Assembly (NCBI GenBank): GCA_963674735.2 | Contig: CAXXQS010000001.1 | Coordinates: forward strand, 2,176,001 to 2,240,000 | DNA length: 64,000 nucleotides | From: Myxococcota bacterium | GTDB taxonomy: Bacteria > Myxococcota_A > SURF-8 | Reading direction: 5' to 3' | In this document: positions 1-64,000 of the stretch, piece after piece | How positions within the stretch are numbered: the first letter of the stretch is position 1 | Layout of the letters: every line of letters begins with the position of its first letter | Translations under genes and position numbers: made by a program | Notes under the pieces: model-generated | The model's database searches: none | Told to the model about the DNA's origin: nothing | Seen by the model: the letters and a program-made list of their open reading frames with translations, nothing else

Positions 1-1778
1 GCCAGGATGATCTCGCAACCACCGCCCAGCGCCATACCGAACGGAGCCGTGACGACCGGCTTCGGGCTGTAACGCATGCGCTGACCGGCATTATGCAGAC
101 CGTCGACAGCTTCTTCGATCATGTCGAACTGCTTGCCCATAGCGCCCATCATGATCATGGCCAGGTTGGCGCCGACCGAGAAGTTCTCGGCTTCGTTCGT
201 GATAACCAGACCGGCCCAGTCGTCCGAGCTTTCCACCAGGTCGAGACCGTGATGGATCATGCGGATGATGTCTTCGCCGATAGCGTTCATTTTGCAATGG
301 AATTCGACACAGGCCACGCCGTCGCCGAGGTCCAGCAGGCTGGCGTCGGCCAGCTTTTTGAGCGGCTGCTTGTGGGTCTTCAACAGACCGAGGTTGATCC
401 ACTGCTCTTTCGTGGGAACCGGCTGATACGAAGCGGTTTTGATGTCCCAGAAATATTTCTTACCTTCGCGCACCATGTACCACGAGCCTTCGCTCTTCTC
501 CACCATGGTTTTCACGGCTTCGGGGAGCACCAGTCCGTCGGCTTCCATGCGTGCCACAGACTCTTTGACGCCCACGGCATCCCAGGTCTCGAAGGGACCG
601 AGTTCCCAGGCATAGCCCCATTTCATGGCATTATCGATGTTGACGATGTCGTCGCAGATCTCGCCAACGCGAGTCGCGGCATACACCCAGCCACGGGACA
701 GCAGCTTCCAGGCGAACTTGCCGAATTTGTCGTCGCTGTTCACCAAACCCTTGATACGGGCGGCCGGATCGTCTTCGTTCTTGGCTTTTTTCAGGCTGTC
801 GGCCTTGATTTTGACGGTCTCGACGTATTCTTTGGTTTTCCAATCGAGAACCAGCTTTTTCTTGCCTTCTTTTTTGTAATAACCGGCTTTGGTTTTGTTA
901 CCGAAGCACTTGTTGTCGACCAGATGCTGCAAGAAATCCGGCACCTTCAGCAATTCGCGCGCTTCATCGTTCGGCAGCGCTTCGTAGCTGTTGGTGATGA
1001 TGTGATGCACGGTGTCGAGGCCGACCAGATCGGCGGTCTTGTAGCTCGACATTTTCTGAGCCATGCATTTACCGGTAACGGCATCCACTTCCTGGATGCT
1101 CATGTCGTCTTCGACCATGGCCTGGACGGTCGCCATCATGGCGCCCACACCGATGCGGTTACCCACGAAGTTGGGGGTATCCTTGCCGTAGACAATGCCC
1201 TTGCCCAGGTTAGTTTCACCGAATTCGGCGATCGTCTGGACCACGTCGGGGTCGGTTTTTTCGCCAGCCACCACTTCCAACAGGCGCATGTAACGCACCG
1301 GGTTGAAGAAATGCATGACTAGGAAATTCTTCTGGAAGTCTTCCGAGTAGCCTTCCACCATCGAGTTGATGGCGATACCGGACGTGTTGGACGCCACGAT
1401 AGTACCCGGCTTGATCACTTTGACCAGTTTGTCGAACAAGTTGCGTTTGATGTCGAGCTGCTCGAGCACGACTTCGATAACCAGATCGCAATCAGCGACC
1501 AGCTCGAGGTCATCTTCGAGATTGCCCGTAGTGATCAGATTCGCCGTCCGTTTGTTCATGAACGGTTGGATCTGACCTTTCTGTTTGACCATACGCATAA
1601 CGGCACCGGCCGCAAAGCTATTACGCTTGGCCTTCACCTTTTTCTCGTCGTCGGTCAAGTTTGGCGGAACGATGTCAAGCAGAACGCTCGGAACACCGGC
1701 GCTAGCCAAGTGTGCCGCGATCCCACTTCCCATCACGCCGGCTCCAATAACAGCTACCTTTTTGATCTCACGTGTCAT
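1..1778 (-). CDS. fadN: 3-hydroxyacyl-CoA dehydrogenase/enoyl-CoA hydratase family protein (FadN-like), truncated at the window edge
   Basis: Manual minus-strand translation from the ATG at 1778 gives MTREIKKVAVIGAGVMGSGIAAH (Rossmann GxGxxG), then SNTSGI, HFFNPVRYM and KDTPNFVGNRIG motifs. GGAGG RBS upstream. Absent from the ORF track because it runs off the left end. Confidence 0.9.
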   Translation of the reverse strand, partial: MTREIKKVAVIGAGVMGSGIAAHLASAGVPSVLLDIVPPNLTDDEKKVKAKRNSFAAGAVMRMVKQKGQIQPFMNKRTANLITTGNLEDDLELVADCDLVIEVVLEQLDIKRNLFDKLVKVIKPGTIVASNTSGIAINSMVEGYSEDFQKNFLVMHFFNPVRYMRLLEVVAGEKTDPDVVQTIAEFGETNLGKGIVYGKDTPNFVGNRIGVGAMMATVQAMVEDDMSIQEVDAVTGKCMAQKMSSYKTADLVGLDTVHHIITNSYEALPNDEARELLKVPDFLQHLVDNKCFGNKTKAGYYKKEGKKKLVLDWKTKEYVETVKIKADSLKKAKNEDDPAARIKGLVNSDDKFGKFAWKLLSRGWVYAATRVGEICDDIVNIDNAMKWGYAWELGPFETWDAVGVKESVARMEADGLVLPEAVKTMVEKSEGSWYMVREGKKYFWDIKTASYQPVPTKEQWINLGLLKTHKQPLKKLADASLLDLGDGVACVEFHCKMNAIGEDIIRMIHHGLDLVESSDDWAGLVITNEAENFSVGANLAMIMMGAMGKQFDMIEEAVDGLHNAGQRMRYSPKPVVTAPFGMALGGGCEIIL

Positions 1779-1880
1779 GTGCACCTCCGAGGATAGTTTG
1801 GATCCGATATATCCAATTCGACGGGTTGGGTAGTCATGAAAAGTCGCCTACAATCATGCATATTCAGCCACTTACCAAAG

Positions 1881-1898
1881 TGAATGATGGTTCATTCA
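1881..1898. promoter_or_regulatory. Palindromic operator TGAATGA-TGGT-TCATTCA (TetR-family FadR/YsiA-like box)
   Basis: Perfect 7-4-7 inverted repeat matching the Bacillus FadR consensus, located at the predicted fadN transcription start. Confidence 0.7.
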
Positions 1899-1905
1899 AG
1901 CGCCC

Positions 1906-1933
1906 ATCATACCCCCTTTTGTTTGGCTGTCAA
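1906..1933 (-). promoter_or_regulatory. sigma70-type promoter of fadN
   Basis: Minus strand reads TTGACA-N16-TATGAT. Confidence 0.65.
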
Positions 1934-2040
1934 GTTCAAAAACTCGGAATCGTGCAGTCTGTCAATTCAGACCGACTTCTACCCATCCTTTGACACCTGA
2001 CGATAACCTCCGCAACAAGCTTGAAAAGGCCATGTGATTC

Positions 2041-2084
2041 TTGACGCTTTTCCATGTGCGTGTTATAAACGATAGCGCATCGTT
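2041..2084 (+). promoter_or_regulatory. sigma70-type promoter of the lipoprotein/DUF1302 operon with overlapping palindrome
   Basis: TTGACG-N17-TATAAA with extended TG; AACGAT-N5-ATCGTT palindrome at 2068-2084. Confidence 0.6.
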
Positions 2085-2287
2085 AAATGAGTCGAAAATG
2101 CATAAGTTGTACTGGTGGCGATCATCCATCCGTGGATAAATGCCGGGTTATCCGTCACATGGTGAATCGATCAACCACTTGACGGCTGGAACGAAGGTAA
2201 TTCGTTCCGCTGTAGGGCCGTAATGGTATGGAACGAAGGGCAACGTTATACCCTGTTTATCTCTCTTCAACAAAAACAAGGAGCACG

Positions 2288-3058
2288 ATGATGAAAACCA
2301 AACTGTTTATGCTGTTGGCCATCTTGGCTACTCTCTGTCTGATGGTCGCCTGTGGGGGAGACGACGAAGAAGAAGGCGAAGGCACGCCGGGAACGTTTAA
2401 AGGCCATGTCGTTGATTTTGCTGGAGATACGCGCCTTCCCGATGTAAAGATCTGGGTACTCGACAACACGACCGGTGAAAAACTGGATGGCGTCGATCCG
2501 CAGATCTCGGATGCCAACGGCGAAGTGACCTTCACCGGCATTCCCGAAGAACTCGAACTGTTGGGCTTTCTATGCGAAGGTTTCGGCGACGAAACCGCCG
2601 GTGCGGTGGACACGTACCAGTTCAACCTGGTCGCCAATGCCACCAACGAAAAACTCTGGTCCGTCGACCGCGTCACCTACAGCACGGCTCCTCTGGCGGC
2701 CGGTGTTACCTTGGATGAATCACTGGGCGTCGTGGCTGGTGCCGTCTACTGGGTCAACGCCGACGAAGAAGAAGAAATCGTCGGTTGCTCCACCGTCACC
2801 GTCGACCCCAGCAGCGATGACGTTCGTTACTTCAACAACAGCCGTCTGCCGGTCAACACCTCCGCCCGCGACTCGGTCAACCCCACCAACGGCTATTATC
2901 TGATCGCCAACATGGAAATCGGGTCCACCACGACCACCGCTTGGGTCGATGGCGAAGCGCTGGGTACCACCACCTTCGTTTCCGTCCCCAACTCGATCTG
3001 CATCAGCAATATCTACGCCGAAGGCGATGCAAACCCGAGCCCGGCTGACTGCGAATAA
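2288..3058 (+). CDS. Lipoprotein with carboxypeptidase-regulatory/Ig-like beta-sandwich domains
   Basis: AGGAG RBS, then MMKTK; signal peptide with lipobox MVAC; acidic linker; G-H-V-V-D...SDANGEVTF transthyretin-like pattern. Confidence 0.7.
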   Translation: MMKTKLFMLLAILATLCLMVACGGDDEEEGEGTPGTFKGHVVDFAGDTRLPDVKIWVLDNTTGEKLDGVDPQISDANGEVTFTGIPEELELLGFLCEGFGDETAGAVDTYQFNLVANATNEKLWSVDRVTYSTAPLAAGVTLDESLGVVAGAVYWVNADEEEEIVGCSTVTVDPSSDDVRYFNNSRLPVNTSARDSVNPTNGYYLIANMEIGSTTTTAWVDGEALGTTTFVSVPNSICISNIYAEGDANPSPADCE

Positions 3059-3067
3059 TTCTCAATT

Positions 3068-3100
3068 AAGGCCGCAAGGTTAATCCTTGCGGCCTTTTTT
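3068..3100 (+). terminator. Intrinsic terminator/stabilising hairpin inside the operon
   Basis: AAGGCCGCAAGG-ttaat-CCTTGCGGCCTT followed by a T run. Confidence 0.75.
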
Positions 3101-3116
3101 CAAACAGGAGGCGAGT

Positions 3117-4760
3117 GTGGGAAGGTACAAGTTTGGATCGGTTATTCTGGTCGGACTGATGCTTCTGCTGTGCACATCCACGGTAACCGCCCAGGAGAAG
3201 GAATTCGAAGTCCAAGGCTACATCCAGATGCAGGGCGGCGTATTCGTCCCTCTGACCTCACAATTGTTCAAGGACTACGATAACAAAGCCTACATCAAGG
3301 TCGGCGACAACGTCGATGAAAACCGGCCCTGCGATCCGGTAAACGACACGAGCACCTGTCACCCGACCGACCACGGCGCCAAAGCCGGCAAACCCTCCAT
3401 GCTGCGCGGACAAATCCAGCTAATGGCGGAATGGCGGCCTGAAGAGAAAATCGTGGTGCACGCAACGGTACGCCTGGTCGGGTCGCTCAAATTGGAACTC
3501 GACCGCTACGGCCAGCCGCCGTCGTTCAAAGACAGCATGGACAAGCGCGAATATGCAATGGAATACGCATGGAAGGAATTCTACAACGAAGCCGACCTGC
3601 GCGAGTTGTACGTCGACATCGAAACCACCGACTGGCTCTCCTTCCGCTTGGGTCGCCAGCAGGTCGTGTGGGGTGACATCAATTCCTACCGCTTGCTCGA
3701 TGTCGTCAATCCCGTCGATAACACATGGCATTTCGGTCCGTTGGAATCATTCGAAGACACGCGTGTTCCTCTGTGGTCCGCCAAGGCCATGTTCGAGATG
3801 AAAGACATCGACCATTTCGTCGAGTTTCTCTGGGTACCGATGATCGACCGCAAGGCCGACACAGTAAACATTCCGTTGACGTTCGTGGGAGCTTGGGGCC
3901 TACCGTATTCCAACACGCCCTCGCCTTATATCATCGACAAGAAAACCTTCGAGTACCCGGGCGGCGAGTTCGACGACATGCGGGGTGGACTGCGTTGGCG
4001 TGGCAACATCACCAGTATGATGAGCTACTCGCTCATGTATTACTACACGCACATCTATTCACCGCCGATCCCGCTCTACTACGATCTGAAACCCGATGAC
4101 GAGGGTTTCCTCGATCCGAACCACATGAAAGAGCTGTTCCTCGGCTTCCCGCGCCAGCACATCGCCGGCGCTTCCTTCGACTATACTTTCGATGCGCCGG
4201 TGTCCATGGTGGCCAAGATCGAGGCGTCGGTCGAGCCGCTCAGACGCTATCCGCGCCAGTCCAAAACGACCAAGCGCGTGCTCGATACCGAGTATGGCAG
4301 CGGAAAAGAACGCATCTACTTCGAGAAAGCCGAAAAGAACACCTTCAATTATGCCGTACAATTGATGCGACCGGCCATGATTCGCTGGCTCAACCCCACC
4401 CAGAATATCCTGATGCTGCTGCAATTCCAGCACACGATGATCCCGGGGTTGTCCGAATTCGACAAGGCCGACCTGGTGTACGTCCCCGGTTACAACGACT
4501 ACAAAATCGAAGCGCACCAGTTCCGCCTGGTTTACGTGATGGGTACCTCCTACCTGCACGGCATGATCGCTCCTCGCATGGTGGTGGCGTATTTCTATCC
4601 CCGAGACGCCTTCATCGCCGGGCAAGTCGACCTTCGTCTCGGACGTCACTGGCGTCTGCGCTTCCAGGTCACCGACTTTTTCGGCAACGACCCGTACAAG
4701 TCTCTTGGATTCTTCCGTGATCGAGATGAAATCAACATGCGCATTCGCTATCAGTTCTAA
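3117..4760 (+). CDS. DUF1302-like outer-membrane beta-barrel protein
   Basis: AGGAGG then GTG start; signal peptide; LRELYVD...RLGRQQVVWG...LLDVVNPVD motif; C-terminal RYQF BAM signal; upstream of DUF1329. Confidence 0.8.
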   Translation: MGRYKFGSVILVGLMLLLCTSTVTAQEKEFEVQGYIQMQGGVFVPLTSQLFKDYDNKAYIKVGDNVDENRPCDPVNDTSTCHPTDHGAKAGKPSMLRGQIQLMAEWRPEEKIVVHATVRLVGSLKLELDRYGQPPSFKDSMDKREYAMEYAWKEFYNEADLRELYVDIETTDWLSFRLGRQQVVWGDINSYRLLDVVNPVDNTWHFGPLESFEDTRVPLWSAKAMFEMKDIDHFVEFLWVPMIDRKADTVNIPLTFVGAWGLPYSNTPSPYIIDKKTFEYPGGEFDDMRGGLRWRGNITSMMSYSLMYYYTHIYSPPIPLYYDLKPDDEGFLDPNHMKELFLGFPRQHIAGASFDYTFDAPVSMVAKIEASVEPLRRYPRQSKTTKRVLDTEYGSGKERIYFEKAEKNTFNYAVQLMRPAMIRWLNPTQNILMLLQFQHTMIPGLSEFDKADLVYVPGYNDYKIEAHQFRLVYVMGTSYLHGMIAPRMVVAYFYPRDAFIAGQVDLRLGRHWRLRFQVTDFFGNDPYKSLGFFRDRDEINMRIRYQF

Positions 4761-4790
4761 CGGACCACGCAACAAGAAAGGGATTCAAAC

Positions 4791-6104
4791 ATGAAACACA
4801 TCAGCACCGCACCGCAAGCGCGCCTCGTGGCCTTGCTGGCATTGTTGGCGTTGTTGATCATGGCGCTGCCGGCACAAGCCCAGGAAGGCTGGAAACCCGG
4901 CGTCAAGCTCACCGCCGATAACTGGGGCAAGATGGTCGGCTTCGCTCCCGATCTCAACAAGCCCAACGTTAAAAAAGGCAAAACCGTCAAGGCGTCGAAC
5001 TTCGACCAATACAAAGACCTTCTCCCCGCCAGTTTCGAAACACTGGTGAAGAAGTACAAAATGAAGATGAAACTGCGCGACTACGAGCCGGTTCATCCGT
5101 CGCTGGGCTACATCGAAGCCACCAACCTTTACGGCGGAAAAGCCAAGCTGATCGAGAACGGCAACGACGTCCGCAAGATCGGTATCAAGGACTACGTGGC
5201 GGGTCTGCCCTTCCCGAATCCGAAAAACGGCGTGGAAGTGGCTTGGAACTACCAGTATTCCTACAACGGCGACGACGGCGACCTGTATTACGCCGTTTAC
5301 TGGATCAACGCCAACAAGGGCGTCGAACACTTCGAGGAATGGCGCTGGTATTTCATTATCCGCACCCTGCACCGCACCGACCTCGAACCCAAACCGGCCA
5401 TTCCGAAATTCAAAGAAAGCGGCCTGCAGTACACCTCCATCACCTATGCCTTGTCCCCTTACGACAAACGCGGATTCGGTGCGCTCTACAGCCGTTCCCT
5501 GGAACCGCTCGATCAGCAGGGCCACATCTATGTGCCCTCGATGAAACGCGTGCTGCGCAACTCTTTCGGCACCCGCGGCGACACCTGGAACTCCACCGAT
5601 CTGCTCTATGAAGACGTGCGCGGATTCATGGGCTACCCGGAATGGATGAACTGGAAGCTGGTCAAGAAAACCACGATGTTGATGCCCATGCATGCCGGGG
5701 TCCAAGTCGGAAAAGAAAACGCCAAAAAAACCTTCGACATGGATAACTACCCGCATTGGAATCCCAAGTTCGAATGGGAACTTCGCCCGATTTACGTGAT
5801 CGAAGTCACCCCGAAACTGCCGGATTACCCCTACAAATCCATGAACATCTACATCGACGCCGAAACCTACCTGATTTCCTACAAGGAAGCCTTCGATAAA
5901 AAAGGCGACCTCTGGAAAGTCAACCTGATTGCCTACAACGAATCGCCCGACATGGACGAAGAACCCCCGGGTTACGCCGCTCAGCTCGTGATCGATCTGC
6001 AATCGGAACACGCCACCGCGTTCCCGATCTATGAGGCGAAGGTCAATCAGAACCTGAACCCCAACGAGTTTACCGAAAGCAACCTGAGAAAGAGGGGCCG
6101 ATGA
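4791..6104 (+). CDS. DUF1329 family periplasmic protein (LolA-like fold)
   Basis: Signal peptide; GLPFPNPKNGVEVAWN, YVPSMKRVLR and DKKGDLWK motifs. Confidence 0.85.
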   Translation: MKHISTAPQARLVALLALLALLIMALPAQAQEGWKPGVKLTADNWGKMVGFAPDLNKPNVKKGKTVKASNFDQYKDLLPASFETLVKKYKMKMKLRDYEPVHPSLGYIEATNLYGGKAKLIENGNDVRKIGIKDYVAGLPFPNPKNGVEVAWNYQYSYNGDDGDLYYAVYWINANKGVEHFEEWRWYFIIRTLHRTDLEPKPAIPKFKESGLQYTSITYALSPYDKRGFGALYSRSLEPLDQQGHIYVPSMKRVLRNSFGTRGDTWNSTDLLYEDVRGFMGYPEWMNWKLVKKTTMLMPMHAGVQVGKENAKKTFDMDNYPHWNPKFEWELRPIYVIEVTPKLPDYPYKSMNIYIDAETYLISYKEAFDKKGDLWKVNLIAYNESPDMDEEPPGYAAQLVIDLQSEHATAFPIYEAKVNQNLNPNEFTESNLRKRGR

Positions 6105-7090
6105 GCAGAATCCTAAGCGGGGGACCGGCGCTGTGGTTGGCGCTGTACGTGGCGCTGGTCCTGTCGCCGGTTCTTGCCGACGCATCCGATTACACCGAAA
6201 CAGCCAACCATCGCGACCGGTTTTTCGATCTGACCCAATGGCAGGACCAGCTCTGGCTGGTCGGCCATCCCGGTTTCGTCCTGCGCTCCACCGATCAGGG
6301 TCAAACTTGGTCGATGGCGACGGCGAGCAAGCTGGATGCCTATTACTCTTTGAGTGCGTTCGATGAAAAAGTCGCACTCATGAGCGGACTCAACGGAAAA
6401 CTCTACCGAACCGAGGACGGCGGCAAAAACTGGGAGACGATCGACCTCAAACAACCCAACCCGATGTTCAACGTGTTCGCGCTCCCCGGAACTCCGCATG
6501 CCTGGGCGGTGGGACATTTCAACACGCTCTTTCACAGCGCCGACCAGGGAAAGACCTGGTCGCGCCAGCAGTATGAAATTCCCGAAGAAATGGAAGACGA
6601 GCCCGGCTTGAACGATGTCTTCTTCGTCACGGCGCTTCACGGCTGGATCGTGGGCGAATTCGGCACCATCCTCGTCACCGAAGACGGCGGGAACACCTGG
6701 GCGGCTCAGACTTCGCCGGTGGAGACACCGCTTTACGCCGTCCAATTCCTGGATGCCAAGCGCGGCGCGGCAGTCGGCTCCCAGGGGAAAATCGTCGTCA
6801 CGGAAGATGGCGGCGAAAACTGGAAACTCGTTCCCTACGAGGTGAAGCAACACCTGTTTGAGTTGTCCCTCGTCGGCGAAACGCTTTTTGCGGTCGGTCA
6901 GGACGGCTTTTTCGTAAGCGGCCCTCTTTTCGGGTCGGAAGGTTGGCGCTCCGAGCGCACGGGAGTCTTTACCTGGCTCAACGCCGTATTGTTTCTTGAT
7001 GCCAAAACCGGCCTGGTGGCCGGAGGACGCGGGTCTATTTTGAAGACCACCGACGGCGGCCGAACCTGGAACAAGATTTCGGGTAAATAA
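6101..7090 (+). CDS. YCF48-like BNR/Asp-box beta-propeller protein
   Basis: Repeated S/T-x-D-G-G-x-T/N-W Asp boxes; ATGA overlap with the upstream gene. Confidence 0.85.
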   Translation: MSRILSGGPALWLALYVALVLSPVLADASDYTETANHRDRFFDLTQWQDQLWLVGHPGFVLRSTDQGQTWSMATASKLDAYYSLSAFDEKVALMSGLNGKLYRTEDGGKNWETIDLKQPNPMFNVFALPGTPHAWAVGHFNTLFHSADQGKTWSRQQYEIPEEMEDEPGLNDVFFVTALHGWIVGEFGTILVTEDGGNTWAAQTSPVETPLYAVQFLDAKRGAAVGSQGKIVVTEDGGENWKLVPYEVKQHLFELSLVGETLFAVGQDGFFVSGPLFGSEGWRSERTGVFTWLNAVLFLDAKTGLVAGGRGSILKTTDGGRTWNKISGK

Positions 7091-7120
7091 TTAACAACTC
7101 AACAACGCAAGGATACGACC

Positions 7121-9430
7121 GTGTACGAGCGAATCGGACGCTTCATATTAAGGTATCGTCTGCCGATTCTTGTCCTGATCCTGTTGATCACAGGCTTTTT
7201 CTTCTGGCAGGCGACGAAAGTAAAGATTGCAAGTCCAACCATCGACCTTTTCCCGGCCAGTCACCCCTACGTCGAAACCTTCGTCAAATACAAAGATGTG
7301 TTCGGCGGCGCTTCGACGGTTTTGATTGCGCTGGAACGCAAAGAGGGCGACATCTTCAACACCGAGACGCTCGAAAAAGTCAAGAGCATCTCGAAAGGCC
7401 TGGAGTTGCTGCCCGGCATCAATAATTACCAGGTGCTTTCGCTGTCACAGCGAAAAGTCAAGGAATTGCGCGTCGACCCGGAGAAGGGCTTCGTGTCCAT
7501 CCCGTTGATGTGGCCCGATGTGCCGCGAGACAAAGCGGGCATTGAGGCGCTGAAGGAGTCGGTGTATACCTCGCCGCGCTATTTCGGCAGTCTGGTATCG
7601 CGCGACAGCAAAGCCGCGCTGATTCTGGCCGGGTTCTTCGAGGGCAAATCCACCCCGGATGAGATTTACAAAGGAATCGAGGAACTCGTCGATAAGGAAC
7701 GCGACGACAACACCGATATCTTCGTGATCGGACGCCCGGTTATGCTGGGCTGGATCCTCACGCAGTATCCGCAGATCACCAAGATTTTCGTCGTTTCCGT
7801 TTTGGCCATTCTGCTGGTGCTGGTGCTCTACTTCCGCGACCTGCGCGGAACTCTGCTGCCGCTCTCCACGGCCACCCTGTCGGCCATCTGGGGCGTCGGC
7901 TTCCTTGGACTATTGGGGTACAACTTCGACCCGCTGGTGATTGTCGTCCCCTTCATCATATCGGAACGTGCGTTAAGCCATTCGGTGCAAGTAGTTGAAC
8001 GCTTCCTGGATGAATTCGAAGATTCCAAGGAGCGTAGCATTGCTTCCGTCAACACCTTCAAAGGGCTTTTCGCACCGGGCATGATCGCCATCGTCACCGA
8101 CGCGCTGGGCGTGTTCCTGGTGTTCACCACCCCGATTCCGCTCCTGCAGAAACTGGCGGTGATGGGTGGCTTCTGGGTTTTATCGATCGTCGTTTCGGAT
8201 CTGATCTTCAATCCCATCCTGCTGTCTTACCTGCCGGCTCCGCGTTGGGGACAGAAACAACGCAAGGGTATCCTTTACCGACTCCTGCTCAACGTCTCCC
8301 TCCTCGCGCGCGGTAACCGCCGTTATGCGGTTCTCGGAGTGACGGTCATTGCGTTGGTCATCGGAGGGTTCTTCGCCAAAAACATCCAGATCGGGGACGT
8401 GTATCCCGGTACGCCGATGCTATGGCAGGACTCCCGCTACAACACGGATACCGACCGCATCGGCCAGCGTTTCGGCAATACCGATCTGCTGTCGGTGGTC
8501 GTGGAAGGAAAAGACCGCAACTCCATCAAGGATCCGGAAGTCCTGCGCACCATGCAGGCCTTCCAACGCCATATGGAAAGCCTCCCGGAGGTGGCCAGTT
8601 CGAGTTCCATCGCCGACTATCTGCCGGGCATCATTTCGATTCTGCACGGCTCCGATCCCAAGTGGGAGCTGATCCCCGACAACCCCATGGAGTCGGGCTT
8701 CTTCCTCGAAATGATTTACACCAACTCCGAGCCGGGCGACCTGGTGCGCTTTGTCACCATCGACAGCCAGAACGCCAACATCACCCTGTTCCTGAAGGAT
8801 CACAAAGGCGACACCTTGCGTCACGTGGTCGCGACGGCGAAAGACTTCATTGCCAAGCACCCCATGGAAAAAGCCAACCTGCGTTTGGCGGGTAGTTACG
8901 GAGGTTTGTTGGCGGCCATCAACGAGGTGGTTACCGTCTACCAGGCGCGCATCACGATCATGGCCTTCGCCATCGTGTTCCTGGTCACGGCCATCAGCTT
9001 CCGTTCGCTGTTCGCCGGGATCATGTTCGTACTGCCGCTTGTGATCTCCAATTATCTCACCTACGCGCTGATGGGCTATCGCGGCATCGGATTGGATGTC
9101 AACGCCTTGCCGGTTGTGGCGCTGGGAGTCGGATTAGGAGTCGATTACGGGCTATACGTGGTCCAGCGCATCAAGGAGGAATATGCGCGGCTCAAGGATC
9201 TCGACCAGGCGATCATGCGCGGCGTCACCACGGCCGGAAAGGCGGTGGCCTTCACCGCTGGGACCATGATGGCGGGTGTGGCCTTCTGGACCACCAGTTT
9301 CCTGCGTTTCCAGGCCGATATGGGCCTTCTACTGGTCTTCTGGATGGTGGTTTCGATGCTGGGCGGCTTGATCCTGCTGCCGACGTTGATTTCGCTGTTC
9401 AAACCGCGCTTCGTCGTGGGTAAAGGCTAA
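7121..9430 (+). CDS. RND superfamily / MMPL family transporter
   Basis: 769 aa; two-fold repeat of 1+5 TM helices with periplasmic loops; GLGVDYG motif. Confidence 0.9.
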   Translation: MYERIGRFILRYRLPILVLILLITGFFFWQATKVKIASPTIDLFPASHPYVETFVKYKDVFGGASTVLIALERKEGDIFNTETLEKVKSISKGLELLPGINNYQVLSLSQRKVKELRVDPEKGFVSIPLMWPDVPRDKAGIEALKESVYTSPRYFGSLVSRDSKAALILAGFFEGKSTPDEIYKGIEELVDKERDDNTDIFVIGRPVMLGWILTQYPQITKIFVVSVLAILLVLVLYFRDLRGTLLPLSTATLSAIWGVGFLGLLGYNFDPLVIVVPFIISERALSHSVQVVERFLDEFEDSKERSIASVNTFKGLFAPGMIAIVTDALGVFLVFTTPIPLLQKLAVMGGFWVLSIVVSDLIFNPILLSYLPAPRWGQKQRKGILYRLLLNVSLLARGNRRYAVLGVTVIALVIGGFFAKNIQIGDVYPGTPMLWQDSRYNTDTDRIGQRFGNTDLLSVVVEGKDRNSIKDPEVLRTMQAFQRHMESLPEVASSSSIADYLPGIISILHGSDPKWELIPDNPMESGFFLEMIYTNSEPGDLVRFVTIDSQNANITLFLKDHKGDTLRHVVATAKDFIAKHPMEKANLRLAGSYGGLLAAINEVVTVYQARITIMAFAIVFLVTAISFRSLFAGIMFVLPLVISNYLTYALMGYRGIGLDVNALPVVALGVGLGVDYGLYVVQRIKEEYARLKDLDQAIMRGVTTAGKAVAFTAGTMMAGVAFWTTSFLRFQADMGLLLVFWMVVSMLGGLILLPTLISLFKPRFVVGKG

Positions 9431-9456
9431 ACCCAGCCTGTTTCGCCAATCTACGT

Positions 9457-9485
9457 TCCCCCGCTTCGGCGGGGGATTTTTTTTT
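9457..9485 (+). terminator. Intrinsic terminator
   Basis: TCCCCCGC-TTCG-GCGGGGGA followed by T9. Confidence 0.9.
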
Positions 9486-9695
9486 GAACGGCACGATTCC
9501 TTCCGCGTATATCGATCTGCCATGGCCTTTTTCCCATGACATGTTTGTAAAATCACCAAACGACCAAGTCAGGTTCGATCGGCAGCACGGCATCAACCCA
9601 TACACGGCATTATAACGTCTCAGACAAAAACGCTTCGAGGGCAGACCTCAATTAAATGAGTCATCACGGAACCCGAGTTTTTGGGAACATCGCCT

Positions 9696-9986
9696 TTATT
9701 GGCAAGTCCGATCATTGGACGGGTCGTCTGGAGCGGGGACCAACTGAATTAATTCATCGGAAGTTTCGAGTTCTTGCAGCGCTTCGATGGCCCGCCGATA
9801 CACACCATCCGGCAAAACATCGCAGGTCTGGGTTTGAAATGCTTCGGCAAAAGGTTTGAGGGCCGTTTTGAGGCGACGATAATCGCGTTGCAGCGTTTTA
9901 ACTTCGTCCAGAGCAGCCTGTACCTCCGTCTGACCGACGACACCGGCCCAAAAATGCAAGCGTTTCAACGTTTTTTCATCGATCAC
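9696..9986 (-). CDS. Small hypothetical coiled-coil protein
   Basis: GTG at 9986 preceded by AGGAGG; amphipathic helical sequence; no family recognised. Confidence 0.5.
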   Translation of the reverse strand: MIDEKTLKRLHFWAGVVGQTEVQAALDEVKTLQRDYRRLKTALKPFAEAFQTQTCDVLPDGVYRRAIEALQELETSDELIQLVPAPDDPSNDRTCQ

Positions 9987-10127
9987 AACGCCCTCCTTTT
10001 CACAGCCAGACATACTTACTGCCGTTCTTTATTTAGAGGGTGTACCGCCGTGTTTTTTTCCCCTTTAAACGAAAAAAGCGGGAACCTTGTCGGGTCTCCC
10101 GCTTCAACATCGATTTAAATCGATCAT

Positions 10128-12269
10128 TCAGGGTGTGGGTTGTTTTAAAACAACCAGCGCATCCACCGCTATCGGCTTGCCATCCACTACGATCAGGGGA
10201 TTGATATCGATTTCAGCCACTTCGGGATGCTCCAGGGCCAGTCGGCCTACGCCCTCCAGGATATCGGCCAAAGCTTCACGATCCACGGGCGGCAGACCGC
10301 GTTGCGCATCGAATAGACGCTTCATGCGTAAGCTGTCGGGCATGATTTTGAGATCATCGCGGACCACGGGAGCAGCCCGGAACGAAACATCCCGGATCGC
10401 TTCAGTGAAAATGCCGCCGACTCCGAGCATCACACAGGGACCGAAACCGGGAAAACGACTCATCCCCACCACAAGCTCGCGCGTCCCTTTAAGTTGGCTT
10501 GCAACAAGGCGCGGGCATCCAGGCGCAACATTTTCGACTTTTTCCCAGGCCGCTTTCAAATCAGAGTGGCCTGCAAGACCCAGCTTGACCAGCCCCGCCT
10601 CCGATTTGTGGGTGACATTCTCCGGCAGTCCTTTGAGCACAATGGGATAGCCAAGACGTTCGGCAGCGGCCAGCGCGTCATCCAGGGTCTCGACTCGAAA
10701 TTCATCGGCCGTGGGAACACCGTAGTCCCGAAGCAAAGCCTTCGCGGCGAATTCATCGAGAATGCGTCCTTCTCCGCCCTGCGCAAGCAAACTGTCCTTG
10801 GGTTCGGGGAACTCGGCGACAAACAAACCGTCCGCCCTCAGATGAGCTTGGCGTTCGCCGTAATTGGCCAAAGCCGCCATGGCCTTCACGGCTGATTCGG
10901 GCGCATCGAACAGAGGAATTCCACTTGCAATCATCGCCTGTGCCGCGTTGTCGTCACGAATGAACGTGGAGGCCGTCAACGGTTTCCCGGTTTCACGCGG
11001 CAAATTGGCCAAAACCGACATATCGAACTTGGCCGACTCCATGAACTGTTCGCGTGGTATGGGAGCGATATCTTTAATGGCATCGTACATTTGCCCGGTA
11101 AAACCGGTGTCCATAATGCCGTGCACCATGACGGCGTCCAGTTCGTCACTGGCAAACAGGAGCCGAGGGATCGTTTCGGTCAGTGCGGCATGATTCATCG
11201 TAAAGGTGAGATCCACCGGGTTTTTGGCCGATGCGGTCGCGGCGATATGCGGGCGAATCTGCGCCTGCAGCTCTTCACTCAGTTCGGGTAACTCCAAGCC
11301 ATGACGCTCGCAGGCATCCGCCATGGATGAAGCCGGACCGCCCGAATGGGTGAGAATCGCCACCCGGCGACCTTTGGGAGGCGGCATACACGCCAAACTG
11401 TGTCCCCAACCGAAGAGGTCTTCGACGGTCTCGGCTCGTAAAACGCCCGCCTGCTCGAAGATCCCATTGTAAAGTTCGTTGGGGCCGCCCAACGACCCGG
11501 TGTGGGATGCGGCCGCCCGCATTCCGGTTTGGCTGCCGCCCACATACAGCGCCACAATCGGTTTTTTCTTGGAAACCTCTCGTGCAACCCGAATAAAATC
11601 GCGACCCCGGCGAATACCTTCGATATACAGGGCAATGGCGTGAGTGTCGGGATCGTCTCCCAGATACTCCAAACCATCGACAAGATCGATACTGCTTGAA
11701 TTTCCCACGCTGATAGCTTGGCTGTAACGAATCCCGCGCTCCTTGAGATAGACAAGCGTCTGGGTGACGTAGGTCCCACTCTGACTCACCAAACCGAGGT
11801 GGCCCGGTTCGTCGTTATACGGGAAAAACGTGAGGTTGAGACCGATGTGGGTGTTCATGACCCCGATGCAGTTGGGACCGACGAAACGGATACCGTGTTT
11901 CGCGGCAACACGCATCAGTTCGGCTTCCAACTCGATCCCGTCGGCGCCGACCTCGCGGAATCCGGCAGTTATGATGACGGCATGCCGCACCCCGCGCTCG
12001 CCGAGTTCGTCGAGCAATCCGGGAGTGATTTTTGTCGGAGTCACCAGCATCGCCAAGTCGGGAACGAACGGAATGTCAGCCGCATGCCGATAGACGGCAT
12101 GACCGAAAATCTGCTCCTCCTTGGGGTGTAAAAACACCACTTCACCCTTGTAACCGCCATTAAGCAGATTTAAAGCTTGAATGGTGCCCATCTTCATGAA
12201 GTTGTTACTGGCACCGGCGACAACAATTTTTTGGGGGTGCATGATAATATGCAGGGGATTGGTCGACAT
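10128..12269 (-). CDS. Acetate/acyl-CoA ligase (ADP-forming), fused alpha-beta
   Basis: CoA-binding domain (VVAGAS, GPNCIG, SQSG, NPVD) plus C-terminal ATP-grasp (THKSEAG, EIDINP); AGGAG RBS before MSTNP. Confidence 0.9.
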   Translation of the reverse strand: MSTNPLHIIMHPQKIVVAGASNNFMKMGTIQALNLLNGGYKGEVVFLHPKEEQIFGHAVYRHAADIPFVPDLAMLVTPTKITPGLLDELGERGVRHAVIITAGFREVGADGIELEAELMRVAAKHGIRFVGPNCIGVMNTHIGLNLTFFPYNDEPGHLGLVSQSGTYVTQTLVYLKERGIRYSQAISVGNSSSIDLVDGLEYLGDDPDTHAIALYIEGIRRGRDFIRVAREVSKKKPIVALYVGGSQTGMRAAASHTGSLGGPNELYNGIFEQAGVLRAETVEDLFGWGHSLACMPPPKGRRVAILTHSGGPASSMADACERHGLELPELSEELQAQIRPHIAATASAKNPVDLTFTMNHAALTETIPRLLFASDELDAVMVHGIMDTGFTGQMYDAIKDIAPIPREQFMESAKFDMSVLANLPRETGKPLTASTFIRDDNAAQAMIASGIPLFDAPESAVKAMAALANYGERQAHLRADGLFVAEFPEPKDSLLAQGGEGRILDEFAAKALLRDYGVPTADEFRVETLDDALAAAERLGYPIVLKGLPENVTHKSEAGLVKLGLAGHSDLKAAWEKVENVAPGCPRLVASQLKGTRELVVGMSRFPGFGPCVMLGVGGIFTEAIRDVSFRAAPVVRDDLKIMPDSLRMKRLFDAQRGLPPVDREALADILEGVGRLALEHPEVAEIDINPLIVVDGKPIAVDALVVLKQPTP

Positions 12270-12373
12270 GGAGGACTCCTCATTTGATTGGCAACGTGAA
12301 CAGAACAACCCGGAAAGAACATGTGGTCGACGTCCGACCTCGCACTGCCGTATCCAAAAATATAGGCGCACAC

Positions 12374-12426
12374 TGAATGAGCGCTCACCCACCACCTATT
12401 CTGACGCTTACGTCACTAACTGTCAA
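12374..12426 (-). promoter_or_regulatory. Promoter of the acyl-CoA ligase with two operator-like palindromes
   Basis: Minus strand TTGACA-N17-CAGAAT (12426-12398); TGACG-ctta-CGTCA in the spacer (12402-12415); TGAATGA-gcgc-TCACCCA at 12374-12391. Confidence 0.6.
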
Positions 12427-12565
12427 GGATGCGCTTAAAAAACTTTCACCGGACTAAATGGAATGCCGAGAAGTCCAAAGTAATCCTTTGTTACAGACAC
12501 GCCAACGATGGAACTTGCTTGCAAGTCCCTTTCGCGCTAACATCACTCGAATCACGGAGGCCAAC

Positions 12566-13060
12566 ATGTCCGAGAATGTCTACACGTTCAACGCGACCAC
12601 CATTACCGGCGAACCCGTTTCTTTGGGGGATTACCGCGGCAAGGTACTGCTGATTGTCAACACGGCCAGCAAATGCGGTTTCACTCCGCAATACAAAGGG
12701 CTCGAAAATCTGCACAACACATATAAAGATCAGGGCTTGGTGGTTTTAGGCTTTCCCTGCAACCAGTTCATGGAACAAGAACCGGGGAGCGAGGCCGATA
12801 TTCAGAAATTCTGCGAACTCAATTACGGCGTGAGTTTCCAGATGCTGTCGAAGATCGATGTCAACGGTTCCAACGCTCATCCGCTTTATGCGTATCTGAC
12901 CGACACGCTCAAAGGCGTCCTCGGCACAAAGAAGATCAAATGGAATTTTACGAAATTCCTCGTCAATCGCCTCGGCCAGCCGGTCAAACGTTTTTCGCCC
13001 AATACGGAACCGGAAAAGCTGAAAGATGATATCGAAACCCTTCTGGCAGAACAAATTTAA
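12566..13060 (+). CDS. gpx: Glutathione peroxidase family protein (Cys-type)
   Basis: VNTASKCGFT, LGFPCNQF and KWNFTKFL signatures; GGAGG RBS. Confidence 0.95.
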   Translation: MSENVYTFNATTITGEPVSLGDYRGKVLLIVNTASKCGFTPQYKGLENLHNTYKDQGLVVLGFPCNQFMEQEPGSEADIQKFCELNYGVSFQMLSKIDVNGSNAHPLYAYLTDTLKGVLGTKKIKWNFTKFLVNRLGQPVKRFSPNTEPEKLKDDIETLLAEQI

Positions 13061-13103
13061 ACATGTTTCAACGAACAGCGCCGACAAGGAAACCGAACAA
13101 TCC

Positions 13104-14510
13104 ATGCAACACGTGAGTCTCGCAACCGTTAGTTTCCTCTTTTTCGTTCTTCTTGCCTTCCCAACTCAGGCAAAGGACAAACAAGCTTCCGCCCAGATGG
13201 AATCGCCGGTAGCAACCGTTGCAGCCGAAGCGACTCTCTCCTCCGCTCAATCCCCCAAAGCGGCGTCATTCAAGATTCCCCATAACGATATCTACCTGTT
13301 CACCCCCGGTATGACACGCGCCCTCGCCCGCTATCGGCTGGGCGAGCCTTTCGAACCTTTGGCCGAATTCGAAAAAGAACTGAAAGCCAGTCCGCACCTG
13401 CCGAGTACGCATTTCTGGGTCGGTTCGCGCAAGCTGCTATTCGCCTGGATGGATGCGCCCGACACCCGATACCACAAAGACGTGGAACGCCACTTCGACG
13501 ATTGCCTGCTGCGCGCCGAACGGGCTAAGAAACTACCCCGCTTGCATCATGCGGGCATGTTTTACGAATCCGCCTGCAATATGGGGCTGAGCGCTTTGTA
13601 TGGGCTGAAGAACGAATTCCTCGACGCCGGAATACACGCCAACCGCGCCATCAAGGGCTTCTTCGCTCTGCACAAAGAACGGCCAGAGCATCACGGCACC
13701 CTCATGGTGGTGGGATCCTACAACTATTACACCAGTCGTTTCGGAACTCTCGGAAGACTTCTGTTAAATTTGATGCAATTACCGACAGGTAACCGAGAAA
13801 CCGGACTCGCCCAGCTTTACGCCGCCTCATCCAACGACGGTCCCTTGGATATGGGCGGCAAAATGATGCTGGTTCCGGCCCTTATGAACTTTGAAAACAA
13901 ACCGCAGGAAGCAGTTGAATTGGCTGAGGAAACGGTCCGTCTGGTTCCCACCAACACCGCCACACACACACTGCTGGCCACCCAATATCTGATGGTCGGC
14001 CGGCTCGAAGACGCCCGTCGATCCACCCGCCAAGCTCAGAACTGGCAGCCCTCCGATGCCGCAACCAGCAAGGTTCACGAAGTCAAGGCCCGCAAGGTGT
14101 ACATCGACATGCTGACGGCCATCATGAACGTCTTGCTCGACCACGACCCGGACGGGCTGGCCTGGCTGGCGAAAACCGGTCGTGGGATCGATGAGCACCC
14201 GGAAGGTTTCGCCTCGCTGGCCCGACTTTACTTGGCCCATATTTACCGTCTGGCCGACCGAAAGGACGATGCCGAGCGCTTATACCGTTGGGTGATCGAT
14301 GGCGAAAACGGCTCTCGCTGGCTGAAAGATATGGGCCCAATCCTACATCGACGAACGGGACATCAATCAGCAAATCCTCTTACCCAGCCCCCAAAAAAGA
14401 GCCCTGCACACGTGGATCGCGTCGATAGCTTTTCCGGATATCGAGGACTAGGAAGGCGTTACGGTATTCGTCTCGCATGTCGGGAGCTTGACCCAAAACT
14501 GCCCCCCTAG
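13104..14510 (+). CDS. Exported TPR-like alpha-helical protein (C-terminus probably frameshifted)
   Basis: Signal peptide (AFPTQA); helical repeats; G-N-R-E-T-G-L-A-Q-L pattern. A more protein-like end would be at 14451 if one G at 14333-14335 is an error. Confidence 0.65.
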   Translation: MQHVSLATVSFLFFVLLAFPTQAKDKQASAQMESPVATVAAEATLSSAQSPKAASFKIPHNDIYLFTPGMTRALARYRLGEPFEPLAEFEKELKASPHLPSTHFWVGSRKLLFAWMDAPDTRYHKDVERHFDDCLLRAERAKKLPRLHHAGMFYESACNMGLSALYGLKNEFLDAGIHANRAIKGFFALHKERPEHHGTLMVVGSYNYYTSRFGTLGRLLLNLMQLPTGNRETGLAQLYAASSNDGPLDMGGKMMLVPALMNFENKPQEAVELAEETVRLVPTNTATHTLLATQYLMVGRLEDARRSTRQAQNWQPSDAATSKVHEVKARKVYIDMLTAIMNVLLDHDPDGLAWLAKTGRGIDEHPEGFASLARLYLAHIYRLADRKDDAERLYRWVIDGENGSRWLKDMGPILHRRTGHQSANPLTQPPKKSPAHVDRVDSFSGYRGLGRRYGIRLACRELDPKLPP

Positions 14511-14649
14511 AATCGCCAAGTGTTCCTCTGGGTAGTCGCGATACCGACTTCCGGATGACCTCGGAAACCGACCGGATACAAACCGAAATGTCCCAAAAGC
14601 ATCGCGGGGAAGAGTTGTTCCATACCTGCGCGAAGATCTAGCGCACATA

Positions 14650-14682
14650 AACAGAAAGCTCCCCCGCATACACGGGGGAGCT
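14650..14682 (-). terminator. Terminator downstream of rpsI
   Basis: AGCTCCCCCG/CGGGGGAGCT stem; T-rich tail on the minus strand. Confidence 0.7.
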
Positions 14683-14705
14683 GCAATTGTCGGTCGCGTT
14701 TCGGC

Positions 14706-15107
14706 TTAACGCTTGGAGAACTGGAAGCGACGGCGCGCACCGCGCAGACCGTACTTCTTACGCTCTTTGACACGGGCATCACGCGTAAGGAAGCCGACCT
14801 TCTTCAGCATCGGACGATACTTATCGCGGTCAACCTGCTCCAGGGCACGTGAAATGCCGTGTTTAATGGCTTCAGCCTGACCGGACAGGCCGCCGCCTTT
14901 GCAATTGCAAATAATGTCATACTGTCCGGTGGTACCGGTCAGTTCGAGCGGCTGATTCATAACCATCTTCAGAACCGGACGCTTCAAATAGTCGTCCACT
15001 TCACGTTGGTTGATCATGATTTTGCCCGTTCCAGGGCGCATCCATACACGGGCTACCGCAGACTTACGTCGCCCGACCGCTTGCCAATTCCAGGCCTTAC
15101 CTTCCAT
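14706..15107 (-). CDS. rpsI: 30S ribosomal protein S9
   Basis: [29 protein letters not shown] and C-terminal RRFQFSKR. Confidence 0.99.
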
Positions 15108-15130
15108 CGTCTCACCTATCTCAAAACTCG

Positions 15131-15562
15131 TTAGATGTCCAGGGGTTCGGGCTGCTGCGCTTCATGCGGATGTTCCGGAGAAGCATAGACCTTCAGCTTT
15201 TTCAGCATCTGGCGGCCCAGCTTGTTTTTCGGCAACATCCCTTTAACGGCACGTTCGAACACCTGCTCCGGCGCTTTTTCAAGCAATTTTTCAAGCGAAA
15301 TACTTTTGATTCCACCCGAAAAACCGGTGTGATGATAATAGTGTTTGTCGTGTAGCTTGTTGCCGGTCACTTTGACTTTGTCGGCATTGACCACGACCAC
15401 AAAATCACACCGTATCCACGGAGGGGGGTGTAGGTGGGCTTGTTTTTACCACGCAGGATGCGAGCAACTTCACTCCGCGGCGCGACCGAGCACTTTGTCG
15501 GCCAAGTCCACTACGTACCATTTCTTCTCGATTTCGTTCGGCTTCGCACTATATGTAGACAT
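15131..15562 (-). CDS. rplM: 50S ribosomal protein L13 (three apparent 1-nt insertions, likely sequencing errors)
   Basis: [29 protein letters not shown], then [16 protein letters not shown] and [12 protein letters not shown] in shifted frames. The 432-nt span minus 3 nt gives 142 aa. Confidence 0.95.
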
Positions 15563-15730
15563 ATCTGTATACCTCGTCCTAGCAGGACGTCGCAAGGACT
15601 GGATTCTTAGATTATTCGCCGCAATTTGTCAAGCATTTTCTGTCCTTTTCTCTCAAAATATATTGACTACCCTTTTCCCAGGGCATGACAGGCATCGAAT
15701 CCGGCAAAACCCGACAGCCTGTGTTTCATC

Positions 15731-15759
15731 TTGACAGATACCATCGTCATGCTCAAAAT
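15731..15759 (+). promoter_or_regulatory. sigma70-type promoter
   Basis: TTGACA-N17-CAAAAT about 60 nt upstream of the start at 15818. Confidence 0.5.
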
Positions 15760-15817
15760 AGGAGCGCGACAAACGAAAACGTCCATTATCCTAACATAGT
15801 CGGAGGAGGATCCGAGC

Positions 15818-16588
15818 ATGAATTGCCCTAAATGCAATGCCACCGTTCCGGAAGACGCTCAGTTTTGCGGAGTTTGCGGCTTTAAATTCGAAGAAGATCA
15901 GGCACCTACAGTCGGATCTCCCGCCGGCTCAACGGCGGCGCCAACCTCCTATGGACCTTCAACGCAAGGTCTGGTCAGCGGTTCCCTGTCGGATGGCTGG
16001 GCGGCTTTCAAGTCCAGTCCGGGCGTTTTGGTTGGAATGCTGATTGTGCTCATGATCATCTCGGGCCTCGTTGAAGCTATCTTGAAAAGTTCGCTGGGCG
16101 ATAGCGGGGTCTATCAATCTTTCAGCGGTCTCTGGTCGCTGGTACAAAACGTCCTGGCAGCCGGGTTCGTGTTCTCCAGCCTTAAAATTGTACGCGGTGA
16201 AGACGTCGCCTTCGGCGAGTTGTTTGCCGGTTTCAACAAATTTCTCCCCATTTTCCTGGCCGCCCTGCTGGTGAGCATCGCGGTACTGGTGGGATTGGTT
16301 TTACTGGTGGTTCCGGGAATCATCCTGGCGTTGGGTCTTTCGCAATGGATGCTGCTGATCATGGACCGCGACGCCGGAGCCATGGATTCTCTCAAGGCAA
16401 GCTGGGAAATGATGCGCGGATACAAGGTTTCCCTGTTTATCTTGGGACTGGCCTTGATCGGAATCAATCTTCTTGGCGCACTGGCTCTGGTCGTCGGTCT
16501 GCTGGTCTCCCTACCCTTCTCGGCCTGTGCGGGAGCGGCTTTTTACGAGCGAGTCATGGCGCAGAATCCTCCACAAATTGGGGGGTGA
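15818..16588 (+). CDS. Zinc-ribbon domain membrane protein (DUF975-like)
   Basis: N-terminal CPKC...CGVCG; multiple TM helices; SLKASWEMMRG motif; GGAGGA RBS. Confidence 0.8.
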   Translation: MNCPKCNATVPEDAQFCGVCGFKFEEDQAPTVGSPAGSTAAPTSYGPSTQGLVSGSLSDGWAAFKSSPGVLVGMLIVLMIISGLVEAILKSSLGDSGVYQSFSGLWSLVQNVLAAGFVFSSLKIVRGEDVAFGELFAGFNKFLPIFLAALLVSIAVLVGLVLLVVPGIILALGLSQWMLLIMDRDAGAMDSLKASWEMMRGYKVSLFILGLALIGINLLGALALVVGLLVSLPFSACAGAAFYERVMAQNPPQIGG

Positions 16589-16627
16589 TTCCGAATCCGG
16601 CTGGCCGATTCAACATAACCGACAATC

Positions 16628-16664
16628 AAAAACCCGGAGCCCTGGCGACTCCGGGTTTCCTTTT
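16628..16664. terminator. Bidirectional terminator between convergent genes
   Basis: AAACCCGGAG...CTCCGGGTTT stem with an A run on the left and a T run on the right. Confidence 0.75.
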
Positions 16665-16681
16665 CCGGGCATTCACAGAAA

Positions 16682-18229
16682 CTAATCTTCATCGCCGACA
16701 TACCCACCGTCGAACCATCCCAGCGAAGACATGGCATCCCAAGCGCAGGGACCGGCGGGACGCCCGAGACCCATTTTGAGTTCGTAACCTTCAAGCTGCC
16801 CCGAAGGATCGGCCTCGATCGATTCGGGATCGACGATATACCCCAGGCTGTCGTTGCCCAGCCCCACCACAAAGGATTGCGGACTCACCATGCGTTCCCG
16901 TAACCGCCAGCTATATTCAGCCGTTCCCTCGCCGGGAAACACGCCGAATTCCGCATCGCCCAGTTTGTGCCAGCTCACCTCGATATTCGACACCCACATT
17001 TCATCATCGCGATACTCGATGTAGCGTTTGGGAACACCCAGAAATTCATAGGCGAAGGTGAGATAGGATTCCTCTGCCCTGCAAGCGTAGTGAGCCCAAC
17101 GATGGCGGATATCGAAACTGGCGCTGGGGGTCAGCGTTTCCAGCGTCCCATTGACCGTTTCAGCCAGAATACGCCCCATATCATAAGCGCGCTCAAAGCC
17201 GTCATTTCCTTCGGGACCGACGGAGCCTCCATGTACCGCCGCGACAAATCCCTGCAAATACATGGCGGGAGCGCCGGTCAAGCTGCCGAGTTCCTCTCGA
17301 TAGCCCCAAATGAAGTCGGCGGAAGCCAGCCGATTTCCATCCCCCAGCATCGTCGGATGCTTGGCATAATTGGCCAACGTCACGATCGCGTGACCATCGC
17401 CATCGCGAGCCTGCAAAACACCGACCGTATTGTCGATGATTTCGGAACAACCGCTGTCCCGGCCGGTGTAACCGACCAACTCGGTTGCTCCCGTATATAG
17501 GCTGGCTTCCTGCAGGGTATCGGCCGCCTGCTCCGCTGCGGCGACCAGTCCGTCCTGGATCACGTTCAGCGCTGCGAGTGGAACCCCTTCATCGGGAGCC
17601 TGCCAGAAACCGACGAGGTCGGTGGCCGCGTGGCTATGACTGGATGCAATCAAAATATGTTCGGGATAAAGCCGCACGCGATCGCGCAAGGCCTCCGCGA
17701 TAACTTGCCGCATCTGCATCACGCCCGGTCCCCAGTCGCCGAAATCAAACCCGAATCCGGCGGTGTCCAGGCTGATAACCAGATAGGCTCGTTCGGCGTC
17801 GTTGACAAAGAGCGCCGCCTGCCCCATCAGCGGATCATGGACACCTTCGATGACGCGCCCGCCGCCAGGAGCGCCGAATCCGCCCAGCGCCGTTCCATTG
17901 GGCGGTGTGCAATCACTTTCTCCATATCCGACGAAAAAACGGGTCGGTTCGACATCCGGCCAGGGTTCCTCGTCCACGCTTTCTTCCTCGACTTCCATCT
18001 CGATATCATTTTCCAGATCCCGATCGCCTTCCATCTCATCGCCGTCCGTATCCTGACTCTCTTCATCACCATCGAGGGAAGGCGTATCCGCATCCGAATC
18101 GCCCCCTACATGGCTCTCGCCCTCATCATCGCAGCCCAAAAACAGGATGGGCGTCAACAACAACAAGATCAACAAGTTAAGAAAAAGTGATTCAGACACT
18201 GAAGACAAATCCCGTAAAAATACCGACAT
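16682..18229 (-). CDS. Lipoprotein, neutral/alkaline ceramidase-like metallohydrolase
   Basis: Lipobox FLGC; Asp/Glu-rich linker; GVHDPL, SSHSHAA, NYAKHPT, SADF, PGE and GLGND motifs. Confidence 0.7.
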   Translation of the reverse strand: MSVFLRDLSSVSESLFLNLLILLLLTPILFLGCDDEGESHVGGDSDADTPSLDGDEESQDTDGDEMEGDRDLENDIEMEVEEESVDEEPWPDVEPTRFFVGYGESDCTPPNGTALGGFGAPGGGRVIEGVHDPLMGQAALFVNDAERAYLVISLDTAGFGFDFGDWGPGVMQMRQVIAEALRDRVRLYPEHILIASSHSHAATDLVGFWQAPDEGVPLAALNVIQDGLVAAAEQAADTLQEASLYTGATELVGYTGRDSGCSEIIDNTVGVLQARDGDGHAIVTLANYAKHPTMLGDGNRLASADFIWGYREELGSLTGAPAMYLQGFVAAVHGGSVGPEGNDGFERAYDMGRILAETVNGTLETLTPSASFDIRHRWAHYACRAEESYLTFAYEFLGVPKRYIEYRDDEMWVSNIEVSWHKLGDAEFGVFPGEGTAEYSWRLRERMVSPQSFVVGLGNDSLGYIVDPESIEADPSGQLEGYELKMGLGRPAGPCAWDAMSSLGWFDGGYVGDED

Positions 18230-18406
18230 AGTGACTTTCCTCGATTTGAAGCTACAACAGAACTTGGATGCAAGAAGCAGACTAGCGCAGTCACTTTAAA
18301 ATTTCAACCAAATGGAACCAGGTTTCATTTTTTTACACACTCTCGACCGTTTTTCCTTTCCTTCTCGATGAAACCACGTAGAATAGCGGCGGTTCTTTAA
18401 AGAAAT

Positions 18407-18487
18407 ATCGGGGTGCTCGGCAACAGCCGGGCTGAGATTATACCCATTGAACCTGATCCGGATAATGCCGGCGCGAGGGAAAACGAT
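18407..18487 (+). ncRNA. TPP (THI-box) riboswitch aptamer
   Basis: GGGGTGC...GCTGAGA-TT-ATACCC-ATT-GAACCTGAT-CC-GGATAATGCC-GGCG-CG-AGGGAA, upstream of a thiamine biosynthesis gene. Confidence 0.97.
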
Positions 18488-18502
18488 TCCAAACCATAGC
18501 GA

Positions 18503-18534
18503 AACGGCATCCATCTCGGATGCCGTTATTTTTT
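18503..18534 (+). terminator. Riboswitch expression-platform terminator
   Basis: AACGGCATCC-atctc-GGATGCCGTT followed by ATTTTTT, between the aptamer and the RBS. Confidence 0.8.
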
Positions 18535-18552
18535 CGCAAGGAGGATACCATC

Positions 18553-19326
18553 ATGATGGAAGAAACCATCACTCAAGCCATTGTCACGCGTTTTTTCGCA
18601 AAGTTGCAAGCCAATCTCTGTTTGGATGTCGCGATCGTCGGCGCCGGTCCATCCGGTATGGTCGCCGCCCACGATTTGGCTATGGCCGGAAAAAAGGTGG
18701 CCGTTTTCGAGCGAAAACTGGCTCCGGGCGGGGGGATTTGGGGAGGCGGCATGTTGTTCAACGAGATTGTTGTCCAAGAAGACGTCCTTCCCATCCTGGC
18801 CGACTTCAACATAGGCTCTGAGGACGCCGGAAAGGGCTATTTTACCGCCGATGCGGTCGAGGTGGCATCCGGACTATGCTTTGGCGCGAAAAAAGCCGGA
18901 GCGGCGTTTTTCAATGCCGTCAGTGTGGAAGACATCGTGTTCCATGGCGAACAGGTGGGGGGCGTCGTCATCAACTGGACTCCGGTCGAGCGACTTGAGA
19001 TGCACGTCGATCCGCTGGTTATCACCTCGAAGGCCATTTTGGACGGCACCGGGCATCCGTCTGAGATCATCAACCTCGCCGCCCGCAAAGCGGGTATCAA
19101 GCTGGCCACACCGACTGGAGGGGTGATGGGCGAAAAACCGATGTGGATGGAAAGTGGCGAGGCATCGACGGTCGAGAATACACGCTGTATTTATCCGGGG
19201 TTATACGCGGCCGGCATGGCAGCCAACAACGTTTACGGCGGTTTCCGCATGGGACCGATTTTCGGTGGCATGCTACGCTCGGGTCGTAAAGCCGCCCAGC
19301 TTATTCTGGAGGATTTGTCCAAATAG
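18553..19326 (+). CDS. thi4: Sulfide-dependent adenosine diphosphate thiazole synthase (non-Cys Thi4)
   Basis: [24 protein letters not shown] (His in place of the Cys), DGTGH and [10 protein letters not shown]. Confidence 0.92.
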
Positions 19327-19337
19327 AATAAAAGACC

Positions 19338-22274
19338 CTATTCGTCACGGGAAAGGCATTGCAGGAGATCGTTGGGGGTATAGGGTTTCTGAATGAAACC
19401 TGCCAGGTTTCGCTCGGAAAATCGCTCGGCCATGTCCTCCTGGGCATAACCGCTGCACAGGTAGATTCGGGCGTCGGCTTTAATGGATTGAATCTCCTGT
19501 ATCGCCTGCTCACCGTCCATAACCGGCATCGTGAGGTCGAGAATGATGGCGCTGATGGTTTCGCCATAGCGCCGAACATTATCAACGGCTTCCTTGCCGT
19601 TCATGGCGGTCAACACTCTGTACCCACTTCGACTCAATGTTTTAAATGCCAAGCGCAGAAGCAGTTCTTCGTCATCAACCACCAGGATCGTTCGCTTGCC
19701 CCCTCTGGCTTGATCGACAAGCGCCCTGCTCTTTGTCGCATGTTTCACAGTGGCAGATTCGGACGCAGCCACCACCGGAAAAAACACTTTGACGGACGTT
19801 CCTTGTCGCGGAGCGCTCTCGACTTCGATCCCACCATGGTGGCCCCGCACAATGCCCATAACAGCCGCCAGTTCAAGGCCTCGCCCGGTGAATTTGGTCG
19901 AGAAAAACGGGTCGAACATGCGCGACTTCGTTCTCGCATCCATCCCGATGCCATCGTCCCTTATCTCCAACTCAACATAATCCCCGGCTTTGATTTCCGG
20001 ATCTCCCGGTTTTTCTTCCCATTCACCCACTTCGAGATACCTGAGCTTCATTGAAAGCGAGATTTTCCCAAATGGTTTTTCAATGGCTTCAACGGCATTG
20101 TTCAGCAGGCTTAACACGACCTTCCTCAATTGAAGGCCATCGGAAAGCACCATGGGAAGACCCGACGATAAATCCATGGTCAACTCGATTTTCGGCCCCG
20201 TCATTTCCCGCATAACCGGTTCCAGATTCGAGACAATCGACGACAAATCGGTTGGAATTAAAACAAAACTTCCTCGACCGGAATAGGCCAGCATCTGCTT
20301 TGAAAGTTCGGCCGCCCGTTTGGCAGCATCCTCCAGATCTTCCAAAGTCTCGATCTGATCCGATCCCTCCGCCAAACTCATTCGCATCAGGCTGGCGTTG
20401 CCGATAATGCCCGTCAGCAAATTATTGAAATCATGAGCAATGGCCCCTGCCATTTTAGACAGGCTTTCAAGCCGCAGGTTGTCCTGTAGCTTCTGTTCCA
20501 TCAAGCGCCGTTCCTGTTCGGCCATCTTCCGCTCGGTTACATCGCGACTGACTCCCTGAATCGCGATCAATTTCCCCTTATCGTCGCTCAGCAATATCGT
20601 GGCGACCTCAACCCAAGGCCGGTAACCGTCTTTGTGAATATGTTGAAGTTCGACCGTTACTGCATTTTCACGCAGAGATCCATTGCGGCTTTCAGAAATG
20701 GTCTGCTGGAGCATGGACGCTGCGGTACGGAACGATTCGGGAGTCAGAACGCCTTCGATCCTCCGACCGATCAGTTCTTCGGGCGTATATCCAAGCAATG
20801 TTTCGACCGATGGACTGATGAAGGTAAACCGACCGACCAAATCCATAGCCCAAATGACGTCCTGTGTGTTTTCCATCAACAAACGGAGTTTCCGTTCGCT
20901 ATCCAGAAGCGCACCTTGCATTATTTCCGTTTCGTGGATTTGCCGGTTAAGTCGTCCGATCGTCTGGCTGAGTTCTTCCGTACGCTCTTCAACGGCCGTT
21001 TCCAGAATCTGATTCTGGTGTTCTTGAACCAGGCGCAGGCGATCGGCCATGGCCAATGCCCACAACAGTCCGGCGATCAGAAAGCTTAATGAAAATCCGT
21101 GTCGAACCATTGGGCTCAGAGAAATAAACCCCAAGATTCCCAACATAAATATCACACCTGTTACAGCAAACGGCAACCACGAAGCTAAAACATATCGCGC
21201 AGTTGGCTGACCGTCACGCCAGGCACGCCAACTGGCGTAAACCAGTAAAACTAAAGCCACAATGGCCAATGCCGACATTAACCCATTCGTGTAACGAAAA
21301 TGTATAAGTGAAACTGCGGCGCCCACCACACCAAAACGACCTATCCAGGTAATCGCTCGATCGAGCAACGGCTGCCGGACAGCCATATCGAGAATAAGTC
21401 TGAAAAACCAGGCACCAAAGAAGACCATCAGACCACTAAAAGCCAAGTTCGAATGATTGGCCCACCAAACCGCTTCCGGCCATAGATAGGCGTGTAACAC
21501 CCCCAACATTCCAGTAAAATATAATCCTGCAAAAAACAGGAACAAGCAGAAAGCCAGAAGATAGGTTTCACGCAGAACGGAAAAAATCAGCAAATGATAA
21601 AAGCCCAGGATCACCAAGCCGCCGATGAACAATCCGATCATGATCAGCGAAGTCATGCTGCCGGTGGTATAGGCGACAGGTCGCCAAAGCGTAACATCGA
21701 CGGACAAGCTGGTTTCGGTAGCCAATCGCATGTACAACGTAATCGGCTTGTTACCCGTCAAAAGGACCGGTACAACATGCTCATAGAACTTTATTTCTTT
21801 CTGCGACTGCGGCACACCGAGACCGTTTCGAGTGCAATCGTATCCCCCCTTATCGTTTGGAAAATACACATCGAAGTGCTTCATCAAGCCGGTATTGTTC
21901 ACCAATAACCACTCACCATCACCTGCGGCACGTGCATCCAGTGTAATGCGAGCCCAGACAGCCGAAGCCGACACGCCGAAGTTTGGTCGATTGGATGTAG
22001 ACGGGACAAAGCGATCCGAATAAGACGGGTCGCTCACCATTTCGATGTTCAGAGTGGATTCGGGATCCTCAAAAAGGTCCAGATACATCCCCAATGGAAG
22101 TTGCTGTGTACCAGGCAGCAGCTTCACCGTGGCTTCGGCATGAGCATGCTCGATTCCACCGACACTCAGACAAGCCAGGAATACGATTAAACCGGCGAAC
22201 AAAACTCTGTAAAGAGACTGGACACGAAGCATCCGCGTATACGGATTTTTCAGTTTGGAAGGGACTGCGCTCAT
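19338..22274 (-). CDS. Hybrid sensor histidine kinase (7TM-DISM extracellular + 7TM, PAS, HisKA, HATPase, REC)
   Basis: NFGVSASAVW DISMED2 motif; 7 TM helices; PAS; AHDFNNLL H-box; FDPFFSTK; C-terminal receiver. Start uncertain (22274 or 22232). Confidence 0.9.
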   Translation of the reverse strand: MSAVPSKLKNPYTRMLRVQSLYRVLFAGLIVFLACLSVGGIEHAHAEATVKLLPGTQQLPLGMYLDLFEDPESTLNIEMVSDPSYSDRFVPSTSNRPNFGVSASAVWARITLDARAAGDGEWLLVNNTGLMKHFDVYFPNDKGGYDCTRNGLGVPQSQKEIKFYEHVVPVLLTGNKPITLYMRLATETSLSVDVTLWRPVAYTTGSMTSLIMIGLFIGGLVILGFYHLLIFSVLRETYLLAFCLFLFFAGLYFTGMLGVLHAYLWPEAVWWANHSNLAFSGLMVFFGAWFFRLILDMAVRQPLLDRAITWIGRFGVVGAAVSLIHFRYTNGLMSALAIVALVLLVYASWRAWRDGQPTARYVLASWLPFAVTGVIFMLGILGFISLSPMVRHGFSLSFLIAGLLWALAMADRLRLVQEHQNQILETAVEERTEELSQTIGRLNRQIHETEIMQGALLDSERKLRLLMENTQDVIWAMDLVGRFTFISPSVETLLGYTPEELIGRRIEGVLTPESFRTAASMLQQTISESRNGSLRENAVTVELQHIHKDGYRPWVEVATILLSDDKGKLIAIQGVSRDVTERKMAEQERRLMEQKLQDNLRLESLSKMAGAIAHDFNNLLTGIIGNASLMRMSLAEGSDQIETLEDLEDAAKRAAELSKQMLAYSGRGSFVLIPTDLSSIVSNLEPVMREMTGPKIELTMDLSSGLPMVLSDGLQLRKVVLSLLNNAVEAIEKPFGKISLSMKLRYLEVGEWEEKPGDPEIKAGDYVELEIRDDGIGMDARTKSRMFDPFFSTKFTGRGLELAAVMGIVRGHHGGIEVESAPRQGTSVKVFFPVVAASESATVKHATKSRALVDQARGGKRTILVVDDEELLLRLAFKTLSRSGYRVLTAMNGKEAVDNVRRYGETISAIILDLTMPVMDGEQAIQEIQSIKADARIYLCSGYAQEDMAERFSERNLAGFIQKPYTPNDLLQCLSRDE

Positions 22275-22747
22275 TGCCTGCCGTGTTGATTGAACCGTTC
22301 TTCGACGTGAATAAAAACCTAACAAGAACTCATCCACCGGACAAGTTATTATAATCGGCCGAAATTCTGGAATCTTTACAAAAGAGAGCCCATCAATCTA
22401 TCGCGAAACGTCAAGTAAAACCAGTAAAATGCCAAACTTTTCTCTCCGATGAGTCCATTTCCCTTTTCCAATCCGACCCGTGTTGTCATTTGGCTCCCTA
22501 CTCTCACCTGTGAAATCCAGCAGATCGCAAGACGGTATCAACACTTTACCAACACATTGCCAACATACTATCCACAGCTAAATCTGCCGGTGAATTCGGG
22601 ATTATAAACAAGATATCAACATCAACGACGCTTGACCGCATGTGATTACAAAGATTTAGTGGTTTTTTTTAATTATTTTCTAGCACTTCTCTGCTTGGAT
22701 CTGAATGCTGAATTGGCATATTTCAACCAAACAAGTAAGGAGTCCCA

Positions 22748-23983
22748 ATGGGAACACATGAACGTATACTCGTGGTGGAAGATGATGAAGATATCCTCGA
22801 ACTGCTGGACTTCAACCTCAGTGAAAAAGGCTATCAAGTCATCAAAGCCACGGATGGCGATACCGCCCTCACTCAAATCCAATACGGTAGTCCGGATCTG
22901 GTCGTCCTCGATCTGATGCTTCCAAAGCGCAATGGGTTGGAAGTCTGCCGACTCATGCATGAAAACCCTCAAACGCGTGACATACCCGTAATTATGCTGA
23001 CGGCGAAGACGGAGGAACGGGATATCGTTGCAGGATTGGAGATGGGCGCGGTGGACTACGTGACCAAGCCGTTTCGCTTTTCGGAGTTGCTGGCCCGTAT
23101 TCAGCGTCAACTGGACATCGCCCAGCAACGCCGGAAACTGACCCACCGTGTTGAAACGATCCAGCAACGCGCAAATGACACGTCGAAAAAGCTGATTCAA
23201 TCCGAGCGACTGGCCAGTTTGGGCATGTTGGCGGCAGGCATCACCCACGAGGTCAATAACGTCAACGTCTATCTGGGTGGCTACGCTCAGCTACTCAAAC
23301 GAATCGTCCCGGATATCATGCATTTGCTCGAACAAACTTCTTCCCCGGGCATCGAAAAAATCGATCAGGTTTCAAAAAGTCTGGATGCCTACACGGAAAG
23401 CATTCTCAGTGGCAGCCAGCGTATCAACGACATCATGAAAACCATTCGCGATTATAGCTCGAAAGAAGGGCCGGACAGCGTCCCTTTGAAAGCCGTTCCG
23501 ATTCATTCCATCGTTGAAAGCGTGATCGATCTCACTCGAAGTCGCTACAAACATCATGCTGAAATCCGAACGGATATTCCAGCCGATCTGACCGGTTTCA
23601 TCAACCGCCAGTTGCTGGAGCAGATCCTCGTCAATCTGGTAATCAATGCAGCCGACGCCATCGCGGAACGTCAACAGCAGGAATGCGGATTTCGGGGACA
23701 AATCTCCATCCAAGCCGAAGCAAACGCCGAACGAATCCGTATCCGCATCACCGATAACGGAATCGGGATGGATGACGCCATTCAAGCGAAGATGTATGAC
23801 GCATTCTTCACCACCAAGAAAGAAGGCAAAGGAACGGGGCTCGGATTGGGCATCGTGAAAGAACTCACGAACCGCTTGAAAGGCTCGATTCGGTTTACCA
23901 GCACTCCGATGGCTGGAACAACCTTCGTCCTGTCTCTACCTCGCTTCGAATCAACAAACGCAGAAGCGCCCGCAGCCGTGTAA
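22748..23983 (+). CDS. Response regulator-histidine kinase hybrid (REC-HisKA-HATPase)
   Basis: VVEDD, LDLMLP and KPF receiver motifs; THEVNN H-box; GTGLGL G2 box. Confidence 0.92.
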   Translation: MGTHERILVVEDDEDILELLDFNLSEKGYQVIKATDGDTALTQIQYGSPDLVVLDLMLPKRNGLEVCRLMHENPQTRDIPVIMLTAKTEERDIVAGLEMGAVDYVTKPFRFSELLARIQRQLDIAQQRRKLTHRVETIQQRANDTSKKLIQSERLASLGMLAAGITHEVNNVNVYLGGYAQLLKRIVPDIMHLLEQTSSPGIEKIDQVSKSLDAYTESILSGSQRINDIMKTIRDYSSKEGPDSVPLKAVPIHSIVESVIDLTRSRYKHHAEIRTDIPADLTGFINRQLLEQILVNLVINAADAIAERQQQECGFRGQISIQAEANAERIRIRITDNGIGMDDAIQAKMYDAFFTTKKEGKGTGLGLGIVKELTNRLKGSIRFTSTPMAGTTFVLSLPRFESTNAEAPAAV

Positions 23984-24053
23984 CGACTCATGATCGCACA
24001 TGATTCAGCGTATCGCGAAGCTTCAAGTTTTCACTTCGACCGGTTGTATCGCC

Positions 24054-25622
24054 TCACATACTTTCGTCGATCAAGCCGTGGTAGCGACCCAGCCAGTAAG
24101 CCATCAGGTAGTCTTCAGGAGAATAGACACGCTGGCGGTTTTCGGCGATGGTCTCTTGGTTGATTTCGAAAAAGTCCAATCTCCACAGGTAATTATCAAA
24201 TGGATACTCGGCCAGAGGGATCGGTTCGGCAGCGCAGGGATTATCGAGCCGACTCCGACAAACCTCGGCTTGCTCGCCTGCCGGTATGGCGCGAATGAAT
24301 TTCTCCGCAGGGAATTTTTTTAGCGTGCAAACGGCCTCGTCTACCGCCTGAGCCAGCACCGCATCATCGGGACCATCGCCGGTAAGCGCGGCATAGGCAA
24401 AGGTGAAAAACGAGTTGCCGATCTCGGCAATGCTTTGGTGCTCGGGATTCTCGGTGTGGAGCATGCCGTTACGCAGAACCTCCCGCAAACGCAATCGAAT
24501 CGCGGGATCGTCCTCCGCGCGCAGCAGCGGGTACATGGCCTGATAGCACATATCGAAGTTGTCATAATTCTGCTTGCAATCACCCAGGAAAAGCGATAAA
24601 CGCGCTTCCATCGCGTCAAGATACGACCCCAGGTTCAGCCCCGTCACGATCCCGTCGTTGTCGATCTCGGGACATTCCACATCATCGCGTGTCTGCATCA
24701 GGCAGCCGTGGTAAAAGGCGTCCAACTCTTCATCACCCAGGTTTTCAGCGGCCACCTTGACCCAACTCGACGCCAAAAGCGCATTGAAGCCGGGGTAGTC
24801 ATCCAAAGCGGTGTAGAACAGCCGTCCATGTTCGGTCACGATTCCGTCTGCGTCGATGAGTTGCAGTCCATTGGGCACCAGATGCTCGACCACGATCTCC
24901 TGCACGCGCTGGCGGATATCATCCAGCAAGGCTTCATCGGTAAAATGTTCGAGCGCAATGGCATAACCGAACATCAAACCGGCATAGCCGTCTTTGCTGA
25001 CATCGTTTCGGTAGCGCCACCCTTCAAACCCTTCGACCGGCGAATCCGTCCAGCCGGGGTTGTCCGCAGCAACCGCCGGATAGGCGACCGCCGGATCGGC
25101 CATGCTGCGCCCATAAAGACCGACCACGCCGGTGACGCGCGTCAGATTGAGCAACGCATCCACCACGATCCGCGCATTTTGCTGGGCTTGACTCTCGCCG
25201 GTAACCGCAAATCGCAGAGCCTGCGAAGCCAAATACATCCCACTCCACAGGATCGTATTCTCGGCATGCTCGAAAAGCTCGACCGTCTGCAGGTCTTCGG
25301 CAAGCCGGATATTGCGCAACAAGCCATCCCCGGCCACGTGACGTTCGATGGCAACCTGGTCAAATTCCTGTGCTTTTTCAAGTAAAGTCGTTTCGCCGGT
25401 CACGTGATCGCAACGCGGCCAAACGAAAGGAGCCGCCTCTTCCTCTACCTCACGATCCAGATCGATATCCAGATCTCCATCGGAAACAACGGCCTCACCG
25501 TCATTTGCCGGACCGTCAACATCCGCGTCGCCATCGGAGACGCTCGAATCCGTTGAATCACAAGCACTTAAACAAACCACAGCACACAGGCAACAAGCCA
25601 ACGTCAGCCAAATCCTCACCAT
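24054..25622 (-). CDS. Lipoprotein of unknown function, probable alpha/alpha-toroid enzyme
   Basis: AAGGAG RBS; lipobox LSAC; DGD acidic linker; helical body with WSGMYLASQA, SKDGY and DYLMAYWLGRY motifs. Confidence 0.65.
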   Translation of the reverse strand: MVRIWLTLACCLCAVVCLSACDSTDSSVSDGDADVDGPANDGEAVVSDGDLDIDLDREVEEEAAPFVWPRCDHVTGETTLLEKAQEFDQVAIERHVAGDGLLRNIRLAEDLQTVELFEHAENTILWSGMYLASQALRFAVTGESQAQQNARIVVDALLNLTRVTGVVGLYGRSMADPAVAYPAVAADNPGWTDSPVEGFEGWRYRNDVSKDGYAGLMFGYAIALEHFTDEALLDDIRQRVQEIVVEHLVPNGLQLIDADGIVTEHGRLFYTALDDYPGFNALLASSWVKVAAENLGDEELDAFYHGCLMQTRDDVECPEIDNDGIVTGLNLGSYLDAMEARLSLFLGDCKQNYDNFDMCYQAMYPLLRAEDDPAIRLRLREVLRNGMLHTENPEHQSIAEIGNSFFTFAYAALTGDGPDDAVLAQAVDEAVCTLKKFPAEKFIRAIPAGEQAEVCRSRLDNPCAAEPIPLAEYPFDNYLWRLDFFEINQETIAENRQRVYSPEDYLMAYWLGRYHGLIDESM

Positions 25623-25806
25623 CGGGGGCTCCTTTCGCGGTTGAACGCCGCTATTTTAGGCGGATGGAATCGATTTGGCAAGGAGTTGATCGGATTACGC
25701 CCTTGCTCAAACCCATACCTCATCCACCGCCCACCTTTCGAGGCGTTGGATTTCCCCCCTTCACGCCTGTTCCGTGCCGCTGCCCGTCGAAGTTCGAGCG
25801 CTCGCG

Positions 25807-26016
25807 TTACTCCTCGATTCTGAACGACACCCGCATCCGAGCCCGGTAAGCCACCACGCCGCTGTCGCTGACTTTCATATCCAGTTCGGCGACTTCGGCA
25901 ACGCGCAGGTCGCGCAGGCTCTTCGCGGTCGTCATGACGGCCGTGCGGGCTGCGTCTTCCCAGGATTTTTCCGACGAACCCACGACTTCGATGATCTTGT
26001 AGACGCTCTCGTTCAT
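25807..26016 (-). CDS. Dodecin family flavin-binding protein
   Basis: VYKIIEVVGSSEKSWEDAA...YRARMRVSF; 69 aa; AGGAGG RBS. Confidence 0.9.
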   Translation of the reverse strand: MNESVYKIIEVVGSSEKSWEDAARTAVMTTAKSLRDLRVAEVAELDMKVSDSGVVAYRARMRVSFRIEE

Positions 26017-26192
26017 GGCAGTCTCCTCCTGTTGGACCGATCGTTCGGTCGATGCACACCCTCACTTTCTACTCATTGATTACAGGATAACGTCCCGTCA
26101 ATCAGCTTTCAAGCGAAATAGACGTTCTTCACTTATGATTTTTTCTGATGATCACGCGCAACAGGCAAGCACGAAAAAGCGAAAAGGCCGCG

Positions 26193-26957
26193 TCAGTCCA
26201 TGCTGAAAGAGTCGTGCTCGAAACCGCCGCGCCAACCGGCTCCGACTTCGATGAATTCCTTTGGAAAACGTTCTTTCAGAATAGCTTCGGCCGCTTCGCC
26301 GGTGCAATGGGTAGGAGCCAATCGTCGGATCTCAAGCTCGGCAAGTTGGTCGGCCGTGCCCCGAATTTCTTCCTCGCTCATGTCTTTCAAGTGAAATCCG
26401 CCCAACAGCAATTCGATGGGGCGCTCAGCCAGAGAACGAACCCGGGAAAGCATCGCCACAATGCCGGGATGCGAACAACCCACCACCGTCATCCACCCTC
26501 CCGAAAGGGCGAAGAACACCCCCTGTTCGCTGGGTCGGTCGTTAAGGCTCGGCATATCGCCCGTGGAAAAGATCCCCGGAAACAACGGGGTGACGTCGGG
26601 ACCGACTTCGCGTACCCGTCCCCCCCAAATCTGCACTTCCTGCTTGAATTCTTCGCTGAAGCCCTTCCCGAGCACCACTTCCAAGTTGGGACGAACATAC
26701 AGCAGCCGTTCCAAGCCATCGATGTGATCCCAATGTTCATGCGACAACACCACGGCGTCCAGTTGACGCGGTCGCACCTTGGCGCGTTCCATGTTCGCCA
26801 ATAGCGCTTCGGACGATTCGCCCGTATCAAAGAGCAGCAGACGCCCTTCAGTCTCGATCAAGCAGGAAAATCCCCAGCCGGAATCGTAGGCTTCAACATG
26901 GGCGCGATTGTCGTACAACACCGTTATCCGGCAAGTGGATAATGTCTCGATGGTCAT
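26193..26957 (-). CDS. MBL-fold metallohydrolase (DHPS-like subfamily)
   Basis: LFDTG, SHEHWDHIDG, GCSHPG, GGFH and PTHCTG. Confidence 0.85.
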   Translation of the reverse strand: MTIETLSTCRITVLYDNRAHVEAYDSGWGFSCLIETEGRLLLFDTGESSEALLANMERAKVRPRQLDAVVLSHEHWDHIDGLERLLYVRPNLEVVLGKGFSEEFKQEVQIWGGRVREVGPDVTPLFPGIFSTGDMPSLNDRPSEQGVFFALSGGWMTVVGCSHPGIVAMLSRVRSLAERPIELLLGGFHLKDMSEEEIRGTADQLAELEIRRLAPTHCTGEAAEAILKERFPKEFIEVGAGWRGGFEHDSFSMD

Positions 26958-26994
26958 CGCTCAATCCTTCCTATCTGCAAATCGGCAACCCCAT

Positions 26995-27414
26995 TCATTC
27001 ACCCGTTACCTGGACGTGAATCGTCCGGCGACGCGGCTTGTTATCGCAGTCCACCAACACAATCTGCTGCCAGGTTCCCAAGGGAACTCGTCCATCGACC
27101 AACGGAAACACGCGCGAGGGGCCCAACAAAGCGGCCAACACGTGGGAATAGCCGTTGCCGTCACCCCAGGCCGCATCGTGATCGTAATGCGCCTTGGGTG
27201 GTGCGATTTGTTCGAGGCTGCGTACCAGATCGCGCACCACCCCCGGCTCATACTCGATGGTTGTGACCGATCCGGTAGAGCCACCGACGAAAACGCAAAC
27301 CTGCCCGTTTTGAAAACCACTTTTCGCCACCTGATCGAGGACGTCGGAAGTGATGTCCAACACATCGATCTCGACGCTGGTCCGCTGCTCGAACGTAGCA
27401 TGATAAGTCGGCAT
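26995..27414 (-). CDS. yjbQ: YjbQ / UPF0047 family protein
   Basis: STGSVTTIEYE, YDHD...GNGYSH and LGTWQQI. Confidence 0.9.
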   Translation of the reverse strand: MPTYHATFEQRTSVEIDVLDITSDVLDQVAKSGFQNGQVCVFVGGSTGSVTTIEYEPGVVRDLVRSLEQIAPPKAHYDHDAAWGDGNGYSHVLAALLGPSRVFPLVDGRVPLGTWQQIVLVDCDNKPRRRTIHVQVTGE

Positions 27415-27626
27415 GGGGTTCCCCTCTGGAATACGTCCATAAATTTATTATCGCCCATTATTCCGCACAGTCAATCATCCATCCTGCGGATTCCGCGTTT
27501 TTTTCCATGTCAACGAAAAAAACGGCGCATCGGACGCATCGAGCGAAAAGCCACTTTGTCTTTTTGGTCCCGATTCGTCATGCTGTTTTTACGGGCCGCC
27601 GAACGGCCGAGAACAAGGAGAATGAC

Positions 27627-28244
27627 ATGGATTTTAAAGCTTTTGCGTTTTCACTTTTGACTTCGAAAAAACCGGCTGTGCTTTCCATCGGACTACTGGG
27701 TTTGATGGCGCTGGGAGCCTTGCCTTGGAACTTGCCCGCCGCTCTGCTTCTCGGAGGAATCGGCTTGGTCACTCCACTGGCGGGACGCCTGTTCGACCGT
27801 CCGAATCGCACCGTGCGAAAAGTCAAATTTCCACCCCCTTCCTGCAAACTGATGCTTGTGCTGCTGAGTTTGGCGACACAGACATTCCTCACCCTCGGTT
27901 GCCTATCCGACCATCCGTTTCTCCGAAGCGACTCGCTGGCCGCGATCTATCAAACCGCTCAACCTTACCTCATCCAGGACTGCCGCGAGCTGGCGGTCTT
28001 TCCGGGCTATCAGGTCGATTTCGGCGGAATGGATGACAGCGGCGCGATCCACGGATTCGGGGGGATTGTCGGTGGCTGCGGACGCTATGCCAAGATGGCC
28101 TGCTGGATGCCACCGAGCCAGCCTGCCGATGAAACCCACCCGCAATCCGTAACCTGTGCGGCCGTCGAAGAGTTGGCAACGGTAAACGACTTGAAACCGA
28201 ATGGAAATGGCACGAAAATTCACAATACGAAACAGGCTAAGTAG
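27627..28244 (+). CDS. Hypothetical membrane-associated protein
   Basis: AAGGAG RBS; N-terminal hydrophobic segments; Cys-containing C-terminal part; no family recognised. Confidence 0.5.
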   Translation: MDFKAFAFSLLTSKKPAVLSIGLLGLMALGALPWNLPAALLLGGIGLVTPLAGRLFDRPNRTVRKVKFPPPSCKLMLVLLSLATQTFLTLGCLSDHPFLRSDSLAAIYQTAQPYLIQDCRELAVFPGYQVDFGGMDDSGAIHGFGGIVGGCGRYAKMACWMPPSQPADETHPQSVTCAAVEELATVNDLKPNGNGTKIHNTKQAK

Positions 28245-28318
28245 CGGATTTTCTACGGTTAGCGGCGAGTTAAACTTCACATTTCGCCCGACAGAGCCGC
28301 TTTCCTGAAAATAAACGC

Positions 28319-28345
28319 TCAAGTCTCCCGGGAAATGGCCGATTT
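28319..28345 (+). promoter_or_regulatory. sigma-28 (FliA)-type promoter
   Basis: TCAA-N15-GCCGATTT versus the consensus TAAA-N15-GCCGATAA. Confidence 0.65.
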
Positions 28346-28391
28346 TGGATATAGAGGTCAAGGATGGCCAGCCCAGACAAGGAGGTCCACC

Positions 28392-28949
28392 ATGCGCATC
28401 AACCATGCAACAAGCGCACAGGCCGAGTCCGTCAAAGCAGCATACGGTATGGCTAAAACCAAAAACGAAGTGAACGCCACCGAAGCCTCCCAGCCGGTCA
28501 AAGGCGTTCAAATCGACCAGGTGCACATCCAAGACGGCATCTCCGCACAGTTCATCACCCATACGCTGATGACAAAGATCGGCAGCAAGATCGAGGCGAT
28601 GCTGGACAAAGCCGGGATCGATCCGGAAGACTACGCCGGAGTCGACATGTCGGCTGAGGCAACCTCCGATCGAATCGTGTCCTTCTCCACCGCCTTTTTC
28701 GGACTGTATCGCCAACAGCATGAAGAAATGTCGGATGAAGAAGCGATTACCGGTTTTGAAAACCTGGTTCGCACAGCGGTGGACGATGGTGCACGAGAAG
28801 CCCTGCAAATGCTGGCCACGTTTGACCTGGAGCAAGAAGCCAAACCGCTCGCTCAGCAGACCATGGACCTGGTACACACAAAACTCGATGATTTCTTCGC
28901 CGACCTTCGCAACTCCTACACTCAGCCAGAGGCGACAACCGGCGACTGA
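28392..28949 (+). CDS. DUF5610-like protein
   Basis: AAGGAGG RBS; S-A-E-A-T-S-D-R-I-V-S-F-S-T-A-F-F helical motif. Confidence 0.65.
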   Translation: MRINHATSAQAESVKAAYGMAKTKNEVNATEASQPVKGVQIDQVHIQDGISAQFITHTLMTKIGSKIEAMLDKAGIDPEDYAGVDMSAEATSDRIVSFSTAFFGLYRQQHEEMSDEEAITGFENLVRTAVDDGAREALQMLATFDLEQEAKPLAQQTMDLVHTKLDDFFADLRNSYTQPEATTGD

Positions 28950-29159
28950 TCAACCATTCCCGCCGCGCCGGATTCTAACTTTTCGGTTGCATTTTTCAGC
29001 CTTTTCGCGTACATCTCCCCGACGGGGCAAGCTTTAAGGGAAGATCCCGCAAGGGTATCTGCTCTTGGAGTTTGAGCAATGGGTCGGCTTGAGATTAGCT
29101 GACCATTGTGTTATATAACGGAAATTGACTTTTGTCCGGATGTACTCAAGGAGGCCCCT

Positions 29160-30479
29160 TTGTTACCACGACCTGCCATAGGAATTGAGGCGATCGCAGC
29201 CGCTTTTCCCAATCAATACATCGATCTGGGCACACTGGCCGAAGCAAACAATGTAGACCCCGGTAAATACTATGTCGGACTGGGCGTCAACCGGATGGCT
29301 GTCCCCGCCCCTCATGAGGATTCCGTCACTTTGGCTGCCGGAGCGGCCTTTCAGCTCATCCACAATAACAACGTTGATATCAACGACATCGGAACCCTGA
29401 TCGTCGGGACCGAAACATCGGTGGATGCGGCCAAGCCGATTGCCGTCTACCTTCATGGACTCCTCGGACTAAGTCCTTCCTGCCGCACCTTCGACACCAA
29501 GCACGCCTGTTATGGCGGTACCGCCGCCTTGAAACTAGTCGCCGATTGGGTTGCCGCCCGTTCGGGGAGCGGCAAGAAAGCCCTTGTTGTCACAACGGAT
29601 ATCGCACGCTACGAAGTCGAGTCACCCGGCGAGCCCACTCAAGGCGCCGGGGCGGTTGCAATGCTGGTGGCCGAGAATCCGTCTCTGCTGACCTTCGACG
29701 ACTTCCCGGAAGCCGTTTATACCCAGAACGTGATGGATTTCTGGCGCCCCCACTATTTGAATACGGCCGTGGTTTTAGGCCATACCTCCATCGAGTGCTA
29801 TCTCGAAGCCCTGGAACAAACCTACAGCCAGTACCAGGAGCTTTCCGGACTCAAATGGGATGACTATCGGCACCTGCTGTTTCATGTACCCTTCCCCAAA
29901 ATGGCCTACAAAGGGTTCAAGCTGCTCTATGACTTGGAAGCCAAACACCGCAACGGGAATCCCTTCCCCTCATTCGAAGAAGCCTTCGCACACTCGGCCG
30001 AACCGGCTCTCTGGGCGAACAGGCAGGTCGGAAATATTTACTCGGGCTCCCTTTACCTCGCGCTGGCCAGTCTGCTCGAACGACGCGGGCCGGAAGTCGC
30101 CGGAACGCGGATCGGTTTATTCAGCTACGGTTCGGGAAGTTGCGCCGAGTTCTTCTCGGGTCGCATCGGACCCGATGCCTCGGCCTGGGCCGGTAAAATC
30201 GGCGTGGGCGAGGCCTTGAACAATCGCCGGGAACTCAACTACGAACAGTATCTGCAATTTCGGGAAGAAGCCGACCTGCTCAATCAGGAAGACTCCTATC
30301 TCAATGGATCGGGCTTCAAACCGGCTGATGATCGCGCGTTGAGTTTTCATGGCATCCGACATCATGAACGTGTATACAAACCCGGCGGGTTGGTCAAACA
30401 TCTTGAGGCTTCACACCCCGCAACCAAAGAAGAAGAGCGGCCGGGGTTGGACAAACGCTTCGACGACCTGCGCCCCTAA
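29160..30479 (+). CDS. mvaS: Hydroxymethylglutaryl-CoA synthase
   Basis: GTETSVD, HACYGGT (catalytic Cys), GEPTQGAGAVA, DFWRP, HVPF and SYGSG; TTG start after AAGGAGG. Confidence 0.95.
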   Translation: MLPRPAIGIEAIAAAFPNQYIDLGTLAEANNVDPGKYYVGLGVNRMAVPAPHEDSVTLAAGAAFQLIHNNNVDINDIGTLIVGTETSVDAAKPIAVYLHGLLGLSPSCRTFDTKHACYGGTAALKLVADWVAARSGSGKKALVVTTDIARYEVESPGEPTQGAGAVAMLVAENPSLLTFDDFPEAVYTQNVMDFWRPHYLNTAVVLGHTSIECYLEALEQTYSQYQELSGLKWDDYRHLLFHVPFPKMAYKGFKLLYDLEAKHRNGNPFPSFEEAFAHSAEPALWANRQVGNIYSGSLYLALASLLERRGPEVAGTRIGLFSYGSGSCAEFFSGRIGPDASAWAGKIGVGEALNNRRELNYEQYLQFREEADLLNQEDSYLNGSGFKPADDRALSFHGIRHHERVYKPGGLVKHLEASHPATKEEERPGLDKRFDDLRP

Positions 30480-30581
30480 TGACATCCATTCATCCTGGGG
30501 GTTGTCGTAATGATGGAACGGCTGGCAATCTGTCCGTTTAGGGATATAATACCCATAAGTTCCATGATGATGGAGATTTAG

Positions 30582-31649
30582 ATGGACGATTCCGCCCGTC
30601 AAACCGAGCAGCGCAAGCGCGAGCATTTAACGCCCTTCAAATCCGGTGGCGTCAACGCCCGCGAACAAACCACCTGGCTGAAACACGTCCACCTGATTCA
30701 CCGCGCCTGCCCGGAACTCCACGTCGATGAACTCGATCTGAGCAACTCCTTCGCCGGTCACACGTTCAAAGCGCCGCTTTTCATCACCGGCATGACCGGC
30801 GGCACATCGGAAGCACGCGAAATCAACCGCGCTCTGGCCCGTACCGCCGAACGACTGGGTATCGGATTCGGTCTTGGCAGCCAACGCGCGATGCTCGAAA
30901 ATCCTGAGTTAACGCATACCTACCAAGTACGCGACGTTGCCCCGACCGTTTTTCTGGCCGGAAATCTGGGCGGAACGCAGCTCGCTCAAACCAATCCCGA
31001 CACCGTGCGAGGTCTGCTCGACGCGGTTGAGGCCGACGCTTTGTGTGTCCACCTCAATCCGGCTCAGGAAATGATGCAGCCCGAGGGAGATCGTGATTTC
31101 CGTGGCATTCTCACGGCACTTGAACGACTGACGGCCACGATGAAACGGCCGCTCATCGTGAAAGAAACCGGAGCCGGACTCAGTCGCGAAACCGTGCTTC
31201 AACTTCTTGACGTTGGTGTGCACCATGTGGATGTCTCGGGGACCGGCGGCACAAGCTGGGTGGGTGTCGAGGTGAATCGACGCGGAGGCGAGGCCGATCC
31301 CGATCTGCTGGACTTCTGGGACTGGGGCATCCCCACGGCTGCGGCTCTGCTTGACTTGAAAGACCTGGACCTACAACGCATCGGAGCAGGCGGCATTCGC
31401 ACCGGTCTCGACGTCGCACGCGCCATCGCCCTTGGGGCCGATCTGGCGGGAGCGGCTTCTCCAGCCATCCAAGCCTACTTCAACGGCGGCGAGGAAGCTT
31501 GCTACACGGCATTAAGCCGGGTGCTGGACGGACTCAAACGCGCCATGCTATTGACCGCTTCACGCAGCCTCAGTGACCTCAAGCGTGCCCCGCGCGTGAT
31601 ACAAGGAGCGCTTCTGGAATGGCAGAAACAACGCCAGTTGCAGGGATAG
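30582..31649 (+). CDS. fni: Type 2 (FMN-dependent) isopentenyl-diphosphate isomerase
   Basis: RKREH, ITGMTGG, GSQRA, HLNPAQE, VKETG and GGTSW. Confidence 0.95.
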   Translation: MDDSARQTEQRKREHLTPFKSGGVNAREQTTWLKHVHLIHRACPELHVDELDLSNSFAGHTFKAPLFITGMTGGTSEAREINRALARTAERLGIGFGLGSQRAMLENPELTHTYQVRDVAPTVFLAGNLGGTQLAQTNPDTVRGLLDAVEADALCVHLNPAQEMMQPEGDRDFRGILTALERLTATMKRPLIVKETGAGLSRETVLQLLDVGVHHVDVSGTGGTSWVGVEVNRRGGEADPDLLDFWDWGIPTAAALLDLKDLDLQRIGAGGIRTGLDVARAIALGADLAGAASPAIQAYFNGGEEACYTALSRVLDGLKRAMLLTASRSLSDLKRAPRVIQGALLEWQKQRQLQG

Positions 31650-32632
31650 AGCCACAGCCCGACCTGCACGCGCATGGCAAAGCCATTTTGTTCGGCGAAC
31701 ATGCCGTGGTGTACAACCGACCGGCTCTGGCCGTCGCCCTGCCCCACGCCATCACTCTGCAATCGCTCCGCGCAACCGAGACCGGCATCACTCTCCGCAG
31801 CCATACGGAAAATCTTCAAGGCGACGACCGCTCTGACGACTGGCTGGGCCAAGCCTTGCGTCGGCTCTCCGACCTCGTACCCGGCAAAACCGGAATGACA
31901 CTTTCCGTGGCGGTCCATCTGCCGATCAGCGCCGGGCTGGGCGGCTCGGCGGCGTTGGCGGTTTTATTGACTCGTGCGCTGGCCCACGTTCGCAACGTTC
32001 CCCTCGTTGAAAGCGAAGTCCGTCGCATTGCGCACGAGTTGGAACGCCTCTTCCACGGCACGCCTTCGGGTATCGACGACGCCCTGGCCGTCTATGGCGG
32101 TGTCTGCTGGTTTTGTCGAAACGGCACCAGCCAAACCGATCTACCCGTTAATGTTAACGCGAAACAACTCGACACCAACACCCTGCAATTGGACCTCGTC
32201 CCCCCAGCCATCGTCATCGCGTATTCCGGCCAGCCCAAAAGCACCTATGACAAGGTCGCCGGAGTCCGCGCCCGTTGGGAGGCCAACACCCCGCACATGG
32301 AAAATCTGTTCGACGCCATCGCCGACTGTGTCGAGAACGGTCTCGCCGCCTGGACAACCCACGATATGACGCGTCTCGGACAAACTCTGACCGACAACCA
32401 CCACCTGCTCCAGCAGATCGGCGTCTCGACTCCGACCCTCGACCACATGGTGGAATTGGCGTTGAGCCATGGAGCCTACGGAGCCAAATTGACCGGCGGC
32501 GGCGGCGGCGGCTGTATTCTGGCCCTGACGCCCGAACAACCGGAGGCCCTTCGCGAGGCTTTCTCCCGATCCGGCTTTCCAGCCTGGGTCATCGAACACA
32601 GCACAGGAGACCGCAAGCAATGCATGCCGTAA
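31619..32632 (+). CDS. mvk: Mevalonate kinase
   Basis: GKAILFGEHAVVY, PISAGLGGSAA, HGTPSGID and AKLTGGGGGG. Confidence 0.93.
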   Translation: MAETTPVAGIEPQPDLHAHGKAILFGEHAVVYNRPALAVALPHAITLQSLRATETGITLRSHTENLQGDDRSDDWLGQALRRLSDLVPGKTGMTLSVAVHLPISAGLGGSAALAVLLTRALAHVRNVPLVESEVRRIAHELERLFHGTPSGIDDALAVYGGVCWFCRNGTSQTDLPVNVNAKQLDTNTLQLDLVPPAIVIAYSGQPKSTYDKVAGVRARWEANTPHMENLFDAIADCVENGLAAWTTHDMTRLGQTLTDNHHLLQQIGVSTPTLDHMVELALSHGAYGAKLTGGGGGGCILALTPEQPEALREAFSRSGFPAWVIEHSTGDRKQCMP

Positions 32633-33606
32633 CCGCGCAGGCCCACGCCAATATTGCGCTCATCAAATATTGGGGTAAACGGGACAGCGAGCTGAACCTG
32701 CCCGAAACCGGGAGCCTTTCACTCACCCTATCCGATTTGACGACCACCACAACGGTACGCTTCGCCGATGACTTGAAAGCCGATGACATCAAGCTGGATG
32801 GTCGTCCCGCCGATCCCAAATCGACCAAACGCATCTCCCGTTTTCTCGATCGGGTACGCCAGCGCGCCGGAATTAAGACTTATGCCGAGGTCACAACCGC
32901 CAACAACTTCCCCACGGCCGCAGGGCTGGCGTCCTCGGCTTCGGGCTTTGCCGCCTTGACTCTGGCCGCCACCCTCGCCGCCGAATTGGATCTTTCATCC
33001 ACCGAACTGGCCGAGCTGGCACGCCTGGGTTCGGGTTCCGCCGCACGCAGCCTATCGGGTGGATTCGTCCACCTGAAAGCCGGTTCCGGTCCGCAGGGAC
33101 ACGACTTTTCCGTCCGCTCCATCGCCCCACCCGATCATATGGATCTGGCCTTGGTATTGGCGGTCAATTCGGATGCGGCCAAAGCGGTCGGATCGAGCGA
33201 AGGCATGGAACGAACCCGACGTCACTCCCCCTATTACCGTCCCTGGATCGAGACCAACCGCAGCCTGTTGCAAGAAGCACTCAGAGCGGTAAAACAGCAG
33301 GATTTCCCTACGTTGGGACGCCTCACCGAAGCTTCCTGCTTTCGGATGCACGCGGCCATGCTGGCGACCGATCCGCCCCTGATCTACTGGAACGGCGCAA
33401 CCCTGGACACCATTCGCCGTATCCACGCCCTGCGCGACAAAGGGCTGGAAGGCTACGTCACCATCGACGCCGGTCCCCACGCAAAAGTCTTATGCCGCAG
33501 GAAAGACGCCGAGGCCTGGAAAATTGAACTATCCACCTGCCCCGGAGTCGAACGCGTTCTTGTCGAAACACCCGGACCGGGCACAAAACGGATGGAGAAT
33601 TCATAG
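32620..33606 (+). CDS. mvaD: Diphosphomevalonate decarboxylase
   Basis: ANIALIKYWGK, PTAAGLASSASG, GSGSAARS and TIDAGP; start re-assigned to MHAVT at 32620. Confidence 0.95.
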   Translation: MHAVTAQAHANIALIKYWGKRDSELNLPETGSLSLTLSDLTTTTTVRFADDLKADDIKLDGRPADPKSTKRISRFLDRVRQRAGIKTYAEVTTANNFPTAAGLASSASGFAALTLAATLAAELDLSSTELAELARLGSGSAARSLSGGFVHLKAGSGPQGHDFSVRSIAPPDHMDLALVLAVNSDAAKAVGSSEGMERTRRHSPYYRPWIETNRSLLQEALRAVKQQDFPTLGRLTEASCFRMHAAMLATDPPLIYWNGATLDTIRRIHALRDKGLEGYVTIDAGPHAKVLCRRKDAEAWKIELSTCPGVERVLVETPGPGTKRMENS

Positions 33607-33607
33607 C

Positions 33608-34579
33608 ATGCGGCTGAGCTGTCCGGGAAAAAGCTTTCTACTGGGGGAATACGCGGTTCTCGAAGGTGCCCCCGCACTGGTCGCCGCCGTGAATCGACGC
33701 GCGTTCCTGGAACCGAGTCCTCAAGCCTCCCGCGCACGCCGCGACCTGGTGGCCTTTGCGCGCCAACGAGCCGCTCAGGTCTTCAACCTGCCTTTAGCGC
33801 CGCTCCTCTACCGGGCCGATACCGACGCGTTCAGTCACCAGCGGCATAAGTTGGGTCTCGGTAGTTCAGCGGCCGTCACGGTGTTGGCCGTGGCTTCCGT
33901 GGCATCCGAGAATCGATTGGACATCCACCATCATGCCGTCAGACTTCGCATCTGGGAAGCGGCTTTCGACATCCACAATGCATTTCAAAACGCCGTAGGG
34001 TCCGGTGGCGATCTGGCGGCGTCCCTCTTCGGTGGACTGCTGGTCATCAACCCGCAACCCAACACCCAAGCTCCACGGATCGAATCGCTCACGCTCGCCC
34101 AGGATGCCCACCTGTCGTTTGTCTACACAGGCAAAAGCGCCTCGACTTCCGAATTGGTGAAGACAGTCCAGGCCTTCAAGGCGCGCCATCCGGGGCGATA
34201 CAGCGAATGCATCGAAACCATGCGCGAAACGGCCAAGACCGCCCTTTCCACGAATTTATTGTCGGCTGAAAACCTGCAAACGGCTTTCGCCACATATGGT
34301 CGAGCGATGGACCATCTCGGACGCATCAGCGGCGCTCCGATCATCACGAACCCCATTCGCCAGCTCATGCAACTCGCCGATAAAACAGGTGGAACCGCCA
34401 AACCGTCAGGTGCCGGTGGCGGAGATCTGATTGTCGCGGTGTTCGACCAAGTCGATAATCTCAGCCGTTTCGAGAAAAACGCCCGAGAAAACGGCTTTTT
34501 CCCACTTTCGTTGAAACTGGACTCGGAAGGGCTTACGCAAACCGCCTCACATCAGCTCAAACAAAGGAACACGCCATGA
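33608..34579 (+). CDS. mvaK2: Phosphomevalonate kinase
   Basis: PGKSFLLGEYAVL, KLGLGSSAA, GSGGDLAAS and KPSGAGGGD; located in the mevalonate cluster. Confidence 0.88.
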   Translation: MRLSCPGKSFLLGEYAVLEGAPALVAAVNRRAFLEPSPQASRARRDLVAFARQRAAQVFNLPLAPLLYRADTDAFSHQRHKLGLGSSAAVTVLAVASVASENRLDIHHHAVRLRIWEAAFDIHNAFQNAVGSGGDLAASLFGGLLVINPQPNTQAPRIESLTLAQDAHLSFVYTGKSASTSELVKTVQAFKARHPGRYSECIETMRETAKTALSTNLLSAENLQTAFATYGRAMDHLGRISGAPIITNPIRQLMQLADKTGGTAKPSGAGGGDLIVAVFDQVDNLSRFEKNARENGFFPLSLKLDSEGLTQTASHQLKQRNTP

Positions 34580-35763
34580 CTCTGAGGCCGATATCTTCTC
34601 GTCTATCCGGCTGGCACAAACTATCACGCCGGGAACGACTTAACATACTCAAACACTGGCTGGATGATCGTCCTTTGGATCTAAGCATATTGGATTCCGG
34701 GGGGCTCTCCACCCAGCAAGCCGAATCACTGATTGAAAACGTTTGCGGCCTCTACTCGCTGCCCTTCTCCGTTGCTCCCAATTTCGTCATCAACGATGAA
34801 GATTTGTTGGTGCCGATGGTCATCGAAGAGCCTTCGGTGGTCGCCGCCGCCTCCAATGCCGCACGTCTGGCCCGTCATGGAGGCGGGTTCCATGTCGAAT
34901 CCTCCAACCCCATCATGATTGAACAAATCCAGATCACTCTGGACGATCCGGAAAAAGCCGCGCGGATCATTCTCGAACATAAAGCCGAGTTGCTCGATAT
35001 CGCCCGCCAATCGGACCCGACTCTAATCGATCTGGGTGGAGGTCCGCTGGATCTGGAGTGTCGCCAGATCGGACGCGGGGGAGAGCGCTATCTCATTTTA
35101 CATCTACTGGTGGATGTCCGGGACGCCATGGGCGCCAACACCATCAATACCATGGGTGAAGCCATCGCTCCAAAGATCGAAGCCTTGACCGGCGGAAAGG
35201 TCGGCCTTTGTATCATCAGCAATCTGGCCGACCGTCGGCTGGTAACAGTCAAGACTCGGATTCCGTTTAAATCGCTTAAAATGAAGGATTTCTCGGCGGA
35301 GCAGGTCCGGGATGGCATCGTCGCCGCGTCGCGTTTCGCCGAGCTGGATCCGTATCGCGCCGCGACCCACAACAAGGGCGTGATGAATGGAATCGACGCG
35401 GTTCTGCTGGCCACCGGGAACGACTGGCGTGCAGTGGAAGCGGGAGCCCATGCCTTTGCCGCCAAAGACGGAGGCTATCACCCTCTGTCGGTTTGGTGGA
35501 GCGGCGATAACGGCGACTTACGTGGGCGTCTGACGATCCCCATGGCGGTCGGCATCGTCGGCGGCGCGACACGCGTACAGGCCGTTGCGCGACTCGCCTT
35601 GGAATTGATCGGGGCCGACAGCGCAACCAAGCTTGCGGCCGTCGCGGCTGCGGCTGGATTAGCGAATAATCTTGCAGCCTTACGTTCTCTGGCCACGGAA
35701 GGCATACAAAAAGGCCACATGCGCCTGCATCAACGCAGTCGCCACTTAACCGATAAAAGCTGA
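34576..35763 (+). CDS. mvaA: Class II HMG-CoA reductase
   Basis: IENVCG, EEPSVVAA, DAMGAN, THNKG and GIQKGHMRLH. Confidence 0.95.
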   Translation: MTLRPISSRLSGWHKLSRRERLNILKHWLDDRPLDLSILDSGGLSTQQAESLIENVCGLYSLPFSVAPNFVINDEDLLVPMVIEEPSVVAAASNAARLARHGGGFHVESSNPIMIEQIQITLDDPEKAARIILEHKAELLDIARQSDPTLIDLGGGPLDLECRQIGRGGERYLILHLLVDVRDAMGANTINTMGEAIAPKIEALTGGKVGLCIISNLADRRLVTVKTRIPFKSLKMKDFSAEQVRDGIVAASRFAELDPYRAATHNKGVMNGIDAVLLATGNDWRAVEAGAHAFAAKDGGYHPLSVWWSGDNGDLRGRLTIPMAVGIVGGATRVQAVARLALELIGADSATKLAAVAAAAGLANNLAALRSLATEGIQKGHMRLHQRSRHLTDKS

Positions 35764-35859
35764 TTTGAGACACTAACAAGTAAGACTTGCCCTTTACGTG
35801 AATAGAACGATATGATTAGACGTCCAAAGAACTAACGGAACGAAACGACGAGGTTCGGC

Positions 35860-38319
35860 ATGCGGCAAGTGTGGAAACCCATCCTGGTAAACCTTCTGAT
35901 TTGGGGATTGCTTGCAACGGCCTGCCAGTCATCATCGGTTTCCATTGACGAACCGAAACCCCGTCTGTCCATTTCTCTGAAACTCGTATGGCCCCAAAAC
36001 ATAAAAGCCCGGCAAAAAGACGAAACAGCGACAGCCGAACGCAGCATCGTATCCTCTCCCAGCATCACACGCTTATCGGTTGTCTTGGACTTTTTGCACA
36101 ATCACCGCGACAGAGGCTTCGAAATCGATCCTCTGCGTCTGCCACCGACCCAGGTACTTGTCGACATCGTCGATAATGCCGACCGCATCAGCATCCCCTT
36201 GCCGGACACTCTGGTCGATACGGTACTTGGGCTGGGCGACGAAACGGACGCCGACTTGGATGTCGTGATTGCCGTTCAGGCCTACGCTGCAGAGTTCGAT
36301 CAACCGGTATTCTACGGATACAGCTCACCCTTCGACATCTTGGGCCGATCGGAAGAATCGGTCACGATCCCATTGGTGGAGGATACCCGAAACCTACCTC
36401 CAGTCGCATTCATCCAGGCAGCAACAAGCCGTTTCGTGGCGGGCAAAGGACTGGAATTAAACGCGGAAGCATCCCTGGACCCGGAAGACGACCCACGCCG
36501 GTATTGCTGGTTCGTGCTCGAACCCGGGAAAAGCGAACCTGAAATATTTCAATCAACCAGCATCAAGCTGGATTCCCTGACAAGTGGTGAATGGATTGCC
36601 GAGCTGCGAGTGGGTGATGCAACACTTCCACCCGATTGCAGCGAAATCCCGATTTTCGAACCACTTGAAAGCGATGATCCACTGGAATTATCCAGCCAGC
36701 ATTCACGCCTGCGCTTCGAAGCCCGCTCATGCAGCGCAGGAGCGGAATGTGAAGATGCCGGTCTGGTGTGCTGCCAGGAATCCGATACCGAAAAGACTGA
36801 TTCCCTTTCAGCAATCTGCCGGCTGCCCGACGACTGCAACGAGATTATCGGCGGGAACTTGAGCGTTTCTCCATTATCCATCGATTTCGGGGTCGTTCAG
36901 CCAAACGATCAGCTTACTCGGGAAATAACGATAACCAACGTCGGAAACAGCTCAGCCAACATCCGCGATCTGCTTTTCGAACCCGCCGACCGGCGTTTGA
37001 CCTTTGCCGGAATCGAACAAGACACACTTCCTCGATCAATCGCTCCTGAAGAATCCCTAACCGTTGAAATTTACCTAAAAGGCGATGCCACCTCCATCGG
37101 CCCTGTGGAATCCACGTTTCTGATCATGGAAGAAGACAATCCGCGCAAAGTGAAGATCAAAGGAATTGTATCGGCCGGAGCTTCCGTGTCTTTCAGACCT
37201 GACGACACCGTCATCAACTTCGGAAGCCTTGCGGCCAATGCCATTTCCGCGACAGAACTATTGCGAATTTTCAACACCTCCGGCGACGGACTTCCCCTGC
37301 AGATTATCGGCATCGACATCAACAACTTGTCGGACAAAGCTTCGGTAGATGATGAAACATCGTTCATTTTAACGAATTGGTCGGATTTCACCTCTTCCTC
37401 CATCTCCGATATCGGTTTGCCGATCACAATCGAGGCGGCTGATGTGAATAATGACAGCATTCAACCCTGGTTCGACTTATTCATCCAGTTCGCGCCCTCT
37501 CGTATCGGCGAATATCTGGCGGAGTTGGTCATTACCACCGACGCACCCAACCAATCCCGCTATGCGGTTTTGCTGCGGGGACGGGCCGAAGGTGTTGCCT
37601 CCACGCCACCCTGTTTTTACGAGCCGGAAGTTTGCGAAGGCCACCCCGATATGAAAACGATTCCGGGAACCTGCCTCTGCATGGATCAGTACGAAGCCGT
37701 CGTGGTCGACACCGACTTCTTCAACAACGGGGAATGCAGCGGTTCTGCGCGAGGTCGCATCTACAATCAGGACACCGACACCCTATCGAACATCCTCCCG
37801 ATCGATGTCGCTATCGACAACCTTGACATCTCCATTTTCGCGTGCGCTCAGGAAGAGCAACGGCCATCGGTGTTCGTCTCGTTCAATCAAGCCGCCCTCG
37901 CCTGCCGCCGGGCGGGCAAAACGCTCTGCCCCTCCGATATCTGGACGCGAGCCTGCAAAGGCTACAATGGCGCGCTCTGCGACAATCAAGCCAGTTATCC
38001 ATACGGATGTGACTATGAGCCAGGTTTGTGTAACGACATATGGCGCTGGCAAGATGAAACCGCAACACCCCGAGCCCTACCCGCCTCGGAAATGTGGGAC
38101 TGCTCCAACGATTGGCACTTTGTCAACATGAGCGGCAACGTTCGGGAATGGGCCGTAAATGAAGGAAATCCCGTGCTGCGCGGCGGATCATTCGAAGTCC
38201 AATCGGGAAGCACATTATCCTGTGATGACGAAGTGGGAGTTGAACGTCTTCAACAACAGCCGGACATCGGGTTCAGGTGTTGTGTCGAGGTTACCCAGAA
38301 TTCGGATGCGGCACGTTAA
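35860..38319 (+). CDS. Multidomain lipoprotein: PKD-like, two choice-of-anchor D/Ig-like domains, C-terminal FGE-sulfatase (C-type lectin fold) domain
   Basis: Lipobox LATAC; NLPPVA..SLDPEDD; IDFGVV/INFGSL...ITNVG repeats; MSGNVREW, RGGSF and GFRCC. Confidence 0.75.
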   Translation: MRQVWKPILVNLLIWGLLATACQSSSVSIDEPKPRLSISLKLVWPQNIKARQKDETATAERSIVSSPSITRLSVVLDFLHNHRDRGFEIDPLRLPPTQVLVDIVDNADRISIPLPDTLVDTVLGLGDETDADLDVVIAVQAYAAEFDQPVFYGYSSPFDILGRSEESVTIPLVEDTRNLPPVAFIQAATSRFVAGKGLELNAEASLDPEDDPRRYCWFVLEPGKSEPEIFQSTSIKLDSLTSGEWIAELRVGDATLPPDCSEIPIFEPLESDDPLELSSQHSRLRFEARSCSAGAECEDAGLVCCQESDTEKTDSLSAICRLPDDCNEIIGGNLSVSPLSIDFGVVQPNDQLTREITITNVGNSSANIRDLLFEPADRRLTFAGIEQDTLPRSIAPEESLTVEIYLKGDATSIGPVESTFLIMEEDNPRKVKIKGIVSAGASVSFRPDDTVINFGSLAANAISATELLRIFNTSGDGLPLQIIGIDINNLSDKASVDDETSFILTNWSDFTSSSISDIGLPITIEAADVNNDSIQPWFDLFIQFAPSRIGEYLAELVITTDAPNQSRYAVLLRGRAEGVASTPPCFYEPEVCEGHPDMKTIPGTCLCMDQYEAVVVDTDFFNNGECSGSARGRIYNQDTDTLSNILPIDVAIDNLDISIFACAQEEQRPSVFVSFNQAALACRRAGKTLCPSDIWTRACKGYNGALCDNQASYPYGCDYEPGLCNDIWRWQDETATPRALPASEMWDCSNDWHFVNMSGNVREWAVNEGNPVLRGGSFEVQSGSTLSCDDEVGVERLQQQPDIGFRCCVEVTQNSDAAR

Positions 38320-38834
38320 CTTGGCAGAAGCAAATCCGAATAGGATTGCGGCAGTAAATCCTGTCTTTCGAGGCCGAACAATCGAATCAAGCCCTCCAAA
38401 CGTTTCCGTTCGTCCTCTTCCGAACGAGAACCATCCATCACGGCCTCAAATTCGATAAAATCACCGAGATTTTCCACTCGATCGAGATGAATGCGAACAT
38501 TCCGGTACTTGTACAAGGTCCGCTCTTTTTGCACGATTCCCCAGATACCGAATGCCCGCGCCAAAACATTTTTCATGGCGTCGGGGTCGCCTAAAGCCGA
38601 AACCGTATAATGGCTTGGGCGAGGCTCGGACACATCGGTCCGAGCATAGGCGATGACCTCTGCAGAACGGGTATCACCTGTAATCTCACGCAACTTCAAA
38701 CGACCGGATGGGGCATAGTAGTAGGTATCCCGCTGAATCAAGCAGAAACCGTGACTTTGGCCAGTCAATTCACGCGCAATCTGTTCCGCATTGGCCCGGT
38801 GAGCCAGCCGGGCTTTGATCTCGATATTTTTCAT
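38316..38834 (-). CDS. cyaB: CYTH-domain class IV adenylate cyclase-like protein
   Basis: NIEIKAR (ExExK), QRDTYY, RLKLR, KER and HLDRVENLGDFIEFE. Confidence 0.85.
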   Translation of the reverse strand: MKNIEIKARLAHRANAEQIARELTGQSHGFCLIQRDTYYYAPSGRLKLREITGDTRSAEVIAYARTDVSEPRPSHYTVSALGDPDAMKNVLARAFGIWGIVQKERTLYKYRNVRIHLDRVENLGDFIEFEAVMDGSRSEEDERKRLEGLIRLFGLERQDLLPQSYSDLLLPS

Positions 38835-39017
38835 TCCAATCCTCCGCGTTGCGATAAACATAACAAGTTTTTCAAACAAACGAAATAATTTGAGTTGAAT
38901 AATCCGACATCACAGGCTTCCAATCTTTCATTCAGCTTGTATTCTCCGCATATTACGAGTAGAACGTAAGTGTTCAACAGAGTTAGGACCGATCGAGAAT
39001 CCGGTAAATGGGAGGGC

Positions 39018-42000
39018 ATGGCCATGCGTAACACAAACGCAAAGCTAAGCATTTGGGTTTTACTTATCGTTTTCCTTGCGATTTTCTCCGCTTGCGGCGG
39101 ATCGGGCGAAGATGATGAGCGTGATCGGGATAAGGACCCCGACGATGGGGATACGGATGATGAACTCACACCCGGATCCTGCGATGCGTCGTTCACACTC
39201 GATGCGTCGGACGACGAGACCGCACGCAAAGAATTTTTGCTCACATTTACGGTCGGCGATTGCAACGATATCGACGAAATCGGCGTCATGAACGGCGATC
39301 GCTTTTACAAGGCAACCGCCCTCACCGCCGACCGTTTTCGTCGCTACGTCCCGATGGAGGAAGGCACCAACGACCTTTCCGTTGTTTTGTGGGATTCCGG
39401 CAACCACGAATTTACCAGCGATTCCATCGAGGTTACCTATTCGCCGCAAGCCCCCCAAGCCACAGCTTCATCGGGATACATCCACGGAAGCGTCATCAAT
39501 GAAACCAGCCAAGCTCCCATCTCGGAGGCAACCGTCTATGTCCGTGATATCGATGGCGAAATGGAAAGTGACACAGAGGGACACTTTGTTTTCCCAACAC
39601 CCGGTACGGGACGCTTTCTCGTCACGGTGGAAAAAGACGGATTTACGTTGGGTCAGGCTTGGATCGGCGTCCGCACCCGCTCGCACGCCTCGCTGAAACC
39701 ACTTCACCTGGTTCCCTTAGACAGCAAAACAACCCGCATCACGGCAGCAGAGGGTGGTGAGATGGAGAACAGCAGCGGCGACATCACCATGTCGGTGCCA
39801 TCCGGGGCACTGAGGGCCGATGTCGATGTGTCCGGGTTGAGTTTTCCCAGTTATCGAAGCCTACCGGCCGAGCTACCCGATTCTTCCGGCTGGACTCAGG
39901 CGCTCGAATTGTTTCCGGAAGGTGTCCACTTCGATAAACCGGCGTTAGTGCGGCAAGAAAATATCAACGGCTTTCCTCCCGGATTCAAAGTTCCGGCCGG
40001 TTATTACAATCGCGATAAAGGCGCATGGGAACCGGAAGGGATGGCCACGGTCAGCGAGGACGGTCAGTGGCTGGAGTTCGAAGCCACTCATTTCTCTCCT
40101 TTCGACCTCAATCTGCCCATCAATCCGCGCGATCCGGCCGACAGTGAAACCGGAGACCAGGATGACTGTAACAAAGGCACGCGCGGTTCCTCGATCGTTG
40201 ATGATTTGGGAGGTCAGCTCACGCTGTACCACCCCATCAGCCGGTACATCGAACAAAACAACCCCCAGACTCTTTACCTCCAGTACAACAGCGGAGCCGC
40301 AGCCGGAGAAATCGATGTTCTGATCCCCATCATGGCCAACGGAGGCCAGGACGTTCAGCGCCTGGAGGCCGATCTCGGTTTCATGGGACATTATCGTCAC
40401 TTGGCGGGTGAAGCCGATGGCGGAGAAGGATACTGGGCCGGAGCCCGTTTCCCCACCGACACCCCGGATGGAAACCCGATTCCGAACGGACTGTATCCGG
40501 TGAGCTTCGACCTGACTAAATTCCAAACCTCCACCTACATGACCGCCGACTACTTCGGAGCTGGCGGTTTGAAAGATTCGGGCGTTCCCACCCGTGAAGC
40601 CCTGCCTTTCACATCACGCAAGGCGGTTCCGGCGCTGATCAACGACAGACGGGAAAGTCCATTCGGAGCCGGGTGGAGCCTGGACGTTATGGAAGAGCTG
40701 GTTTTCGATGAAGAAACCGGCTATGCCGTCTGGTACAGAGGCGACCGACGGCCGCTAGCACTACTCTCGGGACTCCCCACCGGCGATCCGATCGTCCTGG
40801 ACAATTTTGATTACTACGAAATCAAACAGCATGCCTATGATAATCAAGGACGGCTCTACATCCTGATGGAAAGCGGCGAGATCTACCGTGCTCCCTCGCG
40901 TGATCAGGTCGCATCCGCCACCTTGCTGGCGACGATTGAAGACACCGAATACCTCATTTTCAACGATTCCGACCTCTATGCCATGACGGATGACTCCGAA
41001 CTGATCAGCATTGACGAAGCGGGCGACACCACCTTGCTGTGGAACCTCAACGAAAAGTATGTCTTAGACCAGTTCTGGGGCACCGATGAACTCAGTTCGA
41101 TAAAAATGCTGTTTGTCGAAACGGGAGCCGTGATCGATCAAAACGGCTATCTGTGGGTTCTGGGCATCGATTCTCAAGTGGGGGAAAACCAAAGCAGTTT
41201 GTTACCACTGGTGATTCGCGTCGACATCAGCGGTAGCGCTCCGGTTTTCGAGTACTACCAGATCGCCCGGCTCAGCGACTGGTGGGGGCCGGTCAGTCTA
41301 AGTTACGACCGGGTGGAACACGCCCTGTATTACGTGTTTTATGGCGAAAGCCAGCTTCGACGCTTCGATATTCTGGGCCTCAATGAAAGTTTCATAACCT
41401 GGAACGACGACTTCAACACCGAATCCGAGGGCACACTCGTACGCGGATCGGGCAGCGACAGTTACTTTCTCAGTGAATACAAGCTCCTCCGCATATCTCC
41501 CGAAGGTCTCATCACCTCCCTGGCGCAGGACGAAATCGACCAGGCTTGGGCTTTCGGGATGGAAATCCGGCAAGTCGCCCTTCAACCCGATGGGACGGCC
41601 AGCTTCATCGCCGTCAACCAGGATGATGATGGAGTCTTGACCCAAGCGGATTACCAACGCGCAGTCGACATCGAAAAACTGATCGTCGCCACACGCTCGG
41701 ATAGCGGCGCAACATTGGCCGTGAGGGGTGAGACTCACACTTTCGACGCCGATGGCCGTATTGTGGCCGTTACGGACGCTCAGGGGCATAGTTCGTCCTA
41801 CACCTACGACGGCACCCACCTCGTCTCCTACACCAGCCCCCTCGGTCATACCACGACCTTCGACTATCCGAACCCGACCAGCACCGTGATTACCGACCCG
41901 GCAGGCGTGACGCGCAGTTTGTCACTAGATGCCCAAAACCACTTGACTCAAATCAGCGAATCCGGTGGCTCAACCCTTAATTTCAGCTACGATGCAAAGG

Positions 42001-44618
42001 GACATCTGATTCAACGTAGTGGAACAACCGGAACCATCGACTACAGCTTCGATGACAACGGATCCATCGAACAAATCGAGCTCGACACCGGAGAAGTCCG
42101 CAATTTCCGCAGTCCGATGCAATCCGCCTATCCCGACAAAATCGTCACCTCCGAGAACGCCTGCGCGGAAATGATCGACGGGGAAGACCATCTGCATGTA
42201 ACCTGCTACGGAGACAACGGCGAACCGGCCAGTTACAGTCTCAACGGTGAAACTCTAACCATTCAGCGGCAGTTCATTCCCATCCAGGGCGATCAGATCA
42301 TCACGATGAGCAGCGGTGACCAAGAAGCGGTACACACTCAGGTGGACAACCGAGGTCGGATTGTCGAACAGCGCTTGTGGGGAACGACCGTTCTACAGCA
42401 AAGTTTCGATGATGAATGGGGCGAATACGACTTGAGTTATTACGCGGAAGGCTGTTCGGTTGACTTTTACGACGACTATACAAGCTATTATTGCAACGGC
42501 GTCTCAACTTACATCTACCATGATGAAAACGGTTTTCCGACGGAAATCTGGGACGATCAGGACAATGTCTATACGATCACCTGCGATATGGCTGGAAACG
42601 TGACGAAAATCACCGATCCGGAGGATGGAGAAACGATACTGGTCCGTGACGATTTAGGCCGGATCGTCTCACGCACCGATCCCCTCAACCGTGAAACGAC
42701 TTATACCTACAATCCAGGTGGTGAAATGACCGGCCTGACGGATGACGCCGGTGCCAGTTTCAGCGCTGAAATCCAGCGAAGCGCCACCTGCGACGCCTGC
42801 GAAACCTCCGGCGTGGATATGCTGGGCACCATCACCGATCCTTTCGACGAAGATTGGAACGCGACCATTCGATCCGACGGTCGCATCGCGGCGCTGATCA
42901 TGCCCAACGGAAACCGGATAGATTACAATTACAACGGTAATCGACTGCTAAGTGGCGTCTCCGCAGCCGGACAGGAAGCGACACTCGACTACGATGGTCA
43001 TAACCAGCCAAGCAACATCACGCTCGGTGGCGTGAACACCGCTTATACGTACACGGCCCAAGAACGCTTGCACTCCGCCGAATCGACAGACTTTCTGCTG
43101 ACTCGAGACTGGGATCTGGAAAACCAGGTTGTGATAGAAAGCCTTACCGATAAAGCCACCGGCGACACACGTAACTTGACCATCGGTTTCGACCCGACCC
43201 AAGGTGTCGATACCTCTGTCACATTCGATGATGAAACCGTCTGGAATTTGGACTTCAATTACCTGGAAGACTGGGAACTGAGCGAAGAAGGCGGTGTCAG
43301 TATCGCGGTCAGCGCCCGAAACGGCATGTTTGAGGATATCTATATCGAAAATGGCGACGGCCAAACCGTCCTGCGCGAGAGCGTCTCATTCGATTCCCTG
43401 CAGCGCATCGAATGGATTTACGGCGAGACCCAGTCGGACTGGGCAACCCTCACCTACACCTATCCCGACGGAAGCAATCAGCCAAGCCGTGCGGAATGGG
43501 ACATCCCCGGCTTCGACAATTGGAGCTTCGGCTACAACGGCATGGGTCGGCTCACCTCCATGACCGGCTCCGCCAATCTGACTTACACTTACGATAAAGC
43601 CGGACGCCTGGCATCCAGCAACTACGCCGGGAGCTTGACTTACAACACAGCCTGGCAGGTTCTATCGAATTCACTCTACACATACACCTACGATGCTGCC
43701 GGTCGCCGAGCAACCCGCACGAACCTCGGAACAAGCGAATTTTGGCGCTACACCTACAACGCCTTCGATCAACTTGTAACGGTCGAGAAATTCGCGACTT
43801 CATCAGCAAGCAGCCCGACGTCCACCGTTTCGCTGGTTTACGATCCGATCGGTCGCCTGGCGCGAATCGATCAAGATGGTGACATCACGCAATATCAATG
43901 GTATGAATATACGCTCGTGGGCGAATACGACGGTTCGGGCGATTTGCTGCGCCGTTACATTCCGGCCTATCATTCGGACGGCCTGGCGGTTTTACAACAA
44001 GGCGGCCGAAATTATTACGCCCTGCTCGATCGTAACGGGTCGATACTGCGGCTTGTCAACGACAGCGGCCAAACACAGGCCTCGTATCGTTATGACGCAT
44101 ATGGCCGAGTGCTAGCCGCCTCCGGAACTTTGGCCCTGCAACCGCGCCGCTTTGCAGGAGCGTTGTGGCTGGAATCGGTTGGCTTGTATTACCTCCGCTT
44201 CCGCTATCTCGATCCCGAGATCGGCCAGTTCATCAGCCGGGATGCGAAGTGGAAACTGAAACTTGAACCTTACATGTACTGCGATGGCCGTCCATTCCGC
44301 TGCACCGATCCTTTGGGTCTGGAAGGCGAAGCCAGCCAAGCCGGAAACTTGGCTCGTGGATCGATCTGGACTTCAGCCAAAGCGGCAGCGGGACCGGTGG
44401 GTAACATCATCGATTTGGGCGAAGGCTTGAGCGGCTACAGACCCGGCGATCGTCGCCATAACGCCAGCCACGGCATGCGAAAGGTGGCCAGCATCACGTT
44501 TTTAGATAAAAGCCCGACCTATCGTCGCGCGATGGACAACATGGACAGCTTCTTCAACTTATTCGATGATGACGACGACGATGATGACGACGATGACGAG
44601 GATGACCCCTGCGATTAG
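39018..44618 (+). CDS. Lipoprotein-anchored teneurin-like RHS/YD-repeat protein
   Basis: Lipobox FSAC; carboxypeptidase-regulatory domain; ZU5-like region ending THFS; PFGAGWSL; propeller-like region; YD repeats; RHS core YRYDAYG...RYLDPEIGQFISRD...DPLGL; 98-aa C-terminal extension. Confidence 0.88.
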   Translation: MAMRNTNAKLSIWVLLIVFLAIFSACGGSGEDDERDRDKDPDDGDTDDELTPGSCDASFTLDASDDETARKEFLLTFTVGDCNDIDEIGVMNGDRFYKATALTADRFRRYVPMEEGTNDLSVVLWDSGNHEFTSDSIEVTYSPQAPQATASSGYIHGSVINETSQAPISEATVYVRDIDGEMESDTEGHFVFPTPGTGRFLVTVEKDGFTLGQAWIGVRTRSHASLKPLHLVPLDSKTTRITAAEGGEMENSSGDITMSVPSGALRADVDVSGLSFPSYRSLPAELPDSSGWTQALELFPEGVHFDKPALVRQENINGFPPGFKVPAGYYNRDKGAWEPEGMATVSEDGQWLEFEATHFSPFDLNLPINPRDPADSETGDQDDCNKGTRGSSIVDDLGGQLTLYHPISRYIEQNNPQTLYLQYNSGAAAGEIDVLIPIMANGGQDVQRLEADLGFMGHYRHLAGEADGGEGYWAGARFPTDTPDGNPIPNGLYPVSFDLTKFQTSTYMTADYFGAGGLKDSGVPTREALPFTSRKAVPALINDRRESPFGAGWSLDVMEELVFDEETGYAVWYRGDRRPLALLSGLPTGDPIVLDNFDYYEIKQHAYDNQGRLYILMESGEIYRAPSRDQVASATLLATIEDTEYLIFNDSDLYAMTDDSELISIDEAGDTTLLWNLNEKYVLDQFWGTDELSSIKMLFVETGAVIDQNGYLWVLGIDSQVGENQSSLLPLVIRVDISGSAPVFEYYQIARLSDWWGPVSLSYDRVEHALYYVFYGESQLRRFDILGLNESFITWNDDFNTESEGTLVRGSGSDSYFLSEYKLLRISPEGLITSLAQDEIDQAWAFGMEIRQVALQPDGTASFIAVNQDDDGVLTQADYQRAVDIEKLIVATRSDSGATLAVRGETHTFDADGRIVAVTDAQGHSSSYTYDGTHLVSYTSPLGHTTTFDYPNPTSTVITDPAGVTRSLSLDAQNHLTQISESGGSTLNFSYDAKGHLIQRSGTTGTIDYSFDDNGSIEQIELDTGEVRNFRSPMQSAYPDKIVTSENACAEMIDGEDHLHVTCYGDNGEPASYSLNGETLTIQRQFIPIQGDQIITMSSGDQEAVHTQVDNRGRIVEQRLWGTTVLQQSFDDEWGEYDLSYYAEGCSVDFYDDYTSYYCNGVSTYIYHDENGFPTEIWDDQDNVYTITCDMAGNVTKITDPEDGETILVRDDLGRIVSRTDPLNRETTYTYNPGGEMTGLTDDAGASFSAEIQRSATCDACETSGVDMLGTITDPFDEDWNATIRSDGRIAALIMPNGNRIDYNYNGNRLLSGVSAAGQEATLDYDGHNQPSNITLGGVNTAYTYTAQERLHSAESTDFLLTRDWDLENQVVIESLTDKATGDTRNLTIGFDPTQGVDTSVTFDDETVWNLDFNYLEDWELSEEGGVSIAVSARNGMFEDIYIENGDGQTVLRESVSFDSLQRIEWIYGETQSDWATLTYTYPDGSNQPSRAEWDIPGFDNWSFGYNGMGRLTSMTGSANLTYTYDKAGRLASSNYAGSLTYNTAWQVLSNSLYTYTYDAAGRRATRTNLGTSEFWRYTYNAFDQLVTVEKFATSSASSPTSTVSLVYDPIGRLARIDQDGDITQYQWYEYTLVGEYDGSGDLLRRYIPAYHSDGLAVLQQGGRNYYALLDRNGSILRLVNDSGQTQASYRYDAYGRVLAASGTLALQPRRFAGALWLESVGLYYLRFRYLDPEIGQFISRDAKWKLKLEPYMYCDGRPFRCTDPLGLEGEASQAGNLARGSIWTSAKAAAGPVGNIIDLGEGLSGYRPGDRRHNASHGMRKVASITFLDKSPTYRRAMDNMDSFFNLFDDDDDDDDDDDEDDPCD
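44565..44606 (+). repeat. GAT/GAC trinucleotide tract encoding D11-E-D-D
   Basis: Seen directly; mixed synonymous codons. Confidence 0.9.
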
Positions 44619-44678
44619 CACCGCGTTCTCGCCAAAACGGTAGCATTGGAGTTCTTGAGCAACAACAGGATGTAATCG

Positions 44679-46805
44679 ATGGATTGGCCGCAATCGGCTT
44701 CCGGGCACCCGGATCATAGACAAAACGGGTTCTATCTCGTCCTTTTGGCGGCCCTTCCCTTTCTCATCTTCGCGGATGCTCTTTTTTCGCCTTTAAAAGC
44801 CATTGGCGGCGATAATCTGCAGTTATACTGGCCCGACCTGGTCTATTTGTTCAACAGCCTGCGCGACGGCCACTTTCCGCTCTGGGATCCCTACGAACGC
44901 GCCGGAGATCCGTTTATCAGCGACCCGCAAAACGGAATCTTTTATCCGCTCAACTATCTGTTCATCGCCGCAGCCATGCTTTTGGGAAAGCTTTCGTTTA
45001 CCTTGCAGGAAATCAAGGTTCTCGTGCATCTTGCCATCGCGGGGACGGGGATGTTCGTGTTTTTGCAGCGCAAACTGAAACTCGCCCCCAGCGCCGCCTT
45101 CATCGGCGCTCTCGTGTTTCTTCTACAGCCCTATTTTGCCGGACACATTCGCCATATCCTGCTTCTCCCCGCCGCTTACCTGCCCTGGATTCTGTTCACC
45201 TTGCACGCCATGCGTCACCAAGACTCTTTCCGCGCGCTCGGTGCGTTCAGCCTTCTATGCGGCATCGTCCTGGTGGCCGGAAGCCCGCCGGGAGCATGGT
45301 ATACGTTGTTGTTCGCGGCTTTGTATGCGCTCTTTCTGCTGAGCCAACCCTCACCCGTCATCGGCCGTTTGCGCTTTGTTGGAATGGGGATTTGCGGCCT
45401 CCTGTGCGCCTTAATGATCAGCTGTGTGGTCTGGCTTCCGGCTTTGCAACACATTCCGTTCTCGGTCGTCGAAAACCGCAGTTTCGACTACCTTTCCAGC
45501 ATGAGCCTACGGCTGCACGAACTAAAGCATCTCGTCATCGCCGGCCCCACCAGTGAAGAGCGCTGGGTGTATATCGGCTTTGTACCGGTTCTACTGGCGC
45601 TGGGCGCTTGTGTTCAACGACGATTACGCCATCAAGTTTTGTTCTGGTGGCTAGTGGCCACCTTCTTTCTGCTGGTCCTGGTAGGCCGCGAGCTTCCCGC
45701 TTTTCGCGTTTTAAGCGCTTTGCCGGGATTCGACCTCTTCCGCCACCCAGTGCGTTATATCCTCCTTCCCGGAGCGGCTCTGTCCATCTTGGCGGGTATC
45801 GGTCTGGATACCCTGCAAAAGGCGCTGTACTCACGCCTCAATCCTGTTTCGGTTTCGGCACGGATGGCAAGATGGGGAATCCCGATCGGCGTCTCGGTCC
45901 TGATCATGGCAACATTGGCCCCTCCCATGCGCACCATCGGCCTGCAAACCCTCAAGCAGTCGCCCAGCGCCACCAATGCAAAAGCGATTGAAATGAACGG
46001 CCTCGCCAGAGATTGGAGAATGCTGGACGAAGGGTACATCAGCAACGGTCCGGGCGACCGCCTGTCGCTGAGAGATTTCAGGGGATATGCCACGAATTTC
46101 GTGTATTTCCGCTGGGCTAAAGTCCGACAGGCGATGAGGCACCGTCCGGAATTGCTCAGTTTGTACAATGTCCGCTACTACGGTCCTCATCCAACCGATT
46201 TTCACGCCACGGTTCCTCGTATCGGGAACAAACCTGGTTGGAGCCTCAAATCTCCCGGTCTTTACGAAAACCCCACCGCCTGGCCCGCCGCGTTCTGGAC
46301 ACCGGCTGCCAGACTGGTCAGAGACCACAAGCAAGCTCTGCAACAACTTAAATATACAAAGACTTTCTCGGCTGAAGCCATTCTGGAACGCAACCAGCTC
46401 CCGTCGAGCGACATCCCTCAACCCCTACTCTCTCATACAAAAAAGAAAAGCCCCGAACCTGTTACGATCAAACCGGCCAAAATCATCTCGTTGTCATCCA
46501 ATATGGCCGATGTTGAAGTCAACGCCGCTTCAGTCGGGCTGTTGATCGTCAACGAAACCTGGTATCCCGGTTGGACAGCTTGGCTAGGCGAACGAAAATT
46601 GGAAGTCTTTCCGGCTAATTACCTGCAGCGAGCAGTCGTTGTCCCGGCGGGTCGACACCGAGTCCACTTCGAATTCCAACCTGATAACCTGACCGCGACT
46701 CTGATTATCAGTGTGCTGGGTCTCTTAGCCGCAATCTTGCTGCTTTTCATGGGAAAGAGATTCCATTCGGCGAAAATTCAGTCTTCCATGCACGTGTCCC
46801 GTTAG
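44679..46805 (+). CDS. YfhO family membrane protein (GT-C-type glycosyltransferase-like)
   Basis: PLWDPY..AGDPF..DPQ..FYP; many TM helices; WYPGWTA and ANYLQRAV C-terminal motifs. Confidence 0.85.
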   Translation: MDWPQSASGHPDHRQNGFYLVLLAALPFLIFADALFSPLKAIGGDNLQLYWPDLVYLFNSLRDGHFPLWDPYERAGDPFISDPQNGIFYPLNYLFIAAAMLLGKLSFTLQEIKVLVHLAIAGTGMFVFLQRKLKLAPSAAFIGALVFLLQPYFAGHIRHILLLPAAYLPWILFTLHAMRHQDSFRALGAFSLLCGIVLVAGSPPGAWYTLLFAALYALFLLSQPSPVIGRLRFVGMGICGLLCALMISCVVWLPALQHIPFSVVENRSFDYLSSMSLRLHELKHLVIAGPTSEERWVYIGFVPVLLALGACVQRRLRHQVLFWWLVATFFLLVLVGRELPAFRVLSALPGFDLFRHPVRYILLPGAALSILAGIGLDTLQKALYSRLNPVSVSARMARWGIPIGVSVLIMATLAPPMRTIGLQTLKQSPSATNAKAIEMNGLARDWRMLDEGYISNGPGDRLSLRDFRGYATNFVYFRWAKVRQAMRHRPELLSLYNVRYYGPHPTDFHATVPRIGNKPGWSLKSPGLYENPTAWPAAFWTPAARLVRDHKQALQQLKYTKTFSAEAILERNQLPSSDIPQPLLSHTKKKSPEPVTIKPAKIISLSSNMADVEVNAASVGLLIVNETWYPGWTAWLGERKLEVFPANYLQRAVVVPAGRHRVHFEFQPDNLTATLIISVLGLLAAILLLFMGKRFHSAKIQSSMHVSR

Positions 46806-46880
46806 CTTCATTTGACCGACCCTCCTACTTTCTGTTATTCTGGGTGTTCTGCAGTATAACCGGTCAAGGAGACGGCAAGC

Positions 46881-49028
46881 ATGAATGCAAGGCGACGATG
46901 GCGGTCAACTGTCGTATTCAGTTTGATGACCATCGTCCTCGCCGTGATGTGCCTGAACTGCTCAAGAAACGCGTCTTCCGAAGACCAGAAGACAAGCGAT
47001 AGCGATTCGAATCCTTCCCAATTAGCCAAACCAATGTACGTTGCAAAGGGAGATCTCGCGGATATCCTGGCCCGCGATGAACTTCGCGTTCTGATCCCCA
47101 AACGTAACAATCGGCGTTTTCTGCCTCGCGGCGGTCTCCCTATCGAGGCCGAAATGGAGCTGGTCGAATCGTTTGCCAAAACCCAAGGCATTCAAATTGA
47201 ATGGATTCATACCGACAATCATCGCGATCTTTTACCCAACTTACTCGCAGGTAAAGGAGACCTGGTAGCCGCATCGTTGACGGTGACACCGGCACGAAAA
47301 GAAAAAGTCGCATTCTCCGTTCCGACGGCCGTCATCAAGGAACAGGTTGTCGTACGAGCGAACGACCCTAACCCACCCAAATCCATAGAGGAACTGGTCG
47401 GTCGCCAAATTGCGGTGCGACGATCCTCATCCTATTGGGACACCTTGACGGAGTTGAAGAAAACCCATCCGGGCCTTCGCTTCGGCGCCGTTCCGGAAAC
47501 AATCGATACGCAAGAAATCCTCGGTGGCGTCTCCTCGGGTAAATATGATATCACCATTGCCGACAACAACCTGCTTCGCGCCGTAATGGCCTATGATTAC
47601 AACCTAAAGCCGTCGTTCGATCTCTCCGGAGAACGCGCTACGGCCTGGGCTGTGCGCCCGGATGCCCCTGAGTTGCTCAAAGCACTTGACCGCTTTCTGA
47701 ATCGCGAAAAGCTTGCGACTCACTCACCCAAACGATATCGAGACGACTTTCCGCAGCTTCTACAAAGAAAGACCTTGCGCCTGATCACACGAAACAGCGC
47801 CGCCACTTATTTCCTATGGCGCGGTAAACTGCTCGGCTTCGAATATGAATTGATTCGACGTTTCGCCAAAAAACATGGCATGCGCGTCGAAGTGGTCGTC
47901 CCCCCGGCCCGTGGTGATTTAATCCCCTGGCTGACAGAAGGACGGGGAGACCTCATCGCAGCCGCCATGACGGTAACCGACGAACGCCGGAAGCTCGAAT
48001 CGATTGCACCGACAACACCTTACAACATGGTTTCGGAGATTTTAGTCGCTCGTGCCGATGATGCCAAAAAAATCCAGTCTTTAAAAGACCTCGAAGACCG
48101 AAAGATCGTGGTCCGGCGCAGCTCCAGTTATTGGTCCACACTCGAAAAGCTGAAATCGGAAGGCGCGGGATTCCGGTTGGTTCAGGCTCCGGAAGAACTC
48201 GAAACCGAGGAAATCATCGCACGTGTAGCAAGCGGAGAATACGATCTGACCCTGGCGGATAGCCATATCCTGGATATCGAACTAACTTGGCGCAGCGATG
48301 TCGACGCCGCGTTCCCACTCGGCGACCCGGTTCCGCAAGCTTGGTTCGTTCGCGCCGATAACCCGCAACTACTTGCCGCATTAAACCGATTTATTTCCGA
48401 AGAATACAAGCAAACGACTTACAACATTCTCTACAAAAAATATTTCAAGAATCAGCGCAAAATCCGTAAACACATTCAGTTTCGCGCGAAATCGGTCGGT
48501 CAGCTTTCCCCATATGACGATCTGGTCAAGAAATTTGCGGCCCGTTACGGTTTCGATTGGCGCTTGATCGTGGCTCAGATGTTCGAGGAAAGTCAGTTCG
48601 ACCCCAACGCCCAGTCCTTCGCCGGAGCGGTCGGCCTGATGCAAGTCCTTCCTCGCACCGGCCGCCAATATGGATTCAAGAATCTGCATCACCCCGAGAC
48701 CTCTATTCACGCCGGAACACGATATCTGGCCTATCTACGCGATAGGCTGGACAGCGAGTTATCTGTCAAAGATCGCATGTGGATGGCCTTGGCCGCCTAC
48801 AATGCCGGATATGGACATCTATTTGACGCTCGCCGTATCGCAGAGCAAAAAGGATGGAACCCCAACCGCTGGTTCGATCATGTCGAAAAAGCGATGCTGC
48901 TGTTGTCCCGGCCCGCTTACGCCCGCCGCAGTCGCTACGGCTATGCACGCGGCCATGAAACCGTTCGTTATATCAGAGAAATACGACGACGCTATAATGC
49001 CTACCTGAACGCTGCACCCGTCGATTAG
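46881..49028 (+). CDS. mltF: MltF-type lytic murein transglycosylase with tandem substrate-binding domains
   Basis: Two PBP2-like repeats (GDL..A..TVT, RRSSSYW) plus SLT domain (EESQF, GLMQV, AAYNAG, ET..Y). Confidence 0.85.
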   Translation: MNARRRWRSTVVFSLMTIVLAVMCLNCSRNASSEDQKTSDSDSNPSQLAKPMYVAKGDLADILARDELRVLIPKRNNRRFLPRGGLPIEAEMELVESFAKTQGIQIEWIHTDNHRDLLPNLLAGKGDLVAASLTVTPARKEKVAFSVPTAVIKEQVVVRANDPNPPKSIEELVGRQIAVRRSSSYWDTLTELKKTHPGLRFGAVPETIDTQEILGGVSSGKYDITIADNNLLRAVMAYDYNLKPSFDLSGERATAWAVRPDAPELLKALDRFLNREKLATHSPKRYRDDFPQLLQRKTLRLITRNSAATYFLWRGKLLGFEYELIRRFAKKHGMRVEVVVPPARGDLIPWLTEGRGDLIAAAMTVTDERRKLESIAPTTPYNMVSEILVARADDAKKIQSLKDLEDRKIVVRRSSSYWSTLEKLKSEGAGFRLVQAPEELETEEIIARVASGEYDLTLADSHILDIELTWRSDVDAAFPLGDPVPQAWFVRADNPQLLAALNRFISEEYKQTTYNILYKKYFKNQRKIRKHIQFRAKSVGQLSPYDDLVKKFAARYGFDWRLIVAQMFEESQFDPNAQSFAGAVGLMQVLPRTGRQYGFKNLHHPETSIHAGTRYLAYLRDRLDSELSVKDRMWMALAAYNAGYGHLFDARRIAEQKGWNPNRWFDHVEKAMLLLSRPAYARRSRYGYARGHETVRYIREIRRRYNAYLNAAPVD

Positions 49029-49113
49029 TCGCTCTTCTTTTCGGAATGATCCATCTTCGTAATCCATCTGTTTGACAGCGATGAGCCTGAACGACAAGAA
49101 AAGGGAGGTCGGC

Positions 49114-50226
49114 GTGCCGATTATTGAACAATCTCGACAAACAAGCCAAGCTTCTAACCCGAAAGAACCGATGGCGGGTGCACCAACCGACGAACGAGTT
49201 TTATTCCAGTCGCCTCTGGCTTATCGCCAACTGAAAGTATTGAGCATCGATCGCGAAACAGCAGATGCGACCGTTTTCACATTCGAAAATTCGCCAGACC
49301 ATCCTATTGCATTCAACCCAGGACAATACCTTGTTTTGTGGCTCAATATCGAGGGCCGCGACGTATACCGTGCCTACTCGATCTGCAGCGATCCGGCCGC
49401 GCACGACACCCTTTCCATTGTGGTGAAACGCGTACCAGGCGGTCGTGCCTCCAATTATTTGCTCGATCACGTCAAATCCGGGGACATCCTCCGCAGTATC
49501 GGTGCCAGCGGCGAGTTCTATCTGATTCCCGAGGCTCATGCCAAACGCCACGTGATTCTGGTCGGCGCCGGTTCCGGCATCGCGCCTCTCTTCAGCATGG
49601 CCCAATCGTTAAGTCGCACCGAAACCCACAGCCGGATCGACCTGGTCGATGTCAATCGGCACGGCGACGACATTATCTTTCGGAAATCATTGGACACCCT
49701 TGCGCAACAAAACCCGAATTTTCGTGTCACCCATTTATTAACCCAACCTCCCACCGACTGGCATGGAGCGGTTGGACGTCTCGAAGGCGACAATCTCACC
49801 CGCTATCTTGAAATCGACAGAGAAGCGCTCTACATCCTTTGTGGACCGGATGGCATGATGAAAACCGTCATGGGCTACCTCACCTCACGCGGGGTCATCA
49901 CCAACCACATCCGCTTTGAAGCATTCCACTCGGCCGTCTACTCGGATCGTCCCGAATCACAAGGCAAAGTCCATCAAGTTCGTTTTCGCCGCAGTAACCT
50001 CACATTAAGCGTTCCCGACAACCAAAGCCTGCTCGAAGCGGGACTCGTGGCGGGACTGCCTCTGTACGCCCACTGTACTCACGGAAACTGCGGCGTCTGT
50101 CAGGTTAAAATCGTATCGGGCCAGATCGAACGCGGTGAACCGAACACCCTTTCTCATGTCGAACCCGGAAATCTGACTCTTGCATGCTGTAGTTGGCCAC
50201 GCTCGGACTGTGAAATCGATGCCTAG
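49114..50226 (+). CDS. FAD/NAD(P)H-binding oxidoreductase with C-terminal 2Fe-2S ferredoxin (PaaE/KshB-like)
   Basis: RAYSIC, GAGSGIAP, CGP and CTHGNCGVC...C. Confidence 0.88.
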   Translation: MPIIEQSRQTSQASNPKEPMAGAPTDERVLFQSPLAYRQLKVLSIDRETADATVFTFENSPDHPIAFNPGQYLVLWLNIEGRDVYRAYSICSDPAAHDTLSIVVKRVPGGRASNYLLDHVKSGDILRSIGASGEFYLIPEAHAKRHVILVGAGSGIAPLFSMAQSLSRTETHSRIDLVDVNRHGDDIIFRKSLDTLAQQNPNFRVTHLLTQPPTDWHGAVGRLEGDNLTRYLEIDREALYILCGPDGMMKTVMGYLTSRGVITNHIRFEAFHSAVYSDRPESQGKVHQVRFRRSNLTLSVPDNQSLLEAGLVAGLPLYAHCTHGNCGVCQVKIVSGQIERGEPNTLSHVEPGNLTLACCSWPRSDCEIDA

Positions 50227-50356
50227 CTCGTCACCCGATTAATTCAGGTCATGTAATTCATTTCGTTCAATATTGATTGACACGGATATCAACAAGCGCT
50301 AACATCACTCCATAAGAGACTTATGCAGACAATAACGAATGGGTGGAGGAAGGTCG

Positions 50357-51115
50357 ATGGCCTGTCAAATCGAAGCGTCGGTTGGGGAAGGCGGAGCCAA
50401 CCGCAAGAAAGATGTTCGGAACATCCAAAAAGCTTTGAACACCTTGTATCCGAAAGTGAAATTAACCCTGGACGGTCTGATCGGACCGGCCACGATCCGC
50501 AAAATCAAAGCCTTTCAGAAAACTTTCATGCGACAGCCGGATGGACGCATCGATCCGGGCGGGCGCAGTTTAGGCAAACTCAATGAGCGGCTGGATGCAA
50601 AGAAATCGACCGAACCCGCTGCCGCCTCCACAAACGTTTCTCCTAAGGCAGAAAACACAAAAACGCGAAAGATAACTTGGACCGGCGACAGCGCCCGCTG
50701 GTCGCAGGAAAAGAAATTGAAAAGTCTACGCCCCGACTTCCGGACCAAAGTTGAAAAGATGCTTGAAGAATTGGATCAGCGAGGTTTTCAACCGAAAGTG
50801 TTTTACGGTTGGCGTTCGGTGGCCGTTCAAAAGGAACTTTACGACAAGGGTCGCAGTAAAGTGACCTTCAGTTTCCATAACGCCCAGCATCCCGACGGCA
50901 CACCGTGCAGTTGCGCGGTCGATATCATCGACAAACGCTGGGCGTGGGGGGCTGCTGCGATGAAAAACGGTTTCTGGGAAGCGCTCGGCGAAGCCGCTCG
51001 CAAGCAAAACTGCGTGTGGGGCGGCGACTGGAAAAGCTTCAAAGACTGGGCGCACGTTCAATCATTCCCCAACAATCAGCTCGGTCGAATCAAACGCGAA
51101 AGCGGTCTTGCATAG
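50357..51115 (+). CDS. Peptidoglycan-binding domain + M15 family (VanY/CwlK-like) peptidase
   Basis: DGLIGPATIRKIKAFQ PG-binding motif; RS...Q..LY..GRS, SFH...AVD and WGGDW...DWAHVQ. Confidence 0.85.
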   Translation: MACQIEASVGEGGANRKKDVRNIQKALNTLYPKVKLTLDGLIGPATIRKIKAFQKTFMRQPDGRIDPGGRSLGKLNERLDAKKSTEPAAASTNVSPKAENTKTRKITWTGDSARWSQEKKLKSLRPDFRTKVEKMLEELDQRGFQPKVFYGWRSVAVQKELYDKGRSKVTFSFHNAQHPDGTPCSCAVDIIDKRWAWGAAAMKNGFWEALGEAARKQNCVWGGDWKSFKDWAHVQSFPNNQLGRIKRESGLA

Positions 51116-51158
51116 CAAGATTCACCTGGACAAAACGGATTCCCAACCTACACAAATG

Positions 51159-51190
51159 AAAAACGCCGCAGAATCAACTCTGCGGCGTTT
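51159..51190. terminator. Bidirectional terminator ending the dsr operon and the peptidase gene
   Basis: AAACGCCGCAGA-atcaac-TCTGCGGCGTTT. Confidence 0.8.
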
Positions 51191-51219
51191 CGTATTTCGG
51201 GAAAATCAGCTAGCTAGGT

Positions 51220-52374
51220 TCAGGCCGCATTTTCGCGAACGGTAACCGCGATCTTGTTGAACACCGTCAACGCCGCAATGCCCAGCGAATAGATGCCCAA
51301 GGCAATCAAAACTTCAGGCAAAGTGGGGAAATACTCGTTCACATGCCCCAGCGGACTCGGAACGAAACCGGTGATGACGAGATCGATGCCTTTGTCGATC
51401 CACAGACCGACAATGACCATTACGCAAGTCGGGAGAAGGACTTTCTCGTTATTCCGCAAACTCGGCACCAGCAAAATACCCAAAGCAACGAGTGTCAAAA
51501 CAGCGGATGTCCAGGCAAACGGCACCAACCCCGTCTGACCGTCCATACCGAAGTACAGGTAATGGAAGTGATGCATGTGCTCGGGGATATTGCTGTAGAG
51601 GCCGGTGAAAAATTCCATGGCCACGAAAAAGACGTTGGCACACATCGCGTAAGTGACGATGACCGACAGCTTTTTGATCGGCTCGGAACCCGCATCGAAT
51701 TTGGTGAAACGACGCAGGATCATCACCAAAATGATCAGCAGGGAGGGACCCGCCGCAAAGGCCGAGGCCAGGAAGCGCGGAGCCATGATGGCCGTCATCC
51801 AGAAAGAGCGCGCGCCCAGACCGGCATAAAGGAACGCCGTGACGGTGTGAATGGAAACCGCCCAGGGAATCGACAGAATGATAATCGGCTTGATCCACTT
51901 GGGAGGAGCGATCTGCTTCTTCTCGGCGGAGAAGGTCACCCGCGTAATCACCACATTCAACAGCAGATAGCCTGATAAAACCGACATATCCCAAAACATC
52001 AACGAATTCGGTGAGGGATATAGAATGACATTCTGCACACGCGAGGGACCGCCCATGTCCACGAAAATGAACAACATGCAGACCAGAACCGACGAAATCG
52101 CGACGAATTCGCCGATTACCGTGATTTTACCGAAGGTCTTGTAATTATGCAGGTAATACGGCAGAACCACCATCACAGCAGACGCCGCAACACCGACCAT
52201 GAACGTAAATTGGGCGATGTAAAACCCCCATGGTACGTCGCGAGACAGGCCGGTAACCGTCAAACCATTGAAATACTGGTAGAGGTAGGTAAAGAAACCG
52301 ATTCCGATGAAAACACTCAGAACCCCCAACCAGGTCCAATACCGTTTTCCTCCAACTAGAGCTTTTTCAAGCAT
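51220..52374 (-). CDS. dsrP: DsrP, NrfD-family membrane subunit
   Basis: GLSRDVPWGFYIAQFTFMVGVAASA, SIHTVTAF and APRFLASAF. Confidence 0.95.
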   Translation of the reverse strand: MLEKALVGGKRYWTWLGVLSVFIGIGFFTYLYQYFNGLTVTGLSRDVPWGFYIAQFTFMVGVAASAVMVVLPYYLHNYKTFGKITVIGEFVAISSVLVCMLFIFVDMGGPSRVQNVILYPSPNSLMFWDMSVLSGYLLLNVVITRVTFSAEKKQIAPPKWIKPIIILSIPWAVSIHTVTAFLYAGLGARSFWMTAIMAPRFLASAFAAGPSLLIILVMILRRFTKFDAGSEPIKKLSVIVTYAMCANVFFVAMEFFTGLYSNIPEHMHHFHYLYFGMDGQTGLVPFAWTSAVLTLVALGILLVPSLRNNEKVLLPTCVMVIVGLWIDKGIDLVITGFVPSPLGHVNEYFPTLPEVLIALGIYSLGIAALTVFNKIAVTVRENAA

Positions 52375-52381
52375 AGCGTCC

Positions 52382-53164
52382 TCATACTATGTAAAAGATG
52401 TGTGGATTCGTTCCCAGCCCAGGCTTGCGCCGGATGGTGAAGTTTTCCTGGATGAGACGACGGACCTCGGAATTCGGGTCACGCAAATCTCCGAAATACA
52501 TGGCCTTCTCCGGACAACTCTCAACGCATTTCGGTTTCTGACCGCGAGCCAAGCGTTCAGCGCAGAAATTGCATTTTTCCACAACACCTTTCGAGCGCGT
52601 CGGGAAACTGAGGTTGACATCTTCTTTCTTGAGCTTCTTGCGCGGGTCGGAGAAGTTGAAGCTACGAGATCCGTAAGGACAAGCCACGATACAATAGCGG
52701 CAACCGATGCAGCGGTGCATGTCCATCATAACGATGCCGTCTTCGCGTTTCCAGGTGGACTGTGTGGGACACACCCGGACGCAGGGCGGATTGTCGCAGT
52801 GGTTGCAGAAAACCAGCGTCGGTTTGTTCTTCAGGCTTTCCTTGAGGTATTCCGTGGATTCCTCGGCGAAGGCATTTTCGAATTTTTCCTTCCAGATCCA
52901 CTTGACCTCTTCTTGCGGGTCGTCGATCGTGGGCACGTTGTGCACTTTGTGGCAGGCATCGGCGCACACGTTGCAATCCGGCTTTTCCATGCACTTTCGC
53001 AGGTCCACCACCATGGCCCAACGACCGCCCTTCAACGCTTGCCCCAAGCTGACCGGCTCCGCCGCAGCCAGATCGTTGGTCAGAGCCTCGAAAACCGGCT
53101 TGCCACCGATTAACGCGACCGAGCAACCTGCAATCTTCAGAAATTTGCGTCTACTCGTATCCAT
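52382..53164 (-). CDS. dsrO: DsrO, Tat-exported Fe-S protein
   Basis: SRRKFLK Tat motif; CNHCDNPPCVRVCP, CIGCRYC..ACPY and KCNFC. Confidence 0.95.
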   Translation of the reverse strand: MDTSRRKFLKIAGCSVALIGGKPVFEALTNDLAAAEPVSLGQALKGGRWAMVVDLRKCMEKPDCNVCADACHKVHNVPTIDDPQEEVKWIWKEKFENAFAEESTEYLKESLKNKPTLVFCNHCDNPPCVRVCPTQSTWKREDGIVMMDMHRCIGCRYCIVACPYGSRSFNFSDPRKKLKKEDVNLSFPTRSKGVVEKCNFCAERLARGQKPKCVESCPEKAMYFGDLRDPNSEVRRLIQENFTIRRKPGLGTNPHIFYIV

Positions 53165-53544
53165 TATTTGAAGTCCTCAGGATTGATGTGACAGTCCCAG
53201 CAATACGGTTTTACACCAACGTAATTATGGCATTGGTCACAAAACTCGGCTTTGCTGGTGTGGCACTGCATGCAGGTATTGGTAAGACTTTTTTCGTATT
53301 TTTTCCCATCCGGCGCGACATGCACCCGGGAGCCTTCACGCACAACCTCATCCCGCCACGTGTTCAGCAAATCCATGTGATAGGCCTTCATGTAATCGGT
53401 GGCCATCACACAATTCCCACCACCCGGAGGCAGTTTAGGGTCTGGCGCCGTTGCTTTGCCGTTGGCAGCATTGTACCAGACAGGGAACAGGATCAGGATC
53501 AGGAAGATCACCAATCCGGTGAGGATCTTTCCCTTGTCATACAT
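53164..53544 (-). CDS. dsrJ: DsrJ trihaem cytochrome c
   Basis: Three CxxCH motifs; HMDLLNTWRDEVVR. Confidence 0.95.
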   Translation of the reverse strand: MYDKGKILTGLVIFLILILFPVWYNAANGKATAPDPKLPPGGGNCVMATDYMKAYHMDLLNTWRDEVVREGSRVHVAPDGKKYEKSLTNTCMQCHTSKAEFCDQCHNYVGVKPYCWDCHINPEDFK

Positions 53545-55201
53545 GGCTATCCTCCTCCGTTTTCTGCTCGCCGCCTTCTTCCGGCGTCTCTGCCTCGGGC
53601 TCGACGTATGTCGGCAGAGTGTTCATGCGCAGATCCATCTCACGGTTCTGGTCGTTATCATCGAAGACCAGAGCATTGGCGACCAATTCGTGAATACCGC
53701 CAACTTCCACGCCCGGCACCCAGTAATTCATCAACGACGGCAACACGGCCTTATCGATGGCGCAAACGCAGGAGAGAAAATTGACTCCGTGTTTATCATG
53801 GACAAACTTAACGGCATTGGCACGCGGCATACCGCCACGCATGCGCATTTCCATGTTTTCGTCGTTGCCGAGACCCGCACCACCACCGCAGCAGAAAGTC
53901 TGCTCGCGAATCGTATTCTCCGGCATCTCGTGGAAATTGTTCACCACGTTATTGAGAATGTAGCGCGGTTCATCCAACAAGCCCATCGCACGCGAAGGAT
54001 TGCAGGAATCGTGATAGGTTACGTTGTAGTGGTCATTACGCCGCGGATCCAGCTTCAACTTGTTATGCTTGATCAAGTCGGCAGTAAACTCGCAGATATG
54101 GACCATTTTGGTGGAAGCGGCGTTTTTGAAAACGGTTCCGGTGATCGGCGACTTCGGAACTTCCATAAAGTCCGCCGGTCCGTTCATGGTGTCCATGTAC
54201 TGGTTGACCACACGCCACATGTGACCGCACTCACCGCCCAGGATCCATTTGGAACCCAGTCGCTTGGCTTCGGCGTACATCTTGGCGTTTAGTCGCTTCA
54301 TCATATCGTGCGAAGTAAACAGACCGAAATTGCCGCCTTCGGAAGCATAGGCGCTGAAGGTGTAATCGAGGTCCAGATACTCGAACAGAAGCATGTATCC
54401 CATCAAGGTGTAGATGGCCGGATCGGCGAAAACATCACCCGAGGGAGTGATAAACAGAATCTCCGCACCTTTGCGATTGAAAGTGGGGTGAACCTGAATT
54501 CCCGTCGCGTCCTTCAACTCATCGACATTGAAATCGATGTTGTCTCGGAACGTATGCGGCAACAGACCGAGATGGTTACCGGTCCGGAAGCAGCTGGCCG
54601 CCGGATCAAGTACCCAGTTGATGTTGCAGCCAACCAAATTGAGCAACTCGCGACCGATCATCGTAATCTCGGCCGTATCGATGCCGTAAGGGCAGAACAC
54701 GGAACAACGACGACACTCGGTGCACTGGAAGAAATAGTAGAACCATTCCTTGATGACATCCGTGGTCAGCTCGCGCCCCCCGGCCCATTTTCCGAGAATT
54801 TTACCCGCCAGGGTGAAATCTTTGCGATAAATCGAGCGGATCAGTTCGGCGCGTAGAACCGGCATGTTTTTCGGATCGCCGGAACCGATGAAGAAGTGAC
54901 ATTTGTCGGCACAGGCTCCGCATCGGACGCAAACGTCCATAAAGAGCCGGAAACTGCGATACTTGTCTATCCGCTCGCGAATCCCCTCGAAAATGATTTC
55001 CTTCCAATTTTCGGGGAGCTGCCAATCATCATCGGTGGGGCTCCATTTGCGTGGATTGGGAAGATCCAGATATTTCAGATTATCCGCCGTAGCCGGGTAA
55101 CTCCAAGTACCGGGACGAAAATCGGTTTTTTTATCCATCCACCCCTGGGCGGGCGGATCGTAACTTATCTGGACAAGTTCTTCTGGCTTCGGAGGTTTCA
55201 T
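53537..55201 (-). CDS. dsrK: DsrK, HdrD-like Fe-S subunit
   Basis: CVRCGACADKC, CTECRRCSVFCP, ECGH and HDSC...CCGGG; ATG at 55201 follows GAGGAG and overlaps the dsrM stop. Confidence 0.97.
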   Translation of the reverse strand: MKPPKPEELVQISYDPPAQGWMDKKTDFRPGTWSYPATADNLKYLDLPNPRKWSPTDDDWQLPENWKEIIFEGIRERIDKYRSFRLFMDVCVRCGACADKCHFFIGSGDPKNMPVLRAELIRSIYRKDFTLAGKILGKWAGGRELTTDVIKEWFYYFFQCTECRRCSVFCPYGIDTAEITMIGRELLNLVGCNINWVLDPAASCFRTGNHLGLLPHTFRDNIDFNVDELKDATGIQVHPTFNRKGAEILFITPSGDVFADPAIYTLMGYMLLFEYLDLDYTFSAYASEGGNFGLFTSHDMMKRLNAKMYAEAKRLGSKWILGGECGHMWRVVNQYMDTMNGPADFMEVPKSPITGTVFKNAASTKMVHICEFTADLIKHNKLKLDPRRNDHYNVTYHDSCNPSRAMGLLDEPRYILNNVVNNFHEMPENTIREQTFCCGGGAGLGNDENMEMRMRGGMPRANAVKFVHDKHGVNFLSCVCAIDKAVLPSLMNYWVPGVEVGGIHELVANALVFDDNDQNREMDLRMNTLPTYVEPEAETPEEGGEQKTEEDSHV

Positions 55202-56220
55202 TCGTGCCACTCCTCATTATCTAGCGGAATCTCCGCTGCCTTCAGCAGGTCGCGGTTTTCTTCTTCCCACTCATGATAGTCGTGAGTTTTAACCGGGTGG
55301 TTCCAGGGATTGACATGACGCACAGCCCGGTTATTGTTAGATAAATTGCGCGTCGGGCTTAAGAACACGCCTCCCAAATGCATCAGTTTGCTAAATGGGA
55401 AATACATGAACAACGCACAAACAAGGAACAAGTGGATATAGAACAGTGAGCCGATTCCCTCCGGCACCGTCGGGCTGAAGGTCAGCAGGCCCATTGCCAG
55501 TTCTTTCACACCCACCAAATCCACCTTGGTGAAATAGCGCATCATAACGCCGGTGACACCGATGGCGAAAATCAGGAACAGCGGGAAATAGTCGGCTGGC
55601 AGAGAGATGTAGCGCAGTTGCGGCGACACCACCCGTCTCAGAAACAAATAGGTCACGGCCGCGAGCAGCCCCAAGTCGCTGAGGTAAAGGATGGGCACGC
55701 CGATTTGGGCGAAACTATCCAAGCTTTCAGCCAACTGGATGAAACCCGGAACCGGCTCGGCAAAAAAGCGCAGGTGGCGAACAAAAATAAGCAGGAAGGT
55801 ATAGTGGAATGCCAGTCCGGCCGCCCACAACCATTTGTTCGAGCCGTAGACCAAGCGGGTGCCGTCTTCATTGTGCAATTCCGCCTTAGTATTGCGGAAA
55901 AGCGACCGGAAGAACAGAACCTCAAGCACCATCCGTAGAAAAGCGCCCTTCCCGGAGGAAGGATTCTCAATGGTGTCGTGCTTGATCCAGTCAAGCGATT
56001 TCTGCTGTCCGCAAGTCGTCGGAATCCGGAACGGCACCGGAGACTGAGCCCATTTGACAATGCGGTACACAAACCCCACCAAAAAGACCAGTATGGCCAG
56101 ATAGGGAATGATCACGCCGAAGACCATATCCAGGCCTATAGCTCCGACCCCAAGCCACGCCAACGCGATGAGCGCCGCAATAGCCAGTAAGGAGAAAACC
56201 AGTGAACCTAGGGCATTCAT
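55198..56220 (-). CDS. dsrM: DsrM, NarI-like cytochrome b
   Basis: PVPFRIPTTCGQQKSL, FFRSLFRN and PFSKLMH...SPTRN. Confidence 0.97.
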   Translation of the reverse strand: MNALGSLVFSLLAIAALIALAWLGVGAIGLDMVFGVIIPYLAILVFLVGFVYRIVKWAQSPVPFRIPTTCGQQKSLDWIKHDTIENPSSGKGAFLRMVLEVLFFRSLFRNTKAELHNEDGTRLVYGSNKWLWAAGLAFHYTFLLIFVRHLRFFAEPVPGFIQLAESLDSFAQIGVPILYLSDLGLLAAVTYLFLRRVVSPQLRYISLPADYFPLFLIFAIGVTGVMMRYFTKVDLVGVKELAMGLLTFSPTVPEGIGSLFYIHLFLVCALFMYFPFSKLMHLGGVFLSPTRNLSNNNRAVRHVNPWNHPVKTHDYHEWEEENRDLLKAAEIPLDNEEWHE

Positions 56221-56241
56221 CTGCCGCAACCTCGCTTCGTG

Positions 56242-56787
56242 TTAATTGTTCGTATCGGTATCCGGCTCGATCAACGCCGGATCCTTGACAAGCATCGCTT
56301 CGTAGCGTTTCAATATGCGCTGATGGCGGTTTCTCAACTCCCGAGCCTTGATGTCGAGAATTTTCTCGCGGCACCCCATATAGGCATCGAAAGCCACGAG
56401 CAGCACCTGATCCAAAGCCAAATCGAAATCCATGATTTCACGTAACAAATCCGTATCGCTGTCATCCTTCAGCAATTCGTCCCGGACTGCATAGCGCAAT
56501 AGCGAGACGAACGCGACGGCCTGTCCAGCCGAGAATTCTTGAATAGCCCTTACCCGCACCAGTCCGTCGACCGCCTGCGCGTAGTAATCACCGTCTGCAT
56601 GCTGCAGCAGTCCATCAAATATAGCTTGGATACATTCTTGAATATTGTAACCGACCGGATTCGCAAAACGATCCTTTTCCCTTGCAAAAAAGCGAGCCGT
56701 CTCGGCAGGATAGGTGCCCGCAATCAACTCCGCCCAGCGCTTTAAAATTTGTTTTTTGTGTTCGGCCAGCCGATCCTCAATCGCCAT
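56242..56787 (-). CDS. dsrT: DsrT (RsbRD N-terminal domain protein)
   Basis: DRFANPVG, RVRAIQEF and AFDAYMGCREKI; directly upstream of dsrM. Confidence 0.9.
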   Translation of the reverse strand: MAIEDRLAEHKKQILKRWAELIAGTYPAETARFFAREKDRFANPVGYNIQECIQAIFDGLLQHADGDYYAQAVDGLVRVRAIQEFSAGQAVAFVSLLRYAVRDELLKDDSDTDLLREIMDFDLALDQVLLVAFDAYMGCREKILDIKARELRNRHQRILKRYEAMLVKDPALIEPDTDTNN

Positions 56788-57159
56788 CGCTACTTCTACC
56801 TCATCGGGAAATGCCGGCACACCGTGGTGGCTTCTCGTACATATTGGTCGCCACCCAAGCTAGCTGGAGCCAACTCCAAAGTCCAATAGATTACAAGAAT
56901 GACACTTATTACCGAGTATTCAGAGGAACATACATCCCGAATAAGCGCCATTGGTCCGCTCAATACAGACCGCAGCTTGTAACCCTGCATAGGATTACGC
57001 AATTATGTATATAACCGGGTTGCGAGAGACAGCACTGCAGTAAAACTGATGACACAGCACCAACGGACCCTTCTTTGTCGCACCCGAAAAGAAGAGACCC
57101 AAATCAAAATCGCAGGGCGGTCCGATCACGAGAACCGTAACCGCCCTGCATCGATCAGC

Positions 57160-57477
57160 TTAGACACAACCGGTGGGCTTGGGAAGACCCGCGAGCTTGC
57201 AGGCACCCTTCGCCGGGCCACTCGGGAACATTTCGTAGATGGTCTTCAGCTGGAAGCCGCTCTCTTTGCAGAGCTTGCGGATCATCGGCGCAACACCGAA
57301 TTTCTTATAATAATCGCGCAGATAGTTCATCAGCTTCCAGTGATCTTCGGTCAGATCGGTGATATCCTCCGTCTCGGCCAACGCAATGGCGATATCTTCG
57401 GTCCAATCGTCGGGATTGACGAGGAATCCATCTTCATCCAGCTCTACTTTGACGTTACCCTTTTCAAACATCGGCAT
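57160..57477 (-). CDS. dsrC: DsrC sulfur carrier
   Basis: DEDGFL; C-terminal GPAKGACKLAGLPKPTGCV with both conserved Cys. Confidence 0.97.
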   Translation of the reverse strand: MPMFEKGNVKVELDEDGFLVNPDDWTEDIAIALAETEDITDLTEDHWKLMNYLRDYYKKFGVAPMIRKLCKESGFQLKTIYEMFPSGPAKGACKLAGLPKPTGCV

Positions 57478-57574
57478 AGGTAATTCCTCCTAGCAAGATT
57501 GGTTGACAAGTCGCGTAGCCTTTACGTCTAACGCATCTGATCGGGATATCCCGAAAACAAACCTTATTAATCGG

Positions 57575-58129
57575 TCAGGAACGCATTTTCTTTGCAAATT
57601 CCGGGCTCGGCTTGGCTCCCATGGCCACCGCCTTATTGAAAAATTCGCGAGCATCGGAAGTGCGGTCCATCGAATCGTACACAACCGCCATGCCATAGAG
57701 AGCATTGGCGTTCTTATTCTGCTTTTCCAAAATCGCCTGAAAACGCTTCAGCGCTTCGTCGTGATTGCCTTTCATCAAATGCGCATAAGCGACATTCAAC
57801 TTCGCTTCGTTCATTTTGGGATTCAATTCCAATGCTTTTTCGTTGTAAGCGATGCTGGCATCCCAATTCTGTGCACCAAAAGCCAAGCCCCCCAGGTTCA
57901 CCATGGCTTCAACCATATTGGGGTTATGCTCAAGCGCTTTTTTGAAAGCGATTTCCGCATTCCCGCTCTGGCCTTTCTCGGCGAACGCAAAGCCGATGTT
58001 ATACCAAGCAACCGGGGATGTCTGATGAAACGAAACATACTCCAAATGGCGATCGATCAGGTCGTCCCATGTTCCCTCGGAGGGATTGAACATGGCGGCG
58101 ATTTCTTTTTTTGTAATGACAGATTCCAC
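57575..58129 (-). CDS. Tetratricopeptide repeat protein within the dsr cluster
   Basis: AWYNIG, AMVNLG, AKLNVA and ALYGMA at 34-aa spacing. Confidence 0.85.
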   Translation of the reverse strand: MESVITKKEIAAMFNPSEGTWDDLIDRHLEYVSFHQTSPVAWYNIGFAFAEKGQSGNAEIAFKKALEHNPNMVEAMVNLGGLAFGAQNWDASIAYNEKALELNPKMNEAKLNVAYAHLMKGNHDEALKRFQAILEKQNKNANALYGMAVVYDSMDRTSDAREFFNKAVAMGAKPSPEFAKKMRS

Positions 58130-58180
58130 GTTATTAATCCTTACCCTACAAACACGACATATCTTTATGGCATTATCAGC

Positions 58181-59605
58181 TCACGCCGTCAATGCCATCT
58201 GCATCGATTTTTTTCCTGTCGCCGGTTCTTCCTTGATTTTACTGTATTTTTCAGCAGCTCGTATTATCGCTTTTGCCCAGCTTGGCGTCGCACAAGCGTG
58301 CAAATGCGTATAAAGCGCGAGAATATTGCGATGCAAGATCCCGTCGCGCCCCGCACCGACACCCGCACCGCGCAAGACAGCACAAGCCGTATCCGCCACC
58401 TTGCCTTCAACTCCGCTATAGTGGAACTCATGTCCCACAAGCTGCGTCCCGACATCGAAAAATGGGTTCGGCCGGTCGACGGACAATTCGGCGTAGCCAT
58501 GCCCCTGCGGTTTCGCATGCATCCGGACATCGATGGGTAGCGCACCGCACATCTCATACTTCCGCCCATCGTGATGGATCGACCTTGCCAAGTACATCAA
58601 GCCACCACATTCGGCATATATCGGCAACCCGGTTTTCGCCGCATCACCGATCGCTTTTCTCAATGAGCGATTTCCAACCAGATGTTCGATGTGAGTTTCC
58701 GGGAACCCGCCACCGATATACAACGCATCGATTGGGGGAAGCTGAGTATCCTCCATGGAACGGATGGTCACCAATCGGGCACCCGCACGTTCAAGAGCTT
58801 CAATATTTTCAGGATAATAGAAAGAAAAAGCACCGTCTTTTAGAATACCGATACGAACCGAGGCTGCGGGTTTATCGGCAATTTCCACCGACGCAGCCGG
58901 TATGGTAGATAAATTAGATAAACGCTCATCTAAAGCTTTAAGATCAAGATGTTTTTCGATAACTTGTCCGGCATAGGCCAGACTTTCCTCCAAGCCTTGG
59001 TACTCATCAACCGGAACCAATCCAAGATGTCGTCCGGGGATGCGATGCTCGGCGGGCAGCTTCGGAATGGCCCCCAATACAGGGATTCCACAAATTTCTT
59101 CGATAGCTTGCGTCGCAACCCGAACATGCCGCTTTCCGGCAACACGATTCAAAACTACCCCGACGAACGATACGTCCGGATCCAAATGCTGCATACCAAG
59201 AATCACAGCCGCTAACGTCCGCGTCGCTTTTGTCGCGTTGATAACGAGAAGTACGGGGGTTTTGATCAGTTTCGCCAACTCAGCCGAACTGTGCGAGCCC
59301 CGGGCACTCACACCATCGTGCAACCCACGGTTTCCTTCAATGATGGCGACATCCCCGCCACTCGCTTTCTTTGAAAAAAGCTGCGTAACCGTCTCACCGG
59401 TCATCATGTAGGTATCGAGATTGGCACAAGAAGAACCGGCGGCGGCGGCCAACCAGGCGGCATCTATATAGTCCGGACCTTTTTTGAAAACACGTACATC
59501 TCGCCCTTGCCCCCTCATGGCCGAAATCAACCCGAGAGTCACGAGGGTTTTCCCGCTATCTCCAGCCGTTCCGGCAACCAATAATCGTGGTATTTGCAAG
59601 GTCAT
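58181..59605 (-). CDS. dsrN: DsrN, siroheme amidase (cobyrinate a,c-diamide synthase family)
   Basis: GDSGKT, KKGPDYID, EGNRGL, FSFYY, AECGG and GHEFHY; directly downstream of dsrB. Confidence 0.9.
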   Translation of the reverse strand: MTLQIPRLLVAGTAGDSGKTLVTLGLISAMRGQGRDVRVFKKGPDYIDAAWLAAAAGSSCANLDTYMMTGETVTQLFSKKASGGDVAIIEGNRGLHDGVSARGSHSSAELAKLIKTPVLLVINATKATRTLAAVILGMQHLDPDVSFVGVVLNRVAGKRHVRVATQAIEEICGIPVLGAIPKLPAEHRIPGRHLGLVPVDEYQGLEESLAYAGQVIEKHLDLKALDERLSNLSTIPAASVEIADKPAASVRIGILKDGAFSFYYPENIEALERAGARLVTIRSMEDTQLPPIDALYIGGGFPETHIEHLVGNRSLRKAIGDAAKTGLPIYAECGGLMYLARSIHHDGRKYEMCGALPIDVRMHAKPQGHGYAELSVDRPNPFFDVGTQLVGHEFHYSGVEGKVADTACAVLRGAGVGAGRDGILHRNILALYTHLHACATPSWAKAIIRAAEKYSKIKEEPATGKKSMQMALTA

Positions 59606-59676
59606 TGCCAGGGTATCGAATACTCCTAAGGCTCGCAGCCTTTCGTGAGCTCCTGTTTGCGTGTTTTCTTAAACCG

Positions 59677-59707
59677 ACTCCCCCACCCGGTTTTCGGGTG
59701 GGGGAGT
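59677..59707 (-). terminator. Strong hairpin after dsrB (terminator or mRNA stabiliser)
   Basis: ACTCCCCCACCCG-gtttt-CGGGTGGGGGAGT; only a weak U tract on the coding strand. Confidence 0.65.
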
Positions 59708-59735
59708 AAATATCGTCATACGCTAAGCGTAGCTC

Positions 59736-60809
59736 TTACCAACGGAACTGAGTGGTGGAGCGATAACTGGCTTGCGCATGTTTGAAATCGTCGATGTGCT
59801 GCGGAGTGAAGGAGAAACCCGTCTCTTTGAAGAAGTTTTCCCAACCGATGCGGGCAATCCACTCACCAACGCGCTCATGCTTCTTGGCACCCTTCGCGTA
59901 ACAATCGACGATCGTCTTAATGGCGGCAACGGTCTCCGGCCAACGCGGGGGGTTATTCGGGATGTAAGGAATGGCCAGCTTCGAAAAAGCGGGACCACTG
60001 CGGGTGTTCGACACTTTGCCGCCTACCCAGATCGAGATACCATCGCCGTCCGGATCGGCCAGCGGCATACCGGGGCACATGGTGTAGCAGTTGCCGCAGT
60101 ACATGCATTTATCCTGGTTGACGGCAACCGTCTTCTCTTTCGGATTCGGACGAATCGCGAAGGTCGGGCACGCGGCCACGACGTTCGGGACTTCGCAGGA
60201 CTTATGCACCGCATCGTCCATGATGTGGGGCGGCTTGCGGTGGATACCCAGAATGGCGATATCCGAGCAATGCACGGCACCGCACATGTTCAGGCAGCAA
60301 GCCAGCGCGATGCGCAGTTTGCCGGGCAGTTTCATTTCGACGAAATACTCGAAGAGCTCGTCCATAACGGCCTTGACCGGACCCGACGCATCGGTAGCCG
60401 GCGTATGGCAGTGCACCCAACCCTGGGTGTGGACGATACTCGTGATACCGTTTCCGGTTCCACCGACGGGCAGGTTGCGACCGGCCAAATCGTCCAGCAG
60501 CGGCTGAACTTTGCTTTCGTCGCTCAGCAGGTATTCCACGTTGTGGCGGCTGGTGAAACGCAGGTAGCCGTCGCAGTATTTGTCCGCGATTTCGCAGTAT
60601 TCACGAATCGATTCGGTAGCGATCAAGCGACCGGAACCCTGACGCACGGTAAACAGTTTGTCACCGCCCTCAGCGACGTGAACCATCACGCCCGGCTTCA
60701 GGATCTCGTGATACTTCCACTTGCCGTAATTATTCTTGATAATCGGCGGGAGGAACTGTTTAAAATCAGGTGGCCCAATGTCAGTCTTTCCGTAGTATTG
60801 TTCTCCCAT
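59736..60809 (-). CDS. dsrB: Dissimilatory sulfite reductase beta subunit
   Basis: [37 protein letters not shown] and PNNPPRWP. Confidence 0.99.
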
Positions 60810-60861
60810 TATACTCTCCTTTTGGCTAGTCTTGGGATGTATAATAATCGATGCTAATCAA

Positions 60862-62070
60862 TCAGCCTTTGCGACTGGCGATATCTTCCGCAACCTTTTC
60901 CTGGTCCCAGAAGTAGAACGGGTTGTCGCGCGGGTAGTTCACCATCTGAATCAGAGGCTCCATGTCGATGGCTTTAAGGAACTCACGCATGCCGACCCGG
61001 TTGATCAGTTCGCCAACGCGCTCACGCATCTTGCCATTCTCATCCCACCAATCCCAGATGTTCTCGACCAGCTCTTTAAGCTCGGTATAGGGCGATTCCA
61101 TCTTCATGAAGGGAACCAACACGTGACCAAGAATGGCACCTTCGACGATCGGGGCTTTCGCGCCGATAAGGAGGGTCGCACCACGATCTTCGCCGATGAA
61201 CAACGCTTTGGGCATCACGTTGATGCAATGCATGCAACGGGTACATTCGCTGTTCTGAATCGTCAGCTTCTTGGAAGCGGCATCGTAACGCATGCAGCGA
61301 GTCGGGCACATGAAGACGCATTCTTCCATGATGTCCGTGCCATTGTCGGCATACTCGGCCACCGCCGCATCGTCGATGCGGATGTCGTCGCGCCAGGTGC
61401 CGATGATCGACATGTCCGAACGGGCGATCGAAGCCACGCAGTCGTTGGGACAACCGGAAATCTTGAACTTGAACTTGTACGGCCACATGGGACGATGCAG
61501 CTCGTCCTGATATTCCATGGTCAGGTCTTGGCAAAGATCCATGGTATCGAAGCAGGACCATTCGCAACGAGCTTCGCCGCAGCAGCAGCTCGGCGTACGT
61601 AGGGCCGAACCCGAACCACCGAGATCGTACCCGGCATCCGACAACGCGTTGAAGGTCGGCTGCAGTTCTTCGGATGTGGTTCCGAGCAGAATGATGTCGC
61701 CCGTGGACCCATGCATGTTGGTCAAGCCGCTACCATGCTCATCCCAGATGTCGCAGATGGTGCGTAGCGCTTCAGTGGTGTAAAACCAACCCGCCGGCTG
61801 ATTCACACGAATGGTGTGGAAATGCGCCACGGCCGGAAGCTCTTCGGCCATGTCGGAGTAACGACCAATGACACCGCCGCCGTAGGTGCGCACACCCACG
61901 ATACCGCCGTGCTTCCAGTGGCCGATCCTGTCAACATAGGACTGTTCGAGCTGCGTAATAACCGCTGCGGCCATCTCGCTGGTTTTGGCTGCCTTGCGAA
62001 GCTCGGCAACAAAACTAGGCCAAGGCCCCGTCTCTAGTTGATTAAGTAGAGGAGTTTCTTTGTCTGGCAT
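60862..62070 (-). CDS. dsrA: Dissimilatory sulfite reductase alpha subunit
   Basis: [34 protein letters not shown] and [13 protein letters not shown]. Confidence 0.99.
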
Positions 62071-62404
62071 GAACTCATTCCTCCTTGTGAAAAGAGATGC
62101 TGTCTTTTTAAGGTATGGACATCATCAACACTAAGTAAAAGCAACAAACCCAAATGGTTGTCGTACTCCGTATCATTCAACGAACCGCGAACGGGCCGCC
62201 GATAGAAAGTTTATTACGCCTGTTAAAGAGCTGTAATAAAACCGAATCTCGGGATGAAAAACCAAGCGACATTATCACTGCAAGTAATCAACCGTCCAAT
62301 AAGAAATGAGTATGATTAGTATAACGAGCCGCTATGGTAACGGAACTTGAATCAAGTGCCAAGACCGCCACGCGCCCTACCCGCGGTTCGTCAACTGTTG
62401 ATAG

Positions 62405-62442
62405 AAAAAAACGTTGGGCCGATGATGTATCCGGCCCAACGT
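62405..62442 (-). terminator. Intrinsic terminator downstream of dsrD
   Basis: ACGTTGGGCCG/CGGCCCAACGT stem followed by a T run on the minus strand. Confidence 0.8.
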
Positions 62443-62464
62443 CCACGAAAAATCTCTTAACGAA

Positions 62465-62695
62465 TTACTCGCGATAATACTCAGGAAGCACCAACATGGT
62501 CGTGCTGCCGCTGGACCAGTACATCAAGCGATCCTCTGCAGTAAGCTCATTCACGGCCTTCTGCACGTCGCGCTTTTTGTAATCCTCGGCAACCATGGCC
62601 TGCACGATATCACGCATGTAGAATTTCTTCTTGGCGCCCTTGGATTTTTCTTCGAACCAACCAATGACCTTGTCTTTCAGTTCGGCATCCGCCAT
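62465..62695 (-). CDS. dsrD: DsrD
   Basis: KKKFY..D and L.YWSSGSTTM signature; about 76 aa; AAGGAG RBS. Confidence 0.93.
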   Translation of the reverse strand: MADAELKDKVIGWFEEKSKGAKKKFYMRDIVQAMVAEDYKKRDVQKAVNELTAEDRLMYWSSGSTTMLVLPEYYRE

Positions 62696-62737
62696 GTTCA
62701 TTCTCCTTCGAGCTGATTTATGGGTAATCGAAGTGGC

Positions 62738-62779
62738 ACCGACTCATGTCGGTCTACCGCAGCCGCTTGGTAATGTCAA
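62738..62779 (-). promoter_or_regulatory. Candidate dsrD promoter with overlapping palindrome
   Basis: Minus strand TTGACA-N17-TAGACC; ACCGAC-N4-GTCGGT at 62738-62753. Confidence 0.45.
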
Positions 62780-62798
62780 CTTTCTTTTGAATGGCTAT

Positions 62799-64000
62799 TC
62801 ATTTTTTTATCGAACGCGGGGCCGTAGAGCGCTGAAACTGCTCGACAACCAAGTCCACCATCGCATCAACGGCGGGCTGTTCCGGCACACACACCGAATT
62901 CACTCCTGTCTTAACCAGCGATTCAGATGTTTTGTTCCCGATACAGGCCCAAATGATGCCGTTTGGATTTTCGAATAGTCCTGGGGCCGCCCGATGTAAA
63001 GCCTGAACACCGCTACCGGAAAGGAACAGGATGGCTTCCGGCGTCCAGTTGGCCAGCTTCACGGTAAGGAAATTAACATCAAGTGAGACAGAATCGTACA
63101 AATCGACGGGAACGGGGGTGTAGCCCGCTTTGATCATGGCTTTGGGTAAACTCTGATCGGCGGCCGAGCTTCTCGGCAACAAAACCCGCGACCCGGTGGG
63201 AAGCCCTCCCGCCTGCAGCATCTTGGCCAATTGTCCGGCTCCGGTTTTCTCGGGAGTCAGATCGGCCATAACTCCTTGTCGCCGCAAAGCCTCTAAAACC
63301 GTGGGACTGGCGGCAGCCAAGGTGTGCTGAGCCAAACGACGCACGTCCATGCCGATTCGATTCAGACGTTTGAAGAAAAGGTCGACGGCAATGGCGCTTG
63401 TGAACGCGATGGCATCAACTTGATCCAACTCGTCAATTGCCCGATCGATGGCCGGATCCTCCCGGCGCTCTTCGGCACTTACGACCGGAAGGTCCAGCAC
63501 TTCCGCACCCATCAAGCGCAATCGATGAACCGCTTCATACTGCGATTCCGCGGCCCGCGTAAACAAAACACGCTTACCCGCCAAGGGCCGGTCCGGCAGC
63601 CAGGCCAGCTCTTGGGCAAGATTCACCACGTTCCCGACCACCAGCAGTCCGGGCGGTCGAATTCCCGCCTCGCGGGCCTTTGCGGCGATCGAAGCCAGAT
63701 CGGAAATGATTTCGCGCTGCGCGCCGGTGGTCGCCCGTTCTAAAACCATGGCGGGCATCTCGGCACTTAATCCATGCTTCACCAGTTCGCCCGATACGGT
63801 TTCCAGGGAAGCGACTCCCATATAAAAAACGAGGGTATGATCGAGACGCGCCAAGGCTTCCCAAGGCAGATCCACTTGTTTATCTTTGGCGAAATGGGCG
63901 GTCATAACGGTCAGCCCACGTGAAACCTCCCGATGCGTGACCGGCACTCCTGCATAAGCGGTTCCGGCGATTCCCGCCGTTGCACCGGGGACAACTTCAT
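62799..64000 (-). CDS. cobA: Uroporphyrinogen-III C-methyltransferase/synthase fusion (CobA-HemD), 5' end outside the window
   Basis: EVVPGATAGIAGTAYAGVPVTHR and FYMGV, then HemD part PLAGKRVLFTR, FTSA and CIG..T. Confidence 0.92.
   Translation of the reverse strand, partial: EVVPGATAGIAGTAYAGVPVTHREVSRGLTVMTAHFAKDKQVDLPWEALARLDHTLVFYMGVASLETVSGELVKHGLSAEMPAMVLERATTGAQREIISDLASIAAKAREAGIRPPGLLVVGNVVNLAQELAWLPDRPLAGKRVLFTRAAESQYEAVHRLRLMGAEVLDLPVVSAEERREDPAIDRAIDELDQVDAIAFTSAIAVDLFFKRLNRIGMDVRRLAQHTLAAASPTVLEALRRQGVMADLTPEKTGAGQLAKMLQAGGLPTGSRVLLPRSSAADQSLPKAMIKAGYTPVPVDLYDSVSLDVNFLTVKLANWTPEAILFLSGSGVQALHRAAPGLFENPNGIIWACIGNKTSESLVKTGVNSVCVPEQPAVDAMVDLVVEQFQRSTAPRSIKK

Follow-up and report, generated by a model that had tools for sequence, protein, structure and literature searches.

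A teneurin-like protein from a Myxococcota bacterium with candidate self-cleavage sites and a C-terminal domain conserved in its clade

A gene at positions 39018 to 44618 of a 64,000-nucleotide stretch of a Myxococcota genome (the window, meaning the whole stretch analysed) encodes an RHS protein with an apparent lipobox and a short C-terminal tail, and raises the question of whether it belongs to a new delivery system, as the initial annotation proposed, or to a known family, and at what its tail might be directed. We find that the product is a bacterial teneurin-like protein (TLP), a published family of which it is an otherwise ordinary member; what is atypical in comparison with published TLPs is the cargo conserved in its clade and the lack of a plausible immunity gene in the three genomic contexts covered. 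The features on which the initial annotation rested (the lipobox, the ZU5-like region ending T-H-F-S at 40086-40097, the YD shell, the DPLGL core, the 98-aa tail, and the 60-nt gap that follows) were all found where it had placed them.

Domain architecture and family membership

The open frame occupies 38970..44618 on the forward strand, and from the ATG at 39018 it runs uninterrupted for 1866 codons. A Shine-Dalgarno-like run, GGGAGGG (39010-39016), lies 2 nt from this ATG and 8 nt from a second one at 39024, where the 1864-aa database record of the protein begins. Given this spacing and the database form, the true start is probably ATG 39024. Residue numbers herein count from 39018 and equal the 1864-aa numbering plus 2. 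The regions discussed are as follows:

39018..39095, + strand: signal peptide with lipobox (IFSA-C26), judged by eye from a hydrophobic h-region that leads into LAIFSA-C26
39096..39179, + strand: acidic low-complexity tether, aa 27-54, from composition (13 D+E of 28)
39180..39452, + strand: putative Ig-like domain, aa 55-145, with C55 and C82 invariant; the Ig label is that of the initial annotation
39474..39719, + strand: transthyretin-like (TTR, CarboxypepD_reg) domain, aa 153-234, from Pfam (31.2 bits) and VIA superposition
39720..40118, + strand: ZU5-fold domain (published as 'TIP'), aa 235-367, from AF2, VIA, and alignment to the solved TLP
40089-40097, + strand: candidate autocleavage site H358-F359|S360, based on ZU5 fold and HFS conservation
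40095..40190, + strand: 32-aa stretch S360-S391 between the two N-terminal candidate cleavage sites, carrying C384
40191..40802, + strand: FN-plug domain, aa 392-595, from VIA against teneurin plugs and a profile match to the solved TLP
40803..41687, + strand: divergent NHL-like (propeller) region, aa 596-890, from collinearity with the TEN_NHL region of the related protein P0005 and from hhalign
41688..44090, + strand: YD/RHS shell, aa 891-1691, from RHS_repeat (5.2e-37), AF2, and Foldseek
44091..44321, + strand: RHS-associated core with aspartyl-protease site R1729, D1742, D1764 (TIGR03696) and a predicted cut after L1768
44322..44615, + strand: 98-aa C-terminal domain (cargo), comprising a basic 82-aa part, a 14-residue acidic run, and a terminal P-C1865-D
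44619..44678, no strand: 60-nt spacer to a YfhO-like gene, with no immunity-type ORF and no terminator-like hairpin

The reference structure for the family is that of the Bacillus inaquosorum TLP (PDB 9ifo/9pt5; Nat Commun 2026, PMC13018210), referred to here as the solved TLP. A single-sequence PDB search with aa 140-620 returned nothing, and the solved TLP was reached only by a 20-sequence profile. The profile of the N-terminal 481 aa matched it with an E-value of 1.7e-37 across TTR, TIP, and FN-plug, with the HFS motif and the C...S plug site aligned; the TTR-TIP part matched residues 388-624 (E 4.9e-23) and the FN-plug residues 671-965 (E 1.4e-9), while a whole-protein profile matched 9ifo/9pt5 in shell and core. 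Among structural matches to the N-terminal model the top ones were teneurins (teneurin Z 14.6, VIA). Taken by sequence or model, the FN-plug, NHL region, YD shell, TTR plus TIP, RHS protease motif, plug Ser/Cys, and lipobox that characterize TLPs are all found in the protein. The teneurin-like layout of the initial annotation is thereby borne out by profile, VIA, and Foldseek matches for TTR, ZU5, plug, NHL-like region, and YD shell, while its Ig part stays putative. That a TTR then a TIP domain precede the plug is in keeping with 96% of TLPs (PMC13018210).

Individual domains differed in how readily they were recognized. The CarboxypepD_reg score of 31.2 bits falls slightly below the 32.3 cut-off, and the TTR fold of the AF2 model superposed on 1qmu (Z 13.8, rmsd 1.2 over 80 residues) and 5aq0 (Z 13.4) in VIA. 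The Pfam FN-plug model gave no match anywhere in the RHS protein, with a weak DUF6531 match in the plug region; in VIA, the AF2 model of aa 371-595 superposed on the teneurin plug regions of 6vhh (Z 11.0, model residues 232-456) and 9g41 (Z 10.8). Likewise, neither Pfam NHL nor TEN_NHL matched the protein, and hhalign aligned the NHL-like region with TEN_NHL regions of related proteins at 95.7-95.8% (E 6.8e-9 to 9e-9; reversed control 0.1%), the 95.8%, E 6.8e-9 result covering 166 columns with flanks trimmed. We consider the region homologous to those TEN_NHL regions on the strength of these profile alignments. It is the least conserved part of the protein, its identity being 32-36% among close orthologues and 15-18% among distant ones.

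The AF2 model of the shell is all-beta, with pLDDT mostly 80-95 (78.9 for the model). In Foldseek it matched TLP 9ifo (E 2.4e-42, TMq 0.62) and teneurins (TMq 0.58-0.68), then T6SS Rhs proteins (TMq 0.40-0.55); the match to the Tc cocoon 4o9x (E 1.7e-26, TMq 0.38) was much weaker than those to TLP or teneurin. The fold comparison for which the initial annotation had called, against teneurin, bacterial TLP, and Tc-C structures, thus places the shell nearest to teneurins and TLP 9ifo.

At the N-terminus, the lipobox cysteine C26 is invariant in six of six clade members, which agrees with the lipoprotein tether first proposed, and the predicted SPII lipoprotein signal is that expected of Gram-negative TLPs. 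The suggestion that the locus constitutes an undescribed system did not hold: the layout, the targeting of Myxococcota TLPs as predicted lipoproteins, the double cutting of the studied TLP, once within the FN-plug and once at the core, and the enclosure of the cleaved C-terminal domain in the shell of the solved TLP are already described (PMC13018210), and Zhang et al. had predicted in 2012 that RHS toxins carry N-terminal ZU5 domains acting as releasing peptidases (PMC3482391).

Candidate cleavage sites

The RHS-associated core (TIGR03696, aa 1692-1768, 58.4 bits) ends in DPLGL at 44307-44321. The RHS aspartyl protease motif has been described, together with residue roles, as a conserved Arg, two Asp, and PxxxxDPxGL (PMC13018210); here R1729, D1742, D1764, and G1767 are invariant in all six clade members. 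The protease site appears intact by sequence, with a predicted cut after L1768.

A second candidate lies at the end of the TIP domain. This domain was modeled with pLDDT above 90 and has the ZU5 fold in the AF2 model: in VIA it superposed on the ankyrin ZU5 3f59 (Z 12.8, rmsd 2.3, 122/149 residues, model residues 95-228) and on 4d8o (Z 13.2), Foldseek matched it to 3ud2 (E 6.1e-5), and Pfam ZU5 was sub-threshold (E 0.0062, 17.2 bits versus a cut-off of 21). The H-F-S motif occupies model residues 219-221, at the C-terminal end of the domain (model 95-228). In the corresponding column of 169 aligned homologous domains we counted HFS in 116, HFT in 10, HFC in 3, and a gap in 18, that is, HF[STC] in 129/169, and H358, F359, and S360 are invariant in the clade (6/6). 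Conservation of the motif, which the initial annotation had left to be checked, is therefore confirmed, and judged by sequence its position at the end of the ZU5 domain is not due to chance. In the profile alignment, H358-F359-S360 also falls on H684-F685-S686 of the TIP domain of the solved TLP. Based on these models and alignments, we take the TIP domain of the TLP family to be a module of ZU5 fold in which HFS, a motif of autoproteolysis, is strongly conserved. The documented cleavage motif of ZU5-type autoproteolytic domains is HFS or SF|S (passages of PMC3210808). For the solved TLP, cuts in the plug and core alone are described in the main text of PMC13018210, which mentions neither HFS nor ZU5.

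The third candidate is in the FN-plug, where an N-terminal cut of the solved TLP at G723|S724 was shown experimentally (PMC13018210). The loop C384...S391|S392 aligns with the published C719...G723|S724, and both C384 and S392 are retained at 90% or more across the alignment of 20 sequences and are invariant in six of six clade members. Because of this alignment, the protein likely has three self-cleavage sites rather than two. Of the two candidates in the initial annotation, both the RHS core and HFS are conserved; the plug site S391|S392 was missed.

The cysteines suggest a further link between the plug and the tail. Eleven are invariant among the three close orthologues: one, C26, is the lipid site, eight fall into four likely sequence-near pairs, and C384 and the penultimate C1865 are left over. 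The penultimate Cys is invariant in five of five aligned tails, in which P-C-x, preceded by an acidic or charged linker, keeps its position. A plug-to-cargo disulfide was seen in the solved TLP (PMC13018210), and by analogy the conserved, unpaired C384 and C1865 probably form the same bond. The initial annotation had overlooked this bond as well. An odd number of cysteines occurs in 26/28 TLP-like tails, which suggests that the plug-to-cargo disulfide may be widespread among TLPs, although the count is weakly controlled: 20/28 of the motif-negative group are odd as well, and the sequences are interrelated.

The conserved tail and its genomic context

TLPs have been described as effector/immunity pairs with toxic tails of ~15 kDa, an immunity gene following 'almost all' of them (PMC13018210). 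The tail in question is of the size expected for a TLP; unlike the tails of other TLPs, it is conserved across the orthologue clade and not hypervariable. Its identity to the orthologues P0003 and P0004 is 48-50%, versus 40-41% for the shell, and a shared tail was found in 3/3 in-clade pairs versus 0/41 pairs outside the clade at 50-60% shell identity. The polymorphism of the C-terminus that the initial annotation had proposed to look for among homologues was thus not seen within the clade, apart from one clade member (P0053) that has an unrelated tail. A profile of the tail matched only the protein's own clade (6 proteins), a word-indexed search with it returned only the protein itself and found it on no other scaffold, and an ESM Atlas search gave no match above 0.77. 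AF2 predicted four helices at low confidence (pLDDT 34-55). In Pfam searches with the tail alone, NAP (E 0.19) and PBP1_TM (E 0.28) were dismissed as identifications, the matches lying in the C-terminal third that bears the acidic run, to which they were attributed. Recombination with the genome's six orphan Rhs core-plus-tail modules was also rejected as a source of tail diversity, given no DNA similarity and only 27-30% protein identity between cores.

Downstream, no ORF of at least 55 aa is present in or around the 60-nt gap, which is followed by a 708-aa YfhO-like gene. The two orthologue contexts have other neighbours, namely an opposite-strand (convergent) MBL hydrolase in L008 and uvrA in L021, and a functional link to the YfhO-like gene was therefore rejected. 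In L021, a 73-aa ORF (7672-7893) that begins 30 nt past the stop and overlaps the uvrA start is a possible gene. Overall, no conserved or plausible immunity gene was found in any of the three genomic contexts, nor a small ORF common to them, in agreement with the initial annotation; the absence of a downstream immunity gene, atypical for TLPs, is based on these three contexts, and such a gene could be encoded elsewhere. Promoter-like and terminator-like sites occurred at chance levels (4 versus 4.8 expected and 8 versus 9.6, respectively), none of them in the spacer. Pfam detected no PAAR, prePAAR, or VgrG domain in the RHS protein, and VipB/TssC had no match in the 94.4%-complete genome; from these two sequence-based results, delivery appears independent of a T6SS, as had been proposed.

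These observations bear directly on whether the protein is an ordinary kin-directed polymorphic toxin, with a small antibacterial and perhaps membrane-active tail and an immunity gene that lies elsewhere, is very small, or was missed. The effector/immunity model of the family speaks for it, as does the 92-aa tail of the solved TLP, which permeabilises E. coli when exported (PMC13018210) and is similar in size. The Gly/Ala-rich first half of the tail would also suit such a toxin, but the tail has no hydrophobic segment (maximum Kyte-Doolittle 19-residue mean 0.66), and although the 73-aa ORF behind the L021 orthologue could be read as an immunity gene, the downstream neighbours differ in 3/3 contexts and share no small ORF. 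With a tail that is conserved rather than polymorphic and occurs on no other scaffold, we judge a kin-directed toxin unlikely.

The same conservation, the missing immunity gene, and the stand-alone position of the gene in three unrelated neighbourhoods would equally fit a clade repurposed for adhesion or cell-cell signalling in the manner of metazoan teneurins, the tail being structural filler or a released signal peptide. The shell is nearest to teneurins by TM-score, and a communication role for TLPs was left open in the Discussion of PMC13018210. However, the RHS protease residues are invariant, which would be needless in a pure scaffold, and mammalian teneurins are without the motif (PMC13018210). 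Moreover, identity is lowest in the surface-facing NHL-like region, which in this respect does not resemble a conserved binding surface, and no receptor or partner was identifiable, such that a non-toxin role of this kind seems distinctly improbable. A decaying copy, that is, a degenerate toxin with eroded tail and immunity gene, is very improbable, for although the acidic homopolymer run at the C-terminus, the divergence of the NHL-like region beyond Pfam, and the lack of an immunity gene could be signs of decay, nothing interrupts the 1866 codons, every catalytic and cleavage residue is invariant in 6/6 members, conservation is higher in the tail than in the shell, and the charged linker and P-C-x are kept in position.

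Proposed mechanism and comparison with known systems

The reading that we favour, with a probability of roughly 80%, is that the gene encodes a Myxococcota TLP capsule that is lipid-tethered, self-cleaved, and independent of a T6SS, with a conserved cargo probably aimed at a non-kin target. Under this proposal the protein would be exported by Sec, lipidated at C26, and held at a membrane via its acidic linker, and the body would then fold as Ig-like domain, TTR, ZU5/TIP, FN-plug, NHL-like region, and YD shell. As in the homologous solved TLP, the RHS aspartyl protease would cut after L1768, leaving the 98-aa domain as a free chain inside the closed shell, and a second cut, homologous to G723|S724, would fall at S391|S392 in the plug loop. 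From the ZU5 fold and the conserved motif HFS, a further cut is predicted at F359|S360; it would free the capsule from the lipid-anchored stalk formed by Ig, TTR, and ZU5. With the C384-C1865 disulfide in place, the released cargo would be two-chain, made up of the 32-aa peptide and the 98-aa domain. Since orthologues keep the cargo and no accompanying immunity gene was found, the cargo's target is probably one that the producer lacks, for example foreign prey or eukaryotes rather than kin, although the target itself is purely inferred.

A broader and more tentative version, which we hold to be doubtful, would make this an immunity-less TLP branch with shedding by ZU5 HF|S, a conserved two-chain cargo, and a non-kin target or signal, and would extend the third cut and the disulfide to TLPs in general. 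The HFS of the solved TLP and the odd-Cys tails (26/28) point to such generality. The Discussion of PMC13018210 treats the exit of TLPs from the cell surface and the release of their cargo as unexplained. A ZU5-fold TIP domain with HFS offers a concrete, testable release step, and a clade with conserved cargo and no immunity gene misfits the effector/immunity model proposed for TLPs. Bacterial TLPs are the ancestors of animal teneurin receptors. The clade is a natural place to seek a target outside kin or a role other than toxicity, the type of function from which adhesion receptors could have evolved.

Several known systems share parts of this design. T6SS Rhs effectors (RhsA 7q97, Tse5 8cp6, RhsP 8h8a, and Salmonella bongori Rhs 8qjc) likewise have a closed YD shell, a C-terminal aspartyl-protease cut, an N-terminal cut near the plug, and an encapsulated cleaved tail, the last three being predicted here. 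They differ from the present protein in that the latter has no PAAR/VgrG/prePAAR and no TssC match in its genome, would use Sec/lipoprotein export, carries additional TTR, ZU5, and NHL domains, and has no immunity gene. The Tc toxin TcB-TcC cocoon (4o9x, 4igl) is similar in being an RHS cocoon that includes a propeller and encloses an auto-cleaved tail (here predicted). Tc toxins are aimed at eukaryotes and are not known to have an immunity gene. The protein described here is, unlike TcB-TcC, a single chain, and the Pfam scan found no SpvB/TcB N-terminal domain.

Autoproteolytic domains of the ZU5/FIIND/Nup98 type (PIDD, NLRP1, CARD8, Nup98) have in common with the TIP domain the ZU5 beta-sandwich and a C-terminal H-F-S. 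Ankyrin-type ZU5 domains are not known to self-cleave. It is these non-cleaving ankyrin domains that, in contrast to the autoproteolytic ones, gave the best structural matches here, with Pfam ZU5 below cut-off. The N-terminal position of ZU5 in the RHS protein matches the prediction in PMC3482391.

Metazoan teneurins (6fb3, 8fia, 8r50) share the super-fold of TTR, FN-plug, NHL, and YD shell, and gave the best TM-scores for the shell (0.58-0.68). They are without the RHS protease motif and the ZU5/TIP domain, and their C-terminus leaves the shell uncleaved (PMC13018210), whereas both protease motif and ZU5/TIP are present here; furthermore, they are type II transmembrane proteins and the protein here is a predicted lipoprotein. 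From other TLPs it is set apart by its clade-conserved tail without sequence similarity to any tested TLP tail, the absent downstream immunity gene, an NHL region too divergent for Pfam, and N-terminal adhesion modules reduced to one Ig-like domain. It nevertheless shares with them the order TTR, TIP, FN-plug, NHL, YD shell, and short C-terminal domain, the predicted SPII targeting seen in Myxococcota, the RHS-core cut site, the plug Cys/Ser, and HFS in TIP, and with the solved TLP a tail of ~92-98 aa that carries a C-terminal Cys.

A predicted lipoprotein of the bacterial teneurin-like family

The RHS gene lies in the longest open frame of its region (38970..44618, + strand). The initial annotation began it at the ATG at 39018, which is present; however, the spacing of a GGGAGGG run at 39010-39016 suits a second ATG at 39024 better, and this is the start used in the database record of an identical protein (1864 aa; we number residues on the 1866-aa form). 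The proposed anatomy was otherwise recovered: an IFSA-C26 lipobox, a carboxypeptidase-regulatory domain (CarboxypepD_reg, aa 155-211; at 31.2 bits short of the 32.3-bit cut-off) with its TTR fold confirmed in the model, a region with a predicted ZU5 fold ending T-H-F-S (aa 357-360; 40086-40097), a propeller-like insert, a YD shell with six RHS-repeat matches (E 5.2e-37), an RHS core (TIGR03696, aa 1692-1768, 58.4 bits) in which SRD...DPLGL ends at 44321, and a 98-aa tail following the predicted core cut. Delivery independent of a T6SS also stood, in that a domain scan of the protein found neither PAAR nor VgrG and TssC/VipB had no match in the 94.4%-complete genome.

The protein is a member of the bacterial teneurin-like protein (TLP) family, which was solved and characterised in 2026, and the initial annotation was thus right on anatomy but wrong in proposing an undescribed system. 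Specifically, a whole-protein profile matched the 'Teneurin-like protein' PDB entries 9pt5 and 9ifo, and a 20-sequence N-terminal profile matched this solved TLP, from Bacillus inaquosorum, at E 1.7e-37. TLPs are found in >20% of Myxococcota species, those of Gram-negatives are predicted SPII lipoproteins, and their layout comprises adhesion domains, TTR, a domain named TIP, FN-plug, NHL, YD shell, and a ~15 kDa tail (PMC13018210). Cleavage occurs past the RHS core motif and, within the FN-plug, at G723|S724, and the spacing of R2103-D2116-D2140-L2144 is that of R1729-D1742-D1764-L1768 here, except for two residues fewer between the Asps in our protein (PMC13018210). Counted from the alignment, TLP C719...G723|S724 corresponds to C384...S391|S392; therefore, the family's proven N-terminal cut falls at a site that had been overlooked, while both self-cleavage candidates originally named, HFS and the RHS core, are present.

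Structure was predicted for aa 140-620 aligned with 19 homologous segments (mean pLDDT 80.4; >90 across the first 230 residues). Foldseek returned teneurins first (E 4.9e-9 to 1.2e-7), then ankyrin ZU5 (E 6.1e-5) and carboxypeptidase TTR domains, and domain limits were set by VIA re-alignment.

Domains of the N-terminal half and their VIA matches
TTR domain, aa 153-234: 1qmu, Z 13.8, rmsd 1.2
ZU5 domain, aa 234-367: 3f59, Z 12.8, rmsd 2.3, 122 aligned
FN-plug, aa 371-595: 6vhh, Z 11.0

The propeller-like region, in which no Pfam NHL repeats were found, occupies the position of the TEN_NHL propeller in related proteins and is homologous to it by profile-profile comparison of six clade members (the protein and its orthologues) with twelve TEN_NHL-bearing relatives (95.7% probability; 95.8%, E 6.8e-9, with flanks trimmed; 0.1% for the reversed control). 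In the model of aa 880-1866 (mean pLDDT 78.9) the beta shell is continuous, and in Foldseek it matched teneurins (TMq 0.58-0.68), TLP 9ifo (E 2.4e-42, TMq 0.62), T6SS Rhs cores (E about 1e-43 to 1e-36, TMq 0.40-0.55), and, much more weakly, Tc toxins. A four-helix model of the tail was discarded (pLDDT 34-55).

The ZU5-fold domain and its HFS motif

TLP H684-F685-S686 aligned with H358-F359-S360 (again counted from the alignment), and the TIP domain is therefore a ZU5-fold domain; neither 'ZU5' nor 'HFS' occurs in the main text of PMC13018210. Pfam ZU5 by itself was sub-threshold (E 0.0062), and HFS was placed by the model at the C-terminal end of the ZU5 sandwich (model residues 219-221). Among titles and abstract openings on ZU5 and teneurins, bacterial toxins were treated only in two comparative-genomics papers of 2012, one of which had predicted that RHS toxins carry N-terminal ZU5 domains as releasing peptidases (PMC3482391). 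HFS or SF|S closing a ZU5-like domain is a self-cleavage motif documented for PIDD, Nup98, CARD8, and NLRP1 in an excerpt of PMC3210808.

An exhaustive search with aa 225-440 recovered 998 cluster representatives at E <=1e-3 (224 at E <=1e-10), and the 150 matches listed were mostly ~1,500-4,000-aa proteins with YD-repeat motifs. Across a local alignment of 169 collected domains, the motif column read HFS in 116, HFT in 10, HFC in 3, RFS in 7, other residues in 15, and a gap in 18, with an Asp at +5 in 130. Residues C26, H358, F359, S360, D363, N365, C384, G390, S392, R1727, R1729, D1742, D1764, and G1767 were invariant in the six-member clade alignment. These alignments indicate that HFS is under selection, and HF|S is a probable third cleavage site.

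The domain had a match in 100 of 401 genomes sampled from the phylum, and many of its genomes hold matching open frames of ~360-460 aa. Together with the lipoprotein below, these frames show that the ZU5/HFS module is not confined to RHS proteins in the phylum.

A further ZU5/HFS protein in the window's genome (G000)
G000:C2:14364-15464 (locus L039, 1364-2464), - strand: 366-aa predicted lipoprotein (signal ending ...VVCAG-C), ZU5-like domain ending N-H-F-S, then a Cys-rich C-terminal domain

Cysteines, conserved tail and gene contexts

Eleven cysteines, including the lipid site C26, were invariant in three close orthologues. Eight are close together in sequence and so likely form four pairs (55/82, 1146/1159, 1258/1261, 1755/1762), leaving C384 and C1865 unpaired. 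The penultimate Cys, preceded by Pro, was invariant in 5/5 aligned tails. A plug-to-cargo disulfide predicts an odd tail-Cys count; at least one tail Cys was present in all 28 collected proteins with the HFS...C...S motif and a clear tail, the count being odd in 26 (P0002-P0198 set) and exactly one in 16. The motif-negative group, which is no clean control, had odd counts in 20/28, and the collected proteins are mutually related. Such a disulfide is likely general among TLPs.

The initial annotation asked whether the tail is polymorphic among homologues; it is conserved in the clade.

Identity of each region to the two closest orthologues
RHS core: 74-76%
ZU5: 63-65%
FN-plug: 50-52%
Tail: 48-50%
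YD shell: 40-41%
NHL-like: 32-36%

In a more distant clade member, P0052, tail identity was 40% versus 24% for the shell; the tail was kept also in P0054 and P0199, though not in P0053, and a five-tail profile searched against candidates of 225-2000 aa gave six matches, to clade proteins only. With pairs of other collected TLP-like proteins binned by identity of the last 300 shell residues as a control, a tail was shared by 0/41 pairs at 50-60% and 5/133 at 40-50%, versus 3/3 inside the clade.

Gene order differed in each of three contexts, namely the window and two orthologue loci, L008 and L021. The closest orthologue-bearing genome is the Myxococcota MAG of L008 (45% identity), coded G036, and the genome set assigns it and the window's genome to one family.

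Neighbours of the RHS gene
Window 29106-35763, + strand, upstream: mevalonate-pathway operon
Window 35860-38319, + strand, immediately 5': 819-aa protein, HYDIN/VesB-like Ig domain and C-terminal FGE-sulfatase (formylglycine-generating enzyme-like) domain
Window 44679-49028, + strand, downstream: YfhO-like GT-C membrane protein (708 aa), then MltF-like lytic transglycosylase (two SBP_bac_3 and SLT)
L008, downstream: convergent MBL-fold hydrolase after 390 nt, intervening ORFs all <=61 aa
L021, downstream: uvrA
L021 7672-7893, + strand: 73-aa ORF starting 30 nt past the orthologue's stop, overlapping the uvrA start, no Pfam match

As originally described, a 60-nt gap precedes the YfhO-like gene, with no ORF of at least 55 aa within or around it. 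No terminator-like hairpin was found between the two genes, so the two may be co-transcribed; L008 and L021 lack the pairing. No immunity gene was recognised in any of the three contexts, and the L021 73-aa ORF had no counterpart in the window or L008. Published TLPs have a downstream gene in 'almost all' cases (PMC13018210). Given the conserved tail and three differing gene contexts, the clade does not follow the effector/immunity scheme with hypervariable tails that has been published for the family.

Upstream, the mevalonate operon appeared complete (HMG-CoA synthase, an FMN-dependent dehydrogenase-type protein that is probably type 2 IPP isomerase, two GHMP kinases, diphosphomevalonate decarboxylase, HMG-CoA reductase). 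A divergent CYTH gene is also upstream, and the 819-aa protein is not kept beside orthologues.

Two arrays elsewhere in the genome consist of short ORFs (~150-360 aa) with an Rhs core and differing tails, and no full-length RHS shell gene was found near either.

Orphan Rhs core-plus-tail arrays
G000:C2:39898-43199 (locus L037, 3898-7199), - strand
G000:C1:785765-789590 (locus L038, 13766-17590), + strand

Their cores are nearly identical among themselves and 27-30% identical to the window protein's core, without DNA similarity. Several tails carry an acidic stretch and then a Cys two residues from the end (C-D-Y, C-E-Y, C-Q-W), reminiscent of the P-C-D end of the window tail.

Proposed release and relation to known systems

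By analogy with the homologue for which these steps were shown, the protein would be exported by Sec and lipidated, the shell would fold round the tail, cuts would follow after L1768 and at S391|S392 in the FN-plug, and a C384-C1865 disulfide would probably form. Fold and conservation further predict a F359|S360 cut that would free the capsule of its lipid-anchored Ig-TTR-ZU5 stalk, and the released cargo would consist of the 32-aa peptide and the 98-aa tail, joined by the disulfide. Because this cargo is conserved and lacks an immunity partner, it may be aimed at something that the producer lacks.

Three points deserve follow-up: the ZU5 fold of the TIP domain and the third cleavage site that it probably brings, the plug-to-cargo disulfide as a likely general feature, and a conserved cargo without an immunity gene. 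Elsewhere, in ZU5/FIIND and Nup98 systems, the two halves are held together non-covalently until disturbed. Lipoproteins can pass between cells by outer-membrane exchange, as Myxococcus lipoprotein toxins do, and this is a possible delivery route for the cargo.
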